From assembly GCA_016180925.1 (NCBI GenBank), contig JACPAH010000002.1, positions 1 to 59,818 of the forward strand: a stretch of DNA of 59,818 bases, given 5' to 3'. Below, one piece after another: positions 1 to 59,818 of the stretch; within the stretch, counting starts at the first letter, position 1; each line of letters starts with the position of its first letter. A program made the position numbers and the translations under genes. This DNA is from Candidatus Aenigmatarchaeota archaeon. GTDB taxonomy: Archaea; Aenigmatarchaeota; Aenigmatarchaeia; GW2011-AR5. The notes under the pieces were generated by a model. The model was not told the origin of the DNA. It saw only the letters and a program-made list of their open reading frames with translations, and ran no database searches.

Positions 1-3
1 CTG

Positions 4-47
4 CGGAAGACAAAGTCTTCCGAGATGCCAAAAAGCTTCGCTTTTTG
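4..47. repeat. two short tandem hairpins (CGGAAGAC-aaa-GTCTTCCG and CAAAAAGC-ttc-GCTTTTTG) joined by AGATGC; member of the window-wide hairpin family
   Basis: inverted repeats read directly; linker and CAAAAG/CTTTTG stem base resemble 15544-15593 and 58316-58362. Confidence 0.5.
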
Positions 48-54
48 AGCATAT

Positions 55-172
55 GTGAAGCAAATAAGCATATCGGGATTCTTTATTTGCTTCACTATAA
101 AGAAAAGTCTTGGTGTCTGCAAAGAGCAAAGCTCTTTGAGACCTCAAAAACCCTTAAAGAGGTTTTTGCAGG
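55..172. repeat. divergent copy of the composite hairpin repeat: long hairpin GTGAAGCAAATAA..TTATTTGCTTCAC, then TCTGCAAAGAGC-aaa-GCTCTTTG, AGACCT, CAAAAACC..GGTTTTTG, CAGG
   Basis: same order of modules as 15497-15593 and 58268-58362; stems differ but remain complementary. Confidence 0.5.
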
Positions 173-193
173 AACCCCAAAGAAATAAATTAA

Positions 194-433
194 TTACTTC
201 GTCTTCCTTCCCATGTACACCGTCTTGACCTTCTGGTGTTTTCCGGGGATGGTCCTGCGGTTCCGGCTGTTTGCATGCTTCCATCTCCAGCTTTCCTTCC
301 TCATCTTAGGCCTGGGAAAACCGCACGCGCTGCACTTCTCCAGGCGCTTGTGGTAGGAATGCCGGCCGCACCTTCGGCAGCGTATATGGACTACCTTGTT
401 GTGCTTTCCGAATGAAGGAGTACCCTTTGACAT
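194..433 (-). CDS. rpl37e: 50S ribosomal protein L37e (eL37)
   Basis: [32 protein letters not shown] zinc-ribbon pattern typical of eL37; adjacent to an Sm gene as in many archaea. Confidence 0.9.
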
Positions 434-435
434 CT

Positions 436-660
436 CTACTCACTTTTCTCAGGAGAAACATAAAGTATGTTGTCGCCGCGGACAAGCAGGGTGCCGAGCC
501 TGGTCTTCTCGCCGTCGCTGTTCTGCTCGGCGCTCTCAAGCCACATGTTGAGATGCAGGTCCATTGCCTGTAATATACCTGATATCTCGGCCCCTTTCTT
601 GAGCTTTATCAGGACCCTCTTCCCTTTTGCATTGTTCAATACGTCTATCGGTCGTTCCAT
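436..660 (-). CDS. Sm-like (LSm/SmAP) RNA-binding protein
   Basis: Sm1/Sm2-like sequence ([27 protein letters not shown]...[11 protein letters not shown]); start moved to the ATG at 660, which has a GGAGG about 8 nt upstream (alternative start 684). Confidence 0.85.
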
Positions 661-786
661 TGAAAACCCTCCAAATTCCTTCAAAGACTGAAATAGTCTT
701 ATTAGAACGCATACTTTTATATACGCAATTCCGAGCCCGCCAATGGTTTTTTAAACATGCATGCGACAAGAAGATGAGGGAAACAG

Positions 787-1164
787 ATGACGAAATGGCA
801 GATAAAGTCCGGAAGAAAGGTCACGGGAGGCCTCCTGAGGAGGCACATGAAGAAGAAGCGATACCAGCGCGGGATGGACTTCGTACCCGTGCATGTGGCC
901 GAGACGAGGAAGCGCAAGCTGCGGACCATGGGCGGCAACATGAAGATATCGCTTATAGCGGCCAACGTCGCGAATGTCCTTGATTCCGGGAAATACAAGA
1001 AGGCGAAGATAGTGACGGTTCTCGAGAACAAGGCCGACCCCCAGTATGTGAGGCGTAACATAATAACCAAGGGCGCGGTAATACAGACCGAGCTGGGGAA
1101 TGCGCGCGTTACATCGAGGCCGGGCCAGGACGGCGTCATAAACGCAATTCTTCTGAAGAAATAA
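787..1164 (+). CDS. rps8e: 30S ribosomal protein S8e (eS8)
   Basis: KSGRKVTGG..RR..KKKRY..G motif and C-terminal ARVTSRPGQDG..NAILL typical of eS8. Confidence 0.9.
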   Translation: MTKWQIKSGRKVTGGLLRRHMKKKRYQRGMDFVPVHVAETRKRKLRTMGGNMKISLIAANVANVLDSGKYKKAKIVTVLENKADPQYVRRNIITKGAVIQTELGNARVTSRPGQDGVINAILLKK

Positions 1165-1170
1165 GGTGTC

Positions 1171-1362
1171 ATGATGAGACTTGTCATGCACGATGAAACA
1201 GGGCCGAAGGAGATAAAGACAGAGCATGGCGACTCCGTGTGGGTGTGCATGTGCGGCATCAGCAGGAACAAGCCCCTTTGTGACGGCTCCCACAAGAAAA
1301 CGAAGGACGAAGTTCCGGGCAAAACGTACATATACGAAGGCGATGCGAGAAAGGAAGTTTGA
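1171..1362 (+). CDS. CDGSH-type iron-sulfur domain protein
   Basis: literal C-x-C...CDGSH motif (VCMCGISRNKPLCDGSHKK). Confidence 0.8.
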   Translation: MMRLVMHDETGPKEIKTEHGDSVWVCMCGISRNKPLCDGSHKKTKDEVPGKTYIYEGDARKEV

Positions 1363-1480
1363 TTCTCTGCAAAGAGTATAATTATGACTAAAACTGATGC
1401 TTTTTAGGGCCAAAGTATTCCGCCGAGGATGTTATGATTGTACCAAAAACTGTATTTATAGGGCATACCCACTTCTTATC

Positions 1481-1594
1481 ATGCGGTGCATAGTGTGCAA
1501 TTCCGCCCCTGCCATGACAAAGTGCATGGGGGATGTGTGCGCCTCGTTCTGTTCCGACCACTGGGAAAAACTTAAATCCTTCGGAAACGATTGA
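1481..1594 (+). CDS. small Cys/His-rich protein (37 aa), possible zinc finger
   Basis: internal ATG of ORF 1397..1594 lies about 22 nt downstream of TATA-like TGTATTTATAGG (1451-1462); MRCIVCNS..C..C..C..H pattern. Confidence 0.3.
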   Translation: MRCIVCNSAPAMTKCMGDVCASFCSDHWEKLKSFGND

Positions 1595-1680
1595 TTATCA
1601 GGTGAGTCAATGAAAAATCTTATCCCGATATACTCATCTCGACACTGTCCTTCAACAGAAGAAAGAGCCAGAAGCTTTTC

Positions 1681-1878
1681 ATGGTCTCCATGGCATTCTT
1701 CATATTCACCCTGAAAAGCGTGTCCGACGTGATTTTCAACCACTTCATAGGAGGCTATTATCTTCTGGGCGTGCTGACCCAGGGAATGGAGCTTCTGGTC
1801 CTCCTGATATTCTCGTCCGTTCTTCTTTTCAGGAACGAGCCTGCGGCGGAGCAGGGGGCGGCCAGGAAAAAGAAGTGA
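1681..1878 (+). CDS. small hydrophobic (two-TM) protein
   Basis: ORF track; hydrophobic segments; ends 1 nt before the wHTH regulator gene; competes with antisense ORF 1456..2004. Confidence 0.3.
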   Translation: MVSMAFFIFTLKSVSDVIFNHFIGGYYLLGVLTQGMELLVLLIFSSVLLFRNEPAAEQGAARKKK

Positions 1879-1879
1879 G

Positions 1880-2419
1880 TTGCGTGAAATGGAAAATCCA
1901 GAAAGGTTCCTTAACCTGGAGATAAGGAGAAGGATATACGACTGCATAGACGGCTCCCCTGGCATCCATTTTCGCGAGATACAGAGGAGAGTCGTCATCG
2001 CCACGGGTTCCCTCGACTACCATCTCCATTTCCTCCACAAGAACGGGCTCCTGAGGACCGAAAAGGAGGGGAAGTATCTCAGGTATTACCCCGTTACGAA
2101 GAACTTTGACGCCGAGGAGAAGCAGATACTATCCCTCCTGAGAAACGACAAGATAAGGCACATACTCATCTATCTCATAGAGAACAAGAGGTCGCTCCCG
2201 ACCAGGATGGCGGAATACCTCGGCGTGTCAAACTCGACGCTTTCATGGTACCTGAAAAACCTCGAGGAAAAGGGCGTGATAGCCCAGACGAAGAAGGGGA
2301 GATTCCGCATATACCGCGTGAAAGAGCCGGAAAAAATCGTCAAGTACATAATAATCCACAAGAACAGCTTCCTTGACGAGATAGTCGACAGGTTCGCCGA
2401 CGCATGGGAGTCCGTGTGA
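1880..2419 (+). CDS. winged-helix (ArsR-like) transcriptional regulator with two wHTH-like segments
   Basis: RRRIYDCIDGSPGIHFREIQRR...GSLDYHLHFLHKNGLL and a second MAEYLGVSNSTLSWYLKNLEEKGVI segment; start may be the ATG at 1889. Confidence 0.75.
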   Translation: MREMENPERFLNLEIRRRIYDCIDGSPGIHFREIQRRVVIATGSLDYHLHFLHKNGLLRTEKEGKYLRYYPVTKNFDAEEKQILSLLRNDKIRHILIYLIENKRSLPTRMAEYLGVSNSTLSWYLKNLEEKGVIAQTKKGRFRIYRVKEPEKIVKYIIIHKNSFLDEIVDRFADAWESV

Positions 2420-2546
2420 AAACTTTTTATTCCTGCCCGTGCAGAAAGTAATAATGCCGCCGAAGAAAACCAAGAAGAAAAAGAACGTTTGCGAGTTCTG
2501 CTGAATCTCTAACGTATATATACCGTTTCCGTGAAGTATCTTTATA

Positions 2547-3263
2547 ATGAAATACTTTATGCTGGCGCTTGTGTTTCTGGCAGCCGTTTCCTTTGCCCAT
2601 CTCGGCGAAGAAGTGGAAGAGCATGAGGAATGCTACGGCGATTCATGCTTTGTGCACGAATCGGTGGACTACAACATAATTGCCGCGGAAGCGGGACTTG
2701 GCCTTCTGGTAGCATCTTCTGTCCTGTCCGTGGCTGCGGGAAAGAGGCTGAAAAGGCTCCACAGGAAGGCGATATTCGTTTTCATGGCCGGCGTAATAAT
2801 AGCGGCCACCGGATTCATAGCTGTCAATACCATAAGCGCCAATTATCTTTCTGCGACAGGCGGGCCTGTCCACTGGCACGCGGACTATGAGATATGGATA
2901 TGCGGGGAGAGGATGGAACTGCAGGAATCTGAAGGCCTTGAGAATAAAGTCGGAACTTCGGCTTTCCATCACCACAACGACGACAGGATACACGTAGAGG
3001 GAGTGGTGATGAAGCTGGAGGACGTGTCCCTCGGCAGGTTCTTCGAGGCGACAGGAGGCAGCCTGACGAACGAATATATGAAAATAGCGCTGGCCGATGA
3101 TTCAGCAGTGGAGGCAAGGAACGGGGACCTGTGCAACGGCGCGCCGGGAAGGCTGAGGCTCTTCATTGACGGCGAGGAGAACTTCGATTTCGACAAATTC
3201 ATACTGGCGCCTTACAGCACGGTGCCGCCGGGGAATTTCATAAACATAACGTTTGGTGATTAG
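2547..3263 (+). CDS. membrane-anchored extracytoplasmic protein of unknown function, His-rich (HWHADYE, HHHNDD)
   Basis: N-terminal signal/TM and two further TM segments; directly upstream of the CcdA-like gene; TATA-like GTATATATA at 2514-2522. Confidence 0.6.
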   Translation: MKYFMLALVFLAAVSFAHLGEEVEEHEECYGDSCFVHESVDYNIIAAEAGLGLLVASSVLSVAAGKRLKRLHRKAIFVFMAGVIIAATGFIAVNTISANYLSATGGPVHWHADYEIWICGERMELQESEGLENKVGTSAFHHHNDDRIHVEGVVMKLEDVSLGRFFEATGGSLTNEYMKIALADDSAVEARNGDLCNGAPGRLRLFIDGEENFDFDKFILAPYSTVPPGNFINITFGD

Positions 3264-3276
3264 ATGAAAAGGTGTT

Positions 3277-3993
3277 TTGAAAATGGCAGTTGAAGCAGCT
3301 TTGCCGGCGATAGGAACCGTACTGTTTACTGCGGCAATCGATTCCATAAACCCCTGCGCCATAGGGGTGCTCATACTTCTCATATCCACGATGGTCGCCA
3401 ATTCCAAGAGAAGGGGCAGGATGCTTGTCCTCGGGTTTGCATACGTATTCGCGGTGTTCATCACTTATCTTGTTGCAGGCCTCGGCCTGATAACTTTCCT
3501 GACCGCAATACCCCTCGTGGTGACGCAATACATATCAATAATAGTGGGTGTCCTGATAGCCGGCATGGGGATAGTGGAAATAAAGGAGTATTTCTGGTAT
3601 GGCAGAGGATTCAGCCTTGCCATATCGCCCAAGATGGCCAAGGCGATACACAAGAGGCTGCAGAACATAAGCGTGGCCGGTGTCATGCTCCTGGGCGCTT
3701 TCGTGTCAGCCGTGGAGCTTCCGTGCACAGGAGGCCCTTACCTGGCGATAACTCTTATGCTCGCCCAGAACTTCAACCTCATGGCATTTGCCCTGCTGGT
3801 GGTGTACAACATTATCTTTGTCCTGCCGCTCATCGTCATACTGCTCCTGGTGGCCGGAGGGATGAAGATAACCACGATAAAGAAGTGGAAGCATGCAAAC
3901 AGGTCGTATATGAGGCTGGCCACGGGCATACTGCTCGTGTTCCTGTCATGGCTCCTTATACTGATGGCGAACGGCTCGATAAACCTGGGATGA
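3277..3993 (+). CDS. CcdA/DsbD-family transmembrane thiol-disulfide oxidoreductase
   Basis: polytopic membrane protein with one Cys in each of two TM segments (DSINPCAIGVL and VELPCTGGPYL), as in the DsbD/CcdA family. Confidence 0.8.
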   Translation: MKMAVEAALPAIGTVLFTAAIDSINPCAIGVLILLISTMVANSKRRGRMLVLGFAYVFAVFITYLVAGLGLITFLTAIPLVVTQYISIIVGVLIAGMGIVEIKEYFWYGRGFSLAISPKMAKAIHKRLQNISVAGVMLLGAFVSAVELPCTGGPYLAITLMLAQNFNLMAFALLVVYNIIFVLPLIVILLLVAGGMKITTIKKWKHANRSYMRLATGILLVFLSWLLILMANGSINLG

Positions 3994-3997
3994 TATT

Positions 3998-4276
3998 ATG
4001 AAAATTATGAAATGCGTTGTGAAAAGAAAGGGACATGAAGAGAGGTTCAGCGAGAGGAAGCTCTACAGGAGCTGCTACTGCGCGTGCAAGAGCGCGCACC
4101 TGAAGACGAAGGAATGCGCGAAGATAGCCAGGAGCGTGACGTCAGAGGTGAAAAAGAGCGCGGGCTCCAGGAAATGCGTCACCTCAGCCTACATACACAA
4201 GGCGGCTTCGAAGGCATTGAAGAGACGCAACAGGGACGCCGGCTTCATGTACGAGACCCACAGGGACATCAGCTAA
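3998..4276 (+). CDS. ATP-cone domain protein
   Basis: VVKRKGHEERFSERKLYRS pattern typical of an ATP-cone N-terminus; no catalytic domain attached. Confidence 0.6.
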   Translation: MKIMKCVVKRKGHEERFSERKLYRSCYCACKSAHLKTKECAKIARSVTSEVKKSAGSRKCVTSAYIHKAASKALKRRNRDAGFMYETHRDIS

Positions 4277-4307
4277 AAATTTATACCTTCCGGAGCAATA
4301 ATTACGC

Positions 4308-4505
4308 ATGGCCACGTTCGACGATGCCAGGAAAAAGTACCTTGACGTGCTGTACCTCTTCGACAAGAAGCGCGGCACTTCCCACCACAAGCTCTCTCTG
4401 GACATGATATCCGATGAGCTGGAGGTCGCGAAGAACAATTCCAATCTCGTGGACTTCGACGGGATAATGAAGAGGCTTGAGGAGATAGAATCCGGCCTGA
4501 ATTAA
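4308..4505 (+). CDS. hypothetical 65-aa protein
   Basis: ORF track; TATA-like AAATTTATACC about 25 nt upstream of the ATG. Confidence 0.4.
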   Translation: MATFDDARKKYLDVLYLFDKKRGTSHHKLSLDMISDELEVAKNNSNLVDFDGIMKRLEEIESGLN

Positions 4506-4506
4506 C

Positions 4507-4515
4507 TTTATATAT
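4507..4515 (+). promoter_or_regulatory. TATA box (TTTATATAT) for the 4538 gene; implies a leaderless or near-leaderless mRNA
   Basis: archaeal TATA consensus 23-31 nt upstream of the ATG at 4538. Confidence 0.45.
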
Positions 4516-4537
4516 CGCCTTCTGACATTGATTTATA

Positions 4538-7500
4538 ATGCGTGCTGCATACGTAATTCTTGCAGTTGCAATACTTACATCTATTGCCGTTGCCCAGGAC
4601 AACGGAACGCAGCAACCCTATTGCCCGACAGCAAGCTGTGGTCAAAGCTCGCAGACGTGCGCCGACGGCTTCGTCGCGACATGCCAGCAGAGCTGCGACG
4701 AGGCTTCGCGTTCATGCCAGGCGTGCACGCCTTCATGCGCCGGCCATGAACAGGTTCAGGCATGTTCAACGACTTCGGACGGCGTCTGCCCGTCAGGATG
4801 CGCAGCTGGCTCTGACGCTGACTGCTGCACGAATGCCGGCAAGAAGTGGTATTCAGGATACGGATGTTATGACGCCAGCGCTCCTGCTCCAGCGACATGT
4901 TCTGTGACATCCGATGGCATATGCCCAGGAAACTGCGCAGCCGGTTCCGATTATGATTGCTGCACCAATTCAGGAAAATACTGGTATGACAATGGATGCT
5001 TCAGCACGCCAAAACAGACTTCAACTTCCACAGGCTCCTCATCGAATACATCAACTGCGACGACTTCGTGCCCCGCAGCGCCTTCGGCTCCTGCATGCGG
5101 AAAGGAGCAGTTTTTAGATACAAAATACGATTCGAACAGGTGTATAACAGGTTATGAATGCAAAGATTCTTCACGACCCCAGACCTCATGTCCTGCAGCC
5201 CCTTCACCCCCGGCATGCAATGGCTTCCTGGAAAACAGGTTTGACAACAACGGCTGCGTTGTCGGCTACGAATGCAGGACATCTACCAACGTAAACCAGC
5301 AATGCGTTCCAGGGACGATATCTGCCAGGGACGGGGCCGGAAACTGCCAGAATTTCCCCAATTCATGCCTGCCTCCGGGATGGAGCCGCGTTGACAGCTG
5401 CGACAGGTTCCAGGCGCCGTTCTGCGGCGACGGCAGGTGCGACATAGGCGAGAACCCGAATACATGCTCTTCCGACTGCAGCGGCAGCGTGCAGACGCGA
5501 ACGACACAGACATGCCCCGACGGCTCGCAGATACAGTGCAAGCAGGATGCCGACGGGCGCACGTTCTGCGACCAGTGCCCTGTCCAGAACCTGCCTCAGG
5601 GATGCCATCAGGAAAAAGATGACAAAGGCTTCGTGAGAGTCGTGTGCGAATCCAAGAGGACATGCCCAGAAATTTCGCAGGAAGTGAGGCTCAAATGCGT
5701 CGACCAGAAAGGCATTCCGGTCTTCAAGAAAGACCCTTCCGGGTGCGAACAATTCTCGTGTCAGTTTGGCAACGAAGTATCGAACCCGTTCAGCGGCTAC
5801 AACCAGTGCCCTCAGAAGGAGCAGATAGATGCTGAAATGAACAAGTGCGGTTCCCTCGGCCTGAGAGGCGCGATAGTGTTCGAAGGAGGATGCCAGATTG
5901 CGAGGTGCGTCGAGGAAAGGAGAGAGGAGCAGTGCCCGCATGTTTCATCGCAGGAAAAGGAAAAGATAAACAGCGAATGCCTGGCAAAGGGATTCCAGGG
6001 AATAAGAAACCGCTTCGAGGGATGCCGGGAAATCATAGAATGTGCTTCAAGCGACCAAGGCCAATATTCATGCCCAAGGGACGTGCCGCCTGAGGCTTAC
6101 CAGATGTGCGGCGAGAAGGGCGGCGAGCTTATAGTGCAGAGAAACCAGAATGGCTGCGTACAGTTCTCAAGGTGCGTAGCTCCCGGAGATGCGTCCAACG
6201 TTTATGTTGAAAGATCTTCAAGGATACTTGAAAGCTCCGAGCTTCTTTCCCTTGCGTTCAAGCTTGAGTCCCTCAATGTGGAGCTTGACAAGCTTGCAAA
6301 GCAGACCAATGACATAGCCGAATACTACAAATCAACGGGCTCTGCGGACGAAGGGAGATTCAGGCGCGTCTCGGACATGTTTGTTTCTGCAAAGGAAGAG
6401 TCTAGTGGAATAAAGGACAAGATACGAAGCAAAATTGACTCGCTCACTGAAGACGACATGCTCGAGATAAAACGCGACCTGAAATACCTCAAAGATGTGA
6501 TGATAAAGGACATACTCTACGTTATGCTCAGCAGCAATGAAGACGTTGAAGGCTTCTCAGCCACATCTGAAAAATCCGAAAATGACTGCGGCACAGACGG
6601 CGGGTGCTTTGATGAGGCGTTCAGGTTGTGCAAACCAATAACATTCGAGCCCGACAGAGAGGTCACGGTCAGTATAGCCGGTCTTGATGGCGACAACTGC
6701 ATACTGAAGGCAAGGATGAAGGAAGGGAAAGGGCCTCCAGCGGGCGTGATACAGGGAGTGAATCCGCCTTATGAAATGACATGCAAGATAAAGAATTACG
6801 CCCTTGGCATGAAAGGTCCTGAGGACATAATGCCTTTCTGTGAGGGCTCCATGGTCAAGCTCATGGAACAATTCGGGCCGAACGGCGAGAATGCACCGGG
6901 AGTTCCTGGCAAGTGCAGCGGCGATGAGTGCAGGGATTACTGCGGCAGAGGACAGACGGAAGCGAAGGAATGCCTCGAGAATCTCGGGCAATACCTGCCG
7001 CCTGAGGCGAAGCAGGGCCTTGAGATGCTTGCTTCGGGCAAAGGCGGTTTCGGACAGCAAAGGTTTGACCAGGGATTTGAAGGCCAGAGCTTCCAGCAGC
7101 AGGGCTACAGGCCGCAACAGACGATACGTCCAGAGCAGTGCGAATTTACGGACATGAGCGACGAAGAATGTGTTGACTACATACAAAAAAATCTCGGGCC
7201 CCCTTCAGAATGCAAGGGCCTCACGGACGCGCAGTGCAGGAAATTCCTGCTGAGGAAATGGGAAAACCAGAAGCAGCAGCCCGTCCAATCATATGGAGGG
7301 CCGCAGCAATTCCAGCAGAGAGGACAGCAATTTGACCAAGGCGGCTTCCAGGGACAGCAACAGTTTAAAGGACAACAGGATTTTAACCAGCCGGTTCAGC
7401 AATATGGCCAGCAGCAATTTGGAGGGCAGCAGGACTTCGGACAACAACAGTTTCCACAGCAGCAGTATGGGCATGGCGGATTCAACCAGCCTGTCCAGCA

Positions 7501-7657
7501 GTTTATTGAACAAGACTATGGAAGATATGAAGGCGGGGCCCAGGGACAGCAGCAGTATGGTGGTCAGCCTCAGCAGTATTATGGCGGCGCACAGCCGATC
7601 CAACAGACTGAGCCCACATCCCAGCAAACAGTGGCTTCAGGCGGCGGACAGGGGTAG
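4538..7657 (+). CDS. large secreted cysteine-rich protein with duplicated Cys modules, a central coiled-coil-like region and a Q-rich C-terminal tail
   Basis: signal peptide MRAAYVILAVAILTSIAVAQ; duplicated TSDG.CP..CAAGSD.DCCTN.GK.WY and SCPAAPS.PAC modules; tail of QQF/GQQ repeats. Confidence 0.8.
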   Translation: MRAAYVILAVAILTSIAVAQDNGTQQPYCPTASCGQSSQTCADGFVATCQQSCDEASRSCQACTPSCAGHEQVQACSTTSDGVCPSGCAAGSDADCCTNAGKKWYSGYGCYDASAPAPATCSVTSDGICPGNCAAGSDYDCCTNSGKYWYDNGCFSTPKQTSTSTGSSSNTSTATTSCPAAPSAPACGKEQFLDTKYDSNRCITGYECKDSSRPQTSCPAAPSPPACNGFLENRFDNNGCVVGYECRTSTNVNQQCVPGTISARDGAGNCQNFPNSCLPPGWSRVDSCDRFQAPFCGDGRCDIGENPNTCSSDCSGSVQTRTTQTCPDGSQIQCKQDADGRTFCDQCPVQNLPQGCHQEKDDKGFVRVVCESKRTCPEISQEVRLKCVDQKGIPVFKKDPSGCEQFSCQFGNEVSNPFSGYNQCPQKEQIDAEMNKCGSLGLRGAIVFEGGCQIARCVEERREEQCPHVSSQEKEKINSECLAKGFQGIRNRFEGCREIIECASSDQGQYSCPRDVPPEAYQMCGEKGGELIVQRNQNGCVQFSRCVAPGDASNVYVERSSRILESSELLSLAFKLESLNVELDKLAKQTNDIAEYYKSTGSADEGRFRRVSDMFVSAKEESSGIKDKIRSKIDSLTEDDMLEIKRDLKYLKDVMIKDILYVMLSSNEDVEGFSATSEKSENDCGTDGGCFDEAFRLCKPITFEPDREVTVSIAGLDGDNCILKARMKEGKGPPAGVIQGVNPPYEMTCKIKNYALGMKGPEDIMPFCEGSMVKLMEQFGPNGENAPGVPGKCSGDECRDYCGRGQTEAKECLENLGQYLPPEAKQGLEMLASGKGGFGQQRFDQGFEGQSFQQQGYRPQQTIRPEQCEFTDMSDEECVDYIQKNLGPPSECKGLTDAQCRKFLLRKWENQKQQPVQSYGGPQQFQQRGQQFDQGGFQGQQQFKGQQDFNQPVQQYGQQQFGGQQDFGQQQFPQQQYGHGGFNQPVQQFIEQDYGRYEGGAQGQQQYGGQPQQYYGGAQPIQQTEPTSQQTVASGGGQG

Positions 7658-7858
7658 GTGAAATATATGAACAAGAAAGCGATGATATTGGTATTCTTGG
7701 TTATGGCGTCGATGGTCTTTGTCAGCGGCTGCACTTCGCAGACACAGCTTGGCGACGTGAAGTCGCAGGAAGACGTGCAGAAGACCGTGACGGATGTCAG
7801 CACCAGCATTGACAACGTTGAATCAACGCTGAAGGACATAGACTCGAAGCTTGGATAG
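7658..7858 (+). CDS. small lipoprotein-like secreted protein
   Basis: hydrophobic leader ending in the lipobox-like VSGC; GTG start abutting the upstream stop (alternative ATG at 7667). Confidence 0.55.
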   Translation: MKYMNKKAMILVFLVMASMVFVSGCTSQTQLGDVKSQEDVQKTVTDVSTSIDNVESTLKDIDSKLG

Positions 7859-7874
7859 GTTTTTTTCCTTTTCC
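7859..7874 (+). terminator. oligo-T tract (GTTTTTTTCCTTTT), archaeal-type terminator candidate
   Basis: T-run immediately after the stop at 7858. Confidence 0.35.
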
Positions 7875-7887
7875 ACTAAATAATGTC

Positions 7888-8541
7888 ATGCAGAAAGACG
7901 AGCTTTTCAGGGAACTGCTCCTGCAGGGCGTCCGTGAAGGAGTAATAAACGCCATGAAGAAGGTGCCCAGGGAGGACTTCGTCCTGCCCGAGGACGCCGA
8001 CAAGGCATACTGCAACTACCCCCTTCTTCTCCATGAAGGCCAGACCATATCACAACCATTAACTGTCGCGCTGATGACAGAATGGCTGGACGTAAGAGCG
8101 GGCCACAAAGTGCTTGAGGTCGGCGCCGGAAGCGGCTACCAGGCTGCAATATTATCCGTCCTTGCCGGCCCGGAAGGCGGTGTCGTCACGTGCGAAGTCC
8201 GGAAAAGGCTTTACGAATTCGCAAGAAAGAATCTTGAAAGATACGGAAATGTCAAGGTAGTCCATGCGGACGGCTCGAAAGGCTATGTTGAGAGGAATTC
8301 TTTGACTTCCTCTAACATCTCAAAGGAACTCCGTTCCTTTGCAGATGACGGCAAGTTCGACAGGATAATTCTCACAGCCTCGGCAAAAAAGATGCCTGAA
8401 GCCCTCCTCGGCCACCTGAAGGAAGGCGGCATGGCCGTGCTGCCCGTAGGCGACGAGATGTATCTTGTGGAAAGACGCAACAAAAACAAATTCCTAAAGG
8501 AGATGAAAGGTTACTTCGCTTTCGTGCCGCTCGTGGAATAG
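7888..8541 (+). CDS. pcm: protein-L-isoaspartate O-methyltransferase, carrying a 19-codon repeat-derived insert
   Basis: GQTISQP, VLEVGAGSGYQAA, DRIILTA and VLPVG motifs of the Pcm family. Confidence 0.9.
   Translation: MQKDELFRELLLQGVREGVINAMKKVPREDFVLPEDADKAYCNYPLLLHEGQTISQPLTVALMTEWLDVRAGHKVLEVGAGSGYQAAILSVLAGPEGGVVTCEVRKRLYEFARKNLERYGNVKVVHADGSKGYVERNSLTSSNISKELRSFADDGKFDRIILTASAKKMPEALLGHLKEGGMAVLPVGDEMYLVERRNKNKFLKEMKGYFAFVPLVE
8290..8346. repeat. double-hairpin repeat unit inside pcm (AGAGGAA..TTCCTCT, AACATCT, CAAAGGAAC-tcc-GTTCCTTTG, CAGAT)
   Basis: same unit as the intergenic copies; exactly 57 nt, in frame. Confidence 0.7.
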
Positions 8542-8542
8542 G

Positions 8543-8794
8543 TCACTTATAGATATTCTTCCTGTGACCAATCTCTATGATCAATATCGTCATTATTTCG
8601 TTATTTATGTCTATAATAATCCTGTAATCCCCGACACGAAGCCTGAAATATTTATAACCAGAAAGCTTTTTCACAAAATCATACGGCCTTGTTTTGACCC
8701 TCTCCAAAACGACCAGTATGCGTTCTTGAACACTTCTATCGAGTTTTTTTAATTGGTCTTCTGATTTTGAGGTAAATTGTATCTTATACATCAT
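8543..8794 (-). CDS. RelE/ParE-family type II toxin
   Basis: F.A..QLKKLD...RI...L...P......KL.G....YRLRVGDYRII..I pattern; 4-nt overlap with the upstream small gene. Confidence 0.8.
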   Translation of the reverse strand: MMYKIQFTSKSEDQLKKLDRSVQERILVVLERVKTRPYDFVKKLSGYKYFRLRVGDYRIIIDINNEIMTILIIEIGHRKNIYK

Positions 8795-9009
8795 AAGCCG
8801 AGTTCCTTCTTTATTTGTTCAAGGGATTTTGTTTTACCTTCTTTGGCCTGTTTTTCTGAATCTAGTATGTTTCTTTTTGTCTCTTCGGAAAGCTCCATAG
8901 AATCCTCTATCAAGTCCCATATCACCTCTTCATAGCTTTCGTTTTCGTATAGCTTTCTTTTCTTCAGGCTCTGCTGAAGATTTTCACTTATTTGTATAGA
9001 CGTTACCAT
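8791..9009 (-). CDS. putative antitoxin of the RelE-family toxin
   Basis: small acidic protein overlapping the toxin start; paralogous to 24334..24510 (..SYEEVIWDLI.. versus ..TYDDIIRNMM..). Confidence 0.6.
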   Translation of the reverse strand: MVTSIQISENLQQSLKKRKLYENESYEEVIWDLIEDSMELSEETKRNILDSEKQAKEGKTKSLEQIKKELGL

Positions 9010-9034
9010 AGTATTCTATAGATAGCTATAGTAT

Positions 9035-9439
9035 TTAAAGCCGACGCCTGAAGAACCTGACTTCGTTCCCGTATATTGACGGCACGCTTCCCAAATCATG
9101 TTCATAGACGTGGCCGAAGCCCCACTTCAGCCTCACTCTCCCGTCGCCGACATAAATCCCGACATTCTGCCCGGTCGCCATGTTCACATATATCACTACA
9201 TCGCCTTCCTCGGGCTCGGCGGCCTCTTCATGCCCTTCAAGCCCTTTCACCGGTCCGTACCTTTCCCAGAATTCCGCTTCAAAGAAGTACCTGTCGCCGA
9301 AAAAGCAGTTTCTCGCGTCCGCCTCCACATCCCTTTTTTCATACAGCATAACGCCCGGCAAATCCCCTATCCTGTCGAATTCTCCGCCGTGAAACAGCCT
9401 GTCTATATCCCTTCGGGTGGGAGTGGATGGGATTTGCAT
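9035..9439 (-). CDS. hypothetical protein; GDVVIY...VGIYVGDG resembles the C-terminal part of NlpC/P60-type domains
   Basis: ORF 9035..9484; start moved to the ATG at 9439, which lies 22 nt from the palindromic TATA box at 9461-9468. Confidence 0.5.
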   Translation of the reverse strand: MQIPSTPTRRDIDRLFHGGEFDRIGDLPGVMLYEKRDVEADARNCFFGDRYFFEAEFWERYGPVKGLEGHEEAAEPEEGDVVIYVNMATGQNVGIYVGDGRVRLKWGFGHVYEHDLGSVPSIYGNEVRFFRRRL

Positions 9440-9460
9440 GGATAAATGAGAGCGCCAACT

Positions 9461-9468
9461 TTTATAAA
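9461..9468. promoter_or_regulatory. palindromic TATA box TTTATAAA shared by divergent genes
   Basis: equidistant (22 nt) from the ATG at 9439 (-) and the ATG at 9490 (+). Confidence 0.45.
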
Positions 9469-9489
9469 CTGTTCTATGATTCATTAGAT

Positions 9490-10245
9490 ATGCACGGAAT
9501 GGACTCCCACTGCCACCTGGAGAAGATGCCGGACGGAACGGCGGAAGAGGCGAAGAAGCACATCAACGGCATCGTCACGATATGCGCCGACATAGAGGAT
9601 GCGAAGAAAACGCTCGGCTTGATAGACGGCAAGTTCGTCTTCGGAGCCCTTGGCCTGCATCCGGAAAGCGCGGATAAATATCCGCCGAAGGCGCTCGACG
9701 ACTACATACAGTTCATATTTTCCAGCAGGAAAAAACTCTCTGCGATAGGCGAGGTCGGCGTCGACTACATATGGCATAAGAAGAAGGAGGAGCAGGAAAA
9801 TGACGAGGAAATATTCCGACAGTTCATAGAATTGTCAAAAGAGCTGAAGCTGCCACTTGTCGTGCACAGCAGGGGTGACAATGCAGTCCATGACGTGATA
9901 AGAATTCTGACAGGAGAGGACTGCAGAGGCTCTATATTACATTTCTTCTCGGGCACCGAGCAGGAACTGAAAGACGCCTTGGAGCTTGGTTATTGGATAG
10001 CCTACAACACAGTGATATGCAAGAGCAAGAAATATGAAATGCTGATACAGAAAACGCCTATTGGAAGCGTGCTTCTTGAGACGGACGCGCCGTGGTGCAG
10101 TCCGTTCCCTGACGAAAAAGGGCAGGAGAATGTCCCGTGGAACATCCACGAGAGCGCGAAGAAGATTGGCGGGATACTTGGGATGCCGAAGGAAGACGTC
10201 CTGAAAAAGACAGAGGAGAACGCGAGAAAGGCTTACAGAATATAG
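9490..10245 (+). CDS. tatD: TatD-family metal-dependent hydrolase/DNase
   Basis: MDSHCHL at the N-terminus, IGEVGVDY, PLVVHSR, ETDAPW motifs. Confidence 0.85.
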   Translation: MHGMDSHCHLEKMPDGTAEEAKKHINGIVTICADIEDAKKTLGLIDGKFVFGALGLHPESADKYPPKALDDYIQFIFSSRKKLSAIGEVGVDYIWHKKKEEQENDEEIFRQFIELSKELKLPLVVHSRGDNAVHDVIRILTGEDCRGSILHFFSGTEQELKDALELGYWIAYNTVICKSKKYEMLIQKTPIGSVLLETDAPWCSPFPDEKGQENVPWNIHESAKKIGGILGMPKEDVLKKTEENARKAYRI

Positions 10246-10275
10246 CATTTTAACCATAGCTGCACATTTCTTATA

Positions 10276-10719
10276 ATGAAGTACCACAGGCAGGAAACGA
10301 AGGACACATGCGGCCCCGCGTGCATGAGGATGGTGCTGGGACTTCTTGGAATAAAAAAACCCGAGAAAAGTCTGGCGAGGCTCCTGAAAACGGACAACGT
10401 ACATGGAACGCTTAACAAGAACTTCCCTCTCGTTGCAAAAAAATACAAATTGCGCTACAAGTCTGCCGGCGAGGCTTCAGTAAAGGAACTGAGAAATCTC
10501 ATAAAACAGGGATACGTGGTCATAGTCTGCTATTTCATCAGAAAGGAGAGGGAATACCACTACGCTGTCGTGAGGAAGATAGGAGCAAGGCATATACATC
10601 TTTACGATCCGTGGTTCGGACCAGGGCATTCGTATACCACACGGCATTTCACGAAAATATGGAAGGGCAACCGCAGCCTGAAGGAGGCCGACAGGTGGCT
10701 CTTTGCGGTGAAGAAATGA
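10276..10719 (+). CDS. stand-alone peptidase C39-like (papain-fold) cysteine protease domain
   Basis: Q..TKDTCGPACMRMVL catalytic-Cys context and a downstream YHYAVV His; no ABC transporter domain. Confidence 0.6.
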   Translation: MKYHRQETKDTCGPACMRMVLGLLGIKKPEKSLARLLKTDNVHGTLNKNFPLVAKKYKLRYKSAGEASVKELRNLIKQGYVVIVCYFIRKEREYHYAVVRKIGARHIHLYDPWFGPGHSYTTRHFTKIWKGNRSLKEADRWLFAVKK

Positions 10720-10728
10720 ACAGGATGC

Positions 10729-11274
10729 CTAGCCCCTTATGGACTGCCCGAATCTTTTCTGGTATCCCCAGTAAGGCAGCTTGAATTTGTTCGGGAGACT
10801 ATTGACGTGTTTTGTCCTGAACGTCAAGAACTGCCATTTATGCTGCTGGAAGCACCCAATGCAGCCGACATCCCATATTGGCGGCACTAGCAATGTGACA
10901 TTCCTTGACACCCTTCTTAGTTCTTCATAAAATTTATCAGGATCTTCTGTATGCTCCATTGTGTGAGAGCATATGACGTTTTCAAATTCCTTGTCCTTGA
11001 ACAGCAGTTTGTATATATCCTTGAGCAGAACAAAATTCGGCACGTTTCTTCCGACTATGTCAGCATTGATGCGGCCGCCATCTGTGTTGCCGCAGCAAAT
11101 ATTAAGGCCCCATTTGCGCTTCCTACAATAGTATCTCTTCAAAATCCTGTAGTCAATGATATTTGCTATCGCAACGTATACGAGAAGCGGCAGGTACAGA
11201 ATTCCAATGATTATTATGACAACTGACTCTTGCAAACCAGGAACATAATCTCTGGGCTTCATTAAACTTATCAC
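10729..11274 (-). CDS. class I SAM-dependent methyltransferase with an N-terminal TM helix
   Basis: LNICCGN glycine-rich motif, DI....NV, ICSHTMEHTEDP typical of Methyltransf_11-like enzymes. Confidence 0.6.
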   Translation of the reverse strand: MISLMKPRDYVPGLQESVVIIIIGILYLPLLVYVAIANIIDYRILKRYYCRKRKWGLNICCGNTDGGRINADIVGRNVPNFVLLKDIYKLLFKDKEFENVICSHTMEHTEDPDKFYEELRRVSRNVTLLVPPIWDVGCIGCFQQHKWQFLTFRTKHVNSLPNKFKLPYWGYQKRFGQSIRG

Positions 11275-11277
11275 TCA

Positions 11278-12474
11278 TCAGATATTATACCTCAACAACG
11301 CGCCGACGCCGCCCAGATATAAGAACTGCTGGCCCTCACGGGTGTCGGATGACACGGTTTCGAGCCTGGTGCCGAATCCCTTCACCTTTTCCTCGAAGGA
11401 CTCTATAACCTCGCGCTCGCCCAGCACCTTCATCGTCTGCTGGCACTGCTCGCACTTCTGCGCCTTCCTGTCGGAGAAGACGAACTTCTTCTGGAGGCCG
11501 TGCTGGGAGCATTCGTATTCAACTTCCTTCATGTCGAGGCCCTCGCTTACAATGACGGTATCGACGGCCCCCATCTCCAATGCGTTTATGACTTCCCTCA
11601 CACCGTAGGCGACGAGGCCGTGCGGCTTGTGCAGCTCGTCAAAGAACCTCTGGAGAAGCTTCTTCTCCTTTATTACAGAGCTTTCCTTCAGGAGGTCCCC
11701 GCTTTTCTCCACCGTTTCATGGAGGCCGAATTCGCCCGTATAGCTGGTGTCGACAGTCCCGATGACGCGTTGGCTCACTTCGGCATGCATGTAATTGTCA
11801 CGGATGAAAAATTCTTTCACCGGCCCGGAGCCTGATATTATTATGCCTATGACTTCCTTGTGCTCCCCGAAGAGCTTGTTCGCAGCCTCGGCCACCTTCT
11901 TGAGCCAGTCCTGGAGCATGCCCTCGCGGACGCGGGCGAAACGAAGACTGCTCTGTCCTCCAGCACGACTTTTCCCCGGCACTATGGAATCGAAATGGAC
12001 CATCGGCAGGATTTTCTTCCCGCTGAGTATTGCTATGTCGGCCTCGCTCTTGTCGAGGCATATTATGCCGTAGACCTCCTTCTCCTTTATCATCTCCTCG
12101 AGCGGCTCAAGGACGAACTTCTGGTCGCACCAGTAAAGTTTTGTCTTTATGGGCTCGGGCGGCTCAACGGGAAAAAGCTGTATGTCGGCGGCGCCTTCCT
12201 TCTCCGACACGTTGCCGCAGAAAAGCGCCAGGCCGTGCTCAGGCGTCTTCTTGTACAGCTGAATGTGCCTTATTATCTTCTCAAGCGACGAAACGACATT
12301 TTTGCGGACGGGTTTCGACTTGATGTTCTCGGCCGTGCCCTGCTCGCTCTTCAGCTGGGTGCTTACCTCATGGAGGCTGTAGCCGGCCGGCACATACACC
12401 GTGACGAGCTCGGTATGCCTGCCCCTGATGCTTCCAAGCTGCTTAACGAGTTTTTTCAGCGCGATTTCGCTCAT
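11278..12474 (-). CDS. prf1: peptide chain release factor aRF1
   Basis: NIKS motif (TAENIKSK) and GGQ motif (RAGGQS). Confidence 0.92.
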   Translation of the reverse strand: MSEIALKKLVKQLGSIRGRHTELVTVYVPAGYSLHEVSTQLKSEQGTAENIKSKPVRKNVVSSLEKIIRHIQLYKKTPEHGLALFCGNVSEKEGAADIQLFPVEPPEPIKTKLYWCDQKFVLEPLEEMIKEKEVYGIICLDKSEADIAILSGKKILPMVHFDSIVPGKSRAGGQSSLRFARVREGMLQDWLKKVAEAANKLFGEHKEVIGIIISGSGPVKEFFIRDNYMHAEVSQRVIGTVDTSYTGEFGLHETVEKSGDLLKESSVIKEKKLLQRFFDELHKPHGLVAYGVREVINALEMGAVDTVIVSEGLDMKEVEYECSQHGLQKKFVFSDRKAQKCEQCQQTMKVLGEREVIESFEEKVKGFGTRLETVSSDTREGQQFLYLGGVGALLRYNI

Positions 12475-12559
12475 TTCAACACCTATTCAAGTCCAAGAAC
12501 CAGATTGTCACAACTTTAGGGACATTAATGAATAATTGGAAAGGAGCGAATTTAAAGCT

Positions 12560-13081
12560 CTATACCGAAATTCTTTCGAGAATTTTTCTAATCAAACCAG
12601 CCTTACCCCACGCGAAATCATCCGGAACGCTGTCTTTGCCGAATGTTACGACTTCGCTGACAGGGCTCCCGCGGTTTCCGGGTTCCGGAATCTTATCGAC
12701 TTCAGCAATAATAAAAGGGATGACAGACCACTGTCTTATCTTCTTCCCGCCAGACTCTTCCATGAGAACCGTTCTCAAATCCACTACCTTATAGTCCGTG
12801 ACATTTACCTCTGACTGCTCCTTGACGATTCTTTTTACGCACTGCTCCACGGATTCGCCGTATCTGATAAGGTTATGACAAAGAAAAAGAAGACCTTCCG
12901 GATGATCTTTTATTTCAGGCGGGTTCTCATGGCCCGGGATGTTTTTCCTTCTTAATGCGATATATTTGTTCCCTTTCTTCAGCAGAATGTCAAAGGTGAT
13001 GTGCGTTCCGCCGTCCGTTTCCTTGTTCACAGGACGCCCGAAATTTGCTTCACTGTCTTGCCATCTGTATTCAAATCCCAT
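12560..13081 (-). CDS. hypothetical protein, weak Nudix-like box (YGESVEQCVKRIVKEQSEV)
   Basis: ORF track; the degenerate Nudix signature is the only hint, so the product name is uncertain. Confidence 0.45.
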   Translation of the reverse strand: MGFEYRWQDSEANFGRPVNKETDGGTHITFDILLKKGNKYIALRRKNIPGHENPPEIKDHPEGLLFLCHNLIRYGESVEQCVKRIVKEQSEVNVTDYKVVDLRTVLMEESGGKKIRQWSVIPFIIAEVDKIPEPGNRGSPVSEVVTFGKDSVPDDFAWGKAGLIRKILERISV

Positions 13082-13087
13082 TATGCT

Positions 13088-15460
13088 TCACAGCTCCACC
13101 TTCAACTCGCCGTAATCCGGCCTTTCCACGCCATGCGTGTACACTATGTCCTTCTCCACGCCCTTCAGGTTCTCTGGCATGACGAGCCTGCTAACCTTGG
13201 CTTTCAGCGAAAGTCCCGCATCTTTCTTCGCCTTCCACACGGCGCTGTTCAGCTCTTCCACGTCCTTGGATGAGAACGGCACTTCATACAGCACATTCGG
13301 CTCCGGGAACTTCTCTTTGTGGATGTCGTCACCCCTCATTTTCAGATAAAGCTCGTATGTGACGAAAGGCACTATCGGGGCAAGGAGCTTCAGGAGCACG
13401 TCGACGCAGTAGTGTAATGTATAGAGCGCCGATTCCTGCTGCTTCCTGGTGAAGGCCCCGGCCTGGTTGTATGCCCGGTTCTTCACGAGCTCAATATAAT
13501 GCGAGGCGAAGGTCTCCCACAGGAAATGCTTCAGCCTCGTTGCAGGCTCATGAAAATCGTATATTTCGTACCTCTGCCGGCAGAAATCGGCCAGCAGGTT
13601 GAGCTCGTTCAGTATCCACTTGTCGAGCTCCTCAAGATGCGATGCCGTCTCTGTCCTCTCGAACATCGACACGAAGCGGCATACATTCCACAGCTTCGTT
13701 ATCGTCTTCGAAGCGCCCTCTATGCGCTCGAACGAGCATTTCAGGTCCCCTTCGGAAATATTTCCTTCCGTGGCGCACCACAGCCTGAACGGCTCGGCGC
13801 CGTATTTTTCCAGGATTTTGTGAGGGTCTATTACGTTGCCGACGCTCTTTGACATCTTCTTTCCGGCCTCGTCGACTATGTGGTGATGTATCCAGACATC
13901 GTCAAATATTATCCTGTCCGTCAGCACGTAAGACTTCAGAAGCGTGTAGTAAAGCCATGTCCGCACTATCTCCTTCCCCTGCGGCCTCAAAGTGCACGAA
14001 TGCTGCCTGTTGAAGAACTCCCTGTCCGAATGCCATTTTAGTATGTAGAGCGGCGACGAAGAGGAGTCGAACCACGTGTCGAAGACCCGCTCCTCGCCCC
14101 TAAAGTCAGCGGAACCGCACTCGGGGCACCTGCCGACCGGGCATTTTTCCTTCCATGGCGTGTAGTACCTGCCTTTCTCCGGCACGAGCACGTGGCCGTT
14201 GCTGCAGTACCACAGCGGAATCTCGGTCGCATAGTAGCGCCTTCTGGAAATCGGCCAGTCTATGCTCACGCTGTCGAGCCAGTCAAGGAGGATTTGCCTG
14301 CTCTTTGGCGAATAGAAGCTTATGGCGTCCGAAGCGCTCCTCAAGGTTTCCTTCAGTTCGGTCTGCTTCATGTAGAATTCCTTCATCTCTATGAACTCGA
14401 CCGGATGCTTTGAGCGCTCGCATATCGGCGTCCTGTGGACGACTTCTTTGCTGGAGGCGAGAAGCCCGTTCTTTTTCAATTCTTCAATCATCTTTGTCCT
14501 TGCCTCTTCCACTTTCAAGCTCCGGAGGAATCCGGCGTTGTCGTTCATCCTTCCGTCGGTTCCTATGCTTATCACGGGCTCAAGATGCATCTCCCTGAAG
14601 AACCTTATGTCCGTCTGGTCGCCTGCCGAGCACATCATGGCAAGGCCCGTGCCCTTCCCCATGTCAGCGAAAGGATGGGCCTTGAGCGGGACTTCCTTCC
14701 CGAACAGCGGCGTAATTGCGGTCTTTCCGTCGAGTTCCGCATACCTTTTGTCCTCCGGGTTGAATATCACCATGCCGCATGAAGGGATGAGTTCGGGCCG
14801 TGTCGTCCCTATCACGATATTCTCGCCGGTTTCCTTGACCCTGAACTTGACTTCGTTGAACAGGGTATTCATGTCCTTGTAATCGATTTCGGCATCCGCT
14901 ATGCTCGTCCTGCAGCCGGGGCAGTAGTTGTTGATTCGCGTGTCCTCGTAGATGTATCCCATGTGCCACAGCTCTATGAACGTCTCCTGCGTCATGGCCC
15001 TGTACTCATACGAATCCGTGAAATAAACGCTTCCCGGCTTTTCGCCGGGTTCCCATGAGTTGAAGCTTATGCCAAGGCGCAGGAAGGAATCCATGCTTTC
15101 AGTGCTGCTTTCCTCCAGGACCTGCCTGCACATCCTGACGAACTCCTCCCTTGGGACGTCTGACATGCGCTTGCTGAACTTCTTCTCCGCCGCCATCTCT
15201 ATAGGAAGCCCGTTCCTGTCGAGCCCCAGAGGGAACAGGACGTTGTATCCCGTCATCCTCCGGAAGCGGGCGAACATGTCCATGAGCGTGTACGTCGCGG
15301 CATGGCCTATGTGAACAGGAGTGTTGACGTAAGGGGGCGGCGTGTCTATGCTGAACGTCGGTTTCGGGGATTTTGCATCAAAACCGTATTCGCCCGAGAG
15401 CTTCCATTTCTGGCGGATTTCCTTCTCCATCTCCTTGTCCCATCTTGATGGCATGTCCAT
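13088..15460 (-). CDS. valS: class I aminoacyl-tRNA synthetase, most likely valyl-tRNA synthetase (compact, 790 aa)
   Basis: FSIDTPPPYVN..HIGH, YNVLFPLG.D..GLP, DWPISRRR and KMSKS motifs; the FxIDTPPP pattern favours ValRS over Ile/LeuRS. Confidence 0.75.
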   Translation of the reverse strand: MDMPSRWDKEMEKEIRQKWKLSGEYGFDAKSPKPTFSIDTPPPYVNTPVHIGHAATYTLMDMFARFRRMTGYNVLFPLGLDRNGLPIEMAAEKKFSKRMSDVPREEFVRMCRQVLEESSTESMDSFLRLGISFNSWEPGEKPGSVYFTDSYEYRAMTQETFIELWHMGYIYEDTRINNYCPGCRTSIADAEIDYKDMNTLFNEVKFRVKETGENIVIGTTRPELIPSCGMVIFNPEDKRYAELDGKTAITPLFGKEVPLKAHPFADMGKGTGLAMMCSAGDQTDIRFFREMHLEPVISIGTDGRMNDNAGFLRSLKVEEARTKMIEELKKNGLLASSKEVVHRTPICERSKHPVEFIEMKEFYMKQTELKETLRSASDAISFYSPKSRQILLDWLDSVSIDWPISRRRYYATEIPLWYCSNGHVLVPEKGRYYTPWKEKCPVGRCPECGSADFRGEERVFDTWFDSSSSPLYILKWHSDREFFNRQHSCTLRPQGKEIVRTWLYYTLLKSYVLTDRIIFDDVWIHHHIVDEAGKKMSKSVGNVIDPHKILEKYGAEPFRLWCATEGNISEGDLKCSFERIEGASKTITKLWNVCRFVSMFERTETASHLEELDKWILNELNLLADFCRQRYEIYDFHEPATRLKHFLWETFASHYIELVKNRAYNQAGAFTRKQQESALYTLHYCVDVLLKLLAPIVPFVTYELYLKMRGDDIHKEKFPEPNVLYEVPFSSKDVEELNSAVWKAKKDAGLSLKAKVSRLVMPENLKGVEKDIVYTHGVERPDYGELKVEL

Positions 15461-15496
15461 GAATATAACAATGGATTTCAGGTTTTAATAATTATA

Positions 15497-15640
15497 GTGA
15501 AACCAGAAAAGAATCCGAACATGAATTCTGGTTTCACATATCTGCAGAAAGCATAGCTTTCTGACATCTCAAAAGACTCTGTCTTTTGCAGATAGTGCAC
15601 AAGGAAAATAATATCTTATTTCTTTCCTTGTAGCACTATA
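15497..15640. repeat. composite hairpin repeat, copy B: GTGAAACCAGAA..TTCTGGTTTCAC, CAGAAAGC-ata-GCTTTCTG, ACATCT, CAAAAGAC-tct-GTCTTTTG, CAGAT, GTGCACAAGGAAA..TTTCCTTGTAGCAC
   Basis: near-identical by eye to 58268-58415 over about 145 nt; differences inside the stems are largely compensated. Confidence 0.75.
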
Positions 15641-15687
15641 GATGCGACACGACAGTAAAACCCGAACGACATAAATCTTGAAGTCTA

Positions 15688-16515
15688 TTATAGGTCGTCC
15701 TGAGTGGCATTCCCTGAAAGAATCTTGTCGATGTCGACCTGCATGAAGTCGTCGGCGTGTATCACCTGGACGCCTGTGGCATCCTTCATTATCTTCTCCT
15801 GCTTCCACAGGTTCGCCCTGAGCATCCACAGGGAGAAATGCTGCAGTATGACGAGCTTCGGCTTCTTCTTCATGCCCCGTATGAATTTTATGGCCTCGTC
15901 GACGCTCATGTGCTTTTTCTCCTCGGGCTCCACTCCTTTCGGCACCAGAACGTTCATTATGAGGATATTGCAGCCCTCGTACCGGCTTTCCTGGCCCGGA
16001 TAATGCCTTCCGTCCGACGTGCAGCCTATCCTGAATTTGTCGGTTGAAATTATGAAGCCCACCGTGGGCCCGTAGTGCTCTGACTTCACAGCCTCGAACC
16101 TTATGCCTTTCATCTTCACGACGCCCCTGTCCCTGACCGCATGGAGCTTCCCGACTCTTTTCCTCTGGTAGGGGCTTACGCACGGATAATAATCGTAATC
16201 TTTCTCCCCGAGCTCTGCCTTGTCCATGACGCAGTGTTCCTCGGCTATCAGAAAAGGCTTTTCAAGGCCGTCAAGCCACACGTTCGCGTCGGTGGAATGG
16301 TCTATGTGGTGGTGCGACAGGACGACGCCCTCCACGCCCTCCGCCTTTAGCTTCGCGCTCCTTGCGTTCACCAGAGAACCTGGCCCGGGGTCCATGACGA
16401 ATTTGAGGCCGTTCTTATCATCACCGAGCTCGAAGTACATGCCGCCGGTCTTCCGGAGCTGGGAGAACATCATGTGGCGGCCGCCTCCTGTCCCGAGAAA
16501 AACAATCCTGTTCAT
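15688..16515 (-). CDS. metallo-beta-lactamase-fold hydrolase
   Basis: LSHHHIDH motif plus downstream His/Asp ligands. Confidence 0.8.
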   Translation of the reverse strand: MNRIVFLGTGGGRHMMFSQLRKTGGMYFELGDDKNGLKFVMDPGPGSLVNARSAKLKAEGVEGVVLSHHHIDHSTDANVWLDGLEKPFLIAEEHCVMDKAELGEKDYDYYPCVSPYQRKRVGKLHAVRDRGVVKMKGIRFEAVKSEHYGPTVGFIISTDKFRIGCTSDGRHYPGQESRYEGCNILIMNVLVPKGVEPEEKKHMSVDEAIKFIRGMKKKPKLVILQHFSLWMLRANLWKQEKIMKDATGVQVIHADDFMQVDIDKILSGNATQDDL

Positions 16516-16536
16516 TTAATCACTCACTCATGAATA

Positions 16537-17718
16537 TCATTTCCTTAACCATAAAAGGCTTTCCCTCAATGTGCCCACCTTCTCGCTCCTGTTCTCCAGC
16601 GCGAACCTCTTGTTGAGCACGATTATCTTTTCCAGGGAAAACCCGAGCTGCTCCGCCATATACGCAAGGACGACGTCGCTGTCCACGACTCCACTCACGT
16701 CTGTGGAGAACGTGCGTTCTCCAAGATCTCCGGGAAGCCTCCGGCTACCCGGCAGATAGCCGTTGCCGACGACAAGCGCGACATTGGCGCCGGGGACGCA
16801 GACGCGATACAGTTCGCCAAGGACCTTTTCCATGTCCTTGAAATACGATACCGCGGCTTGGGGCAGCCCCAGGAACCCATCCTCCGATATCCTTGAGCCG
16901 ATATAAGAGCGCATTGGAGGCAGTCCCTTCGGGCGTATGAAGAACTCCTCTATCGCATAAACTTTCGTGTAGTCTATGTTGTTCAGGTAGGGGGGAGATG
17001 TTATGATGGAACCCACACTTTCGTCCTCCAGCTCGAGCCTCCTTGCGTCGCACAGTGCGACGCCAGTCCTGCAGTCCCTGAAGCTGAGCCTCTTCACGTC
17101 CTTCGCCATCTTCTTCACGACGTTCCTGAACATTATCCTCAGCGGGGCCGCCTGGCGCTTCCTTATCTTCAGCGAGCCGCCGTCTTTCCTGGCATAGCTG
17201 CACCTGATGGAGGCGTTTATCAGGGCGAGGATGAAGAAGTCCCTGTACTTCTCGTCTTCTATTTTCATTATGTCCCTCATGAGAAATGCGATGTCCTCGA
17301 GGGCGAATTTGCTGAAAGCCCGCTTCATAAGCGGCGGATATTCGGAAGGCAGCTTTTCGAACTTCCTCCTGAACCCGGAATATATCTCCCTTACCGTTGC
17401 CGTGTCGTAGTCCTTCGCCTTGACCGAGGACGCAAAAATCGAGACAGGCAGCACGTCAAGGCCCACGGAGTCTATCCCAAGCTCCCTGCATGCAAGGAGA
17501 GTCGTGCCGGAACCACAGAACGGGTCAAGGACAGGCAGCGAGACGTCATGCTGAAACATGTCCAGTATCTTGAGCACGAGTTCCCTCGAGAAGCCTTCCT
17601 TGTAGTAGAACCAGTTGTATACCGGCGTCTTCTTGTTGGGCACGAACGTCGCAAGCTCCGCCCATTCCAGCTTTTCCTCTATCTTTCCTATAATACTATG
17701 CGCATATTCCTTGAACAT
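16537..17718 (-). CDS. SAM-dependent N6-adenine/N4-cytosine-type methyltransferase (DNA methylase-like), no adjacent endonuclease recognised
   Basis: DPFCGSGTT (motif I) near the N-terminus and TSPPY (motif IV) about 175 aa later. Confidence 0.7.
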   Translation of the reverse strand: MFKEYAHSIIGKIEEKLEWAELATFVPNKKTPVYNWFYYKEGFSRELVLKILDMFQHDVSLPVLDPFCGSGTTLLACRELGIDSVGLDVLPVSIFASSVKAKDYDTATVREIYSGFRRKFEKLPSEYPPLMKRAFSKFALEDIAFLMRDIMKIEDEKYRDFFILALINASIRCSYARKDGGSLKIRKRQAAPLRIMFRNVVKKMAKDVKRLSFRDCRTGVALCDARRLELEDESVGSIITSPPYLNNIDYTKVYAIEEFFIRPKGLPPMRSYIGSRISEDGFLGLPQAAVSYFKDMEKVLGELYRVCVPGANVALVVGNGYLPGSRRLPGDLGERTFSTDVSGVVDSDVVLAYMAEQLGFSLEKIIVLNKRFALENRSEKVGTLRESLLWLRK

Positions 17719-17777
17719 AATCAGATTCTGCCGAAACAGTTAAAAGATGAGAGCCCCTTATAAGCCTTTTTTCAACT

Positions 17778-17975
17778 GTGAATAGCAGAGAAAGATACCC
17801 TGAATTCTACAGAAGGCTTGACAGAAACCATGACGGCTCGGTGAGCCAGCACGAAATCGCGGAATACCAAAAAACATTCAGTGACGCAACCGGAAAATAT
17901 CCCGAGGGCGACATGGATTCAGTTGTGAGGGAGTTCCTGAGAAGGACGGAAGACAAATTCGGCCCTTTCAGGTAA
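17778..17975 (+). CDS. 65-aa protein with one canonical EF-hand loop
   Basis: DRNHDGSVSQHE fits D-x-N-x-D-G-x-V-x-x-x-E; GTG start. Confidence 0.55.
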   Translation: MNSRERYPEFYRRLDRNHDGSVSQHEIAEYQKTFSDATGKYPEGDMDSVVREFLRRTEDKFGPFR

Positions 17976-18000
17976 AGGCGATAACTTACTTGCAGCCAAT

Positions 18001-18016
18001 AAAAAAGTATATATAC
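18001..18016 (+). promoter_or_regulatory. A-rich BRE-like tract plus TATA box (AAAAAAGTATATATAC)
   Basis: 24-31 nt upstream of the ATG at 18039. Confidence 0.45.
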
Positions 18017-18038
18017 TAGGACAAAACATGAAATAATA

Positions 18039-18458
18039 ATGGATGGTTCTCTGAAGAGTTCTCATGCTAGGAAAAATTTCTTACTTATTGGGTTGCTCTT
18101 TGCATTCGTCTTCGCGATGGCGGCGCCTTCGCAGGCAGCTTTGATGAATATCACGGTGGTGCAGGAAATAAGAAACCTCAGTTATTATACCATAAGCGAC
18201 CCGGTAAACGCTTCCAATATCACATTTGTCCAGCCTGAACTCAAGATAAATGTCACGGGCAACATAACCACCGTCTATAATTTCACGCTCACCGTTGATG
18301 GTGTCGAGGGACAATCATACAACATCACGAACAACACTGCTGTATATGTTAATATTTCAACCAGGCTTGCCAACGGGACGCACACCGTCTGTCATAAACG
18401 TGAGCGCCGGCACCGGAGCAACCACGAACGCCACCAATACAACGGACACCACGCCTGA
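18039..18458 (+). CDS. N-terminal fragment (signal peptide plus first repeat) of the large surface glycoprotein, in a different frame from the main body
   Basis: signal peptide LLIGLLFAFVFAMAAPSQA; NxS/T-rich repeat like the downstream repeats up to ..ANGTHTV, then nonsense (CHKRERRHR..). Confidence 0.6.
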   Translation: MDGSLKSSHARKNFLLIGLLFAFVFAMAAPSQAALMNITVVQEIRNLSYYTISDPVNASNITFVQPELKINVTGNITTVYNFTLTVDGVEGQSYNITNNTAVYVNISTRLANGTHTVCHKRERRHRSNHERHQYNGHHA

Positions 18459-21219
18459 AATACTGTTCAACCTGACTGACAATGCTGAAACGGACCAGAT
18501 AAACGTCAGCGTATACGTGGGATTCACAGGAGGAACCCTAAGCTATGACGGCAGCAAATTAATCACTAACAATACTATCGGCAGGTTCAATCTCTCGGCA
18601 AGGGCAAATGGCACTTTCCTAGTGAGATTTGAGGCAAATGATTCAGCGCGCAACCTTGCAAACGCCTCCCTGCTTACTATAACTGTCGACGACACAGCGC
18701 CGGTTTTTCAGGCGTTCACAGGCTCCGGCGGCACAGGAGCCACCCTCAATGCCACCAACACGACGGATACGACGCCTGAAGTACTTTTCAACCTCACCGA
18801 CAACGCCGAGACTGACCAGATAAATGTCAGTGTCTATATTGGCGGCACTTATGACAACTCATTTCTCTTCACTAATAACACGATAGGAAGATACAACCTG
18901 TCGGCAAGGGCAAACGGCACTTTCAGCGTTCGATTCGAGGCAAATGATTCCGCAGGAAACCTCGCCAATGCCTCCCTGTTCACAATATATGTTGACGACA
19001 CGAAGCCTTCATTCCAGTCGTTTAACTCGACTACTGGAACTACCAACAATGCCACAAACTTCACTGACACGACACCTGAAATAATAGTTAATTTCACTGA
19101 CGCCGGCGGCAGCTTCACCTTGATAAATGTTAGCCTCTATATCGGCAGCACGTTTGACCATACAGAGCTTCTCGCAAACAACACCCTTGCGAGAATAAAC
19201 GTGACTTCAGCAAGGGCTAACGGGACATTTATCTTAAGGCTGGAATCCAATGATTCTGCGGGCAATTTAGCAAACGCTTCACTGCTCACGATAACAGTTG
19301 ACGACACCAAGCCTGTATTCCAGCCGTTCAATCCTGGCAACAGCACCTCTACGAATGCCACAAATACCACGGATACAACCCCCGAGATAGCAGTCAACCT
19401 GACAGATAACGGCTTCACCACGATAAACGTCAGCGTTTATATTGACAGCACGTTCATGCAGACGTTCCTGTTCACGAATAACACGATAAACAGGGTCAAC
19501 CTTACAGCTAGGGCAAACGGCACGTTCTGGATAAGGTTTGAAGCCAATGACTCTTCAGCGAATCTTGCCAATGCAAGCCTCCTGACAATAACTGTCGACG
19601 ACACGAAGCCCGCATTCAATACATTCGACGCGTCAAATGGCGCCACTGACAATGCCACAAATACCACGGACACGACGCCGGAAATTCTGGTCAACCTGAC
19701 AGACAACGGATTTACCTCGATAAACATCAGCGCTTACATAGACGGCACATTTACCCAGACTTACCTGATAACGAACAACACTATCACGCGCATAAATCTC
19801 TCAATGGCTGGAAACAACACACCTGCAAACGGCACCCATATCGTGCGCTTCGAGGCAAATGACTCCTCCGGGAACCTGGCAAACGCGTCGCTGTTCACGA
19901 TAACCACCGATGCCGAGGCGCCTTACATAACGATATCCTCGCCTGTGAACAACACCAACACGACGGACCTCACCCCGGCATTCCAGTTCACGCTCATTGA
20001 CAATTCGTCTGCGTTCCTCAACGTGCTGAACTGGACGATATGGGTGGACGGCGCAGTCAACGGCCAGACGGGTCTTGCGGCCAACAACACACTGGTTAAC
20101 GTTTCGCTCAATGTGCTTTCAAATGTCACGCATAATATTACTATACAGGTCGGCGACTTCCTCAACAACACGAGAAACCTCACAAGATGGCATGTTTCAA
20201 CAGATGCCGTTGCACCTGTCCTCACGATATCACATTCGCCTACAACTATCTATCAGGGCAATGTGGTCACGGTCTCATGCACCATAGCCGAGAACCTGCT
20301 TACAGTTGCATCCAAGTTGACTGTAACGAAGCCGAACAGCCAGGTCACGACTCTCTCTGGCTGCGGTGCTGAATTCGGCGACACGACTGCCGTCGGCACA
20401 TATACAATCACGCTCACAGCAAATGACACAGCGGGCAATGGCGCCACGTCAACCAAGACATTTGCCGTAAGCGACTCCGGCGGCTCTTCCTCCAGCAGCA
20501 GCGGGGGCGGCGGAAGCAGCAGCGCAGCGGCGTCCACGCCAAGCACGACAGCCTCGAAGACCCTGATAGTCGATTCATTCGTTCCTGACAAGCCGAACGT
20601 GGTCAAGCTTACGAGCGAGAACATAGGCTTCAAGGAAATAAGCGTTGACATCACAAACAAGGTCAATGCCGTCGAGATAAAGGTGGTGAAGACGGACTCA
20701 GCGCCTGCTGAAGTGACAAAGGCTGTTGAAGGCAAAGTCTACCAGTACATAGAAATAAAGCACGACAAGCTGAAGGATGATAATATAAAGAGTGCAAAAG
20801 TCAAGTTCACTGTTACAAACAAATGGGCAACTGACAACGGCGTTGCAAAGGAAAATGTAGTCCTGAAGAGGTTCAAGGAAGGCTCGTGGACGGACATGAA
20901 AACAACGCTTTCAAGCGAAAGCTCAACAGAGACAACTTACGAGGCCGAGCTTCCAGGTCTTTCGGTGTTCGCAATAGGCGAAGCCGTGCCGACTGCCGCA
21001 GCCCAGCAGCCTGCCGAACAGCCTTCACAACAAACTGGACAGCAGCCTGCGCAACAACCTGCAACGCCTTCAGCTCCGGAGCAGCCTTCGGCGCAACAAC
21101 CAACTGCGGCATATTCAAATGAAACGATGTACTACGTTGCCGGCGGCGTCATACTGGTCCTTATAATCGCTTACTTCTGGGTGAAAGCCAGGAAGATAGG
21201 CAAGACTAAGAAGAAATAA
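18295..21219 (+). CDS. large sequon-rich surface glycoprotein (S-layer-like): about 6-7 tandem repeats of about 100 aa, Ser/Gly linker, PGF-pre-PGF-like domain, Q/P-rich stalk, C-terminal TM anchor
   Basis: repeats TNATNTTDTTPE...ARANGTF.VRFEANDS.GNLANASL.TITVDDTKP; ..YEAELPGLSVFAIG; final hydrophobic helix plus KARKIGKTKKK. The true 5' end is probably supplied by 18039..about 18390. Confidence 0.8.
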   Translation: MMVSRDNHTTSRTTLLYMLIFQPGLPTGRTPSVINVSAGTGATTNATNTTDTTPEILFNLTDNAETDQINVSVYVGFTGGTLSYDGSKLITNNTIGRFNLSARANGTFLVRFEANDSARNLANASLLTITVDDTAPVFQAFTGSGGTGATLNATNTTDTTPEVLFNLTDNAETDQINVSVYIGGTYDNSFLFTNNTIGRYNLSARANGTFSVRFEANDSAGNLANASLFTIYVDDTKPSFQSFNSTTGTTNNATNFTDTTPEIIVNFTDAGGSFTLINVSLYIGSTFDHTELLANNTLARINVTSARANGTFILRLESNDSAGNLANASLLTITVDDTKPVFQPFNPGNSTSTNATNTTDTTPEIAVNLTDNGFTTINVSVYIDSTFMQTFLFTNNTINRVNLTARANGTFWIRFEANDSSANLANASLLTITVDDTKPAFNTFDASNGATDNATNTTDTTPEILVNLTDNGFTSINISAYIDGTFTQTYLITNNTITRINLSMAGNNTPANGTHIVRFEANDSSGNLANASLFTITTDAEAPYITISSPVNNTNTTDLTPAFQFTLIDNSSAFLNVLNWTIWVDGAVNGQTGLAANNTLVNVSLNVLSNVTHNITIQVGDFLNNTRNLTRWHVSTDAVAPVLTISHSPTTIYQGNVVTVSCTIAENLLTVASKLTVTKPNSQVTTLSGCGAEFGDTTAVGTYTITLTANDTAGNGATSTKTFAVSDSGGSSSSSSGGGGSSSAAASTPSTTASKTLIVDSFVPDKPNVVKLTSENIGFKEISVDITNKVNAVEIKVVKTDSAPAEVTKAVEGKVYQYIEIKHDKLKDDNIKSAKVKFTVTNKWATDNGVAKENVVLKRFKEGSWTDMKTTLSSESSTETTYEAELPGLSVFAIGEAVPTAAAQQPAEQPSQQTGQQPAQQPATPSAPEQPSAQQPTAAYSNETMYYVAGGVILVLIIAYFWVKARKIGKTKKK

Positions 21220-21281
21220 GGCGGATTTTTTCCATTTTAAATCCCTGAACTTAAGTATTACTTCTGTCAATATTTGAGAAA

Positions 21282-21369
21282 GGGCTGGTAGATCAACTGG
21301 AAGATCGCTTGCATGGCATATCTTGCGAGCCAAGGCAAGAGGCTACGGGTTCGAGTCCCGTCCAGTCCA
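21282..21369 (+). tRNA. tRNA-Ala(GGC) with an intron of about 15 nt (21319-21333) in the anticodon loop
   Basis: manual cloverleaf: acceptor GGGCTGG/CCAGTCC with G3:U70, D arm GATC-AACTGGAA-GATC, anticodon stem CTTGC/GCAAG enclosing 22 nt, variable AGGCT, T arm ACGGG-TTCGAGT-CCCGT, discriminator A; CCA not encoded. Confidence 0.8.
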
Positions 21370-21370
21370 T

Positions 21371-21420
21371 AAGCCCCTTTTCTTTTCAAAAAAGAAAAGG
21401 CCCTTGGGTTCAAAAGAAAA
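21371..21420 (+). repeat. trailer module AAGCCCC-[11-bp hairpin]-GGCCCTTGGGTTCAA.., homologous to the 5' part of the tRNA-Cys intron (58491-58540)
   Basis: by-eye alignment; hairpin arms CCTTTTCTTTT/AAAAGAAAAGG here versus CCTTCTTTCTT/AAGAAAGAAGG there, changed on both arms. Confidence 0.6.
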
Positions 21421-21453
21421 TAATATATTTTAAGAGAAGAGGAGGTTGATAAG

Positions 21454-21563
21454 TCTGCAACGGAATAAGATTCCGTTGAGATGCTAATGGCATTGAAGAA
21501 TGCCATTCAGCAGATGAGAACTCTGCAAAGAATTCTCTCAGAATTCTTTGAGATCTCAGAGAG
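21454..21563. repeat. array of three family hairpins (CAACGGAAT-aag-ATTCCGTTG; AATGGCATT-gaag-AATGCCATT; CAAAGAATTCT-ctc-AGAATTCTTTG) with TCTGCA / AGATGC / CAGCAGAT / AGATCTC linkers
   Basis: inverted repeats read directly. Confidence 0.6.
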
Positions 21564-21576
21564 CCGTGGGTTCTGT

Positions 21577-22137
21577 TCAAATCCCCCCGTGTCCACTTTT
21601 CATCTTCTTGATTATCATATCGACGATTTGCTCCGGCTCCTTGTCCGACGTGTCCACCACGATATCGGCCTCGTTCTCCTGCGAGAAAGTGTCGAAGCCG
21701 TATATATGGAGGAAGCTCTGCCTCTCTATCCTGTCCCTCTCCTTCACGGCTCTCAGTGCGTCCTTTTCAGGCATGCCGTCCCTGCCGGAGATGCGCCTGG
21801 CCCTGACCTCGTCCGGCGCCTTGAGCCATACAGATACGCTGTACAAGCCCGAAAGAAGGCGTATGGAAAGCTTGCCGTCTATGACTATATTCCCGGCTCT
21901 TGCAAGCTCTTTCTGAAGGTCGTCGATGTTGACGTGAAAATCCCTCCTGGAGCCCTTCTTTGTAAGGAGGAACTCAGTTGCCCGCCTTGTTTCACCCTCA
22001 TTTACGCCGCTCTCAATGGCTTTTTGCTTGAAGAAATCCCCGGCCGAGAAATGCTTCAGCCCCAGACGCTTTGCCAGAAGCTTGGCGACGGTCGACGAGC
22101 CCGCTCCCGGCATTCCGGAAACGACTATGACTGTCAT
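21577..22137 (-). CDS. cmk: archaeal-type cytidylate (CMP) kinase
   Basis: P-loop SGMPGAGSSTVAKLLAKRLGLKHFSAGDFF and overall layout of archaeal Cmk; adenylate-kinase-like alternatives not excluded. Confidence 0.75.
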   Translation of the reverse strand: MTVIVVSGMPGAGSSTVAKLLAKRLGLKHFSAGDFFKQKAIESGVNEGETRRATEFLLTKKGSRRDFHVNIDDLQKELARAGNIVIDGKLSIRLLSGLYSVSVWLKAPDEVRARRISGRDGMPEKDALRAVKERDRIERQSFLHIYGFDTFSQENEADIVVDTSDKEPEQIVDMIIKKMKSGHGGI

Positions 22138-22187
22138 AGAAGTGTATTGCTAGTCAAATAGATAAATATGACGTATTTGGCAGCAAT

Positions 22188-22245
22188 GTACAAAAGACAA
22201 AGCCTTTTGACATGCCAAAGAACTTTCAGTTCTTTGCGCATATGC
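22188..22245. repeat. double hairpin unit (CAAAAG-acaaagc-CTTTTG, ACATGC, CAAAGAAC-tttca-GTTCTTTG, CGCAT)
   Basis: inverted repeats read directly. Confidence 0.55.
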
Positions 22246-22337
22246 TAACCAACGTATTAATGTCTTGAATATTAAGTTGGTTAACTATTTTGCAGGAACA
22301 ATGTTAAATACCCTTCGCCACCTATTCTGTTATGGCA

Positions 22338-22446
22338 ATCTGCAAATGTGCGAAAACCGAAGGATTTCGACATCCCAAAGGAATTCTATTCCTTTGCGGA
22401 AAGCTTCGCTCTTTGAGATCTCAAAGGAGGGACCTCCTTTGAAGAT
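22338..22446. repeat. array of four family hairpins (ATCTGCA.., CGAAAACC-gaa-GGATTTCG, ACATCC, CAAAGGAAT-tct-ATTCCTTTG, .., GAGATCT, CAAAGGAG-ggac-CTCCTTTG, AAGAT)
   Basis: read directly; 22369-22400 is nearly identical to 24983-25014. Confidence 0.6.
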
Positions 22447-22480
22447 ACGGAAACGCCGAAAAAAGAAGAATTATCCCCGG

Positions 22481-23311
22481 GTGCTTCTAGTCGCGAAGCA
22501 GAACAAGGCTGGCTTAAGGCACATAAAGAAGCTGGAGAAGATGCTGCGCAAATACACCGACGAAATACACTTCGACCACTCGACCGCGATAAGGCTCAGG
22601 AAACGCGGTTATTCCATAAGAAAATTCACCGGCGATTTCATAATAACTGTCGGCGGCGACGGCACCTTCCTGTGGACGGCCCACAAGGCCAACGTTCCCA
22701 TACTTCCGGTGAGGATAGAGGGACAGGGTTTTTTGTGCACAATAGACTTCAGGCATCTCGAGAAGCACATAAAAGACCTGGTGCGCAAGAACTACAAGAT
22801 AATGGAGAGGATGAGGCTCGTATGCACGAGGGCCAAGACCCGCCGCATAGAGAAATACATGGAGAAGATACTGAGCAACGAGTACCCCCTTGCGCTGAAT
22901 GAGATAGCTTTCGGCAGGAAAAGGCCGTCCAAGGTCCTTTACGTATCCTTCGTCATAGACGGCGTCAGGTTTGAATCCGTCGGCGACGGTGTGATGTTTT
23001 CCACCCCCTCCGGAAGCACCGCATACAACTCGTCAGCCGGCGGCTCCATAATAGACCCGAAGCTCAATGCGATAAGCATAACCCCATTATACCCATTCTA
23101 CTCCAAGGTCAAGCCGATGGTGATATCTGGCGACAAGAAGATACTCGTGGAAGTGAGCGGCGGCGAATGTGCGGTCGTCATCGACGGGCATGGCGGCGAA
23201 TACGTCAAATCCGGAACAAAGTTCGTCATAGAAAAGGCGAGGCCGGCCAAGGTGATAACATTCAGCGAGCAAAACGTCTTCGAGAAGCTGAAGAGCAACC
23301 TCATCGACTGA
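22481..23311 (+). CDS. nadK: NAD kinase
   Basis: GGDGTFL motif, ..NEIAF.., STPSGSTAYN..AGGSI; the ORF starts at 22265 but its first 72 codons are the hairpin array, so the start is set to the GTG at 22481 (alternative ATG at 22541). Confidence 0.8.
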   Translation: MLLVAKQNKAGLRHIKKLEKMLRKYTDEIHFDHSTAIRLRKRGYSIRKFTGDFIITVGGDGTFLWTAHKANVPILPVRIEGQGFLCTIDFRHLEKHIKDLVRKNYKIMERMRLVCTRAKTRRIEKYMEKILSNEYPLALNEIAFGRKRPSKVLYVSFVIDGVRFESVGDGVMFSTPSGSTAYNSSAGGSIIDPKLNAISITPLYPFYSKVKPMVISGDKKILVEVSGGECAVVIDGHGGEYVKSGTKFVIEKARPAKVITFSEQNVFEKLKSNLID

Positions 23312-23416
23312 TTCTTTATATTGTCTGCAATGGCATTATGAATAAATGGCGCTGAGATGATAAAGATGGCGGCAAATGCTATCTTTAATCATTTTGCCGA
23401 ATCTAATAGAAACATG

Positions 23417-23553
23417 GGCAGGTAGCTTAGCCTGGTAGAGCACCTGACTGATATCGCAGAAAGCGCAGCTTTCTGGGAGCTTGGAAAGAAGGAAACACTG
23501 AAGTTCTTTCCCAATCATCAGGAGGTCGAGAGTTCAAATCTCTTCCTGCCCAT
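23417..23553 (+). tRNA. tRNA-Ile(GAU) with a 63-nt anticodon-loop intron (23455-23517)
   Basis: manual cloverleaf: acceptor GGGCAGG/CCTGCCC, D arm GCTT-AGCCTGGTA-GAGC, anticodon stem CCTGA/TCAGG, loop CTGATA+A, variable AGGTC, T arm GAGAG-TTCAAAT-CTCTT, discriminator A. Confidence 0.85.
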
Positions 23554-24226
23554 TGCACATGCATTTACCGTCTTTTCTTGTCTTTACAGTTTCAAATTTG
23601 TTGCCGAAGAAATCAAAACTCGCCAGCCCTTCCAGAGGCTTCTCCCCAACCAGATATTTTATGGCTTCTATCGCCGACAACGTTCCGACGAAGGCGGCAA
23701 CAGGCGACAGGATGCCGTCTTTTTCGCATGAGTCGTTTGCAGCCTTTCCTGAAAAGACGCATCGCAGGCACGGCCTTCCCGGCAGCCAGAACATGAATGA
23801 GGATTCGGCGCGTATGGCCGCGGCGTACGTGAACGGCTTTTTCTTTTTTATACAATAATCATTGACAACAAAACGCGCCTCGAAATTGTCCGTCCCGTCC
23901 AGGATTATACCGGCTTTCTGCAGGAATTTGTCTATATTATATGAAGAAAGCATTTCAGCGTGCGTTTCCACATTCACGAAAGGGGAAAGCCTTTCCTTCA
24001 TGACAACCACCTTCAGACGGCCTATATCATCAATCCCGTATGCCTGCCTGCCAAGATTGCATCTTTCGACGACGTCATTGTCCACTAGTATGAGCTTTAT
24101 GCCTGCGCGCGCAAGATATTCGGCAGCCGCATGACCGGTGCCGCCGAGGCCGACTACGGCAATGGTGCTTTTTTCCAGGATTTCCTGTTTTTCCTTTCCT
24201 ATGAAGGCCTGCTGGCGGGAGCGCAT
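23534..24226 (-). CDS. ThiF/MoeB/HesA-family E1-like adenylyltransferase
   Basis: VVGLGGTGHAAAEYLARAGI..LVDND.V...NL.RQ Rossmann motif and CLRC; its 3' end overlaps the tRNA-Ile 3' end on the opposite strand by about 20 nt. Confidence 0.8.
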   Translation of the reverse strand: MRSRQQAFIGKEKQEILEKSTIAVVGLGGTGHAAAEYLARAGIKLILVDNDVVERCNLGRQAYGIDDIGRLKVVVMKERLSPFVNVETHAEMLSSYNIDKFLQKAGIILDGTDNFEARFVVNDYCIKKKKPFTYAAAIRAESSFMFWLPGRPCLRCVFSGKAANDSCEKDGILSPVAAFVGTLSAIEAIKYLVGEKPLEGLASFDFFGNKFETVKTRKDGKCMCNGQEEI

Positions 24227-24333
24227 GTTTTACATCAGTATGGTTTTCTTTTAAATATGCGGACCGGCTGCAGCGGCACTGTTGGGCAAAACTATAAATA
24301 CTATAATGATTATAGATATTATAGGTGTTATAG

Positions 24334-24510
24334 ATGGCAACGACGATAGCGGTAAGCGATGAAACAAAAGAAATGCTTAAAACCCTCGGGACAAAGGACG
24401 AGACATACGACGATATAATCAGGAACATGATGATAGCATATGAAGAATTCCTGAACAGACAGTACAAAAGGCTTGAAGAAAGAAATAAATTCAAAAAGAT
24501 GGTTTTCTAG
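24334..24510 (+). CDS. putative antitoxin (58 aa; below the ORF-track size cut-off)
   Basis: hand translation MATTIAVSDETKEMLKTLGTKDETYDDIIRNMMIAYEEFLNRQYKRLEERNKFKKMVF; the stop abuts the toxin ATG; paralogue of 8791..9009. Confidence 0.55.
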   Translation: MATTIAVSDETKEMLKTLGTKDETYDDIIRNMMIAYEEFLNRQYKRLEERNKFKKMVF

Positions 24511-24774
24511 ATGGATGTATTTCTGCACAATCAGGCAGAAAAATTTCTGAACACTCTTGATAGAAAAATACAACCATCGATAAAAGAGCATCTGAAAACC
24601 CTCTCAAAAGAGCCGTATTCAAAGCTGCTTGACATAAAAAAACTGAAAGGCATGGGCAGAAAACCTGACATTTTTCGGCTTCGTGTCGGGGAATACAGGA
24701 TAATATACTTTATTCAAGGAAATGAAATACTTGTTACCGACATAATCAGAAGAGAAGCCGGATATAATCTGTGA
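24511..24774 (+). CDS. RelE/ParE-family type II toxin (second copy)
   Basis: ..A.KFL..LD......I...L..L...P.....KKL.G....FRLRVGEYRIIY.I pattern, paralogous to 8543..8794. Confidence 0.8.
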   Translation: MDVFLHNQAEKFLNTLDRKIQPSIKEHLKTLSKEPYSKLLDIKKLKGMGRKPDIFRLRVGEYRIIYFIQGNEILVTDIIRREAGYNL

Positions 24775-25024
24775 AAACCGGACTTCGACTTCAAATTCAG
24801 ATTTAAATAGCTTATCACCGAATTAAAGTAAGCTCTCACGTACTCGGAAAGGCATAGTTTTGTCTTTCGCCGCGTTCTACGTACAGGCAATTGACGCCTC
24901 CGGCGCCGGTCTGGTTGGGCGAGGGCCAGTCCTCAGAGAGAACTGGTTCGCTGACAAAGGAATTTCATATTTACTCAAATAACATCCCAAAGGAATAGAA
25001 TTCCTTTGCGGAGAGGAATGGAGA
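24775..25024 (+). promoter_or_regulatory. non-coding leader of about 250 nt upstream of rpl3, with a GC-rich structured core and a terminal family hairpin (24983-25014)
   Basis: no credible ORF; CGCCGCGT..ACGCCTCCGGCG, palindrome CCGGCGCCGG, CCAGT..ACTGG, then ACATCC-CAAAGGAAT-aga-ATTCCTTTG-CGGAGAGG just before the ATG. Confidence 0.4.
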
Positions 25025-25981
25025 ATGCCGCACAGAAACAGACCGAGACGGGGAACACTGCAGTACTGGCCTAGAAAGAGAGCCAAGAGAATATATCCCA
25101 GGACGAGCTTCTGGCCCGAATCCGCCGAAACGAAGCCGCTCGGCTTTGCCGGATGGAAGGCCGGGATGACGCACGTCCAGGCGGTCGACAATAATTCCAA
25201 GTCACCAACGTACGGCAAAATCATCTCAAGGCCTGTCACGGTCATTGATGCTCCTTCTCTGTTCGTTTGCGGTTTCCGCGCTTATAAAAAAACCGGCTCC
25301 GGCATGAAATGCATCGGCGAAAAATGGTCCGGCAGCATACCAAAGGAAGTTCATATTGAAAAAAAGACCGTCCCCGGAAAGAAGGCGCCGGAGATGAAAG
25401 ATTTCTCCGACATAAGGCTGATAGTTGCAACCCAGCCGGCCAAGAGCGGCATGCACAAGTCGAAGCCTGAAGTCTTCGAGATAGGCATAGGCGGCGGCAA
25501 GAAGCTGGAATATGCTGAAAGCGTCCTGGGCAGGGAGATAGGAATGAAGGACGCCTTCAAGCCCGGCGAGTTTGTCGACGTTTCCGCAGTCACCCAGGGC
25601 TACGGATACACAGGCCCGGTGAAGAGGTTCAACATACGCATACAGACCAGGAAGGACAAGCAGATGCACCGCCACGTCGGCAGCATAGGCTCCACAACCC
25701 CAAGGAAAGTCGACTGGCGTGTGCCGCAGGCAGGGCAGCACGGCTTCCATGCCAGGACGGAGTTCACGAAGAGGATAATGATGTTTGACGATGACGCCAC
25801 CAAGGTGATACCCGATGGGGGGTTTGTCGGCTACGGCATTCCAAAATCTTTCATACTGATTGAAGGCTCGGTGCCGGGCCCGAGGAAGCGCCTGATAAGG
25901 CTCAGGAAGGCAGTGAGGAAGAACAGCCCCGTCCCGGTGGAGATAAAATTCATATCAAGGGAGAGCAAGCAGGGCAGGTAA
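25025..25981 (+). CDS. rpl3: 50S ribosomal protein L3 (uL3)
   Basis: PRRGTLQYWPRKRA.. N-terminus, FAGWKAGMTHV; first gene of the conserved archaeal cluster. Confidence 0.93.
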   Translation: MPHRNRPRRGTLQYWPRKRAKRIYPRTSFWPESAETKPLGFAGWKAGMTHVQAVDNNSKSPTYGKIISRPVTVIDAPSLFVCGFRAYKKTGSGMKCIGEKWSGSIPKEVHIEKKTVPGKKAPEMKDFSDIRLIVATQPAKSGMHKSKPEVFEIGIGGGKKLEYAESVLGREIGMKDAFKPGEFVDVSAVTQGYGYTGPVKRFNIRIQTRKDKQMHRHVGSIGSTTPRKVDWRVPQAGQHGFHARTEFTKRIMMFDDDATKVIPDGGFVGYGIPKSFILIEGSVPGPRKRLIRLRKAVRKNSPVPVEIKFISRESKQGR

Positions 25982-26778
25982 TGATGAAAGCAAAAGTCTA
26001 TGACATGTCGGGCAAGGAAGCCGGCAGCGTAGAGCTGCCGCGAGTCTTTTCAACGCCTTACAGGCCGGACGTCATACGGAGAGCTGTCCTGTCGCAGCAG
26101 AGCAAGGGAAGGCAGAAATACGGGACAGACCCGCTGGCAGGAAAGCGCACTTCAGCGCACTACCACGGCCGCCGGAAATACAGGTTCACCATGATGAACA
26201 AGGAGCTCTCAAGGATACCCAGGATACACGGGAAGGGCGCGGGCATGTACGCCTACCGGGCGCGGTTCGCGCCGCATGCGGTAAAAGGCAGGATGGCGCA
26301 TCCCCCGAAGGCCGACAAGAACTGGGCCCAGGGAATAAACGACAAGGAGCGCAGGCTTGCCATAAAGTCCGGCATAGCCGCGTCCGCGGTCAAGGAGCTC
26401 CTGGAAAGAAGAAGCCATCTGGCGCTCCAGTCGCCTTATATTTTCACGGACGAGTTCGAGGGGCTCAAGAAATCGAAGCAGGTGAAGGAGCTCCTGGAAA
26501 AGGTCATGCCAGAGGAGCTTGAAAGGTCGGAGAAGAAAAAGCTCAGGGCAGGCCGCGGGAAGATGCGCAACAGGAAGTACGCCAAGAGGAAAGGGCCGCT
26601 CGTGGTCGTTTCATCCAACAGCGACGTGATAAAGGCCGCGAGGAACGTTCCCGGCATTGACGCCGTGTCGGTGCAGAACCTGAACGCAGAGCTTCTCGCG
26701 CCAGGGACGCATGCCGGAAGGGTGATGGTAATCACGAAGGCCGGGCTTTTGAAGATGAAGGAGATATTCGGTGAATAA
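25981..26778 (+). CDS. rpl4: 50S ribosomal protein L4 (uL4)
   Basis: cluster position; ..PDVIRRAVLSQQSKGRQKYGTDPLAGKRTSA.. typical of archaeal L4. Confidence 0.9.
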   Translation: MMKAKVYDMSGKEAGSVELPRVFSTPYRPDVIRRAVLSQQSKGRQKYGTDPLAGKRTSAHYHGRRKYRFTMMNKELSRIPRIHGKGAGMYAYRARFAPHAVKGRMAHPPKADKNWAQGINDKERRLAIKSGIAASAVKELLERRSHLALQSPYIFTDEFEGLKKSKQVKELLEKVMPEELERSEKKKLRAGRGKMRNRKYAKRKGPLVVVSSNSDVIKAARNVPGIDAVSVQNLNAELLAPGTHAGRVMVITKAGLLKMKEIFGE

Positions 26779-26779
26779 A

Positions 26780-27133
26780 ATGGCTGAAGAAAAGAAAAGC
26801 GCCGCGAAATCCGTGAAACAGGTGACGAAAAAGCCGAAGAAGGAAGAGAAGAAAGGGGAATTCAAGTTTGACGGCCAGCCTTACGAGACGATAAAGTTCG
26901 TCCTCATGACGGAAAAGGCCGTGCGCTTCATAGAGACGCAGAACAGGCTGATTTTCGTCGTGGACAGGAAAGCCGGAAAGGACGAAATAAAGGGAGCGGT
27001 GCAGGCGGCATTCCAGTCGAAGGTCAGCGACGTCAACGTGCTGATAGACCAGAAAGGACGGAAGAGGGCTTTCGTGAAGTTCGAAAAGCCCGGAGAGGCG
27101 GGGGAAATAGCAATACGCCTCGGAATCATATGA
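26780..27133 (+). CDS. rpl23: 50S ribosomal protein L23 (uL23) with a Lys-rich N-terminal extension
   Basis: ..LMTEKAVRFIE..N.LIFVVD..A.K.EIK.AV...F..KV..VN motif; ATG preceded by GGTGA (alternative GTG at 26771). Confidence 0.88.
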   Translation: MAEEKKSAAKSVKQVTKKPKKEEKKGEFKFDGQPYETIKFVLMTEKAVRFIETQNRLIFVVDRKAGKDEIKGAVQAAFQSKVSDVNVLIDQKGRKRAFVKFEKPGEAGEIAIRLGII

Positions 27134-27143
27134 TGGTGTTCAA

Positions 27144-27830
27144 ATGGGAAAAAATCTAAGGCAGCAGAGGAGAGGGAAGGCGAATCCCAGGTACACGTCG
27201 CCGGGCCACAGGTACATGGGAGACGTGAGCTACAGGAAGTTCTCTCTTGGCGAGGTCGTGGACATAGTCCATGCTCCAGGAAGAAGGTCGCCCCTGGCTG
27301 TCGTTGATTCCGGCGGGCAGAAGTCCCTTTTCCTTGCGACGGACGGGATGCAGGTGGGCCAGAAAATAGGACACGACTTCGCGCAGGGAAACCTGGTCGA
27401 ACTTTCCAATATACCGGAAGGCACGAAGATATGCAATATTGAGCTTAATCCCGGAGACGGCGGAAAATTATGCAGGGCGTCAGGCGCATTCGCGATGCTG
27501 GTGACGAAGGACGGCAACAGGTGCACCCTTCTTATGCCTTCGAAGAAGAAGAAGGTTGTTTCGGCAAGATGCCGCGCCACAGTCGGCACTGTAGCGTCTT
27601 CCGGACGGACAGAGAAGCCCTTCATGAAGGCGGGCACGAAGCACCATGCCATGATGGCTCTCGGAAGAGTGTACCCGCACACGGCCGGGGTGAGCATGAA
27701 CGCGGTGGACCATCCATTCGGCGGCCAGACAAGGCCCGGCAAGGTCAAGACCGTTTCGAGGAACATGCCGCCCGGTAAGAAGGTAGGAAGCATATCTCCT
27801 TCGAGGACGGGAAAGAAGAAGAGGAAGTAA
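27144..27830 (+). CDS. rpl2: 50S ribosomal protein L2 (uL2)
   Basis: ..GGKLCRASGAFA.., MNAVDHPFGG motifs. Confidence 0.93.
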   Translation: MGKNLRQQRRGKANPRYTSPGHRYMGDVSYRKFSLGEVVDIVHAPGRRSPLAVVDSGGQKSLFLATDGMQVGQKIGHDFAQGNLVELSNIPEGTKICNIELNPGDGGKLCRASGAFAMLVTKDGNRCTLLMPSKKKKVVSARCRATVGTVASSGRTEKPFMKAGTKHHAMMALGRVYPHTAGVSMNAVDHPFGGQTRPGKVKTVSRNMPPGKKVGSISPSRTGKKKRK

Positions 27831-27850
27831 AATGGCAAATGAAACAAATT

Positions 27851-27915
27851 TCATTTCAATTGCTCAAAGACCGAAGGTCTTTGGCATCTCAAAAGGGCAA
27901 AGCTCTTTTGCAGAT
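27851..27915. repeat. family double hairpin in the L2-S19 spacer (TCATTTCAATTGCT, CAAAGACC-gaa-GGTCTTTG, GCATCT, CAAAAGGGC-aaa-GCTCTTTTG, CAGAT)
   Basis: read directly; homologous flank-to-flank with 29047-29111. Confidence 0.7.
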
Positions 27916-27947
27916 TCAAAAACAGAAATCTGTGTGGTGTCTTAGAA

Positions 27948-28337
27948 ATGGCAAAGAAATTCATGCTGCGAGGCAAGACGCTTGAGGAGCTCAACGAGAT
28001 GAACCTCGAGGAGCTGTCAAAGCTCTTCACCGCGCGCGAAAGGCGCGCCCTCAAGAGGGGAATGCCGGAAATCCACAAGAAGCTCCTTGAAAAGATACGC
28101 AGCTCAAGGGGCAAGGACAAGCTCATAAGGACGCACGCAAGGGACATGGTAATCCTGCCGGAAATGGTGGGAGCCAAGCTCGGCATCCACAGCGGCGGCG
28201 AGTTCCAGATGGTAATAGTAAACGAGAGCATGATAGGGCACAGGCTCGGCGAGTTCGTGATGACACGAAAGCGCGTCAAGCACTCGTCGCCCGGGCTCGG
28301 AGCAACCAGGTCCAGCAAGTTCGTGCCTCTCAAGTGA
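27948..28337 (+). CDS. rps19: 30S ribosomal protein S19 (uS19)
   Basis: ..RRALKRG...H.KLL.K.R......IRTH.RDM.ILPEMVG..LGIH.G..F..V. Confidence 0.92.
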   Translation: MAKKFMLRGKTLEELNEMNLEELSKLFTARERRALKRGMPEIHKKLLEKIRSSRGKDKLIRTHARDMVILPEMVGAKLGIHSGGEFQMVIVNESMIGHRLGEFVMTRKRVKHSSPGLGATRSSKFVPLK

Positions 28338-28349
28338 TGTGCTCTTAAT

Positions 28350-28580
28350 ATGAACGACGTAAGAATCGAAAGAACCGGAAAGGATTCATTCAGGGTAGGC
28401 GACAGGGAAGTCAGGACGCTGAAAGTAGGCTCGGACATATTTCCCGTGAGGACATATGTCTTTGACATGAAAACAGAGGAGTATCTGGGAGAATTTTACG
28501 GAAGCCCGCTACCGTCATTTCCGGAGCTGGATATGGAGTTCAGAGAAGGCTTGATAAGAGTAGTATACGGAAGAGAGTGA
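28350..28580 (+). CDS. 76-aa protein of unknown function inserted between rps19 and rpl22
   Basis: ORF track; 12-nt and 4-nt spacers to its neighbours; no motif recognised. Confidence 0.5.
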   Translation: MNDVRIERTGKDSFRVGDREVRTLKVGSDIFPVRTYVFDMKTEEYLGEFYGSPLPSFPELDMEFREGLIRVVYGRE

Positions 28581-28584
28581 CAAT

Positions 28585-29031
28585 ATGCCATACACGTTCA
28601 ATCCCGAGGAAAAGCACGCGAAAGCGTACAGCACCCTCCCGATATCGGTCAAGTCGGCCGAGCTGTTGTGCAGGGTGATACGCAAGAAGCCTCTCAGGAG
28701 GGTGAAAAGGCTGCTTTCCGATCTGGAGTCGCGGAGAAGGAGCCTGGGAGGCAAGTACCACTCCAACGCAGTGTCCAACATCAAGAAGCTCGTGGAGAGC
28801 TGCGAAAAGAACGCCGAGTTCCTCGGCCTTGACAACGAGAGGCTCATGGTGCACGCGTCCGCCCACGAAGGCATGAGGATAAGGAGAAGGAGGAGAAAAG
28901 GGAAGTTCGGAAACAGGATGAAGCGGGCCAACATCGAGGTCATGCTGATAGAAAGCGGCAGGAGCGACAGGGTGCCCAGGGAGAAGCTCAAGAAACAGAT
29001 GGAAGCGAAGAAAGAGGATGAGAAGAAATGA
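28585..29031 (+). CDS. rpl22: 50S ribosomal protein L22 (uL22)
   Basis: cluster position and ..ISVKSAELLCRVIRKKPL..V..LL.. pattern. Confidence 0.9.
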   Translation: MPYTFNPEEKHAKAYSTLPISVKSAELLCRVIRKKPLRRVKRLLSDLESRRRSLGGKYHSNAVSNIKKLVESCEKNAEFLGLDNERLMVHASAHEGMRIRRRRRKGKFGNRMKRANIEVMLIESGRSDRVPREKLKKQMEAKKEDEKK

Positions 29032-29046
29032 GAAACGGAATAATAT

Positions 29047-29111
29047 TCCATTTCATTGCCCAGAGAACTCCTGTTCTCTGGCATCTCAAAAGAGACACCT
29101 CTTTTGCAGAT
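29047..29111. repeat. family double hairpin in the L22-S3 spacer (TCCATTTCATTGC, CCAGAGAAC-tcct-GTTCTCTGG, CATCT, CAAAAGAG-acac-CTCTTTTG, CAGAT)
   Basis: read directly; homologous to 27851-27915. Confidence 0.7.
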
Positions 29112-29143
29112 TTCGAAACGAAAGACTCGAAGGTGTTTCAAAA

Positions 29144-29812
29144 ATGAAGGAACGGATATTCATACAGAAAGCGAAGGAGCAGATAGAACTTGAGGAGTTC
29201 ATACGCTCCCAGTTCAGGCAGGCGAAGGTCGGGGACATCGAGATACAGCACACGCCTGTCGTCACCAGGATAGTGCTCTACACCACGACTCCCGGCCTCA
29301 TCATAGGCAGCGGCGGGGAGCGCATAAAGGAAATGGCGGAAACCATAAAGAGCAAATACAAGATAGACAACCCGCAGATAGATGTCCAGAAGATAGAGGA
29401 CGCCGACCTGGACCCGGTGATATCCGCTCAGTCCATAGCAAACCAGATAGAGGGCGGCGTCAACTACAAGAGGCTGGGAAATTATTATCTCGACAGGATA
29501 ATGCAGGCAGGGGCCACTGGATGCGAAATCATAATAACAGGAAAGCTTTCCGGCGAGAGGTCCAGAAGGGAGAGGTTCTACGCCGGATACCTGAAGAAGT
29601 GCGGCGAGCCCGCAAGAAGGGAGGTCATGAAGGGCTTCGCCCTCGCCAACCCCAAACTGGGGAATATAGGGATAACGGTGAAGATAATGACGACGCGCCC
29701 GGACAATATCATGAGCATAAGAGAGCCGCAGCCTCGCAACGAAGAGGCCAGACAACAGGAGAAGACGAAAGATGGCAATACTCAGGATGAAGAAAATAAG
29801 GGAAATGAGTGA
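29144..29812 (+). CDS. rps3: 30S ribosomal protein S3 (uS3)
   Basis: KH-domain GLIIGSGGERIKE and GCEIIITGKLSGERSR motifs; the ORF begins at 29018 but its first 42 codons are the hairpin spacer, so the start is set at MKERIF. Confidence 0.9.
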   Translation: MKERIFIQKAKEQIELEEFIRSQFRQAKVGDIEIQHTPVVTRIVLYTTTPGLIIGSGGERIKEMAETIKSKYKIDNPQIDVQKIEDADLDPVISAQSIANQIEGGVNYKRLGNYYLDRIMQAGATGCEIIITGKLSGERSRRERFYAGYLKKCGEPARREVMKGFALANPKLGNIGITVKIMTTRPDNIMSIREPQPRNEEARQQEKTKDGNTQDEENKGNE

Positions 29813-29996
29813 GAAAGAACTCGAAGAGAAGAGAGGGGAACTGATGCTGGAGAAGTCAAAGGAGACAGCGTCGGCAGAGATAGGCGGCACCGTGAAGAAT
29901 CCGGGCAGGATACGCGAGATAAAGAGGACAATTGCCAGGATGAAGACACACGCCTCCGCGAAAGCCGGCGAAAAGCCAAGAGGTGAGCGCAAGTAA
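29772..29996 (+). CDS. rpl29: 50S ribosomal protein L29 (uL29)
   Basis: MAILRMKKIREMSEKELEEK..EL N-terminus typical of L29; overlaps the S3 tail by 41 nt. Confidence 0.88.
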   Translation: MAILRMKKIREMSEKELEEKRGELMLEKSKETASAEIGGTVKNPGRIREIKRTIARMKTHASAKAGEKPRGERK

Positions 29997-30298
29997 TGGT
30001 ATGCCCCAAGTGCGGCCTCCCGGAGGAACTTTGCGTTTGCGAGGTCATAGCAAAGGAAGTCCAGAAAATAAAGATAACCTTCACGCAGAAAAGGTACGGA
30101 AAGTACGTTACCATCATAAGGGGCATCGACCCGAAAAAGATAGACCTGAAGGAGCTCATGAGGAAGCTGAAGTCGAAGCTTGCATGCGGAGGCACATACA
30201 AGAACGGCGAAATAGAGCTCCAGGGCGACCACAGGGAAAGGGTGAAGAAAATACTGATAGAGGAAGGCTTCCAGAAGGACATAATCGAGGTGGCATGA
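29996..30298 (+). CDS. translation initiation factor aSUI1 (eIF1 homologue)
   Basis: N-terminal CPKCG..C.C zinc motif plus the SUI1 fold pattern ..RYGK.VTII.GID....DLKEL.RKLKSKLACGGT...G.IELQGDHRE.V. Confidence 0.88.
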   Translation: MVCPKCGLPEELCVCEVIAKEVQKIKITFTQKRYGKYVTIIRGIDPKKIDLKELMRKLKSKLACGGTYKNGEIELQGDHRERVKKILIEEGFQKDIIEVA

Positions 30299-30573
30299 TG
30301 AGGACGCCCGAGAACATACTGATGCACGAGCTCATAGGGCTCAGGTGCGAGGTCGTGGCGTCCCTCAACAGGTCCCAGACCGGGATTTCCGGAAGCATCG
30401 TCGACGAGACGATGAAAAGCATCGTCATCGAGACCGCGGCCGGGAGGAAGACGGTGCTGAAAAGCGGCACGATATTCCGCGTCTCGTCGGGCTCATGGAA
30501 GGCCGACATCGACGGCAGCGCGATATTGGCAAGAAGCGAGGACAGGATAAAGAAAAGGATTTCAAGATGGTGA
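30295..30573 (+). CDS. rnp1: RNase P protein component 1 (Rpp29/Pop4 homologue)
   Basis: ..HELIGL...VV.S.N....GISG.IVDETMKSIVIET......V.K....F pattern; conserved position between SUI1 and S17; start at the ATGATG overlapping the SUI1 stop. Confidence 0.85.
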   Translation: MMRTPENILMHELIGLRCEVVASLNRSQTGISGSIVDETMKSIVIETAAGRKTVLKSGTIFRVSSGSWKADIDGSAILARSEDRIKKRISRW

Positions 30574-30580
30574 AGAAAAT

Positions 30581-30607
30581 TGCAAATGGAATACAATTCC
30601 ATTTGAT
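30581..30607. repeat. single family hairpin TG-CAAATGGAAT-aca-ATTCCATTTG-AT in the Rpp29-S17 spacer
   Basis: read directly. Confidence 0.5.
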
Positions 30608-30639
30608 TTTTGAAAAAGAAATTTAAGAGGTTTTCAGAA

Positions 30640-30972
30640 ATGAAAAAGAAAAAAGTCAATGATATCGGGCTCGAGGCCAAGGCTCCGGCCGGCGTCTGCG
30701 ACGGCGAGAAGTGCCCGTGGCACGGGCGGCTGAAGATACGCGGCAGGATATTCGAGGGAAAAATCGTCTCAAGCAAGCCGGCCAACACCGCCATAATCTC
30801 GTGGAACTACTACAAGTACGTGCCGAAATACGAGAGATACGAGAGGAGAAAGACGAAGATAGAGTCCCACAACCCGAAGTGCATAGACGCCAGGGCCGGC
30901 GACATGGTGAGGATAGGGGAATGCAGGCCGATTTCCAAGTCGAAAAGATTCGTGGTATTTGAAAAATTGTGA
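30640..30972 (+). CDS. rps17: 30S ribosomal protein S17 (uS17)
   Basis: ..C.D..CPWHG.LKIRGR.F.G.VVS.K...T..I....Y.YV.KYERYE.R..K..HNP.C; start set at the second ATG. Confidence 0.9.
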   Translation: MKKKKVNDIGLEAKAPAGVCDGEKCPWHGRLKIRGRIFEGKIVSSKPANTAIISWNYYKYVPKYERYERRKTKIESHNPKCIDARAGDMVRIGECRPISKSKRFVVFEKL

Positions 30973-31045
30973 TAGAAATGACAATAAATTTTTCGAATAT
31001 ACAGGATGAAAACATCCTGAAAATACCTGAGAAGGTGCCGGAAGA

Positions 31046-31447
31046 ATGAAAGCGATAACATCGAATATTGTGAAAGGAATACCCCTAGGGTCAAGGCTGG
31101 TATGCGCCGACAATTCCGGAGCAAAGGAGCTCGAGCTGATAGCCGTAAAAGGATACAAGGGAAGGCTGCGAAGGCTCCCGAAGGCCGGGGTGGGCGACGT
31201 CATAATATGCAGCGTCAAGAAGGGCAAGGAAAAGATAAGGAAGACTGTCGTTTATGCCGTCGTAGTAAGGCAGAAAAAGGAGTACATGCGCATGGACGGC
31301 TCGAGGGTGAAATTCGAGGACAACGCGGCGATACTCGTGAACCCCAAGACATTCGAGCCGCAGGGCACTGAAATAAGGACGGTCATAGCGAAGGAGGCAG
31401 TTGAAAGGTTCTCTGCCATAGGGAAGATAGCCAGCGTGGTGCTGTGA
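31046..31447 (+). CDS. rpl14: 50S ribosomal protein L14 (uL14)
   Basis: ..L.CADNSGAKEL..I.V.GY.G...R.P.AGVGD... Confidence 0.93.
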   Translation: MKAITSNIVKGIPLGSRLVCADNSGAKELELIAVKGYKGRLRRLPKAGVGDVIICSVKKGKEKIRKTVVYAVVVRQKKEYMRMDGSRVKFEDNAAILVNPKTFEPQGTEIRTVIAKEAVERFSAIGKIASVVL

Positions 31448-31452
31448 TAATC

Positions 31453-31848
31453 ATGAAGAAAAAATACTCTCCTGCATGGAAGAGCAGCGTCCAGAGAAGG
31501 AAGCAGAGGAAATACAGGTACAACGCCCCGCTCCATGCAAGGCACAAGATGCTGTCGGCACATCTCAGCAGGGAACTGCGCAAGGATTTCGGCTTCCGCT
31601 CAATGGCACTGAGGAAGGGCGATGAAGTGACAGTGATGAACGGCGAGAACAGGAAAATGAAGGGGAGCGTGACAAGGGTCGACATGAAGAGCCTGAAGGT
31701 TTATGTTGATGGAATAAAGAAAAGGAAGGTTTCGGGGCAGGAAGTCGAGATTCCCATCGACCCCAGCAACCTCAAGATAACGAAGCTCAACCTCGAGGAC
31801 CCGAAAAGGAAGAAGATTGCCGAGAGGAAAAAAGGAGCGGCCAAATAG
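31453..31848 (+). CDS. rpl24: 50S ribosomal protein L24 (uL24)
   Basis: KOW motif ..LRKGDEV.VM.G...G..G.V..VD; ATG chosen over the overlapping GTG at 31444. Confidence 0.88.
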   Translation: MKKKYSPAWKSSVQRRKQRKYRYNAPLHARHKMLSAHLSRELRKDFGFRSMALRKGDEVTVMNGENRKMKGSVTRVDMKSLKVYVDGIKKRKVSGQEVEIPIDPSNLKITKLNLEDPKRKKIAERKKGAAK

Positions 31849-31902
31849 AGGTGTTTGAATGGTTCAGCTAAAAATTCAAGACGAAAAGGGTTCCGCTTTA
31901 TG

Positions 31903-32016
31903 TGCAACGGCATTGAAAACCTCTGTCTTTAGACAGAGAATGAAACACAATGCCGTTGACATGACAAAGATGTTAGAAACCGGCATCTTTAGATGCCGGA
32001 GATATAAACATCTTTG
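31903..32016. repeat. enlarged family unit: two long outer stems (CAACGGCATTG/CAATGCCGTTG; CAAAGATGTT/AACATCTTTG), each enclosing an inner hairpin, joined by ACATGA
   Basis: read directly; lies in the 198-nt L24-S4e spacer. Confidence 0.65.
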
Positions 32017-32046
32017 CTCATTTTTAGCTTTGCATGAGGTGCTAGA

Positions 32047-32742
32047 ATGACTCAGCTAAAAAGGCTAAAGGCGCCAAGCTTCTGGCCTGTGGAGAGAAAG
32101 AACAGGAAATACATAGTCCCGCCCGTGCCGGGCGCCCATTCCGTCCAGAACTCCATGCCGCTCGGGGTCGTCCTGAGGGACGTGCTCAAATGCGCAAAGA
32201 CGATGAAGGAGGCAAGATACATACTCAACAGGGGGCTTGTCAGCATAGACGGCGCCAGGAAGAAGGACAAGAACTTCGGCGCCGGCGTCATGGACGTCCT
32301 GAAGGTCGGTGACGACTCTTACAGGATAATACCCGGCAAGGCCGGATTCAGGTTCCAGAAAGTGAGCGGCGGCGAGGCCACGTTCAAGCTCATGAGGGTA
32401 AGGAACAAGAAAACCCTGCGAAAGGGCAGGACGCAGATAAACTTCCATGACGGCAGGAACATGATAGTCAGCAAAGACGAATTCAGGACCGGCGACGTCG
32501 TCGTCTTCGACTTCCAGAAGAAGGAGATAAAGCAAAAAATAAAATTCGAGGAAGGCTCGACCATAGTCGTCATGAAGGGACGCAGCCGCGGGGCCGTCGG
32601 GAAGATAGACGGGATAAAAACAACGAAAGGCTCCAAGCCGAACGAGGTCACGGTGAGCATAGGCTCCGGCAGCATAGTGCTCCCGAAGGATTACGTCTTC
32701 GTAATAGGGCCCGACAAGCCCGTCATCACGATGGGTGAGTAA
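32047..32742 (+). CDS. rps4e: 30S ribosomal protein S4e (eS4)
   Basis: LKRL.AP..WP..RK..K....P.PG.H....S.PL..VLRD.L. Confidence 0.92.
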   Translation: MTQLKRLKAPSFWPVERKNRKYIVPPVPGAHSVQNSMPLGVVLRDVLKCAKTMKEARYILNRGLVSIDGARKKDKNFGAGVMDVLKVGDDSYRIIPGKAGFRFQKVSGGEATFKLMRVRNKKTLRKGRTQINFHDGRNMIVSKDEFRTGDVVVFDFQKKEIKQKIKFEEGSTIVVMKGRSRGAVGKIDGIKTTKGSKPNEVTVSIGSGSIVLPKDYVFVIGPDKPVITMGE

Positions 32743-32745
32743 GGA

Positions 32746-33240
32746 ATGAACAAAATGATCGATATAAGGATAGAGAAAATAACGCTGAACATAGGCTGCG
32801 GAACGGACACTCCGGTGAACGTCGCCAGGCAGGTCCTCGAGAGGATAACGGGGAAAAAGGTCGTGATAACGAGAACCAAGAAGAGGACGACCTTCAATGT
32901 CCCGAAGGACAAGGACATAGGCTGCAAGACGACGATACGCAGCGGCTCCGAGGAGTTCCTCAGAAGGATGCTGGATGCAGTGGACAACAGGCTGAAGGAG
33001 AACAGCTTCGACAGCACGGGAAACTTCTCCTTCGGCATAAAGGGCTACATAGACATACCGCAGATGGAATACGACCCCAAGATAGGCGTACTGGGGCTGG
33101 ACGTATGCGTGACGCTGGAGAGGCCCGGCTACAGGGTGAAGAGGAAGAAGCTGTCGAAGAAACTAGGGAAATCCCACGTCATAAAAAAGCCTGACGCGGT
33201 TGACTACATGAGGAACAAATTCGGGGTTGCAATAACGTGA
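32746..33240 (+). CDS. rpl5: 50S ribosomal protein L5 (uL5)
   Basis: ..I.IEKI.LN.G.G......A..VLE.ITG.K.V.T...K....F. Confidence 0.92.
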
Positions 33241-33250
33241 CGGTGATGGA

Positions 33251-33412
33251 ATGGTCAGAACGAAAGCGATAAAAAGAAAGTATGGAAAAGGCTCAAAGAA
33301 GTGCGTGAAGTGTGGGAGCATGAAGGGCATAATACGCAAGTATAACCTCGCATACTGCAGGCGGTGCTTCAGGGAGGTCGCGCCGCAAATCGGGTTCAGG
33401 AAATACAGGTGA
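33251..33412 (+). CDS. rps14: 30S ribosomal protein S14 (uS14, zinc type; 53 aa, below the ORF-track cut-off)
   Basis: hand translation [53 protein letters not shown] with the C..C...C..C zinc motif. Confidence 0.88.
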
Positions 33413-33418
33413 CGAAAA

Positions 33419-33778
33419 ATGGCAAAGATAATGGTCGTAGAGGATGAGGAACGATATATGGCGCAGATAGCGGAGATAGCGGAACGTGCAGGACACAGCG
33501 TTGTGAAATGTTATTATGGAGGAAGTGCGGCTGATGTTTACGACAGAGAAGTCCCGGATATGGTAGTCACTGATTTTTCATGCGGAATTACAACAGGCGT
33601 TGATGTAACAAGGCAAATAAGAGAAAGAGGAAGTGAAGTTCCTGTTTATATCCAGTCCATGCGGTCTATACCGGGTGGGCTCGTTGCAAGAAGCGGTGCA
33701 AACGGTTTCATCTTAAAGGGTAATCTTGATGCAGAACTCCCCCCTGTAATAAGAAAGCATTTTGGTGGTAGAGAATGA
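33419..33778 (+). CDS. stand-alone CheY-like response-regulator receiver domain
   Basis: KIMVVEDEE acidic pocket, MVVTDFS phospho-acceptor Asp context, ..VYIQSMRS.. Ser/Thr position, ANGFILKG Lys position; ATGA overlap with the rps8 start. Confidence 0.75.
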   Translation: MAKIMVVEDEERYMAQIAEIAERAGHSVVKCYYGGSAADVYDREVPDMVVTDFSCGITTGVDVTRQIRERGSEVPVYIQSMRSIPGGLVARSGANGFILKGNLDAELPPVIRKHFGGRE

Positions 33779-34161
33779 GGCATGACATACTTTCGGACGT
33801 GCTGTACGTGATGAACAATGCGGAAAAGATAGGCAGGGCTACCTGCACCATTCCGGCGTCGAACCTGGTGAAGAACGTCCTGAAAGTGCTGCAGAAGGAG
33901 AACTACATAGGGAGCTTCGAGTTTGCCGACGACGGCAAGTCCGGCCATTTTGCTGTCGAGCTCATAGGGAAGATAAACTTCTCGAGGTCCATAAAGCCCA
34001 GGTTCTTCGTCAAGAAGGACGACTACGAGAAGTGGGAGAAGAGGTACCTCCCTGCAAAGGGCTACGGCGTCATGATAGTCTCGACGTCGAAGGGCGTGAT
34101 GAGCCAGAAGGAGGCGGAAAAGCTCGGCATAGGAGGCCGCCTGCTCGGGTGTGTTTATTAA
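33775..34161 (+). CDS. rps8: 30S ribosomal protein S8 (uS8)
   Basis: D.LSD.L..MNNAE..G.......PAS.L....L.VL.KE.YI..FE. Confidence 0.92.
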   Translation: MRHDILSDVLYVMNNAEKIGRATCTIPASNLVKNVLKVLQKENYIGSFEFADDGKSGHFAVELIGKINFSRSIKPRFFVKKDDYEKWEKRYLPAKGYGVMIVSTSKGVMSQKEAEKLGIGGRLLGCVY

Positions 34162-34167
34162 ATCAAA

Positions 34168-34737
34168 ATGGAGAGACGAATAAAAATGGAGTACACAGCG
34201 CAGATTCCGGACGGAGTACAGGTTTCAGTCAGCGGAACCGCTGTCTCGGTGAAGGGGCCGCGCGGCGGTCTGGACAGGGATTTCGGCGACCCCAGGTACG
34301 ACACGGAGCTGGTGATGTCGGTTTCCGGGGACAAGTTCTCCGTGAAGACCGATTCCAAGAAGAGGAAGATATTCGCAATGGCAGGCACCATAGCGGGCCA
34401 CGTCAAGAATATGTGCATTGGCGTCACGAAGGGATACATGTACACGATGAAAATAGTCTACACCCACTTCCCGATAACGCTGTCCCTGAAGGACGGGCAT
34501 GTCGAGGTGAAGAACTTCCTCAGCGAGAAGGGCGTGAGGAGGGGGAAGATAATGGGCGACTGCGAAGTGAAGTTCGACAAGGAGTCCGTGACAGTGACGG
34601 GAAACGACCTGGAGAACGTCAGCCAGACGGCCGCCAACATAGAGCAGTCCTGCAGGCTGTCAGGGCGGGACAGGAGAATCTTCATAGACGGCATATATGT
34701 GTCCGGAAAGATGCTGGCCACGGGCGAGAAAATATAG
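34168..34737 (+). CDS. rpl6: 50S ribosomal protein L6 (uL6)
   Basis: ..IP.GV.V.V.G..V.VKGP.G.L.R.F.... pattern; alternative start at 34186. Confidence 0.9.
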   Translation: MERRIKMEYTAQIPDGVQVSVSGTAVSVKGPRGGLDRDFGDPRYDTELVMSVSGDKFSVKTDSKKRKIFAMAGTIAGHVKNMCIGVTKGYMYTMKIVYTHFPITLSLKDGHVEVKNFLSEKGVRRGKIMGDCEVKFDKESVTVTGNDLENVSQTAANIEQSCRLSGRDRRIFIDGIYVSGKMLATGEKI

Positions 34738-34747
34738 GGTGATTATA

Positions 34748-35230
34748 ATGAGCAAAAGATTCAAGTCGCAGGATTATTTCAGGTATCCTCGCCTCGGCAT
34801 CAAATGGAGAAGGCCGAAAGGCCTCCAGAGCAAGCTCCGGCTGAAGATAGGCGGCGCCGGAAAGCTCGTTGCTGTAGGATACGGCACCAGCAGAGAGAGG
34901 AGGAATACGATAAACGGCGTCAGGTATGCCGTGGTTTCAAATGCGGAGCAGCTCGGACAGACCGATTCCAGGACCGTCATAATATCATCCGCGACCGGCT
35001 CAAAGAAGGCCCTTGAGATATCCGAGAAGGCTGCGGGCCTCGGGATAAAGATACTCAACATGAAAAAAGTCAGGAAGTCGCGCGCCATACTGAAGAAGCT
35101 CCGGGACAAAAAGACGGCGCCTTCAAAGGACGCGGGGAAAAAGGAGGACGCCAAAAAGAAAGAAGAGGCCCTCCCAGAAGAAGAAAAGCCGCGCGAGAAG
35201 ACAAAAGCGCCTGCGGAGGCAAAGAAATAA
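34748..35230 (+). CDS. rpl32e: 50S ribosomal protein L32e (eL32) with a Lys/Glu-rich C-terminal tail
   Basis: ..F..QD..RY.RLG.KWRRP.G.QSK.R... motif; start moved to MSKRFKSQ. Confidence 0.88.
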   Translation: MSKRFKSQDYFRYPRLGIKWRRPKGLQSKLRLKIGGAGKLVAVGYGTSRERRNTINGVRYAVVSNAEQLGQTDSRTVIISSATGSKKALEISEKAAGLGIKILNMKKVRKSRAILKKLRDKKTAPSKDAGKKEDAKKKEEALPEEEKPREKTKAPAEAKK

Positions 35231-35394
35231 TGTTCATAGTGTTCGGAAGCGGAAAATGCCCGCTGTGCGGGGACTTCGGGACTGAAATCTCGGAAGAAAT
35301 ATACAAATGCGAGAAGTGCCTTGTCGCGTTCAACAACTTCGGCATATCCTCGCAGTCCGGGGCAAGGCAGGCGGAAACGAAATACTGGAACTGA
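35230..35394 (+). CDS. 54-aa zinc-ribbon-like protein inserted between rpl32e and rpl19e (below the ORF-track cut-off)
   Basis: hand translation MFIVFGSGKCPLCGDFGTEISEEIYKCEKCLVAFNNFGISSQSGARQAETKYWN; CPLC..CEKC; TAATG overlap upstream, stop 1 nt before the rpl19e ATG. Confidence 0.45.
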   Translation: MFIVFGSGKCPLCGDFGTEISEEIYKCEKCLVAFNNFGISSQSGARQAETKYWN

Positions 35395-35395
35395 G

Positions 35396-35878
35396 ATGTG
35401 GAACGACATGGACCTGAAATCACAGAAAAACATGGCATCAAAAGTCATGAAATGCGGGAAAAGCAGGGTATGGATAGACCCGGCCAGGATAGCCGACGCC
35501 TCGGACGCCATAACACTTGCCGACATAAGGAAGCTGATATCCGACGGCGTCATAAAAAAGCTTCCTGAAAAGGGGCAGGGCAGTTTCAGGGCGAAGAAGA
35601 CGGCGTCCCAGAAGAAGAAAGGCAGGCGGAAGGGCAGGGGCTCCAGAAAAGGTTCCGCGAAGACCAGGCTCCCAAAGAAAAAGACATGGATGAAGAAGAT
35701 ACGGGCCATCAGAAAACTCATAAAGCACCTGAAGAGCGAAGGAAAAATCGACAACAGGAGCTACAGGGATGTGTATGTCAAATCGAAGAGCGGCTTTTTC
35801 AGGAGCAAGTCGCACGTCATGATTTATCTTGAAAGGAACAACCTGCTGAAAGACCCGGGCAAGAAAGAGGAGAAATAA
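35396..35878 (+). CDS. rpl19e: 50S ribosomal protein L19e (eL19)
   Basis: DLKSQK..ASKVMKCGKSRVWIDP motif; alternative start at 35408. Confidence 0.9.
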   Translation: MWNDMDLKSQKNMASKVMKCGKSRVWIDPARIADASDAITLADIRKLISDGVIKKLPEKGQGSFRAKKTASQKKKGRRKGRGSRKGSAKTRLPKKKTWMKKIRAIRKLIKHLKSEGKIDNRSYRDVYVKSKSGFFRSKSHVMIYLERNNLLKDPGKKEEK

Positions 35879-36463
35879 ATGAACCAATACATAATGTTCA
35901 GGCGCAGAAGGGAGAAAAAGACCGACTACAGGCAGAGGCTGGCCCTCCTGAAGTCGAAGAAGACCAGGATGATAATAAGGCGCTCCCTGAAAGGGGTAAG
36001 GATACAGTTCACCAACTCCGGCCCTTCGGGCGATGTCGTCGTTGTCGAGAGGACATCGAAGAACCTTTCGGAGCTGGGGTGGAGCTGCCACAGCGCGAAT
36101 CTTCCGGCATCCTATCTCACGGGATTTCTGGCCGGCGCTGAAGCCCTCTCGAAAGGCGTCAAGGATGCCATAGTCGACATAGGGCTCCAGAATTCAGCCA
36201 GGTCATCCGGCCTTTATTGCGCCGCCGCCGGTGCCAGGGACGCAGGGGTCGCCGTAAACATCGGAGAGGAAGCGATACCGCCGAAGGACAGGATAAGCGG
36301 GAAGCACATAGCAGATTACGCGGCGAAGATAAAAAACAGCCCCGCATACCAGAGGCAATTCTCGTCATATTTAAAGAAAGGAATCAATCCTGAAAAAATA
36401 AACGAGATATTCAGCCACGTAAAGACCGAAATCGCCGCCAAATACGGCATAAAGGAAAGATGA
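35879..36463 (+). CDS. rpl18: 50S ribosomal protein L18 (uL18)
   Basis: ..FRRRREKKTDYRQRL.LL.S...R...R.S pattern. Confidence 0.9.
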   Translation: MNQYIMFRRRREKKTDYRQRLALLKSKKTRMIIRRSLKGVRIQFTNSGPSGDVVVVERTSKNLSELGWSCHSANLPASYLTGFLAGAEALSKGVKDAIVDIGLQNSARSSGLYCAAAGARDAGVAVNIGEEAIPPKDRISGKHIADYAAKIKNSPAYQRQFSSYLKKGINPEKINEIFSHVKTEIAAKYGIKER

Positions 36464-37194
36464 TAATGACAGAGTGGAAACCAAGAACCGAGCTGGGCAA
36501 GCAGGTCGCGGCCGGGACAATAACCCTGGAAGAAATATTCAGCACCGGGAAGAAGATAAAGGAGTCGGAGATAATAGACATGCTTCTCCCGGCTTTGCAG
36601 AGCGAGATAATCTTCATAGGAGGCTCTCCGGGGAAGGGCGGGGGCATAAAGAGGACGCCCACGAAAAGGACCGCGAGGATGCACCGCTCCGGAAGGCGGT
36701 ACAGGGTGTCAGCCCTTGCGGTCGTGGGCGACGGCAACGGATACATAGGAGTCGGCGCCTCGCATTCAAAGGAGCACAAGGATGCCGTTGACAAGGCCAT
36801 ACATAATGCCAAATTAAATGTCATAACGGTCAAGAGGGGCTGCGGCTCGTGGGAATGCAGCTGCGGCGGTAACCATTCCATACCCATAAGGATAACAGGC
36901 GGTGAGGGCTCCAACCGCGTCATGCTCATACCTGCGCCGAAGGGCATCGGACTCTGCATAAACGACGAAGCGAAAAAGGTACTGAAGCTTGCCGGCATCC
37001 GCGACGTATGGTCCAAGTCGTTCGGGGAGAGCAGGACCAGGTCAAATTACACGCTCTCCATATTCGACGCGTTCAGGCAAATGAACAGGATGAAGACGGA
37101 GGCCGTCGTGAAAAGGCCGAAGCCGGACGGCTCGCATGATTATCCGGACGAGGACGAAAAGTCCCGAAGAAAAAAGAAGGGCGATGACGAATGA
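36460..37194 (+). CDS. rps5: 30S ribosomal protein S5 (uS5) with an acidic/basic C-terminal extension
   Basis: W.P.T.LG..V..G.I...EEI...G..I.E.EI.D.L.P.L..E.......Q..T..G.R.RF.A.VV.GD..G..G.G. Confidence 0.9.
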   Translation: MIMTEWKPRTELGKQVAAGTITLEEIFSTGKKIKESEIIDMLLPALQSEIIFIGGSPGKGGGIKRTPTKRTARMHRSGRRYRVSALAVVGDGNGYIGVGASHSKEHKDAVDKAIHNAKLNVITVKRGCGSWECSCGGNHSIPIRITGGEGSNRVMLIPAPKGIGLCINDEAKKVLKLAGIRDVWSKSFGESRTRSNYTLSIFDAFRQMNRMKTEAVVKRPKPDGSHDYPDEDEKSRRKKKGDDE

Positions 37195-37517
37195 TGGCAG
37201 CCATAAGATTGCGCGGTTCGATAAAGGTCGGGAAGGCCATACTTGACACCATGAGGATACTGAAGCTTGACAGGGTGAATACGCTGAGCATTGTGGACGA
37301 CAGCCCTTCCGTAAAAGGGATGATAAAGAAAGTGGAGAATTTCATAACTTGGGGGGAAATTTCCGAGGACGCCGCGAAGAAGCTCGGCGGGAAGAAAGTT
37401 GTCCGCCTCCATCCGCTCAGGGGCGGGATGAGGTCGGTAAAGAAGAAGTATCCGAAAGGCGACCTCGGCTACAGAGGAGCCGGAATAAACGAGCTGATAG
37501 AGAAGATGATACAATGA
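37191..37517 (+). CDS. rpl30: 50S ribosomal protein L30 (uL30)
   Basis: ..IRLRGS......I.DT...L.L.R.N....V.D.P...GM..KV pattern and cluster position. Confidence 0.85.
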   Translation: MMAAIRLRGSIKVGKAILDTMRILKLDRVNTLSIVDDSPSVKGMIKKVENFITWGEISEDAAKKLGGKKVVRLHPLRGGMRSVKKKYPKGDLGYRGAGINELIEKMIQ

Positions 37518-37963
37518 GCGTAAGATTCAGGAAAAAGATAACGAGGCAGCGCGGAAGCAGCACGCACGGCTGGGGCTCCAAGAAAAAGCACCGCGGCGGC
37601 GGCTCCCTTGGCGGACGCGGCATGTCCGGATACCACAAGCACAAATTCTCTTTCGTTGTCAGCAAGGATCCGGAGCATTTCGGCTACAAGGGCTTCACTT
37701 CAATCGAAAAAAAGGACAAAACAATCAACATCGATGACATGAAAAGGCTTATGAATAAATCCGCGATTCCTTCAGGCTCTCAGAAGATTTCATCCTCTGC
37801 AGAGCTTATGAAGGACGGCGCTGTAGACCTGGTTTCCATGGGATACGGAAAGCTTCTGTCGAGGGGAAAAATAGACAAGGCCGTCACGGTCAGGGTAAGA
37901 AAGTTTTCGGCCAAAGCCAAGGAAAAGATAGAAGCAGCCGGCGGAAACATAGTATCCGAATAG
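37514..37963 (+). CDS. rpl15: 50S ribosomal protein L15 (uL15)
   Basis: ..R.K..RQRGS.THGWG.KK.HRG.G..GG.G..G..KH.. motif; start at the ATG overlapping the L30 stop. Confidence 0.9.
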   Translation: MSVRFRKKITRQRGSSTHGWGSKKKHRGGGSLGGRGMSGYHKHKFSFVVSKDPEHFGYKGFTSIEKKDKTINIDDMKRLMNKSAIPSGSQKISSSAELMKDGAVDLVSMGYGKLLSRGKIDKAVTVRVRKFSAKAKEKIEAAGGNIVSE

Positions 37964-37978
37964 CTTCAAGAGGAAAGG

Positions 37979-39496
37979 GTGAAAATGAATTTTGTTTCGA
38001 TTGCGTCAAGGCTTCCGGGCATAGAGGAGCCCAAGGTCCATCTCAATTTCAAGGCGAGGCTTAAGTGGACCGTTATAATACTCCTGCTTTTCATAATACT
38101 CTCGCACATAACTCTTTTCGGCGTGTCGCCAGAGGAGCGCCAGAGGTTCCAGTTCTTCGAGCTCATACTTGGCTCCTCCATCGGCACTCTGATGACGCTG
38201 GGCATAGGGCCTATCGTGACGGCATCCATAATACTCCAGCTTCTGGTCGGTTCCAAGATAATACCGTGGAACCTCAGGGACCCGGAAGGCAAGAGGAAGT
38301 TCCAGTCGGCGCAAAAACTCATGGTCATATTCTTCTGCGTGTTCGAGGCCTTCGCTTATGTGAGCTTCGGCGCGATAAAATCGTCTTCACCCGACTTCAC
38401 ACTGGTGCTTATAGCGCAGATAGCCTTCGGCGGCTACCTCGTGCTGCTCATGGACGAGGTGATTTCCAAGTGGGGCATAGGCTCCGGCGTCTCGCTCTTC
38501 ATAGCGGAGAACGTGTCGAGGACGATATTCGTCCGCGCATTGAATCCCCTGACACCGCTTGGCGAAACCATACCGTCCGGCCTCATACCGCAGTCCATCT
38601 CGTTCATAGGGCTGGGCGACATGTTCCAGGCCGCGATAGCATGGGTTCCGATAATCGCAACCGTGATAGTATTCCTGACTGTCGTCTACATACAGGCCAT
38701 GAAGGTGGAGATACCGCTCGCGTTCGGCAGCATACGCGGCTTCAGCCGGAGATGGCCCCTTAACATGATATACACGAGCAACATGCCCGTCATTCTTATC
38801 GCCGCTTTGCTTGCAAACCTCCAGCTCGTGGGCACGATGGTTGCAAGGCAGACCGAGGAAGGCCTCCGCTGCGGATTCCTCGGATGCTTCGACAGCAACA
38901 ACATCGCCATAAGCGGGATAGTGCAGTTCTTCCAGCCTGTCGCCTCGCTTCCGGTGCAGATATTCTTCCTCACGATACTTTCCATAGTGTTCATAACGGC
39001 TTTCGCTTCGTTCTACTTCAAGTTCAGGCACGGCCCCAGGATGGTACTGGCGGCAGGGACTGCCAGCGTCATGCTGGCTATTCTCATATCATCAGCTACG
39101 GTAGGCATGCCGACATGGGATGAATTCCTCCGCGCCGGCGTTTATTCTCTCCTGCTCATAGCCGGCTCTGTCATGTTCTCCGTTTTCTGGGTGTCGACAA
39201 GCGGAATGGACGCCAGGAGCGTCGCCGAGCAGATAGAAGGCCTCGGCATGCAGATACCTGGATTCCGCCGCGACCCAAGGATAATCGAGCAGGTCCTCAA
39301 CCGCTACATACCGACGCTTGCCATAATATCCGGCCTGTTCATCGGCACGCTGGCGGCAGTGGCCGACTTCACCGGCGCCCTCGGCACCGGCACAGGAATA
39401 CTGCTCATGGTGATGATAATCTACAATCTCTACGAGAATATAGCCAACAGGTACATGGAAGACATGCACCCGGCCATGAGGAAGTTCTTCAGGTAG
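37979..39496 (+). CDS. secY: preprotein translocase subunit SecY
   Basis: 10-TM pattern; ..LGIGPIVTASIILQLL.. plug/TM2 region; closes the cluster as usual. Confidence 0.93.
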   Translation: MKMNFVSIASRLPGIEEPKVHLNFKARLKWTVIILLLFIILSHITLFGVSPEERQRFQFFELILGSSIGTLMTLGIGPIVTASIILQLLVGSKIIPWNLRDPEGKRKFQSAQKLMVIFFCVFEAFAYVSFGAIKSSSPDFTLVLIAQIAFGGYLVLLMDEVISKWGIGSGVSLFIAENVSRTIFVRALNPLTPLGETIPSGLIPQSISFIGLGDMFQAAIAWVPIIATVIVFLTVVYIQAMKVEIPLAFGSIRGFSRRWPLNMIYTSNMPVILIAALLANLQLVGTMVARQTEEGLRCGFLGCFDSNNIAISGIVQFFQPVASLPVQIFFLTILSIVFITAFASFYFKFRHGPRMVLAAGTASVMLAILISSATVGMPTWDEFLRAGVYSLLLIAGSVMFSVFWVSTSGMDARSVAEQIEGLGMQIPGFRRDPRIIEQVLNRYIPTLAIISGLFIGTLAAVADFTGALGTGTGILLMVMIIYNLYENIANRYMEDMHPAMRKFFR

Positions 39497-39541
39497 AACT
39501 TCCTCATCGAAAACAGCGCCCGCAAGAACATAACAATCAGA

Positions 39542-39796
39542 TTATTTTTTGCCTTTGGCTTTGTTTCTTATAACCTCTTTCGTTTCAGTGTCGAGCACCA
39601 TTTTGACGTGATTCACGCCTCTTCCGGGTTTTTCGTAATCAGCCACCTTGTAGATGAATACAGGATTGTCATCGGGGTTGTACAGATAAGTGCCCGCATA
39701 ACTTCCTACGCGCACTTCAATCACCTTGAAACTCAATTTCCAGTCCTCGATGCGGCCGTAGCCATTATCTATCCGCGCCTCAAACATCATGGCCAT
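39542..39796 (-). CDS. hypothetical 84-aa protein
   Basis: ORF track only. Confidence 0.4.
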   Translation of the reverse strand: MAMMFEARIDNGYGRIEDWKLSFKVIEVRVGSYAGTYLYNPDDNPVFIYKVADYEKPGRGVNHVKMVLDTETKEVIRNKAKGKK

Positions 39797-39847
39797 GCAG
39801 AAGGTTTTCCTGAAAATTATTTATACCAATGACTTCATGTAATAGGA

Positions 39848-40210
39848 ATGCGCCGGATGTACAAACTCGGCATATCCATGTCGACATTCGTTTTCATCAT
39901 ACTTCTGGGCACCATCGCTTACCATAATCTCGAGAGATGGAATTACGTGGACTCGTTTTATTTTTCGGGAATAACGGTGATGACGGTGGGATACGGCGAC
40001 CTGCATCCGACAACGCCGGAGTCAAAAATATTCACTGTGTTCTTTGCGGCTGCGGGCATCGCCGTCGGCCTTGTTACCCTGACTTTTCTCGGCCAGCTCA
40101 TAATAGAAGGCAGGCGGCGCGCCGGAAGAAGATTCAATACCGCAGTCAGGAACCATCACAGGAGAATCAGAAAGTCGAAACGTGAAATCATCAAGGGCAG
40201 CAGGTTCTAA
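39848..40210 (+). CDS. minimal two-TM potassium channel (KcsA-like pore only)
   Basis: selectivity filter TVGYGD between two hydrophobic helices; basic C-terminal tail, no RCK domain. Confidence 0.8.
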   Translation: MRRMYKLGISMSTFVFIILLGTIAYHNLERWNYVDSFYFSGITVMTVGYGDLHPTTPESKIFTVFFAAAGIAVGLVTLTFLGQLIIEGRRRAGRRFNTAVRNHHRRIRKSKREIIKGSRF

Positions 40211-40235
40211 TACCGGCAGGATAATTATCATACTT

Positions 40236-40550
40236 ATGTACGACTTCCAGTACATCATAAGCACGCTGGCATTTTCCTTTGACGTCGTGGGCGCCATAAT
40301 ACTGACGCTTGCCGGCATAATCATCCTTTTCAGGATTTTCGACGCCGAGTTCATCTCGAGAAAAAGGAACTCGCACCGGGCATTGAGAAGGAATTTCACG
40401 CACCACATAAACTTCGCGCTTGAATTCTTCATCGCGGGCGACATACTGCGCACCGTGATAGCCCCCGACATCCAGAGCATAATGAAGCTAGGCGCCATAG
40501 TGGCGATAAGGGTTGTCCTCGGATACGTTCTTTCAAGGGAGTCAGAATAG
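40236..40550 (+). CDS. DUF1622-like small membrane protein
   Basis: ..LEFFIAGDILRTV..P......L.AIV.IR..L pattern; start moved downstream of the channel stop. Confidence 0.55.
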   Translation: MYDFQYIISTLAFSFDVVGAIILTLAGIIILFRIFDAEFISRKRNSHRALRRNFTHHINFALEFFIAGDILRTVIAPDIQSIMKLGAIVAIRVVLGYVLSRESE

Positions 40551-40609
40551 GCCGATTGCCGTAATGGATAACCTTAAATAGATATCAAAATAATATCAAA
40601 CTGATATGG

Positions 40610-40846
40610 GTGATAATTAAGGGTAAGGAAGTGACCTATACTTATCATCTTTATGAGAGGCTTTACAGAGTAAAGGACATTGACGTTGTGAATGAGACAT
40701 TGCTGACGGGCGAATGGAACGCCTTCGGCAAAGACATGTTCAAGGTGTCAAGGAAATTCAAGAAAAGAAAAATAACTCTGGTGGTCAAGGAACTGCCGGA
40801 CAGATTTAAAGTGATAACAGTAGAAGGCGATAAACATGAAATGTGA
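40610..40846 (+). CDS. small protein, possible toxin partner (weak DUF4258-like YHLYERLYRV.. segment)
   Basis: GTG start; 11-nt overlap with the downstream AbrB/zinc-ribbon gene. Confidence 0.4.
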   Translation: MIIKGKEVTYTYHLYERLYRVKDIDVVNETLLTGEWNAFGKDMFKVSRKFKKRKITLVVKELPDRFKVITVEGDKHEM

Positions 40847-41138
40847 ATGCGGGAGCGAAATGAAAATAGAAAAAGTGGAGGTTTTTCCCGGCTTGTTTAG
40901 CGAGGGGTACAAATGCCAGAAATGCGGCGAAATAGAGTTCAATGAGGAGCAGATGAGGAAAGCCTTGCTTGTGAAAGAAAAGGCAATAAAAATCATGGTC
41001 AAAAGAAAGCTTGGAAAGCTTGGCGAATCACTGATTCTTAGAATACCGAAATCCGTCGAAGAGTCATTGAACCTGAAATCGGGCGAGGACGTGAAGATAA
41101 TTGTCGAGAGAAATAAAATGATAATAGAATCCGACTAA
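40836..41138 (+). CDS. zinc-ribbon plus AbrB/MazE/SpoVT-like domain protein (antitoxin-like)
   Basis: MKCECG...CQKCG ribbon; LILRIPKSVEESLNLKSGEDVKI swapped-hairpin motif. Confidence 0.6.
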   Translation: MKCECGSEMKIEKVEVFPGLFSEGYKCQKCGEIEFNEEQMRKALLVKEKAIKIMVKRKLGKLGESLILRIPKSVEESLNLKSGEDVKIIVERNKMIIESD

Positions 41139-41208
41139 TGGAAATTTTCTTATCCTACATCATATCCAAAGCGCCTAAGCATCGGCGTGGCAATTCCCGC
41201 TGATTTTG

Positions 41209-41916
41209 TCAGAATAGCCTGACCACAATGAACGCAAAAAGCAGCATGCTTGCGAAGTCGGCGAGCGACGTCGTTATCGGCACGAGGAAGTTGTTCGGGT
41301 CCTCCTTCTTCCTGTATATGTAGATGCCGGCCGCGAGCGATGCCAGGAATATTATTCCAACGAGTATCATGGTGCACAAAACCGAGACAGCCATGACCTT
41401 CAGGAACACTGACGGGTCGAACGGGAAGCCGCCGTAATATGCCATGCCATATGATACCGCCCCGATGTACAGCGACGTTATCAGGGCGACGGCAAGAAGC
41501 GTCGCCATAAGCTTCCTAAGCCCAGGAGATTTCATCACGCCTGCCCTGATGCTTATCTTCCCTGTATAGAGCATGGCAGTGAACTTCGACGAGACTATGG
41601 TGCCGTAATCCCCTATCATGTCGTTCAGTGCCGGGAGCATTATCAGCAGCGGAATTATGGTGACGAGCTTTTCCTTCACGTTCTCAAGGCCCACGCCGCC
41701 TACCGAGCTTATGATGGCCGCTATTATAAGGATTTTCATGCTTTCCTTCATGATGACGGAAGCGATATGTGACCTCGTCCCGTATTCCTTCATGTAGAAG
41801 AGCGTCATGTAGGATATCCTGTGTTTCTTGTGCATTGAATGGATGACAGGGTGGTGCTTATGGCGCTTTATGCCGTGCAGCTTCGCGAATTTCTTGTCAA
41901 TCTTCAAAGGAGGCAC
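41209..41916 (-). CDS. MgtE-type divalent-cation transporter membrane domain protein
   Basis: ..IIPLLIMLPALNDMIGDYGTIVSSKF.. and five TM helices; the GTG start lies inside a repeat hairpin, so the true start may be further downstream. Confidence 0.7.
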   Translation of the reverse strand: MPPLKIDKKFAKLHGIKRHKHHPVIHSMHKKHRISYMTLFYMKEYGTRSHIASVIMKESMKILIIAAIISSVGGVGLENVKEKLVTIIPLLIMLPALNDMIGDYGTIVSSKFTAMLYTGKISIRAGVMKSPGLRKLMATLLAVALITSLYIGAVSYGMAYYGGFPFDPSVFLKVMAVSVLCTMILVGIIFLASLAAGIYIYRKKEDPNNFLVPITTSLADFASMLLFAFIVVRLF

Positions 41917-41954
41917 CTCCTTTGATATCTCAAAAAACTTCGTTCTTTGCAGAG
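41903..41954. repeat. family double hairpin between the two MgtE-domain genes (CAAAGGAG-gcac-CTCCTTTG, ATATCT, CAAAAAAC-ttc-GTTCTTTG, CAGAG)
   Basis: read directly; reads as the same consensus on either strand. Confidence 0.65.
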
Positions 41955-41956
41955 CT

Positions 41957-42487
41957 TCATGCGACCACCACTATTGCTATCATGAACGACACGACGCTCA
42001 TGACGTCTCCCAGGGTAGTTATATAGGGCCCCATGATGTTGTTCGGGTCGTGCCCTTTCCTGAACACCCAGAACGTCGTATACACTGTCAACGGCGCCAT
42101 GAGTATCGAAACCATGCCTGCGATGACTGAAATGAAAATTATCTTCATATTTTCAATCCCGAAGAACCAGCTGCTGGCGAGATAGGCGAAGATGCCCAGT
42201 ATGACGCTTGATATCATTATAAGGGAAGCCGTGGCCAGCATGTTGCTCTTGGCCGTCCTGTCGTTCATCTTCGGCCTGACGACACCAAGGAAAAGGCCTG
42301 AGCTGAGGCGTGCCGCCATGGAGCCGCCAAGGCTGCCGCGCATCTCGAGGAAGCCCGGTATAAGTATGAACAGGCCTGGTATGAGATATATCTGGTTTGT
42401 CATGGAAGCGAGAACCACGCCGGCGAGCAGCCCGCCCGACACCGATATGAGCTCCACGGCGAGGATTTCCCTGAAGTCATTTCCCAT
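41957..42487 (-). CDS. MgtE-type divalent-cation transporter membrane domain protein
   Basis: ..LIPGFLEMRGSLGGSMAARLSSGL..; start moved to MGNDFREIL because the ORF's 5' extension runs into the tRNA-Gly gene. Confidence 0.75.
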   Translation of the reverse strand: MGNDFREILAVELISVSGGLLAGVVLASMTNQIYLIPGLFILIPGFLEMRGSLGGSMAARLSSGLFLGVVRPKMNDRTAKSNMLATASLIMISSVILGIFAYLASSWFFGIENMKIIFISVIAGMVSILMAPLTVYTTFWVFRKGHDPNNIMGPYITTLGDVMSVVSFMIAIVVVA

Positions 42488-42553
42488 TATAAGATATTGG
42501 TTTGGGGTTAAAAAAGAGTTTTTTATAAGCTTATACAGCAATTTCTCAATAAA

Positions 42554-42684
42554 GCGCCTGTAGTCTAATGGTAGCTTGACGCTAAAGACGTCGTGCCAGT
42601 AAAGGACCACAGCCTTCCAAGCTGTTGACTGTAGCTAATAATTTGGCTCAGGCAGAAATCCGGGTTCGAATCCCGGCGGGCGCA
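42554..42684 (+). tRNA. tRNA-Gly(UCC) interrupted at three positions (about 42574-42585 D loop/stem, 42591-42608 at position 26/27, about 42626-42654 variable region)
   Basis: manual fold: acceptor GCGCCTG/CGGGCGC, GTCT-AATGGTA-[12 nt]-AGAC, G, [18 nt], ACAGC-CTTCCAA-GCTGT, [about 29 nt], GAAAT, CCGGG-TTCGAAT-CCCGG, discriminator A; TATA-like TTTTTATAAGC 24-34 nt upstream. Confidence 0.55.
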
Positions 42685-42687
42685 TTG

Positions 42688-43701
42688 ATGACGTGCAAAA
42701 AATATCTTCTGATAGCTGTCTTCCTGGCGGCTGCATCCGGATGTGTTTCTGAAAGCACCAGCATACCTACTGCACCTGATGCAGGAGAGGCGATTGCGGA
42801 AACGTTTTCTTATTCGGCAGCCGGTTACCCTGAAATGAGCGAAATTTCCATGGAGGCGGCAGGCTATCCGCTGCTTCTTGAAAATCCCATAATGGCACTT
42901 CCGATAAAATACTACATAAACGAAAGCACTATAAACTACAGCTACGCGGTCTTTTACCCTGAAATGGTTAACGACACCATAGAAGGCCTGAAGGAATGGG
43001 AGCGTGCCACGGGCGGTGCCGTGAGATTTGCAGAAGCCAGAGAGATGTCCGATGCCAGTGTCGTAATAAACTTCGTCAAGTTCTACAACATAACGTCCGT
43101 GACGTCCAGCGAATACGGCCTGTCGTGGACGAGCCAGCTCGGCGAAGGCGGACCCACGTCCATCGTCTCATACAGAGGGTTCAACCTCATAAACAGCTCG
43201 GTGATGTTCATCTTCCCGAACAGGAATGACAGGTGCGAGACGGTGCAGACAGCGGAGCACGAGTTCGGGCACGCGACAGGCCTCGACCACGACGGCATCC
43301 CGGACAGCATAATGTTTTCAAGCGCCAGAGGCACATGCCTGCAGAAATTCAAGCAGCCCACAACGGATGCCATAAAAAGCCTTTACAGTAACGCCAAACC
43401 GGACCTCAGGTTCGCCTATGTAAGGACGTCAGAGTCAAACGGGACTTTCGACATCGACATGAAAATCGAGAACGTCGGCCTCGCATATTCCGGCAGCGTG
43501 AGCCTGAAGCTCTACGACGGCTCGTTCTTCAGATGGGAAAGCACGACAAGGCCGCTGGGCCCGGGCGGCTCCGAAGTGTTCCTGATGAAAGGACTCAGAA
43601 TGTCGCCCGCGAACGGTTCCATCCAGGCTTTCATCGATATAGAATCGTCCCAGGAAGAGATATCCAGGGAAGACAACGAGATAACACTGAGAAAACGGTA
43701 A
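42688..43701 (+). CDS. secreted lipoprotein-like zinc metalloprotease (matrixin/M10-like) with a C-terminal beta-sandwich-like domain
   Basis: leader ..LIAVFLAAASGC; HEFGHATGLDHD = HExxHxxGxxH; start set after the tRNA. Confidence 0.75.
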   Translation: MTCKKYLLIAVFLAAASGCVSESTSIPTAPDAGEAIAETFSYSAAGYPEMSEISMEAAGYPLLLENPIMALPIKYYINESTINYSYAVFYPEMVNDTIEGLKEWERATGGAVRFAEAREMSDASVVINFVKFYNITSVTSSEYGLSWTSQLGEGGPTSIVSYRGFNLINSSVMFIFPNRNDRCETVQTAEHEFGHATGLDHDGIPDSIMFSSARGTCLQKFKQPTTDAIKSLYSNAKPDLRFAYVRTSESNGTFDIDMKIENVGLAYSGSVSLKLYDGSFFRWESTTRPLGPGGSEVFLMKGLRMSPANGSIQAFIDIESSQEEISREDNEITLRKR

Positions 43702-43893
43702 TCATTTCCTCAGCTCGTTCAGCATCATGGCGAGAAGCGAGAGAATGGAAACCGTGAGAAGGCCTGCGGCAATAGTGTACTGCTGCGCGTAGAATGCCAG
43801 GTCCATCAGTATAACCATAAGAAGGATGAATGACGGGAGCTTGTTTTTCATGACGGCGTTCTTCAGGTTCATTTTATCACCACGTTGTCCCAT
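43702..43893 (-). CDS. small two-TM membrane protein
   Basis: ORF track; hydrophobic. Confidence 0.35.
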   Translation of the reverse strand: MGQRGDKMNLKNAVMKNKLPSFILLMVILMDLAFYAQQYTIAAGLLTVSILSLLAMMLNELRK

Positions 43894-44165
43894 GTTTCTA
43901 TCTTCATGAACGGGCGTGCTTCCGACAGGTTCTTCCCCTCAAGCTGGAATTTTATGATGCCTTCCGCATCACCTTCCGATATCACGCCTTCCTTCAGGCC
44001 TTTCAGCTGCTCCTCCCTACCGAGGCATTTTATTGAAAAGCCGTTGCCGGCCGCGGCCGTAAATTCCACGAGGTCTGAATTCTTCTTCAATGCCGATATC
44101 TCCATGCCGACAAGAGACAGATAGTCATTGGGATATCGCAGCCTTTCCGAATCAAGCTCTACCAT
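43869..44165 (-). CDS. hypothetical 98-aa protein
   Basis: ORF track only. Confidence 0.4.
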   Translation of the reverse strand: MVELDSERLRYPNDYLSLVGMEISALKKNSDLVEFTAAAGNGFSIKCLGREEQLKGLKEGVISEGDAEGIIKFQLEGKNLSEARPFMKIETWDNVVIK

Positions 44166-44193
44166 AGAGAAGAAATGGAAGAAAACTTTATAT

Positions 44194-45792
44194 TCATTTA
44201 AATTCCGTCTTTACCGAAAGCGTCCTGCCGTCTATCTCCCTCCGGACGAAGCTGCCGTCAAGCCTGATTGGAGCGTCCTCGGAATCGAGCTCATGGAGCT
44301 GGAAGTATCTGGAGGCCGGGACGTACCTTGAGGCGAAGACCGAATTCAGAACTGCGTCCTTCACGCCGCGGAGCGAATCGACGACTTCTATGTCGCTTCC
44401 AAGGCGGATGTTCCGCTCGAAGACTGCCCGGTGCTTCCTGTCCTTTGTTATGAGCTTGTTTATGAGGAGCTTCTTCGTGTAGAAGGAGCTGCGCCCGCCG
44501 ACAGACGACAGATACGCCCTTGAAAGTATCATCTTCTTCGACGAAAGGTAATCCGCCGGGACCTCGTGGAAATTCCCCGATACTGACATGTTGCCCTTCT
44601 GGACAGACGCCGAGCAGTCGCCAAGCCATCCCGAAGTTATTATCCTGCCGCCGTCAACAGCCGAAATGCCCGAATCGACAAGCGATTTCCCTTTTGAAAA
44701 GACCTGGAAGACGCCGCCTTTCTTCATGTTGGCCGTGAAATAATAATCTCTCTTCGCGGCAACCATCCCGGATTCCGGAAAGTATTTTTCGAAGGGCTTC
44801 CCGTCGCACGGCAACACAGCCTTCGGCCTTTTCCTCGAGAAGTCCAGGTATGAGAGGAGGAATTCTATGACAAGATTGGGGAGGTATTTCTGGTCGACTG
44901 CCGCGGGCGACAATGCGTAACCGTTGCTCAGGCCCTTCAGCGTCCTGTCGGACATGGCCGCAGCCTCCCTGACATGCCCTGCAAGAAGCTCATATCCATG
45001 CGGGTGGAAATGTGTTGTATGGCGGCTTCCTATGACGCCGCCGTAGAAGCCGTTCGGGTAAATGAAGTATGATGAGAATTCTATGGCCTTCCTCGCACTC
45101 TCGAGGAACCTGGAATCCTTCGTGTCGCGGAAGGCCTTCGCAAGGAAGCTTATTGTCGTCGTAAGGTATCCCAGGTCGCACCCGTCATACTCAAGGAACC
45201 ACCCCTCGCCGGACTGCCTGTCCAGCGTTATCCTGAACTTCCTGTCGGCTGCCTTGAGGAGGCTTTCGTCCCCTGTCATGGAATGGAGTTTCTGCAGGCA
45301 GTATCCTGCTATGACCTGGTGATTCGTTATCTTTCCCGGCTCGTCACCTGCTGCGAGGAATCCGGCGGCCTTGGTTATCGACTCGAATATCCTGTCCTTT
45401 TCCCTCCCGTTCATTTCATCCTTGAGAAGCTCGTATGATTCGATAACTGCGTAGAGGGTCCAGGCGGCGGCGCCGAAGCTGTGCTCGTTTGGGTAGTGCT
45501 CGTCGAAGGAGCCGTCTTTCTTCTGTATGTCGCACCAGAAATCCATCCCTGCAACGGCCCAGTCAAGAATCTTTTTCCTTCCATGATAAGGACTTCCAGG
45601 GAACTTGTGCCTGTATACAAGCGCAAGAGGGAGGACGCACATCTGAGGATGCGCCGACGCGATGTCCGTTGCCTTGTCGTGCCAGAAAGGCCTGTAGAAG
45701 CATCCATATGTTGCTGAAGGCATGTTCCTGTCCATAACGCTGAGGATGCGCGGCACCTGCGATACGGCTTCGCGTGAGTAGATGTCCCTCAT
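44194..45792 (-). CDS. 533-aa protein of unknown function in the glycan cluster (possibly an alpha/alpha-toroid, heparinase/terpenoid-cyclase-like fold)
   Basis: start set at MRDIYS, where ATGA overlaps the GT2 stop; the longer ORF extension overlaps the GT2 gene; the fold guess is weak. Confidence 0.6.
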   Translation of the reverse strand: MRDIYSREAVSQVPRILSVMDRNMPSATYGCFYRPFWHDKATDIASAHPQMCVLPLALVYRHKFPGSPYHGRKKILDWAVAGMDFWCDIQKKDGSFDEHYPNEHSFGAAAWTLYAVIESYELLKDEMNGREKDRIFESITKAAGFLAAGDEPGKITNHQVIAGYCLQKLHSMTGDESLLKAADRKFRITLDRQSGEGWFLEYDGCDLGYLTTTISFLAKAFRDTKDSRFLESARKAIEFSSYFIYPNGFYGGVIGSRHTTHFHPHGYELLAGHVREAAAMSDRTLKGLSNGYALSPAAVDQKYLPNLVIEFLLSYLDFSRKRPKAVLPCDGKPFEKYFPESGMVAAKRDYYFTANMKKGGVFQVFSKGKSLVDSGISAVDGGRIITSGWLGDCSASVQKGNMSVSGNFHEVPADYLSSKKMILSRAYLSSVGGRSSFYTKKLLINKLITKDRKHRAVFERNIRLGSDIEVVDSLRGVKDAVLNSVFASRYVPASRYFQLHELDSEDAPIRLDGSFVRREIDGRTLSVKTEFK

Positions 45793-46709
45793 TTCTTGTC
45801 GACCCTGTTCTTTATCTCTATCATTATGCTGAGCATGAACCCGAAGAAGAACAGCAGCACGCCGAGGAGTATTAGAAGCGCCGTGAGGATGAGAGCGGGT
45901 ATGTGGTTGAATGTCCTGATTATGTTGAAGTTCTCTATCGCGAGCACGGAAAGCCCCACAATGAAGCCTGCCACGGTCAGAAGTATGCCGAGAAAAGTGA
46001 ACAGCATGGTGTGCCATCCTGCCCTGAGGAGGAGTATGGGCAGCGTCCACGCAAAATAGCGCTTCGCCGACGCAACGACCTTCGACCTGCCGAAGCTGCG
46101 CCTTTTCCACGCCGACGGCACTTCCTTTATGCGGAAGCCCTTCTTCGCGGCGTCTATGATGGTCTCCTGGACGTAGGTGTGAGTGCCTATCATCTCAAGG
46201 CTCTCGGCGACCTCGCGGCGCATTGCGCGGAATCCGGCCTGCGCGTCGGTTATCGGCAGCCTGGTTATCCTCCTGACCATCCACGAAAGGGACTTGTTGC
46301 CGAGCCTGTTCATCAGAGGCATGCGGTATTCCATCAGGGACTTGTCAAGAAACCGCGAACCTATGACCAGGTCGGCTTCCCCGCTCAGGACAGGGCTGAC
46401 GACGTTCGGTATTTCCTCCGGCTCTGTCTGCCCGTCGGCGTCTATGCTGACTATTATATCGGCATCCATCTCAGCGGCGGCCTTGAGGCCCCTGAACATG
46501 GCCGCTCCGAGCCCTTTCCCGTCGCCCCTCACCGCCCTGGCGCCCGCCTTTTCCGCCACTTCCATCGTTTTATCGCGGGAGTCGCTCACTACAAGGACCT
46601 TGAAATCAAGCTTGTGCTTCTTTCCGACGTCCTGTATCCGCTTCACCATGCCGCCTATGGTGTCCTGCTCGTTCTTCGCGGGTATGACAACAACTATCTT
46701 TTTGGCCAT
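45789..46709 (-). CDS. family-2 glycosyltransferase (dolichyl-phosphate sugar synthase-like) with C-terminal TM helices
   Basis: VVIPAKNE.., SDS.D.T, DADGQ motifs. Confidence 0.8.
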   Translation of the reverse strand: MAKKIVVVIPAKNEQDTIGGMVKRIQDVGKKHKLDFKVLVVSDSRDKTMEVAEKAGARAVRGDGKGLGAAMFRGLKAAAEMDADIIVSIDADGQTEPEEIPNVVSPVLSGEADLVIGSRFLDKSLMEYRMPLMNRLGNKSLSWMVRRITRLPITDAQAGFRAMRREVAESLEMIGTHTYVQETIIDAAKKGFRIKEVPSAWKRRSFGRSKVVASAKRYFAWTLPILLLRAGWHTMLFTFLGILLTVAGFIVGLSVLAIENFNIIRTFNHIPALILTALLILLGVLLFFFGFMLSIMIEIKNRVDKK

Positions 46710-46739
46710 AGTCCTAATCTCGCGGATAGATATAAAAAG

Positions 46740-47846
46740 TCAGAACTGGAGGTCGTAATTCTCGTGCCTTATGACGGCACATCTGCCGTAATCGTCCTCT
46801 GACGCCACCATGACGCCCAATTTGCTGGCGAGCTTCCCGAGCTGCGCTGATGGGATGTTGGGGTCATATATCTTTATTTCACAACCCTTCTCCTTCAGGA
46901 GCATTATGACGTCGATTACGGGCGAATCCCTGGTGTCGTGTATTTTTTCCTCGATAGGCTTCGAGGTGACGCCGTGGAAAAGCAGCGCCTTTCCCGGATG
47001 CTTCTCCGTGATGCGCTTCGCGCGGGCTTTGGCAAGCTGCATCCTCACATGCTCCGTCGCCTGAAGCAGGTGCGGCTCATGTCCTTTATCCTTTGCATGG
47101 CTTATCAACATCTTCGTGTCCTTCGGCAGGCAGTATCCGCCCCATATGCCGGGCTTCTTTATCCTCCTGTGAGGGTCGCCTTCGTTCGTTATGCGGAATA
47201 TCTCTTCAGGCTCGAAGCCGTGCAGGCGGGCGATTTCCCCGAGCTCGCCTGCGAGCGCGAATTCGGCCTGGCGGAACGCGTTGGAAAAGAGCTTGGCAAG
47301 CTCGGCCTTCTCAGGCGGCACGGCTTTTACGGTCCTGCATCCAAGCGACTCGAATATGGAAGAAATTCTGCGGAATAATTCTTCATCAAACGCCCCTATT
47401 ATGTGCGGAAATTCATGGAACTGCCTCACGACCTTCCCCTCGAACGTCCTGACAGGCACGAATGACAGCCTGATATTCCTGAACTTCTCCTGCATCCTTC
47501 GGGTGAAGCCCGGATAGACCGTTGACATTATGACGACATCCCCAGTGTAAAACCCGTCAAGGCTTTCAAGCGAGCTCTCTATGGCAGAAAAATCGCCTTG
47601 AGTGCTCGGAAGGGAGATGAAGACAATGCTGCAGCCTTTGAGCTCCCTTATATCAGAGGTCGCCGACATCTTTGCATTCCGGGACATCTCTTCAATGCCC
47701 TCCTCGGTGCACGAATAAGCGCCCCTGTTTATCGCGCCGACCTTGTCCTCATTGATGTCAACCCCCGTCACGTCGAACTTCTGCGCGAACATGACGGCGA
47801 GAGGATATCCGGCGAAGCCCAAACCTATGAAGCCCAATTTCATCAT
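46740..47846 (-). CDS. UDP-sugar 6-dehydrogenase family protein (UDP-glucose/UDP-ManNAc dehydrogenase-like)
   Basis: GFIGLGFAG Rossmann motif, GGYCLPKD catalytic-Cys motif; start moved to MMKLGF. Confidence 0.8.
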   Translation of the reverse strand: MMKLGFIGLGFAGYPLAVMFAQKFDVTGVDINEDKVGAINRGAYSCTEEGIEEMSRNAKMSATSDIRELKGCSIVFISLPSTQGDFSAIESSLESLDGFYTGDVVIMSTVYPGFTRRMQEKFRNIRLSFVPVRTFEGKVVRQFHEFPHIIGAFDEELFRRISSIFESLGCRTVKAVPPEKAELAKLFSNAFRQAEFALAGELGEIARLHGFEPEEIFRITNEGDPHRRIKKPGIWGGYCLPKDTKMLISHAKDKGHEPHLLQATEHVRMQLAKARAKRITEKHPGKALLFHGVTSKPIEEKIHDTRDSPVIDVIMLLKEKGCEIKIYDPNIPSAQLGKLASKLGVMVASEDDYGRCAVIRHENYDLQF

Positions 47847-47895
47847 GATACTCTTGAAAAAGTCTTTATAAATATAAATTAGAAGTACGTTTAGC

Positions 47896-48531
47896 ATGAT
47901 GAAAAAGGATGAAATTAACCGATATCCGGATATTCCAGGCTGGCTTGCTGACGAGGAAGGCGAACTGCTGTACAGGCTTGCCATGGAATGCAAGGATGGC
48001 GAGATAGTGGAGATAGGCTCGTGGAAAGGCAAGTCCACCGTCTGGCTTGCTGAAGGCTCGAGAGCTGGAAGGGGCCTGAAGATACACGCGATAGACCCTC
48101 ACAAAGGCTATGACGGCAAGTCCACGCTGAAAGAATTCAAGGACAATATCGCCAGGGCCGGTGTCGGCGGCATGATAATTCCGGTAGTGAAAACGTCAGA
48201 GGAAGCCGCAAAAGGATTCAGCAAGCCTGTCGGCCTCATATTCATCGACGGCTCGCACGAATACAATGACGTGAAGAAGGATTTTGAACTGTGGTTCCCC
48301 AGGCTCGTCGACGGGGGCGTGATGGCGTTCCACGACACTCTCGGCTACGACGGGCCCAGGAGGCTAGTGAACGAGCTCGTCTACAAATCGCGCAGCTTCA
48401 GGAATGTCAGGCTTGTGAACAACATAACATACGCGGTGAAGGCGGAGAACACCTTTCCAGACAGGCTCCGGAACAGGCTGTCGCTTCTTATCAAGAGGCT
48501 CCGCGAAATGGCGATAAGGAAGAAGGGCTGA
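47896..48531 (+). CDS. class I SAM-dependent methyltransferase (Methyltransf_24 / O-MTase-like)
   Basis: IVEIGSWKGKST.WLA, IFIDGSHEY..V..D, GG...FHD. Confidence 0.7.
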   Translation: MMKKDEINRYPDIPGWLADEEGELLYRLAMECKDGEIVEIGSWKGKSTVWLAEGSRAGRGLKIHAIDPHKGYDGKSTLKEFKDNIARAGVGGMIIPVVKTSEEAAKGFSKPVGLIFIDGSHEYNDVKKDFELWFPRLVDGGVMAFHDTLGYDGPRRLVNELVYKSRSFRNVRLVNNITYAVKAENTFPDRLRNRLSLLIKRLREMAIRKKG

Positions 48532-48634
48532 CGCATGAAAGAAATAGGCATTTAAGAACATTGAGAATACAACTATAATTAATATGCTCCCCGGTCTTGT
48601 ACTTTCTTCGGAAAGGCAACACCGGGTCTAATAT

Positions 48635-49180
48635 TTATTTCTTCATGAGATTCTTAACAATTTCATCAAGCAGGACAGACGAATCACACACGCTTCTCAG
48701 GAAGTCAGACCTGCTAACCGAGAAATACGCATTTTCGACCTTTTTGCCAAGCTTCTGGACCTTCTTTATGGCCGGTACAAAATCACCGTCTCCGCTTACA
48801 AGTATAGCAGTATCGTATACATTTTCATAGGCAAAGGAAAGCATATCAGTGGCCAGATATATGTCATCACCTTTCACGGCAAATTCAAACTTTCCGTCAG
48901 GCTTCTTTATTTTTCTCATGTCGCACAATACAACATGAAAGCCGGGTATCTTCCTCAATTCGGAGAAAAACTTCTGTTGTTTCCGGTAAATTTCGAAATT
49001 ATAACCCCTGTCAAGCGGGGCGTTGTAATAATAAACACCGATAAGTAAACGCTTGTTTTTCAGAACTTCTATCAGTTTCGCAAAATCCACCTGATTATCA
49101 TGTATCTGGAAAGTGCCTTTTACGCTGTGATAAAAATTGCTCCCGTCTATGAAGATTGCCGCGCGCTCAGTGCTCGGCAT
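48635..49180 (-). CDS. NYN (LabA-like) domain protein, putative RNase
   Basis: AIFIDGSNFYH..., ..ILVSGDGDF.P... acidic motifs. Confidence 0.7.
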   Translation of the reverse strand: MPSTERAAIFIDGSNFYHSVKGTFQIHDNQVDFAKLIEVLKNKRLLIGVYYYNAPLDRGYNFEIYRKQQKFFSELRKIPGFHVVLCDMRKIKKPDGKFEFAVKGDDIYLATDMLSFAYENVYDTAILVSGDGDFVPAIKKVQKLGKKVENAYFSVSRSDFLRSVCDSSVLLDEIVKNLMKK

Positions 49181-49246
49181 AAAGATATGATGGGACTATA
49201 TTGTTATTAAAGGATTGTTATCTTCGTAGTCAAAAGGTGAAACCTA

Positions 49247-49465
49247 ATGCAAAGATATACACCTGAGGAAAAAGAGGCATTTGACAGTGCGCTCCTTGAT
49301 TTGTTTTCCGACAACAGGCCGCGCTCGACAGCTGGAATTGGTATCGGCTTGTTGAGGGCAACACGTTATCAATACTCGGCGACTGCAGTTTCTTCATATG
49401 TTCATGATATGATTGATAGTAGAGTGCTGGAAGATAAAGGATTCGGAACTTATGCTATTTCTTGA
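49247..49465 (+). CDS. hypothetical 72-aa protein
   Basis: ORF track only. Confidence 0.35.
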   Translation: MQRYTPEEKEAFDSALLDLFSDNRPRSTAGIGIGLLRATRYQYSATAVSSYVHDMIDSRVLEDKGFGTYAIS

Positions 49466-49479
49466 AGGTATATGCCTAA

Positions 49480-50406
49480 TCATTTGATTCCTTTGTATGC
49501 GTCTATTATCATGTCCACGTTGCCGTATTCCGGCTTCCACTTGAGGAGGCGCTTGGCCTTCGAGTTGTCCAGGATGAACGTCTTGTCCATGAGGAGGTAA
49601 TGCTCCGGCGTCAGCGGCGACACGTGAAGGAAGTGGCCTGCGCGGAAAATATTCCTGAAAAGCGTTGTGTTGAGAGTTATGAGCCTTGACTTTGAGCCTG
49701 TCATGGAGAACACGGCTTCGAACATTTCCCTGAGCTCGGGCACGTTGTCGGAGCCGATGTTCATTATTTCGCCTGCGGCCTTGCACTTTTCGGCCTTCAT
49801 GCACGCATCAGCCATGTCATGCACGCTTATCATCTGCATGCGGTTCTTTCCGGAGCCCAGTATCGGTATGGGACGGCCCTTCTTTATCCATCGGAGGCAC
49901 ATGTCGAATATCCCGTATATGCCGGGGCCGACCATCGTCATCGGCCTGAGCCCGACGACATCGAGCCCCTTGGCATGATATTGGAGCATGAGCTCTTCAG
50001 CCTCAAGCTTGCTCTTTCCGTACATCCCCAGCGGGGCTTTCGGGTCATCCTCGGCATAAGGGACTTTCTTCGGCTGCCCGAAGACCGACGAGCTTGATAC
50101 GTGGACGACCTTTGTCCCTGCACCGAGAGCGCACGAAAATACGTTCCCGGAGCCTGCAACTATCACGTCCCGGACGTCTTTGCCTGAGGCGCCTGACTGC
50201 GGCAGAAGGGAAGCAAGATGGAAGACGGTGTCGCATCCTTTCAGGGCTTTTTTCACGTCGTCCACGGCCCTTACATCGCCTTTTACGAATTCCGCATCCC
50301 CGGCTTTGGGCTCCTTTATGTCAAGTACCCTGACGTCATCCTTCTTGAGGAGTTCCTCCACCAGGAACGAGCCGAAAAAGCCTGAGCCGCCTGTCACGAG
50401 CTTCAT
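49480..50406 (-). CDS. NAD-dependent nucleotide-sugar epimerase/dehydratase (extended SDR)
   Basis: VTGGSGFFGS motif, YGKSK catalytic motif. Confidence 0.85.
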   Translation of the reverse strand: MKLVTGGSGFFGSFLVEELLKKDDVRVLDIKEPKAGDAEFVKGDVRAVDDVKKALKGCDTVFHLASLLPQSGASGKDVRDVIVAGSGNVFSCALGAGTKVVHVSSSSVFGQPKKVPYAEDDPKAPLGMYGKSKLEAEELMLQYHAKGLDVVGLRPMTMVGPGIYGIFDMCLRWIKKGRPIPILGSGKNRMQMISVHDMADACMKAEKCKAAGEIMNIGSDNVPELREMFEAVFSMTGSKSRLITLNTTLFRNIFRAGHFLHVSPLTPEHYLLMDKTFILDNSKAKRLLKWKPEYGNVDMIIDAYKGIK

Positions 50407-50456
50407 CGTTAGACTATGGGAGAAACCTTTTTTAGCTTAGTAATTTCACTACATAT

Positions 50457-51929
50457 ATGCCTCTTGGAAAGCACTATGCGGCAATCCTATGCCTCCTTCT
50501 TGCATCTGTATCCGTCATATATTACTTCAACACACAGTACCTGCACCCTCCCGGAAAAGTGCCGGTGATAGGCTCCGACGAAGTCGTATGGATGGATTCT
50601 GCAAAGGCCGTTTTATGGGATTTCAGGAACCCGTTCTTCTTCAACGAAGGCCGCATATTCCACGACCCGTTCCCGGGCTCGCCGTATATAATGGCGTTCA
50701 TAGGCGTCGTCTTTTACGTGACTGCCGTGGACCCGGCAACAATACTTATCGCGCTGAAATTCGTGTTCCTGTTCCTGCTATTCGCGGCCGCCTACGAAAT
50801 CATGCGCCATTTCTTTCCCGAGAGTGGCCAGAGAAACGCCGCTTTCCTGCTCTACGCCACGCTTGGCGGGATAGGAGGGCTTGCATATATCATATTCTTC
50901 GCGGTGAACGGGAGCGTTCCAGGCCTGTACGAGGGCGTCATGCTGTTTACAGGCATAACGAAACCCGATTCGGCTATATACCATGTCGTGTCGCTCTTCT
51001 TCGGCTTCGCTTCGGTGCTCATGATGCTCAAAAGGAAGCATTTCATCCTCATAGGCCTCGGCCTCGGGATGTCTGCGCTCATATACCCAATATTCGGCGC
51101 GGCGTTCTTTCTCGCGGCGCTTATTCACGGCGCAATTATCAAGGACAGGAAATGCGTTCCGGCACTCATTACCGGCCTCCTTGTGGCATTGCCGTGGGCG
51201 ATAAGCTACATCCAGTATCCTGATATTATAGAGAGCATCGGGGCGCAGAAAAACTACATCAACCCCGCCGCGCTCCTGCTGCAGGGATTCTTTATAATAA
51301 CGCTGTCCGCCGCTTACCTGATAAAGCGCCCGAAGATGGACTCCAGCACCCGCTTCATGGCGATTTTCGCCGTTCTGCTGGCACTCGCATCGATGATACC
51401 GCCCCAAGTGAACCCTGTCACGAACGCGCAGAGATTCATATGGATAATCTTCCTACCCTTCGCGATACTGGGGACGAAGGGCATGTACTCCCTCTTCAAG
51501 AAGGACACCGCGAGGAAAATTTCCGCCGCAATAATCATAATATCCTCGCTCACGTTTTTCGCGGGAAATGCAAGGATAATAACCGCAGAGCCGCTCCGCA
51601 TCCAGCAGAACGAGTATGACGCGGTAAAATTCCTGAGAATGCAGGAATTCGGCAACGTCCTCACAACAGAAAGCCTTGGCGATTACGTGCCTTACATCGC
51701 GGAAAAGCGCTCGCACCACACCCTTTTCTACAGGGAAAACGGCTTCTTCCCTAAACTCAGGCAGGCAAGGGACGGCATGGATGCCTCGCTCATGGCGGAC
51801 ATGGTGGCGGAATACGATATAGCGTACATAATTGCACCCGAAGGCGATGCCCTGGACTCGATGGCATTCAGCATGGGTTACAAAATTATTTATGACGAAG
51901 GCGGGTTCAGAATTTTTTCAACGGCCTGA
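50457..51929 (+). CDS. polytopic membrane protein (more than 10 TM), candidate GT-C-type glycosyltransferase
   Basis: hydrophobicity pattern and context only. Confidence 0.45.
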   Translation: MPLGKHYAAILCLLLASVSVIYYFNTQYLHPPGKVPVIGSDEVVWMDSAKAVLWDFRNPFFFNEGRIFHDPFPGSPYIMAFIGVVFYVTAVDPATILIALKFVFLFLLFAAAYEIMRHFFPESGQRNAAFLLYATLGGIGGLAYIIFFAVNGSVPGLYEGVMLFTGITKPDSAIYHVVSLFFGFASVLMMLKRKHFILIGLGLGMSALIYPIFGAAFFLAALIHGAIIKDRKCVPALITGLLVALPWAISYIQYPDIIESIGAQKNYINPAALLLQGFFIITLSAAYLIKRPKMDSSTRFMAIFAVLLALASMIPPQVNPVTNAQRFIWIIFLPFAILGTKGMYSLFKKDTARKISAAIIIISSLTFFAGNARIITAEPLRIQQNEYDAVKFLRMQEFGNVLTTESLGDYVPYIAEKRSHHTLFYRENGFFPKLRQARDGMDASLMADMVAEYDIAYIIAPEGDALDSMAFSMGYKIIYDEGGFRIFSTA

Positions 51930-53772
51930 GGCCCCCGCTTTCGATGAATGTCCTGTGCCACAGCTCGAACGTTATGAGAGCCCAGAGCTGCCTCTCGCGG
52001 ATGAGCTTCGAGTTCCTGTAGTCGCCGAGCATTTTTTCTATAAAGGATTTCCTGAAAAACTCGCTCTCATGCAGTATGCTGCACATGTCGAGCAGCTGCC
52101 TTTCGCCCCAGAAGTGCACAGGCGTGATAAAAGTTCTTTTCTTTCGATTCACTATCTGCGGAGGCAGCATCCCGCGAAGGGCTCTTCTCAGCACGTACTT
52201 GTCGCCTGTCCTGAGGCCTGGCGGCAGCTTGGATGCAAATTCCACCAGTCTGTAGTCAAGGAACGGCGCCCTTCCTTCGATTGAATTCGCCATCGTCATC
52301 CTGTCAAGGCGCGGCAGGATGTAATTGGGCAGCCACACGTTCGCGTCGACGAGAAGCATTTTGTTCGACAGGTTTGTGCCGGCGCCGAAAAAAGGCCTGA
52401 ACAGGCTTTCCGCCGGACTGCCGGAGAATTTGCAAAGCTCCTTTTTCTCGCCGTCATCGAAGGCGCTCACGAGGCTTGAGTACATCGCGGGCTCGTTTCC
52501 CATGTTCCTTACGTATTCGGCAAGCCTTTCCCTCCCCTTGCCGCCCATCGACGCAGGATACTCGAAGAACCTGTTTAGTAGCGGGAGAGGAAGCCGCTTC
52601 ACGGCCCCTGACGCAAGCCTCCTTGAAAACATGATATTTTTCATCCTTTGCGTCGCCAGCATCGCCTTTTCGTGCGCATATCCAGAGAAGAGCTCGTCGC
52701 TCCCCTCCCCCGTGAGGACTACGGTGACATGCTTCCTGGCGAGCTGCGAGATGAGGTAAGTCGGGACGTTTGTTATGTCCGCGAGCGGCTCGTCAAGGTG
52801 CCACACGAGTTTCGGGAGGAGCTTCGTCAGGTCAGTGCCTTCAACCACGAACTCCCTGTGGTTTGTGCCGTAGAATCCCGAGGCAATGCGGGCGTAGCCG
52901 GTTTCGTCGGATTCGAGCCCGAAGCCTATCGAGAAGGTGTTGATATCCGGAGCGCTCTCTTTCATGAGGGCAACAATTGCGGTTGAGTCAAGGCCGCCCG
53001 AAAGGTAGACGCCGAGCGGAACCTCGCTTATGAGCCTTTTCCTGACGGAATCCTGCAGGAGGGACTTCAGGCCTTCAAGATAGAAATCCCTGCCTTCGGC
53101 ATTTTCATCGCGGAACTTGACGTCCCAGTATCTCTTTATCGAGGACTTGCCCCTGCTGTATGCCATCACGCGGCCCGGCAGCAGCTTGTAAATCCCGCTG
53201 AGCATCGTCTCGCCGCCGGGGCAGTACCTGAGTGAAAGGTAGTTGTGCAGGGCTTTTTTGTTCACGCTTCGCTTCACCCCGTCGTGGAGCAGGAGAGCCT
53301 TCATCTCCGAAGCAAACAAGAGATTTCTTCCGAGCATCGTGTAATAAAGCGGCTTCTTCCCCAGCCTATCCCTTGCCAGGACAAGCGTTTTCTTCCCCGA
53401 ATCCCACAGGGCTATCGCGAACATGCCGTTCAGCTTTTCCGGGAAGCGAAGGCCGTACTCCTCGTAGGCATGGACGATGCACTCCGTGTCGCTGCTTGTA
53501 TAGAACTTGTGCCCCTTCTTCTCCAGCTCCTGCCGAAGCTCCCTGTAGTTGTATATCTCGCCGTTGAAGACCGCCAGCACGTCGCGTTTTTCGTTGTGAA
53601 CCGGCTGCTTCCCGCCCTTCACGTCTATTATGCTGAGCCTCCTCATCCCGAGCCCTATTCCATCGTCGGTGAAGTAGCCGTCGTCATCAGGACCCCTGTA
53701 GCTGAGCAGGCGCCCCATCTTCCTGAGAAGGGCCCTGTCGGAGAAGCCCGCCATGCCAAATATCCCGCACAT
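51907..53772 (-). CDS. asnB: asparagine synthase (glutamine-hydrolysing) family amidotransferase
   Basis: MCGI N-terminal nucleophile, ..YLSGGLDS.. PP-loop. Confidence 0.88.
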   Translation of the reverse strand: MCGIFGMAGFSDRALLRKMGRLLSYRGPDDDGYFTDDGIGLGMRRLSIIDVKGGKQPVHNEKRDVLAVFNGEIYNYRELRQELEKKGHKFYTSSDTECIVHAYEEYGLRFPEKLNGMFAIALWDSGKKTLVLARDRLGKKPLYYTMLGRNLLFASEMKALLLHDGVKRSVNKKALHNYLSLRYCPGGETMLSGIYKLLPGRVMAYSRGKSSIKRYWDVKFRDENAEGRDFYLEGLKSLLQDSVRKRLISEVPLGVYLSGGLDSTAIVALMKESAPDINTFSIGFGLESDETGYARIASGFYGTNHREFVVEGTDLTKLLPKLVWHLDEPLADITNVPTYLISQLARKHVTVVLTGEGSDELFSGYAHEKAMLATQRMKNIMFSRRLASGAVKRLPLPLLNRFFEYPASMGGKGRERLAEYVRNMGNEPAMYSSLVSAFDDGEKKELCKFSGSPAESLFRPFFGAGTNLSNKMLLVDANVWLPNYILPRLDRMTMANSIEGRAPFLDYRLVEFASKLPPGLRTGDKYVLRRALRGMLPPQIVNRKKRTFITPVHFWGERQLLDMCSILHESEFFRKSFIEKMLGDYRNSKLIRERQLWALITFELWHRTFIESGGLRPLKKF

Positions 53773-53803
53773 GATAATTTTTCTTTACACAACGGTTAAA
53801 TGC

Positions 53804-55159
53804 CTAAAAAACCCCCAAAACACGAAGGATTGCCATGAGGCTTACAACGCCTATTATGTCGGCAGAGCTTGCGATAAGGGGCAGCGTGGTGTTGTCCGGG
53901 TCGAGGTTGAACCTGAAGGACATTATTGACATGAAAAATGCTATCGCTATCACGGCAGTCGTCAGAACAATGCCCGATATTATAATGGATTCCGTTATGA
54001 TGACGAGGTCTATCCCTCCTATCCCGATAACGGAGCCTGCCGCGAATGTCAGCAGAGCCAGGAGCGGGAACAATATGAAAGAGAATATGTACGAGTTGAT
54101 AATATCCTCCCTGGAGCCTTCGATGGAAAATTTCGGCTCCATGGCTCCCAGGTGAAGCTTCGTCGAGAGCCTTGATGCCAGTATGTTGCCTATGTTCCCG
54201 CCCTGCTCAAGGAAGCCAGGAATCAGAAGCAGCACCACAGGGAGCATGGCAATATTCTCCATGTTCGACTGGAGTATCATGCCGGCGAAGGAGTCCAGCA
54301 GGATGCCTGCAAAAAGGATTGGCGAGCTCTGCCTCACTATCTCGGCAAAATACGCCTTCCCGGCTTTTGCCATTCGGAAGGCGCATGCAATGAAAATAAC
54401 AAGGATGATTATTGCCGCAGGAAGGACAAGCTGCTGGAACGAGAGGATAAAAAATGCGGCGAGGAGGAGGGAGGGTATGGTGAACATGTCGCCCAGCGCG
54501 GTTATTATCGGGGACGATATGTTGTCCGGATTCCATCCCCTCCTGAACGAGGCGAACGCGATGATGAAAGTCATTGCCAGAAGTATGGCTCCCGATATGA
54601 TTCCGCCCATGAAGGATATCACGACAAGCGAAAGGAGCGTTATGCTTTCTATGCCGAACGCAAGAAGGATGACCCTTGCGATGAACGCCAGAAGCACGGA
54701 GAAAATGACGGACAGGACCACCGACGAATATATGTTGCTCCTGATTATGTGGTTGTCCTTCGAGAAGCCTTTTACGGTGCCGAGGTGCAGCGCGGAGCCG
54801 AGCCTCGAGCCAAGCGATGAAAATATGTTGCCTCTCATGCCTATCGCGGCCGGAACAAGGACAATGAGGCCGGGCAGTGCTATCAGCATTTCATTGTAAT
54901 GTCCCAGGAATATCCCGGCAAACAGCCCTGCAAGGATGCTTATGGCGTACGCAACCGAGCTCTGCCTGAAGAATGAAGAGTTCCTCCTCATGTGCTTCGC
55001 GAAGCGCCTTGCAGAATCAGCAAGGCTGTCGCCAACAGTGACATCCCTTCCAAGCGGCTCAGACGCAGGCCTGTGATATTCGTAGCTCTGTTCCTCAGAA
55101 ACGAACATCCTCTTCAGGAGGCGCCTTGCCTTGTCCCTTTTCCGGGCTTGTTTCATCAT
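53804..55159 (-). CDS. tandem (fused double) MgtE-type divalent-cation transporter membrane domains
   Basis: two copies of the P(A/G).......G.....LASRLS..LHLG pattern (VPAAIGMRGNIFSSLGSRLGSALHLG; IPGFLEQGGNIGNILASRLSTKLHLG). Confidence 0.8.
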   Translation of the reverse strand: MMKQARKRDKARRLLKRMFVSEEQSYEYHRPASEPLGRDVTVGDSLADSARRFAKHMRRNSSFFRQSSVAYAISILAGLFAGIFLGHYNEMLIALPGLIVLVPAAIGMRGNIFSSLGSRLGSALHLGTVKGFSKDNHIIRSNIYSSVVLSVIFSVLLAFIARVILLAFGIESITLLSLVVISFMGGIISGAILLAMTFIIAFASFRRGWNPDNISSPIITALGDMFTIPSLLLAAFFILSFQQLVLPAAIIILVIFIACAFRMAKAGKAYFAEIVRQSSPILFAGILLDSFAGMILQSNMENIAMLPVVLLLIPGFLEQGGNIGNILASRLSTKLHLGAMEPKFSIEGSREDIINSYIFSFILFPLLALLTFAAGSVIGIGGIDLVIITESIIISGIVLTTAVIAIAFFMSIMSFRFNLDPDNTTLPLIASSADIIGVVSLMAILRVLGVF

Positions 55160-55173
55160 CGCACCCCATCATT

Positions 55174-55746
55174 TCAGCGCCTCCCTTCAGCCATACGACG
55201 GAGCTTCTTGCAGCTTGCCTTCGGACCGATCCCTATCAGTATGTCGTTCTTCGCGAGCCTGGTCTCCTTCCTCGGGTTGAATATCCACTTCGGGCCGCGC
55301 CTTATGGCTATTATATGTATTCCGGTCTCGGTGCGCAGGCGCAGGTCGCCTATCGTCCGGTTCGCAAGGGGCGATATTCCGGATATCACGGTGCGCGCTA
55401 TCCCTTCGTCGCTTTCCTTCAGAGCCTCCTTTATTATCGGATGCAGTTCCTTGTTGTCAAGCACGAGCTGGCTCATGTTGCGCGCGGCGCCGGCAACGCG
55501 CTTTGCGCTTTCCACCACTTCAAGGACGCTTATAAGCTTCTTCGCGAGATGGGGCTCGCGGGACGCGGACAGAAGGTGTATGGTTATCTTCTCTTCCATT
55601 GACTCTATCCTGTCATAAAGCTCCACCACTTCGGAAGCGATGTCCTTGCTCGTGAAAAAGACCGAAGAGTAGGACAGGTCGAGCATCAGACTCGAAAGGT
55701 TCTTCATTTCCTCAAGCAAGTCCTTGACGTTCTCCTGCATAAGCAT
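55174..55746 (-). CDS. PhoU-like helical domain fused to a TrkA-C (RCK C-terminal) domain; likely regulator of the adjacent transporter
   Basis: ..LANRTIGDLRLRTETGIHIIAIRRG.....P....RL...D.L...G TrkA-C pattern; start set at MLMQENVK. Confidence 0.65.
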   Translation of the reverse strand: MLMQENVKDLLEEMKNLSSLMLDLSYSSVFFTSKDIASEVVELYDRIESMEEKITIHLLSASREPHLAKKLISVLEVVESAKRVAGAARNMSQLVLDNKELHPIIKEALKESDEGIARTVISGISPLANRTIGDLRLRTETGIHIIAIRRGPKWIFNPRKETRLAKNDILIGIGPKASCKKLRRMAEGRR

Positions 55747-55915
55747 CACCTGAATAGACTTCCCACCCGAAGATTTAAAACGATTTGGGACATCAATTAA
55801 TAATGAATCTGCACAGTGCAGAAAGAACACACGAGCTCGATATGGCCCTCATAGAGCAATACGTCAGGGAACTGCTTGAAGGCCCGGAGCGCGCGCCTCT
55901 GGCAAGGGTGGAGAT

Positions 55916-56239
55916 GTGACAATGCAGCCGACAATAATAGCATACCTGAAGCCGCACTGCGGATGGAGCGCCGGCGTGAGAGCGATAATGAAGAAGTACG
56001 GGCTTGAATACGAGGACAGGGACATAATCAACGACCCCTTCCAGTTCCAGGAGATGGCGAGGAAATCAGGGCAAACTTTGTCGCCGTGCGTGGAGATTGA
56101 CGGGAAGCTCCTGCCGGACGTATCCGGGGAAGAGGTCGAGAATTATCTTGTTGAAAATGGATACGTCGAAAGAAAAGGCGACGAGCCTGAAGTGCCGATT
56201 GATTCTGCGTGCGGCGACGAGCATGTGCACGGAAATTGA
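55916..56239 (+). CDS. glutaredoxin-fold protein with a monothiol CGWS site (CGFS-type-like)
   Basis: IIAYLKPHCGWSAGVRAIMKKYGLEYE..DI.... resembles the K.xPxCGFS context; GTG start (alternative ATG at 55922). Confidence 0.55.
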   Translation: MTMQPTIIAYLKPHCGWSAGVRAIMKKYGLEYEDRDIINDPFQFQEMARKSGQTLSPCVEIDGKLLPDVSGEEVENYLVENGYVERKGDEPEVPIDSACGDEHVHGN

Positions 56240-56287
56240 ATGCGTTCTACTTCGTGGGAATGAGCCGCTTTAATTCTTTCCCTGTCT

Positions 56288-57265
56288 ATGCTGTTTGGTA
56301 TGCCCGACATATACGAATTCGAGCTGATAACGCCGGAGAAGAAGGACGAGCTGCTCGACGAAATAAACGGCAGGAAAATAAACATAGAGAAGGCGTACAT
56401 ACACGGGATGTGCATAGAGCTCATCACGGACAGCAAGGAGTTCAAGGAGTTCTGGCAGGACAACTTCCACCACATCTCGGAGCACATAAGGCCCCATGGC
56501 CGCGTGATAGCGATGCAGCATCCTGGATACGGGAAGCCTGAGTTCCTCTACGAGCCCATGTCCAAGACGTGCTTCGTCATGAACTGCGACTATTACGGGT
56601 ACGTGAAGAGCATCGCGCTTGCGGTGGCGGCCGACTTCCTCGAGGACTACCATTCGCTTACGAACAGGTACTCGATACACGGCTCCTGCATAGACATAAA
56701 CGGGCAGGGGCTTGTCCTGATAGCCCCGTCGAACACCGGAAAGACGACCCACAGCTTCGGGCTGCTTCTTTACAGGAACGCCAGCCTTGTCAGCGATGAC
56801 TGGCTGTTCGTCCGGATGAAGAAGGACACTGCTATCGCATACTCGTCGGAGCGCAACAGCTACATACGCGACGACATTGGCAAGAACTGGAAAATCTTCC
56901 AGCCGCTTGTCGACAACGCAATGCTCGACAAGAAAGGCCGCGGCATCGCCAGTGTCCAGGACGTCATAGGGATGGACAGAACGAGGGAGACAACTACCAT
57001 AAGAAGCGTATTCATACTCAAGAGGGACGCCTCGGACAGCAGGATAATATATAGACTGCCGCCTGACGAAGCCGTGGAATACATATCGAAGCACTATTAC
57101 TGCAATCCCTACCAGCTTGTCATGGACGAAAGGAAGATACGCCTGCGCACTGCGTTCTTCATGCAGCTTTTCTCCATGCTGGACGTCTACATGGTCAACA
57201 CCGTGAAGCCGCCGGAAGAGACGCAGGCTGAAATCCGCAGGCTTGTGGATGAAATATTCAAGTGA
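56288..57265 (+). CDS. P-loop protein resembling the HPr kinase/phosphorylase C-terminal (PEPCK-like) fold
   Basis: HGSCIDINGQGLVLIAPSNTGKTTHS resembles HG....V.G.GVL..G.SG.GKS; function not assignable. Confidence 0.45.
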   Translation: MLFGMPDIYEFELITPEKKDELLDEINGRKINIEKAYIHGMCIELITDSKEFKEFWQDNFHHISEHIRPHGRVIAMQHPGYGKPEFLYEPMSKTCFVMNCDYYGYVKSIALAVAADFLEDYHSLTNRYSIHGSCIDINGQGLVLIAPSNTGKTTHSFGLLLYRNASLVSDDWLFVRMKKDTAIAYSSERNSYIRDDIGKNWKIFQPLVDNAMLDKKGRGIASVQDVIGMDRTRETTTIRSVFILKRDASDSRIIYRLPPDEAVEYISKHYYCNPYQLVMDERKIRLRTAFFMQLFSMLDVYMVNTVKPPEETQAEIRRLVDEIFK

Positions 57266-57326
57266 ATCCCGGGCCGCCGCGAAGACAGGCAAAAAACTTT
57301 ATCTTGTCGCGTCCTGATAATTTCTT

Positions 57327-58253
57327 ATGCTGCTGCCCGCCATCCTTCTCATTGCCGGTTTCGTCGTCCTGCTGAAGGCAAGCGACTACACAGTGAGGCA
57401 CTCGATTGCCCTGTCGCGCCAGTCGGGAATAAGCGAAATCATAATAGGATTCGTCCTTGTTGCGATAGGAACTTCGGTGCCTGAGATGTCCATAGCCGTG
57501 ATATCGTCGCTTCACGGGAACGGCTCGCTGAGCTTCGGCAACCTCATAGGCGCCAACGTGGCGCTTCTTACCCTGATATTCGGCGTGATGGCGCTCATCG
57601 GCTTCAAGATACAGAAGGAGCGCCTGATGGAGATAAACCAGGCTGTGATATTTACCGCAATAATCGCTGTGTTCCTCATATACCTGATGAAGGTGGATAT
57701 TGCATTCGGGCTCTTCTCCATAATCCTTTTCTACGCATTCCTGAAGAACATATACAGCGAGGAGAAACGGTTCGAGCGCAAAAGGCACCCGAAAGACAGG
57801 AAAAAGACGGCAAAAATTCTCCTGTACCTTCTTGCGTCGATAGCCCTTGTCGTGGCCGGGGCCGAGATGATAACAAAATCCGCCACGGAAATCTCCGCCC
57901 TGTTCGGCCTCGGCAATACCGTTATAGGAGCCACGCTGCTTGCCGTAGGAACGACGATACCGGAATTCAGCGTCAATATAATGGCGCTGAGAAGGAAGGA
58001 CATAAACTTGGCTATAGGCGACAGCATAGGAAGCATAGTCACCAACATAACCCTGGTGCTGGGCATAGCGTCCATAATAAGCCCCATATACATAGACGCT
58101 TCAGGGAGACTGGCCCTGGTGACGATGCTTGTCGCGAGCGGCATATTCCTCTACTTTGCGACGCACCTCAAGCTGAAAAAGGAGCAGGGGCTGATACTAA
58201 TCGCCTCATACATAATTTTCCTCTACCTTATGCTCTCCGGCGCGGCCGTATAG
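57327..58253 (+). CDS. CaCA-family sodium/calcium exchanger (YrbG/NCX_Mj-like)
   Basis: two alpha-repeats GTSVPEMS and GTTIPEFS; about 10 TM. Confidence 0.85.
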   Translation: MLLPAILLIAGFVVLLKASDYTVRHSIALSRQSGISEIIIGFVLVAIGTSVPEMSIAVISSLHGNGSLSFGNLIGANVALLTLIFGVMALIGFKIQKERLMEINQAVIFTAIIAVFLIYLMKVDIAFGLFSIILFYAFLKNIYSEEKRFERKRHPKDRKKTAKILLYLLASIALVVAGAEMITKSATEISALFGLGNTVIGATLLAVGTTIPEFSVNIMALRRKDINLAIGDSIGSIVTNITLVLGIASIISPIYIDASGRLALVTMLVASGIFLYFATHLKLKKEQGLILIASYIIFLYLMLSGAAV

Positions 58254-58267
58254 TTTCGCGATTTATA

Positions 58268-58415
58268 GTGAAGCCAGAAAAGAATCCGGACATGAATTCC
58301 GGTTTCACATATGCTCAAAAGCGAAGCTTTTGGCATCTCAAAAGACTCTGTCTTTTGCAGATAGTGCACAAGGAAAATAAATATATTGTTTCTTTCTTTG
58401 CATGACTATAAATGT
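58268..58415. repeat. composite hairpin repeat, copy C; its 3' part carries the TATA-like ACTATAAATG (58405-58414) about 25 nt upstream of tRNA-Cys
   Basis: near-identical by eye to 15497-15640. Confidence 0.75.
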
Positions 58416-58437
58416 ATTCCAGACAATTTCTAAGAGT

Positions 58438-58620
58438 GCTGGCGTGACAGAACGGCCATCTGCAAAGACCGTAGATGTGACCGCCTGCAGAAGCCCCTTC
58501 TTTCTTCAAAAGAAAGAAGGCCCTTGGGTTCAAGAAAGAATAAGCAAAATTATTATGAATATTCTTGAATCCTGCAGAAGCAGCAAGCGGTATAACCCGG
58601 TTCAACTCCGGGCGCCAGCT
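58438..58620 (+). tRNA. tRNA-Cys(GCA) with a 15-nt D-arm insertion (58461-58475) and a 95-nt anticodon-loop intron (58491-58585)
   Basis: manual fold after removing both: acceptor GCTGGCG/CGCCAGC, TG, D stem ACAG/CTGT, loop AACGGCCAT, G26, anticodon stem ACCGC/GCGGT, loop CTGCAG+A, variable ATAA, T arm CCCGG-TTCAACT-CCGGG, discriminator U (Cys identity). Confidence 0.7.
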
Positions 58621-58624
58621 CTCG

Positions 58625-58843
58625 ATGATGACGATAAAAGTAAGGGTAACCACCAATGCAAAAAGGAGCGAGGTTGCCGAAGGAGAAGGCATGATGAGGG
58701 TCAGGCTGAAGGCGAAGCCTGAGGACGGCAGGGCGAATGCCGAGCTGATAAGAGTCCTCTCGGCGCATTTTGGCGTGGAAAAAAATTGCGTGAAGATTCT
58801 GAAAGGGCTGAAGTCGCGCGATAAAACAGTCCTGACAGGATGA
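58625..58843 (+). CDS. DUF167 (YggU-like) protein
   Basis: ..V.V...AK.S.V.......V.L.A.P.DG.AN.ELI..L...FGV.K..V.I..G..SR.K pattern; start moved to MMTIKV just after the tRNA. Confidence 0.7.
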   Translation: MMTIKVRVTTNAKRSEVAEGEGMMRVRLKAKPEDGRANAELIRVLSAHFGVEKNCVKILKGLKSRDKTVLTG

Positions 58844-58849
58844 GAAAAA

Positions 58850-59302
58850 TCACCGGCGAGCCTCGAAATCGCTTATTTTTGCGAGCCTTCTTCCGTGACG
58901 TTCTTCGCCCGTGAAAGGAGTTCCCAGCCACAATCCGACGGCTTTTATCGCGCTCTCTTCGCCGACGAAGCGGGCGCCTATGGACAGCACGTTCGAGTTG
59001 TTGTGCTCCCTGGACAGGAGGATTATCTCGTCAGGCCCGCCGTAAAAGACTGCGGCCCTCACGCCTTTCACCTTGTTGGCGGCTATCGCTTCGCCCTGGC
59101 CGGAGCCGCCGAAGATTATGCCCCTGTTTCCGGGATGCAAAGCCGTTTTTTCCGCCGCCGGAATTACGAAATCCGGGTAATCATCATCCTTGTCGTAAGA
59201 ATGCGGACCCATGTCGGCGAACCCGAGGTTTTTTTCCGCAAGAAATCTTTTCACTGCCTCCTTCAGCCCGTATCCGGCATGGTCGGAAGCCAGATATATC
59301 AT
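58850..59302 (-). CDS. rpiB: ribose-5-phosphate isomerase B (RpiB/LacA/LacB family)
   Basis: MIYLASDHAGYGLK N-terminus, ..GIIFGGSGQGEAIAANK.. Confidence 0.88.
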   Translation of the reverse strand: MIYLASDHAGYGLKEAVKRFLAEKNLGFADMGPHSYDKDDDYPDFVIPAAEKTALHPGNRGIIFGGSGQGEAIAANKVKGVRAAVFYGGPDEIILLSREHNNSNVLSIGARFVGEESAIKAVGLWLGTPFTGEERHGRRLAKISDFEARR

Positions 59303-59391
59303 GTTTTACCATCTCCTTCAAAATTTTTACACACAAAAATCTTTATATATTACCGTCCAGCATAATTACCTTAACAGAGTGGAGTGGTTTA

Positions 59392-59818
59392 ATGCGTAAT
59401 TTCGCGGTAATTGTCACAATCCTGTCATTTTTCGTATTTGCTTCCACGGTTATTGCTGCCTATCAGGTTTATTCAGATGCCACTGTCATCGCCGGTCAGC
59501 CGTTTTACGTGAAAGGCAACATAAGCGGAACAACCCAATACAACATGAGCGTGAACATAACCGGCAACAACGCGAACAACTCGTTTTCATCCGGCGGCGG
59601 ATATTTCCACGTCAATGTTTCAGCCCCCACGGTTGTCGGTGAATACAATGTCACCGTCATAAGCGTCAATGACACGTCCAACAACAAGACGATAAGGATA
59701 TACGTCACGAACATCTCGTCTAACTTCTCCACCATAACATTCACCAGAAACAAGCCTACTTTTTCGGCAGGCGCCTCATTCACCATAAACGTGTCGATGA
59801 AGAACACCACAAACAGCT
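59392..59818 (+). CDS. 5' part of another secreted, sequon-rich surface protein (runs off the window end)
   Basis: hand translation MRNFAVIVTILSFFVFASTVIAAYQV...NISGT..NMSVNITGNNANNS..NVTVISVNDTSNNKT; open to the last base. Confidence 0.6.
   Translation, partial: MRNFAVIVTILSFFVFASTVIAAYQVYSDATVIAGQPFYVKGNISGTTQYNMSVNITGNNANNSFSSGGGYFHVNVSAPTVVGEYNVTVISVNDTSNNKTIRIYVTNISSNFSTITFTRNKPTFSAGASFTINVSMKNTTNS

Follow-up and report, generated by a model that had tools for sequence, protein, structure and literature searches.

The stretch of DNA considered here (the window, 59,818 nt from an archaeon of the Aenigmarchaeota) contains a 131-nt segment, positions 42554 to 42684 of the forward strand, that raises a simple question: does it encode a working tRNA-Gly(UCC) and, if so, how many introns interrupt the gene and where do they lie? 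A first-pass annotation, made from the letters alone, had read a tRNA-Gly(UCC) from it. That identity is secure in so far as the segment matches the tRNA family of Rfam (RF00005) with 48.7 bits where the gathering score is 29, the alignment covers model positions 1 to 71 from end to end, and the spliced product is called tRNA-Gly(tcc). The arms given in that annotation hold up as well: GCGCCUG/CGGGCGC for the acceptor stem, CCGGG-UUCGAAU-CCCGG for the T arm, and ACAGC-CUUCCAA-GCUGU for the anticodon arm, with the anticodon UCC at 42616-42618. ARAGORN misses all of this, calling no tRNA in the whole window, so the gene must be counted as cryptic. When the unspliced 131-nt gene is given to ARAGORN with its intron option, the call is wrong (tRNA-Asn).

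The reading I will argue for, with good confidence though from sequence, is that the locus probably encodes a functional tRNA-Gly(UCC) interrupted by two introns of 30 nt each, at positions 20/21 and 45/46, which would be spliced out to leave a tRNA of 71 nt. The parts of the locus are then as follows.

42510 to 42529, forward strand: putative archaeal promoter, an A-rich BRE-like element (aaaaaagagt) and then a TATA-like box (tttttataag), read from the sequence.
42554 to 42572, forward strand: exon 1 (tRNA positions 1-20), comprising GCGCCUG, U8 A9, GUCU and the D loop AAUGGU, as placed by the Rfam alignment.
42573 to 42602, forward strand: probable intron 1, 30 nt at position 20/21, AGCUUGACGCUAAAGACGUCGUGCCAGUAA, an insert of 30 nt relative to the orthologues.
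42603 to 42627, forward strand: exon 2 (positions 21-45), comprising A21, GGAC, C26, the anticodon arm and U44 G45.
42628 to 42657, forward strand: probable intron 2, 30 nt at position 45/46, ACUGUAGCUAAUAAUUUGGCUCAGGCAGAA, where orthologues have the 4-nt variable region UGAU.
42658 to 42684, forward strand: exon 3 (positions 46-73), comprising A46 U48, the T arm, the acceptor strand CGGGCGC and the discriminator A73.

With the introns set in brackets, the full gene is GCGCCUG UA GUCU AAUGGU[AGCUUGACGCUAAAGACGUCGUGCCAGUAA]A GGAC C ACAGC CUUCCAA GCUGU UG[ACUGUAGCUAAUAAUUUGGCUCAGGCAGAA]AU CCGGG UUCGAAU CCCGG CGGGCGC A; CCA is not encoded at its 3' end. The sequence has all of C2:G71, G3:C70, C35, C36 and A73, which are identity features of tRNA-Gly, and it keeps the conserved tRNA nucleotides U8, A14, G18, G19, A21 and U33 and the T loop UUCGAAU. 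Joined, the three exons give a 71-nt product that folds into a canonical cloverleaf (-28.6 kcal/mol), that ARAGORN calls tRNA-Gly(tcc), and that differs from the spliced product of L001, the closest syntenic orthologue, at two positions, both in the D loop. The TATA-like box occupies 42520-42529, with its center about 30 nt upstream of the first tRNA nucleotide, and the putative promoter element also aligns in the syntenic locus L002. To judge from these features, this is very probably a real and functional tRNA-Gly(UCC) gene. Its divergent neighbor (41957 to 42487, reverse strand) encodes an MgtE-family protein, whose closest relatives in a collection of species-representative genomes are those of L001 (86%) and L002 (84%), both Candidatus Aenigmatarchaeota MAGs; the protein itself was met elsewhere only on one Logan contig of 1.2 kb, from run SRR12113429, where the gene is identical.

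Orthologues of the tRNA-Gly(UCC) gene were drawn from related loci and from one metagenome scan, and they fall into nine types. Outside their inserts, all have a D loop of 7-8 nt and a variable region of 4 nt. The 3' strand of the D stem is GGAC in 9/9 types, followed mostly by C26 and, in L002 and L083, by A26. The inserts themselves differ from one orthologue to the next:

L007, L081/L085, L083, L084/L089 and L087: no inserts; the L007 tRNA is 71 nt long.
L001 (syntenic, closest): 15 nt at 29/30 (AUCUCGGGAUGGCAU, between ACA and GC), plus a variable-region insert the same as that of the window.
L082/L086/L088: 16 nt at 29/30.
L008: 19 nt at 29/30 and, in the anticodon loop, a further long insert.
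L002, L003, L046 and L077: an insert of 39-118 nt at 37/38, the canonical position.

The uninterrupted tRNA of L007 reads GCGCUUG UA GUCU AACGGCA GGAC C ACAGC CUUCCAA GCUGU UGAU CCGGG UUCGAAU CCCGG CGGGCGC A. Aligned with such orthologues, the gene in the window shows a gap of exactly 30 nt in the D loop and another of exactly 30 nt in the variable region, and taking both inserts out restores the tRNA exactly. The D arm of exon 1 is identical to that of L077, and the D arm of the resulting product, GUCUAAUGGUAGGAC, is likewise the L077 D arm. The inserts are present in some genomes and absent from others: L001 has an intact D arm without the D-loop intron, and the variable-region intron is absent from all orthologues except L001. 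When metagenome data were scanned for orthologues carrying an insert in the variable region, 9 matches came back, all with a 4-nt variable region.

If the inserts are introns of the archaeal kind, then their junctions should be able to form a bulge-helix-bulge (BHB), that is, two 3-nt bulges parted by a 4-bp helix, in either the strict form (hBHBh') or a relaxed one (hBH or HBh'). All candidate boundary pairs in the 131-nt RNA were scored on both strands for three elements in order: four nucleotides of central helix, a bulge of 3 nt with the cut behind its second nucleotide, and a flanking helix. Pairs scoring 12 make up 0.25% of all those possible. The rule agrees with the published geometry of the 37/38 intron, in which the anticodon's first two nucleotides sit in the central helix (PMC4090602). 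Applied to other loci, it lands on the correct register in L002, for the canonical 37/38 intron (score 12, central helix 4/4), and in L001, L082 and L008, for the intron at 29/30 (scores 11, 14 and 13). In these last three the inner helix h' differs in sequence but keeps its pairing (uc/ga, ugc/gca and ucau/auga), which argues that BHB geometry is under selection at the level of the lineage.

Among the registers that yield the identical product, exactly one per intron in the window has a BHB, each with a score of 12. For intron 1 this is one register of three, with cuts after nt 19 and nt 49 of the 131-nt RNA. The motif is of the hBHBh' type: the outer helix h is GUCU/GGAC (4 bp), the central helix H is AAUG/CAGU (3/4, with one A.G mismatch), the bulges GUA and AAA are each cut after the second nucleotide, and the inner helix h' is GC/GC followed by UGACG/CGUCG (2+5 bp). 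Shuffles of intron 1 attain a score of 12 in 2.6% of trials, and the RNA forced into the BHB conformer has an energy of -43.6 kcal/mol, compared to -48.9 for the minimum free energy (MFE) fold. Neither the rest of the window nor 89 related loci contain a second copy of intron 1, which is without covariation support of its own.

Intron 2 would be cut after nt 74 and nt 104. Its central helix is CUGU/GCAG (4/4), where CUGU is the 3' strand of the anticodon stem, so that the motif requires the anticodon stem to open. The bulges are UGA and AAA, again cut after the second nucleotide, and the inner helix is CUG/CAG followed by AGCUAA/UUGGCU (3+6 bp). The outer helix, however, is a lone G.U pair, making the motif a relaxed one that resembles HBh'. 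Its score of 12 stands out sharply from those of neighboring registers, and shuffles attain it in 0.5% of trials. Forcing the central helix gives -45.3 kcal/mol versus -48.9 for the MFE fold; BHB motifs are found at the junctions of both introns, in conformers that lie 3.6-5.3 kcal/mol above the MFE. The hairpin AGCUAA-UAAU-UUGGCU within intron 2, which the first-pass annotation had also seen, belongs to the MFE fold itself.

Intron 2 is identical to its counterpart in L001 over 30/30 nt (73/73 nt, counting flanking exon), while the flanking coding DNA of the window and L001 is only 81.6% identical. Since the chance of 30 identical positions at that level of similarity is about 0.002 (0.816^30), either constraint beyond the BHB or recent exchange lies behind the identity. 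Within the window and 89 related loci, L001 provides the only other copy, and as it is identical, it lends no covariation support. As a separate observation, the 5' arm of intron 2 (CUGUAG-CUAAU) resembles nt 5-16 of the tRNA, CUGUAGUCUAAU, a likeness attained by 45 of 5000 shuffles; after five comparisons, this is a weak signal.

The boundaries of the D-loop intron may be drawn in another way. A 24-nt core, 42576-42599, with cuts after nt 22 and nt 46, offers a central helix GGUA/UGCC that is paired 4/4, an inner helix UGACG/CGUCG of 5 bp and a score of 13, and its conformer is the more stable of the two (-46.2 vs -43.6 kcal/mol). The outer helix in this register shrinks to a single pair, however, and the product would be left with a D loop of 13 nt, AAUGGUAGCUAAA, as compared to 7-8 nt in all orthologues. 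D loops of standard tRNAs measure 7-11 nt. Nor does this register explain why the L077 D arm should reappear, identical at every base, once exactly 30 nt are removed. I have rejected the 24-nt intron on grounds of homology, despite its better helix, and consider it improbable.

The 30-nt inserts could instead be scars of insertion or rearrangement in a disrupted pseudogene from which no functional tRNA is made. The blank that ARAGORN draws at the locus would fit with this, as would the fact that both BHB conformers are suboptimal folds and the state of the syntenic tRNA locus in L002, which has been rearranged and still has 16 nt of an older 5' end ahead of a replacement allele. Decay is nonetheless difficult to reconcile with 71/71 intact exon nucleotides, just 2 of which differ from L001, with the presence of the tRNA-Gly identity features, or with a putative promoter that is retained and conserved with L002. 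Both inserts, moreover, occupy sites already known for introns, each with its BHB in the correct register, intron 2 is perfectly conserved against a background of 82%, and a second tRNA-Gly was not found within the 59.8-kb window. I judge a pseudogene to be very unlikely.

The number of introns is the point at which the present reading departs from the first-pass annotation, which had divided the gene by an intron of 12 nt at 21/22, another of 18 nt at 26/27 and, in the variable region, a third of about 29 nt, for a tRNA of 72 nt. The three-intron product is a clean cloverleaf of -30.5 kcal/mol, slightly better than the -28.6 of the two-intron product, ARAGORN calls it tRNA-Gly(tcc), and AGAC pairs with GUCU by four Watson-Crick pairs. 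But as both products fold as a cloverleaf, the cloverleaf alone cannot decide between them, and it is the comparative and BHB evidence that discriminates. The proposed D stem, GUCU/AGAC followed by G26, gives way to GUCU/GGAC and one D-loop insert in the Rfam alignment, in the MFE fold and in all orthologues. Because the orthologues all have GGAC and then C26 or A26, the first two supposed inserts amount to a single 30-nt D-loop intron. A22 of the three-intron product occurs in 0 orthologues, and its G26 is set against C26, or A26 in L002 and L083. A 4-nt complement to GUCU is in any case expected by chance in a 30-nt insert (by estimate, about 0.8 occurrences).

The junctions tell the same story. 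In any register up to 3 nt away, the BHB scores of the 12-nt and 18-nt inserts reach at most 9 and 6, respectively, against 12 for the single 30-nt intron, and the three inserts do not each have a BHB of their own. The 5' splice site of the 18-nt insert (nt 36-38) lies within a stable hairpin stem with a paired probability above 0.99, and so does not lie in a bulge. Three introns also cost one splicing event more than the data require. I regard them as extremely unlikely. What survives is the claim of several interruptions, all at non-canonical positions, now placed at 20/21 and 45/46; the third interruption does not survive, since the Rfam alignment, the MFE fold and all orthologues give two inserts of 30 nt each, nor does the length of 72 nt, the two-intron product having 71. 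The annotation had named beforehand, as decisive against it, an alternative fold with fewer interruptions, and such a fold exists and is the better supported. It had also drawn attention to strings shared by the inserts. These are in place (GTAGCT at 42571-42576 and 42631-42636, TTGAC at 42576-42580 and 42625-42629), but an alignment of one intron with the other is at the level of chance. The strings were rejected as a sign of kinship between the introns, for 2560 of 5000 shuffles reach the local alignment score.

It is equally hard to credit that the inserts are kept in the mature tRNA as structural expansions, for example with the variable-region hairpin acting as a long extra arm like that of class II tRNAs. 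In the MFE fold, it is true, the variable-region insert folds on itself into a hairpin that juts out like a long extra arm and leaves the cloverleaf helices intact. However, tRNA-Gly is a class I tRNA, and the variable regions of its orthologues (UGAU, UGAC, UUAU, AUAU and GUAU) are all of 4 nt, not the long arm of class II. A variable region of 34 nt would exceed the known extra arms, all of which are shorter, a D loop of 37 nt would disrupt the contacts of G18/G19 with the T loop, and the BHB geometry at both inserts favors excision. Group I and group II introns may be dismissed, as those found in tRNA have a ribozyme core of hundreds of nucleotides and usually occupy the anticodon loop, whereas each insert here has 30 nt.

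Searched sensitively with Rfam, the whole window yielded three tRNAs and nothing else. The other two are:

21282 to 21369: second tRNA of the window, over-long at 88 nt.
23416 to 23552: third tRNA of the window, over-long at 137 nt.

The tRNA at 23416-23552 has an insert of 63 nt, for which no strict BHB was found at 37/38.

To return to the reading with two introns, the locus would be transcribed from its own TATA/BRE-type promoter into a precursor of about 131 nt, an archaeal EndA would cut after the second nucleotide of each bulge, and an RtcB-type ligase would join the three exons, which, with CCA added, would become the 71-nt tRNA. Transcription, cleavage and ligation in this genome, and the type of its EndA, are steps that I infer; what the sequences show is the gene, its exons, the sizes of the inserts as set by homology, BHB geometry at their junctions, and which relatives have or lack introns. 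Relaxed motifs and introns at non-canonical positions require an (alpha-beta)2, an epsilon2 or an extra-loop variant of EndA, and the motif of intron 2, relaxed, borrowing a strand of the anticodon stem and almost without an outer helix, therefore needs an enzyme of broad specificity. By analogy with other members of the phylum, the enzyme would most likely be an EndA of the three-unit epsilon2 type. The first-pass annotation had noted that multiple non-canonical introns are known mainly from Thermoproteales and a few other archaea with broad-specificity endonucleases. The enzyme remains a plausible part of that suggestion, given the epsilon2 homologues in MAGs of the phylum, but the host is a DPANN archaeon and does not belong to the Thermoproteales.

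A tblastn search of the 59.8-kb window for an EndA gene, with an EndA query from M. jannaschii, gave no match. The same query led to matches in L018, L020 and L024, three Aenigmatarchaeota MAGs that encode an EndA of 395-398 aa, and comparison with PDB and Pfam bore these out. The alignment of the L024 protein, encoded at 12667-13857, with the epsilon2 EndA of ARMAN-2 (PDB 4FZ2; E = 6e-110) spans the whole protein, and the catalytic residues Y236, H251 and K282 are kept, as is K161 of the specificity loop. In the proteins of both L024 and L020, Pfam recognizes a catalytic and an N-terminal EndA domain. The L024 EndA is 60-98% identical to at least 120 protein clusters, which measure about 395 aa and in many cases are labeled Aenigmarchaeota, and the L090 MAG carries another full-length epsilon2 homologue. 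Epsilon2 enzymes have about 395 aa and alpha4 enzymes about 180 aa. One cluster member adjoins an MgtE gene pair, as do the genes in L018, L020 and L024. Two of the clusters were traced to their encoding contigs, and both came from MAGs other than the genome of the window, L001 or L002. On the strength of these sequences, the phylum plausibly has a broad-specificity endonuclease. Epsilon2 EndA cleaves strict and relaxed BHB motifs in vitro (PMC3239211), and a survey in 2018 knew the type only from ARMAN-1, ARMAN-2 and Mancarchaeum (PMC5829648).

The introns of this one tRNA change quickly. Coding DNA around the gene is 81.6% identical to that of L001 and 80.7% identical to that of L002, and the intron sets are 20/21 plus 45/46 in the window, 29/30 plus 45/46 in L001 and, in the replaced allele of L002, 37/38. 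That genomes about 82% identical should have different sets of introns in an orthologous tRNA-Gly(UCC) implies rapid intron turnover. An Rfam scan of seven further Aenigmarchaeota loci found only one tRNA, which has no intron, and this is too few to gauge how common introns are.

One might go further and see in the window, L001 and L002 a snapshot of recent gain and loss of introns in an epsilon2 lineage, with the introns arising from duplications or insertions of tRNA fragments, though I hold this to be rather doubtful. Such events may have taken place at tRNA loci prone to recombination. The conserved 45/46 intron, alternatively, may have a function of its own after excision. Two side observations would fit partial duplication: the L002 locus contains a 16-nt duplicate of the 5' end of the tRNA, and there is the likeness already mentioned between the 5' arm of intron 2 and tRNA nt 5-16.

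Both intron positions are already known for archaeal tRNAs: 20/21 and 45/46, together with 29/30, are among the recurrent sites of non-canonical introns (PMC4090602). Interruption by more than one intron is known from Thermoproteales, with up to three introns per tRNA (PMC4033280), and from ARMAN-2 (PMC3239211). Multiple non-canonical BHB introns are described for Pyrobaculum, Thermofilum and Caldivirga (Sugahara 2007/2008 and Fujishima 2010, in so far as these are recounted in PMC4033280 and PMC4090602). The gene in the window resembles those of Thermoproteales in its short introns, which would be spliced by protein, in having more than one of them per tRNA with strict or relaxed BHBs at the junctions, in drawing on the same list of sites (20/21, 29/30, 45/46) and in the variation of intron position between close relatives. 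It differs in that the host is a mesophile-type DPANN archaeon rather than a crenarchaeon. The likely endonuclease, too, would be of the epsilon2 type and not the (alpha-beta)2 enzyme with a crenarchaeal loop. Finally, no copy of either intron occurs in other tRNAs, three tRNAs of the genome having been compared, unlike what is seen with intron transposition in Thermoproteales.

Candidatus Micrarchaeum acidiphilum ARMAN-2 is closer in some respects, being a DPANN host with non-canonical and double tRNA introns (Fujishima 2011, PMC3239211), and the phylum of the window encodes a full-length homologue of its epsilon2 EndA (Hirata 2012, PDB 4FZ2). The ARMAN-2 introns described there, however, lie in the T loop (53/54 and 59/60), not in the D loop and variable region, and the present host belongs to a different phylum, in which the EndA homologues have been seen in other MAGs. 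Increased disruption of tRNA genes has also been described in Pacearchaeota, Woesearchaeota, Nanohaloarchaea and Mancarchaeum (Kaneta 2018, PMC5829648). There, as here, DPANN lineages (in that study, ones with an extra-loop EndA) have non-canonical and multiple tRNA introns, and some of the tRNAs escape standard predictors, but Aenigmarchaeota were absent from the genomes analyzed. In the literature searched, there was no description of tRNA introns or of EndA type specific to Aenigmarchaeota.

As an instance of something already known, the locus is a good one but not out of the ordinary, and it extends multi-intron, non-canonical tRNA genes to the Aenigmarchaeota. This gene and the two other tRNAs of the window are invisible to a standard finder of bacterial and archaeal tRNAs, and genomes of the lineage will seem poor in tRNAs unless intron-aware tools are used. 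The different intron sets among close relatives provide material for learning how archaeal tRNA introns come and go. The EndA homologues suggest that the epsilon2 enzyme, confined in the literature searched to ARMAN-1, ARMAN-2 and Mancarchaeum, is widespread in Aenigmarchaeota, and this fits with the idea that disruption of tRNA genes co-evolves with the specificity of the endonuclease.

One part of the intron in the variable region of tRNA-Gly(UCC) resembles the 5' region of the tRNA that it interrupts. The 5' arm of this intron (CUGUAG-CUAAU, window 42629-42639) matches tRNA nt 5-16 (window 42558-42569, CUGUAGUCUAAU), the sole difference being one deleted base, and a match this good was equalled in 45 of 5000 shuffles. 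Pairing between the tRNA 5' region and the hairpin's 3' arm is therefore conceivable. The likeness may be due to chance, may be the trace of a partial duplication, or may reflect an alternative fold of the precursor.

The surroundings of the gene were compared with those of its syntenic counterpart in L002, a close relative.

Window 42688-43701, plus strand: matrixin-like metalloprotease (HEFGHATGLDH; Pfam Peptidase_M10)
L002 1149-1024, minus strand: remnant of a tRNA 5' end plus a different tRNA-Gly(UCC) allele, syntenic with the window

In L002, 16 nt of the window-type tRNA 5' end (GCGCCTGTAGTTTAAT) are left over immediately before a complete tRNA-Gly(UCC), an allele different from the window type, with the acceptor stem GCGGUCG/CGACCGC and a 39-nt intron at 37/38. 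It looks as though the tRNA gene had been replaced, or as though an integration had left a scar there. The metalloprotease, whose N-terminus is of the lipoprotein type (LAAASGC), has its ATG 4 nt past the 3' end of the window's tRNA-Gly(UCC). Since the spacing is so short and L002 has the same layout, the arrangement suggests that the metalloprotease gene is either co-transcribed with the tRNA or driven by a promoter that lies within the tRNA.

Two further tRNA genes of the window were considered.

Window 21282-21369, plus strand: tRNA, 88 nt, missed by ARAGORN
Window 23416-23552, plus strand: tRNA, 137 nt

The sequence of the first indicates tRNA-Ala(GGC) with a 15-nt intron, the identity following from G3:U70 and the anticodon GGC. 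By the BHB scoring rule, its sole good central helix is UGGC/GCCA (4/4), which predicts cuts at 38/39, as compared to the canonical 37/38; A32 is unpaired, and outer-helix stacking is therefore absent. The second is apparently a tRNA-Ile(GAU) whose anticodon loop holds a structured insert of 63 nt, made up of two hairpins, which may comprise one intron or two. At 37/38 the scorer found only 2/4 pairs in the central helix and hence no strict BHB.

Elsewhere in the window, positions 27001-36000 have strongly positive AT skew (0.30-0.33) and GC skew (0.16-0.19), and lie upstream of a SecY-like ORF (37979-39496). Such a region has the look of many genes clustered on a single strand, and it may be the ribosomal-protein operon, which is usually found upstream of secY.

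Genes for a three-unit splicing endonuclease (EndA) are present in four loci from Aenigmarchaeota MAGs:

L018 14235-15422, minus strand: three-unit EndA
L020 12239-13435, minus strand: three-unit EndA
L024 12667-13857, minus strand: three-unit EndA
L090 3001-4191, plus strand: three-unit EndA

L020 also contains an RT-16 RNA (Rfam, 91.8 bits) at 2281-2432, plus strand. In all four loci the enzyme is about 396 aa long, with a pair of MgtE genes near its gene. Epsilon2-type EndA was described in 2018 as confined to ARMAN-1, ARMAN-2 and Mancarchaeum (PMC5829648). The L024 enzyme is a full-length homologue of the ARMAN-2 epsilon2 enzyme (PDB 4FZ2; E = 6e-110), and protein clusters of the three-unit kind number at least 120.

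Follow-up and report, generated by a model that had tools for sequence, protein, structure and literature searches.

A tRNA-Cys gene in three pieces

Judged from its sequence, the segment 58438-58620 on the forward strand of the window is a tRNA-Cys(GCA) gene with three exons and two introns of the archaeal type, one of 17 nt in the D loop and one of 95 nt in the anticodon loop. The term window is used here for the whole stretch of 59,818 nt that was analyzed. By inspection, GCTGGCG (58438-58444) pairs with CGCCAGC (58613-58619). The latter strand directly follows the T arm CCCGG-TTCAACT-CCGGG and is directly followed by the T at 58620, which supplies the discriminator base U73. The acceptor stem, T arm and discriminator, spread over 183 nt, all lie where they had been placed. 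U73 is the main identity element for cysteine, and it is conserved in 18 of 18 orthologues.

Exon 1 (58438-58457, forward strand) carries tRNA positions 1-20 by linear count, namely the 5' strand of the acceptor stem, U8 and G9, the 5' strand of the D stem and the D loop as far as GGCC. It is identical to the corresponding exon of the orthologue L005 and to that of the intron-less orthologue L007. Exon 2 (58475-58490, forward strand) runs from A22 to G37 and comprises the 3' strand of the D stem, G26, the 5' strand of the anticodon stem and the loop bases C32, U33, G34, C35, A36 and G37. Exon 3 (58586-58620, forward strand) extends from A38 to the U73 discriminator and ends without an encoded CCA.

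The gene escapes standard tRNA finders. On the unspliced window, ARAGORN missed it both when run without introns and when introns of up to 300 nt were allowed, and Rfam missed it at the gathering threshold and at E ≤ 10, while matching three other tRNAs in the window. When 58461-58475 and 58491-58585 were removed, as originally proposed, ARAGORN reported a tRNA-Cys(GCA) with a 73-nt product, but removal of the long segment (58491-58585) alone led to no tRNA call. With the boundaries that we adopt below, the product is 71 nt and is again called as tRNA-Cys(GCA). Together with the 18 distinct orthologous genes, the spliced call upholds the claim of a tRNA-Cys(GCA) interrupted twice. All four tRNA genes of the window contain introns, and that for tRNA-Gly(UCC) has an insertion in the part of the D loop that is also interrupted in the tRNA-Cys gene.

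Upstream, a TATA-like box (CTATAAAT, 58406-58413, forward strand) is centered about 28 nt before tRNA position 1, a position from which it may be taken as a putative promoter. The box is part of a block reading ACTATAAATGTATT.CA.ACAATTTCTAA that is also conserved upstream of the L005 orthologue, where the surrounding sequence differs. Farther upstream is the composite repeat that had been noted before. Its copy at 58263-58380 is indeed 91% identical to 15492-15611.

Immediately downstream is a gene of the DUF167 (YggU-like) family at 58625-58843 on the forward strand (PF02594, residues 22-90 of a 92-aa open reading frame, E = 4.5e-23). Because the domain begins only at residue 22, the true start is taken to be the ATG at 58625. 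This codon lies 4 nt past the 3' end of the tRNA (U73) with no intervening T run, and L005 is arranged alike. The short gap and its recurrence in L005 make it likely that the tRNA-Cys and DUF167 genes are co-transcribed. The overlapping open reading frames appear to be non-coding, as was proposed: 58402-58722 has no Pfam match, and the DUF167 domain does not extend into the first 20 codons of 58565-58843. The reading frame at 58315-58692 on the reverse strand likewise has no Pfam match.

Orthologues with zero, one or two introns

Orthologous genes were gathered by scanning genome contigs with the 3' exon and metagenome contigs with the 5' exon. The resulting collection comprises 18 distinct gene sequences from Aenigmatarchaeota-type MAGs and metagenomes, with the window gene and its variant L081 counted in. 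Its members carry zero, one or two introns, which are located at three sites: the D loop, position 37/38 and position 59/60 in the T loop. Six genes are intron-less (L006, L007, L028, L059, L072 and L077), and four have an intron at 37/38 only (L025, 51 nt; L050, 82 nt; L063, 88 nt; L055, 239 nt). Another six combine D-loop and 37/38 introns, namely the window gene and L081 (17 + 95 nt), L005 (28 + 71 nt), L012 and L020 (27 + 43 nt) and L066 (26 + 101 nt). The remaining two have a T-loop intron, which is 15 nt long in L038 and 50 nt long in L021, where it accompanies an 84-nt intron at 37/38.

When these insertions are removed at the conserved junctions, every orthologue is reduced to 71 nt and is called by ARAGORN as tRNA-Cys(GCA). 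The arrangement is far beyond chance, since the same exon sequences are found in 18 distinct orthologous genes, in which a given junction may or may not hold an intron. Among the intron-less orthologues, Rfam reports tRNA matches only for L006 (54.1 bits) and L028 (51.9 bits).

The closest relative, L005, is labeled "uncultured archaeon" and is syntenic with the window. The MAGs that contain L006, L007, L009 and L012 are labeled Candidatus Aenigmatarchaeota, and judged solely from such labels of its orthologues, the host lineage is probably Aenigmatarchaeota.

The pattern of change among these sequences indicates that the locus is under selection and that a chance arrangement is excluded. The exons of the window gene and L005 are identical at 71 of 71 positions, against 83-86% identity in the flanking DNA, and the introns of the two genes differ in both sequence and length (17 versus 28 nt and 95 versus 71 nt). 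The mature tRNA of L066 differs from that of the window by one base. Across the 18 distinct orthologues, the anticodon stem occurs in the compensatory forms ACCGC/GCGGU, CUCGC/GCGAG, CCUGC/GCAGG and GUUGC/GCAAC, the T stem varies among CCCGG, CCGAG and GGGAG with pairing kept, and the acceptor stem shows paired changes too. The gene of the window was also recovered from five independent assemblies (four Logan assemblies and one JGI contig). At the DNA level, the same sequence is present in the runs SRR12113420-31. The single population variant, L081, has a C-to-U change that converts a C-G pair of the T stem to U.G, and pairing is retained.

An intron of 17 nt in the D loop

Intron 1 (AUCUGCAAAGACCGUAG) occupies 58458-58474 on the forward strand. 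Its boundaries are defined by 12 orthologues that are free of an intron at this site and by four that have longer introns at the same junctions. All 12 of the former read GG(C/T)C-ATGT-(A/G), with no CT. Thus, 17 nt must be removed from the window gene to yield GGCC-ATGTG. The intervals 58458-58474, 58459-58475 and 58460-58476 are equivalent by sequence, because AT is repeated at both ends of the insertion, and the first of the three was chosen on the basis of the bulge-helix structure described below. Five distinct introns of 17-28 nt (window and L081, L005, L012, L020 and L066) interrupt the gene at this GGYC-ATGT junction.

The original prediction had instead assigned 15 nt, 58461-58475, to the D-arm insertion. 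Its removal gives a 73-nt tRNA in which a D loop of 9 nt is closed by a perfect D stem of 4 bp (ACAG/CUGU), and ARAGORN accepts this product as a tRNA-Cys. In addition, the flanking repeats ATCTG...AGATGTG make the boundaries ambiguous when the window is considered by itself. The orthologues make this assignment very unlikely. The 15-nt removal would yield GGCCATCTGTG, and none of the 12 orthologues that lack the D-loop intron has the CT. The equivalent cut in L066 would give CCATTGTG, which is unlike every intron-less gene. Moreover, the conserved ACGG/CCGY pairing and the CC^A bulge (^ denotes the cut) put the cuts two bases past each strand of a 4-bp helix, which is the geometry seen at 37/38. 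With the 17-nt intron that we prefer, the mature tRNA is 71 nt long and its D stem is composed of 3 bp plus G13.A22. The spliced junction would read GGCCAUGUG for the 17-nt intron and GGCCAUCUGUG for the 15-nt segment.

The structural motif of intron 1 has a simple layout. The 5' strand of its central helix, ACGG (58452-58455, forward strand), includes G18 and G19, and the 3-nt bulge CC^A (58456-58458) comes directly after it. After the 3' strand, CCGU (58469-58472, forward strand), come AG^A (58473-58475) and UGU, the 3' strand of the D stem. Between these strands is what we regard as a remnant of the outer helix, UCU-GCAA-AGA (58459-58468, forward strand), with 3 bp and a GNRA-type loop. The orthologues L005, L012, L020 and L066 share this layout, each with ACGG/CCG(C/U), CC^A, a hairpin that fills the intron, AG^A and UGU. 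In the central helix, the CG, GC and GC pairs are invariant in five of five introns, and at the fourth pair the window and L066 have A-U, the other three A.C.

The hairpins of these four orthologous introns have different stems (UCUGCA/UGCAGA, UCUGUU/AACAGA, UCUGC/GCAGA and UGUGAAA/UUUCACA) of 5-9 bp, compared with 3 bp in the window, whose intron has an 11-nt deletion in the outer hairpin relative to L005. In an alignment of only five sequences, 94.7% of the cells pair, versus 17-37% when the 3' partner is slid. With the same five sequences only, four of five pairs of the outer hairpin are changed on both sides, and the covariation score of these five is matched by 0 of 500 shuffles. Intron 1 has the organization of the non-canonical D-loop intron motif (HBh'), with the caveat that the hairpin in the window is 3 bp and the 3' cut falls in an internal loop. 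At this cut, A14 is opposite AG and then G13.A22 follows, so there is no clean 3-nt bulge.

An anticodon-loop intron with a local hairpin

Intron 2 (58491-58585, forward strand) is 95 nt long and interrupts the anticodon loop at the canonical position 37/38. The limits that had been claimed for it are confirmed by the ARAGORN call on the spliced sequence and by nine other distinct orthologues, which have homologous introns of 43-239 nt at the same junction. The interval 58492-58586 is equivalent by sequence, because both junction bases are A.

Also verified was the proposed helix between CTGC and GCAG, flanked by AG^A and CA^A, in that 58485-58488 is complementary to 58580-58583. The 5' strand, CUGC (58485-58488, forward strand), is formed by C32-C35, and beyond the 3' strand, GCAG (58580-58583, forward strand), lie the bulge CA^A38 and the 3' strand of the anticodon stem. 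At the 5' site, A36 and G37 precede the cut and an A follows it (A36 G37 ^A), and on the 3' side the 3-nt bulge CA^A38 abuts the anticodon stem. Because C32-C35 cannot vary, this helix is unable to covary. Nevertheless, GCAG-NN^A38 is kept in nine of ten distinct and otherwise divergent orthologous introns, the exception being that of L063. In its position, its 4-bp helix and its 3-nt 3' bulge, intron 2 agrees with the canonical bulge-helix-bulge introns at 37/38.

The outer helix was the element that the original prediction failed to locate. A long-range helix of the strict hBHBh' type, between the 5' end of the intron and the bases before GCAG, was found for neither GCAG copy of the window and in none of the orthologues. 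There is, however, a local hairpin that begins with the first base of the intron. This hairpin 1 (58491-58525, forward strand) is built from AAG/CUU, a CCxCC internal loop and an 11-bp pyrimidine/purine stem. In L005, L012, L050, L063 and L066, equivalent hairpins of different sequence begin with the first or second base of the intron. Between the local hairpin and GCAG, the window and its orthologues have 6-190 nt inserted.

In the window, most of this space is occupied by hairpin 2 (58526-58573, forward strand), which has an 11-bp stem (GGGUUCAAGAA/UUCUUGAAUCC) and an A+U-rich loop and is separated from GCAG by a 6-nt linker. Jointly, hairpins 1 and 2 have a predicted folding energy of -26.4 kcal/mol (z = -4.5), and 0 of 200 shuffled sequences fold as well. 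Comparison and folding together suggest that hairpin 1 acts as a local outer helix directly past the 5' cut. Since the outer helix is a local hairpin and long-range pairing is absent, the motif is relaxed rather than strict, with helix-bulge-helix on its 3' side and a bulge followed by a local helix on its 5' side. An Rfam search of intron 2 gave chance-level matches only and pointed to no family, C/D box RNAs included.

A direct repeat and a shared module

Two peculiar sequence features of intron 2 call for separate explanations. The first is the 11-nt direct repeat reported earlier (CCTGCAGAAGC), whose copies are indeed 100% identical over 11 nt. Copy 1 (58484-58494, forward strand) spans the 5' splice junction, and copy 2 (58571-58581, forward strand) is inside the intron. 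Neither L005 nor any other orthologue contains copy 2, and L021 has TCCTTC-AGCAG at the corresponding stretch. Its absence elsewhere indicates that it arose as a small lineage-specific duplication within a pre-existing intron, not as a target-site duplication. A 6-bp CUGCAG/CUGCAG pairing of the two copies was also considered as a splice motif. It leaves no bulge at either cut and is absent in the orthologues, and it was treated as a competitor fold.

Exact repeats of this kind are expected if a small mobile element has entered the anticodon loop and duplicated an 11-nt target (CCTGCAGAAGC). Here, the copies are 87 nt apart, spanning the 5' junction and lying near the 3' end of the intron, and a similar module is present at a second site in the window. 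We consider such an insertion to be extremely unlikely. Without the repeat, the orthologues L021, L055, L063 and L005 still have a homologous intron at this junction, and it contains the same hairpin module; thus the intron must predate the repeat. If the sequence between the two copies were deleted, an intron of just 8 nt would remain, and no terminal inverted repeats were seen. The window has two copies of the module, and in the fetched loci outside it the module is confined to Cys introns. The direct repeat is the sole feature of a small transposable element with target-site duplication that this locus presents.

The second feature is the similarity, pointed out in the original prediction, between the start of the intron and a module behind the tRNA-Ala gene. 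This similarity is genuine: 58491-58533 and 21371-21413 are 86% identical over 43 nt, and nhmmer also pairs them with E = 1.5e-12. The second copy of this hairpin-1/CCCTTGGGTTCAA module (21371-21423, forward strand) begins 2 nt past the tRNA-Ala gene. Differences between the two stems are compensatory (CCTTCTTTCTT/AAGAAAGAAGG versus CCTTTTCTTTT/AAAAGAAAAGG). The conserved part of intron 2 is the pyrimidine/purine hairpin followed by CCCTTGGG. When the window and the fetched loci were searched with nhmmer, the hairpin-1/CCCTTGGG(TTCAA) module was matched only by its two copies in the window and by Cys introns (L021, L055/L060 and L063). Its presence in the latter introns implies that the module is old in the Cys intron. 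The tRNA-Ala trailer copy contains T4CT4, as opposed to T2CT3CT2 in the intron copy, a difference that would be consistent with termination behind tRNA-Ala and with read-through within the intron. We do not press this point because the orthologous introns tolerate T4-T6 runs.

A module shared with a genuine 3' trailer raises the question of whether intron 2 is an intron at all. The hairpin-1 module might be a trailer, and the TATA-like stretch at 58546-58564 might belong to a promoter and leader, so that the pieces on either side would be joined in trans as in split tRNAs. An A+T-rich stretch does lie about 30-36 nt upstream of exon 3, T4-T6 runs occur just past the 5' exon in orthologous introns, and the break in L009 falls exactly at a splice site. 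Yet trans-joining seems exceedingly improbable for pieces that are colinear and adjacent on a single strand. Complementarity is limited to the tRNA stems and the 4-bp helix, with no long trailer/leader pair. The T runs of the window intron are never longer than 3, and the A+T-rich stretch is not conserved in position, L012 and L025 being without one. Among the metagenome hits, there were no orphan 5' pieces, as the remaining pattern matches were G+C-rich coding DNA or unrelated. The locus thus does not have the makeup of a split, trans-spliced tRNA gene, and a cis-spliced intron is the reading retained here.

A related view concerns origins. The hairpin-1/CCCTTGGG element, which distant orthologues have retained and which recurs as the tRNA-Ala trailer, may be a trailer/terminator unit, and the long intron a fusion of this trailer with the promoter-leader of tRNA pieces that were formerly, or still are in part, transcribed separately. 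We regard this as a long shot. In L009 (contig JAGVVX010000064), a relative has a tRNA-Cys gene that is cut exactly at the D-loop 3' splice site. If the trailer/leader view were true, L009 would be a natural intermediate, and a living series from intron-less through intron-containing to split tRNA-Cys would be found within one DPANN lineage.

A probably functional gene with relaxed splice motifs

Returning to a gene spliced in cis, we consider it highly probable that the locus is a functional three-exon tRNA-Cys(GCA) gene (58438-58457, 58475-58490 and 58586-58620) of a DPANN archaeon, which gives a 71-nt tRNA after splicing. Transcription would be driven by the TATA-like box centered at about -28. 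The precursor would then be cut by the archaeal tRNA-splicing endonuclease (EndA) at two motifs of the bulge-helix-bulge type, and an RtcB-type ligase would join the exons to form the 71-nt tRNA. For intron 2, recognition could involve the anticodon stem, the pairing of C32-C35 with GCAG and the CA^A 3' bulge, with A36 G37 ^A and then the local hairpin on the 5' side. For intron 1, it could involve the ACGG/CCGU helix, with CC^A and the 3-bp remnant hairpin on one side and AG^A by the D stem on the other. Exon/intron architecture, conservation and covariation are what this comparative analysis establishes. We infer that the gene is transcribed, that its precursor is cut and ligated, and that this takes an endonuclease of relaxed specificity.

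Folding predictions reveal where this scheme is most vulnerable. For the full precursor, the minimum is -72.0 kcal/mol, compared with -68.3 kcal/mol when both splice motifs are enforced. The 3-bp remnant hairpin is not predicted to be stable by itself. Folded alone, the D region has its predicted minimum in a 7-bp helix (CAUCUGC/GUAGAUG), inside which both cut sites are hidden. In these models, this competing minimum and the splice-competent fold of the whole precursor, 3.7 kcal/mol above the precursor's own minimum, are the main weakness for efficient splicing of intron 1. Repeat copy 2 adds a further complication, since it can pair with GCAG 58580-58583 as the mini-hairpin CUGC-AGAA-GCAG. 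This pairing is used in the full-length minimum-energy fold, and as a decoy it may compete with the productive CUGC/GCAG helix.

Such features could also signify decay. The 11-nt deletion and the decoy repeat might have crippled splicing, leaving a pseudogene or a poorly expressed gene whose role is served by another tRNA-Cys gene. The reduction of the outer helix of intron 1 to 3 bp, a minimum-energy fold that hides the D-loop cut sites and mispairs GCAG, and the syntenic L009 gene, which shows that truncation is possible in a relative, all point in this direction. We judge decay to be quite unlikely. A decaying gene would hardly match L005 at every exon position while the flanks have diverged to 83-86% identity, and the promoter-like block is conserved in L005 as well. 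The only population variant (L081) keeps pairing, and no second tRNA-Cys was seen in the window with ARAGORN or Rfam. Furthermore, the change from CCGC to CCGU in the window looks compensatory: the A15-U pair completes the central helix, and the competitor helix is weakened by replacement of a G-C pair with G.U. We therefore continue to favor a functional gene.

Implications and comparison with known systems

Multiple and non-canonical tRNA introns are already documented in Archaea, and the tRNA-Cys locus adds a member to this group and leaves knowledge of the mechanism unchanged. Its value lies elsewhere. Because ARAGORN and Rfam/Infernal, as run here, both miss the locus, a genome annotated with these tools would seem to lack tRNA-Cys. 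Many disrupted tRNA genes have been reported in DPANN lineages, and incomplete DPANN tRNA sets point to further disrupted genes that are still undetected (PMC5829648). The locus is a concrete case of these "missing tRNAs" (PMC5829648), and a hidden tRNA-Cys bears on claims regarding completeness and auxotrophy for such MAGs. Additionally, one tRNA with zero, one or two introns at three sites in one lineage is a compact natural data set, which bears on how archaeal introns are gained and lost and on what structure they minimally require. It also leads to the prediction that EndA of this lineage should accept relaxed motifs.

The tRNA-Trp gene of Haloferax offers a useful reference for intron 2. 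Its intron is 105 nt long and carries a C/D box guide RNA. The two introns are alike in being about 100 nt, highly structured and located at 37/38, but that of the window has no C/D box or other Rfam match.

Split and tri-split tRNAs of Nanoarchaeum equitans and Caldivirga maquilingensis have their breaks at intron positions, including 37/38, and are joined by the same endonuclease and ligase that process introns (PMC4090602). In contrast, the pieces of the window gene are contiguous and colinear and have no long complementary trailer/leader pair.

In Archaea, introns at 20/21 in the D loop and at 59/60 are established, and so are relaxed motifs that broad-specificity EndA cuts (PMC4090602). 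Relaxed motifs need an endonuclease of broad specificity (PMC5829648; PMC3239211). Other DPANN archaea with disrupted tRNAs, whether with the epsilon2 enzyme of ARMAN-2 (PMC3239211) or with L3-loop enzymes (PMC5829648), resemble the window organism in having small genomes and many intron-containing tRNAs, non-canonical and multiple introns among them. A link between this organism and a particular type of DPANN EndA would be conjecture. In the literature searched, we found no description of tRNA introns specific to Aenigmatarchaeota.

The closest parallels are the tRNAs with multiple or non-canonical introns of Thermoproteales, other Crenarchaeota and Nanoarchaeota (PMC4090602). As in the window gene, an intron at 37/38 is combined with one at a second, non-canonical site, a 4-bp helix flanked by bulges sets the cut sites, and motifs are often relaxed (PMC4090602). 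What distinguishes the window gene is that its host is a mesophile-like DPANN archaeon, probably of the Aenigmatarchaeota, and that the outer helix at 37/38 is a conserved local hairpin, with the remaining intron lying between this hairpin and the central helix.

Introns in the tRNA genes of the window

All four tRNA genes of the 60-kb window (21282-21369, 23416-23552, 42554-42684 and 58438-58620) contain introns, and two of the four carry two introns each. On inspection of the window by eye, neither the Ile intron nor the Ala intron showed a canonical 4-bp helix at the register where one would be expected.

The gene at 42554-42684 on the forward strand was called tRNA-Asn(GTT) by ARAGORN when introns were permitted, an assignment that is contradicted by both Rfam alignment and splicing enumeration. 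Both analyses instead identify a tRNA-Gly(UCC) gene whose D loop and variable region are each interrupted by a non-canonical insertion of about 30 nt with approximate boundaries. As read by eye and within those approximate boundaries, the D-loop insertion includes (A)UGG/CCA(G), UA^G and the hairpin CUUGACG/CGUCGUG. By this visual comparison of sequences, the motif appears to be like that of the tRNA-Cys D-loop intron.

Variation among tRNA-Cys orthologues

The tRNA-Cys intron at 37/38 is very long (239 nt) in loci L055 and L060, where a CCYTTGGGAAAAGAAAG unit is present three to four times in a tandem-like array. This unit is related to the hairpin module that opens the corresponding intron in the window, and the module seems capable of multiplying within this intron. 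A different departure is encountered in locus L063, where the 4 nt preceding the 3' bulge are GUUG and are unable to pair with C32-C35, the 5' strand of the central helix. L063 is the sole orthologue that lacks pairing to C32-C35 at that position.

Some orthologues also carry T-loop introns at position 59/60, which are 15 nt long in locus L038 and 50 nt long in locus L021; the latter includes a T6 run. In the predicted fold of the L038 precursor, the T stem is accompanied by a 4-bp UUCG/CGAA helix and a 3-nt bulge, and the geometry as modeled is the same as that at 37/38.

Comparison of locus L009 (approximately 395-520 of JAGVVX010000064.1) with locus L012 (approximately 823-1040) reveals synteny on either side of tRNA-Cys, yet relative to L012 the L009 gene lacks the D-loop intron as well as exon 1. 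The deleted stretch stops precisely at the 3' splice site predicted for that intron (TATAATATT|ATGTGCCCGCC). Truncation of the gene, a faulty assembly or a split gene could each account for this arrangement; the metagenome matches to the 5'-exon pattern included no orphan 5' piece.

Sequences flanking tRNA-Cys

Upstream of tRNA-Cys lies a three-hairpin repeat (58263-58380) that occurs at no fewer than three sites of the window, including 15492-15611 and, on the reverse strand, 7-59. The first two of these copies are each continued by a TATA-like stretch, and the two stretches resemble one another (ACTATAAATG / ACTATAGATG). Three Logan assembly contigs that match the window (L001, L003 and L004) terminate within the repeat, at 58351. 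In L005, the closest and syntenic locus, the first hairpin of the repeat likewise precedes tRNA-Cys, conserved and with compensatory base changes. Possible identities for the repeat are a small RNA, a mobile unit that carries a promoter, and a terminator that serves the membrane-protein gene upstream.

Downstream, the start codon of a DUF167 gene is only 4 nt past the tRNA-Cys discriminator (58620-58630), no terminator-like T run is located between the two genes, and the same arrangement is kept just downstream of the tRNA in L005. This arrangement suggests that tRNA-Cys and the DUF167 mRNA are made as one co-transcript. If so, the DUF167 mRNA would be almost leaderless once the tRNA 3' end had been processed.
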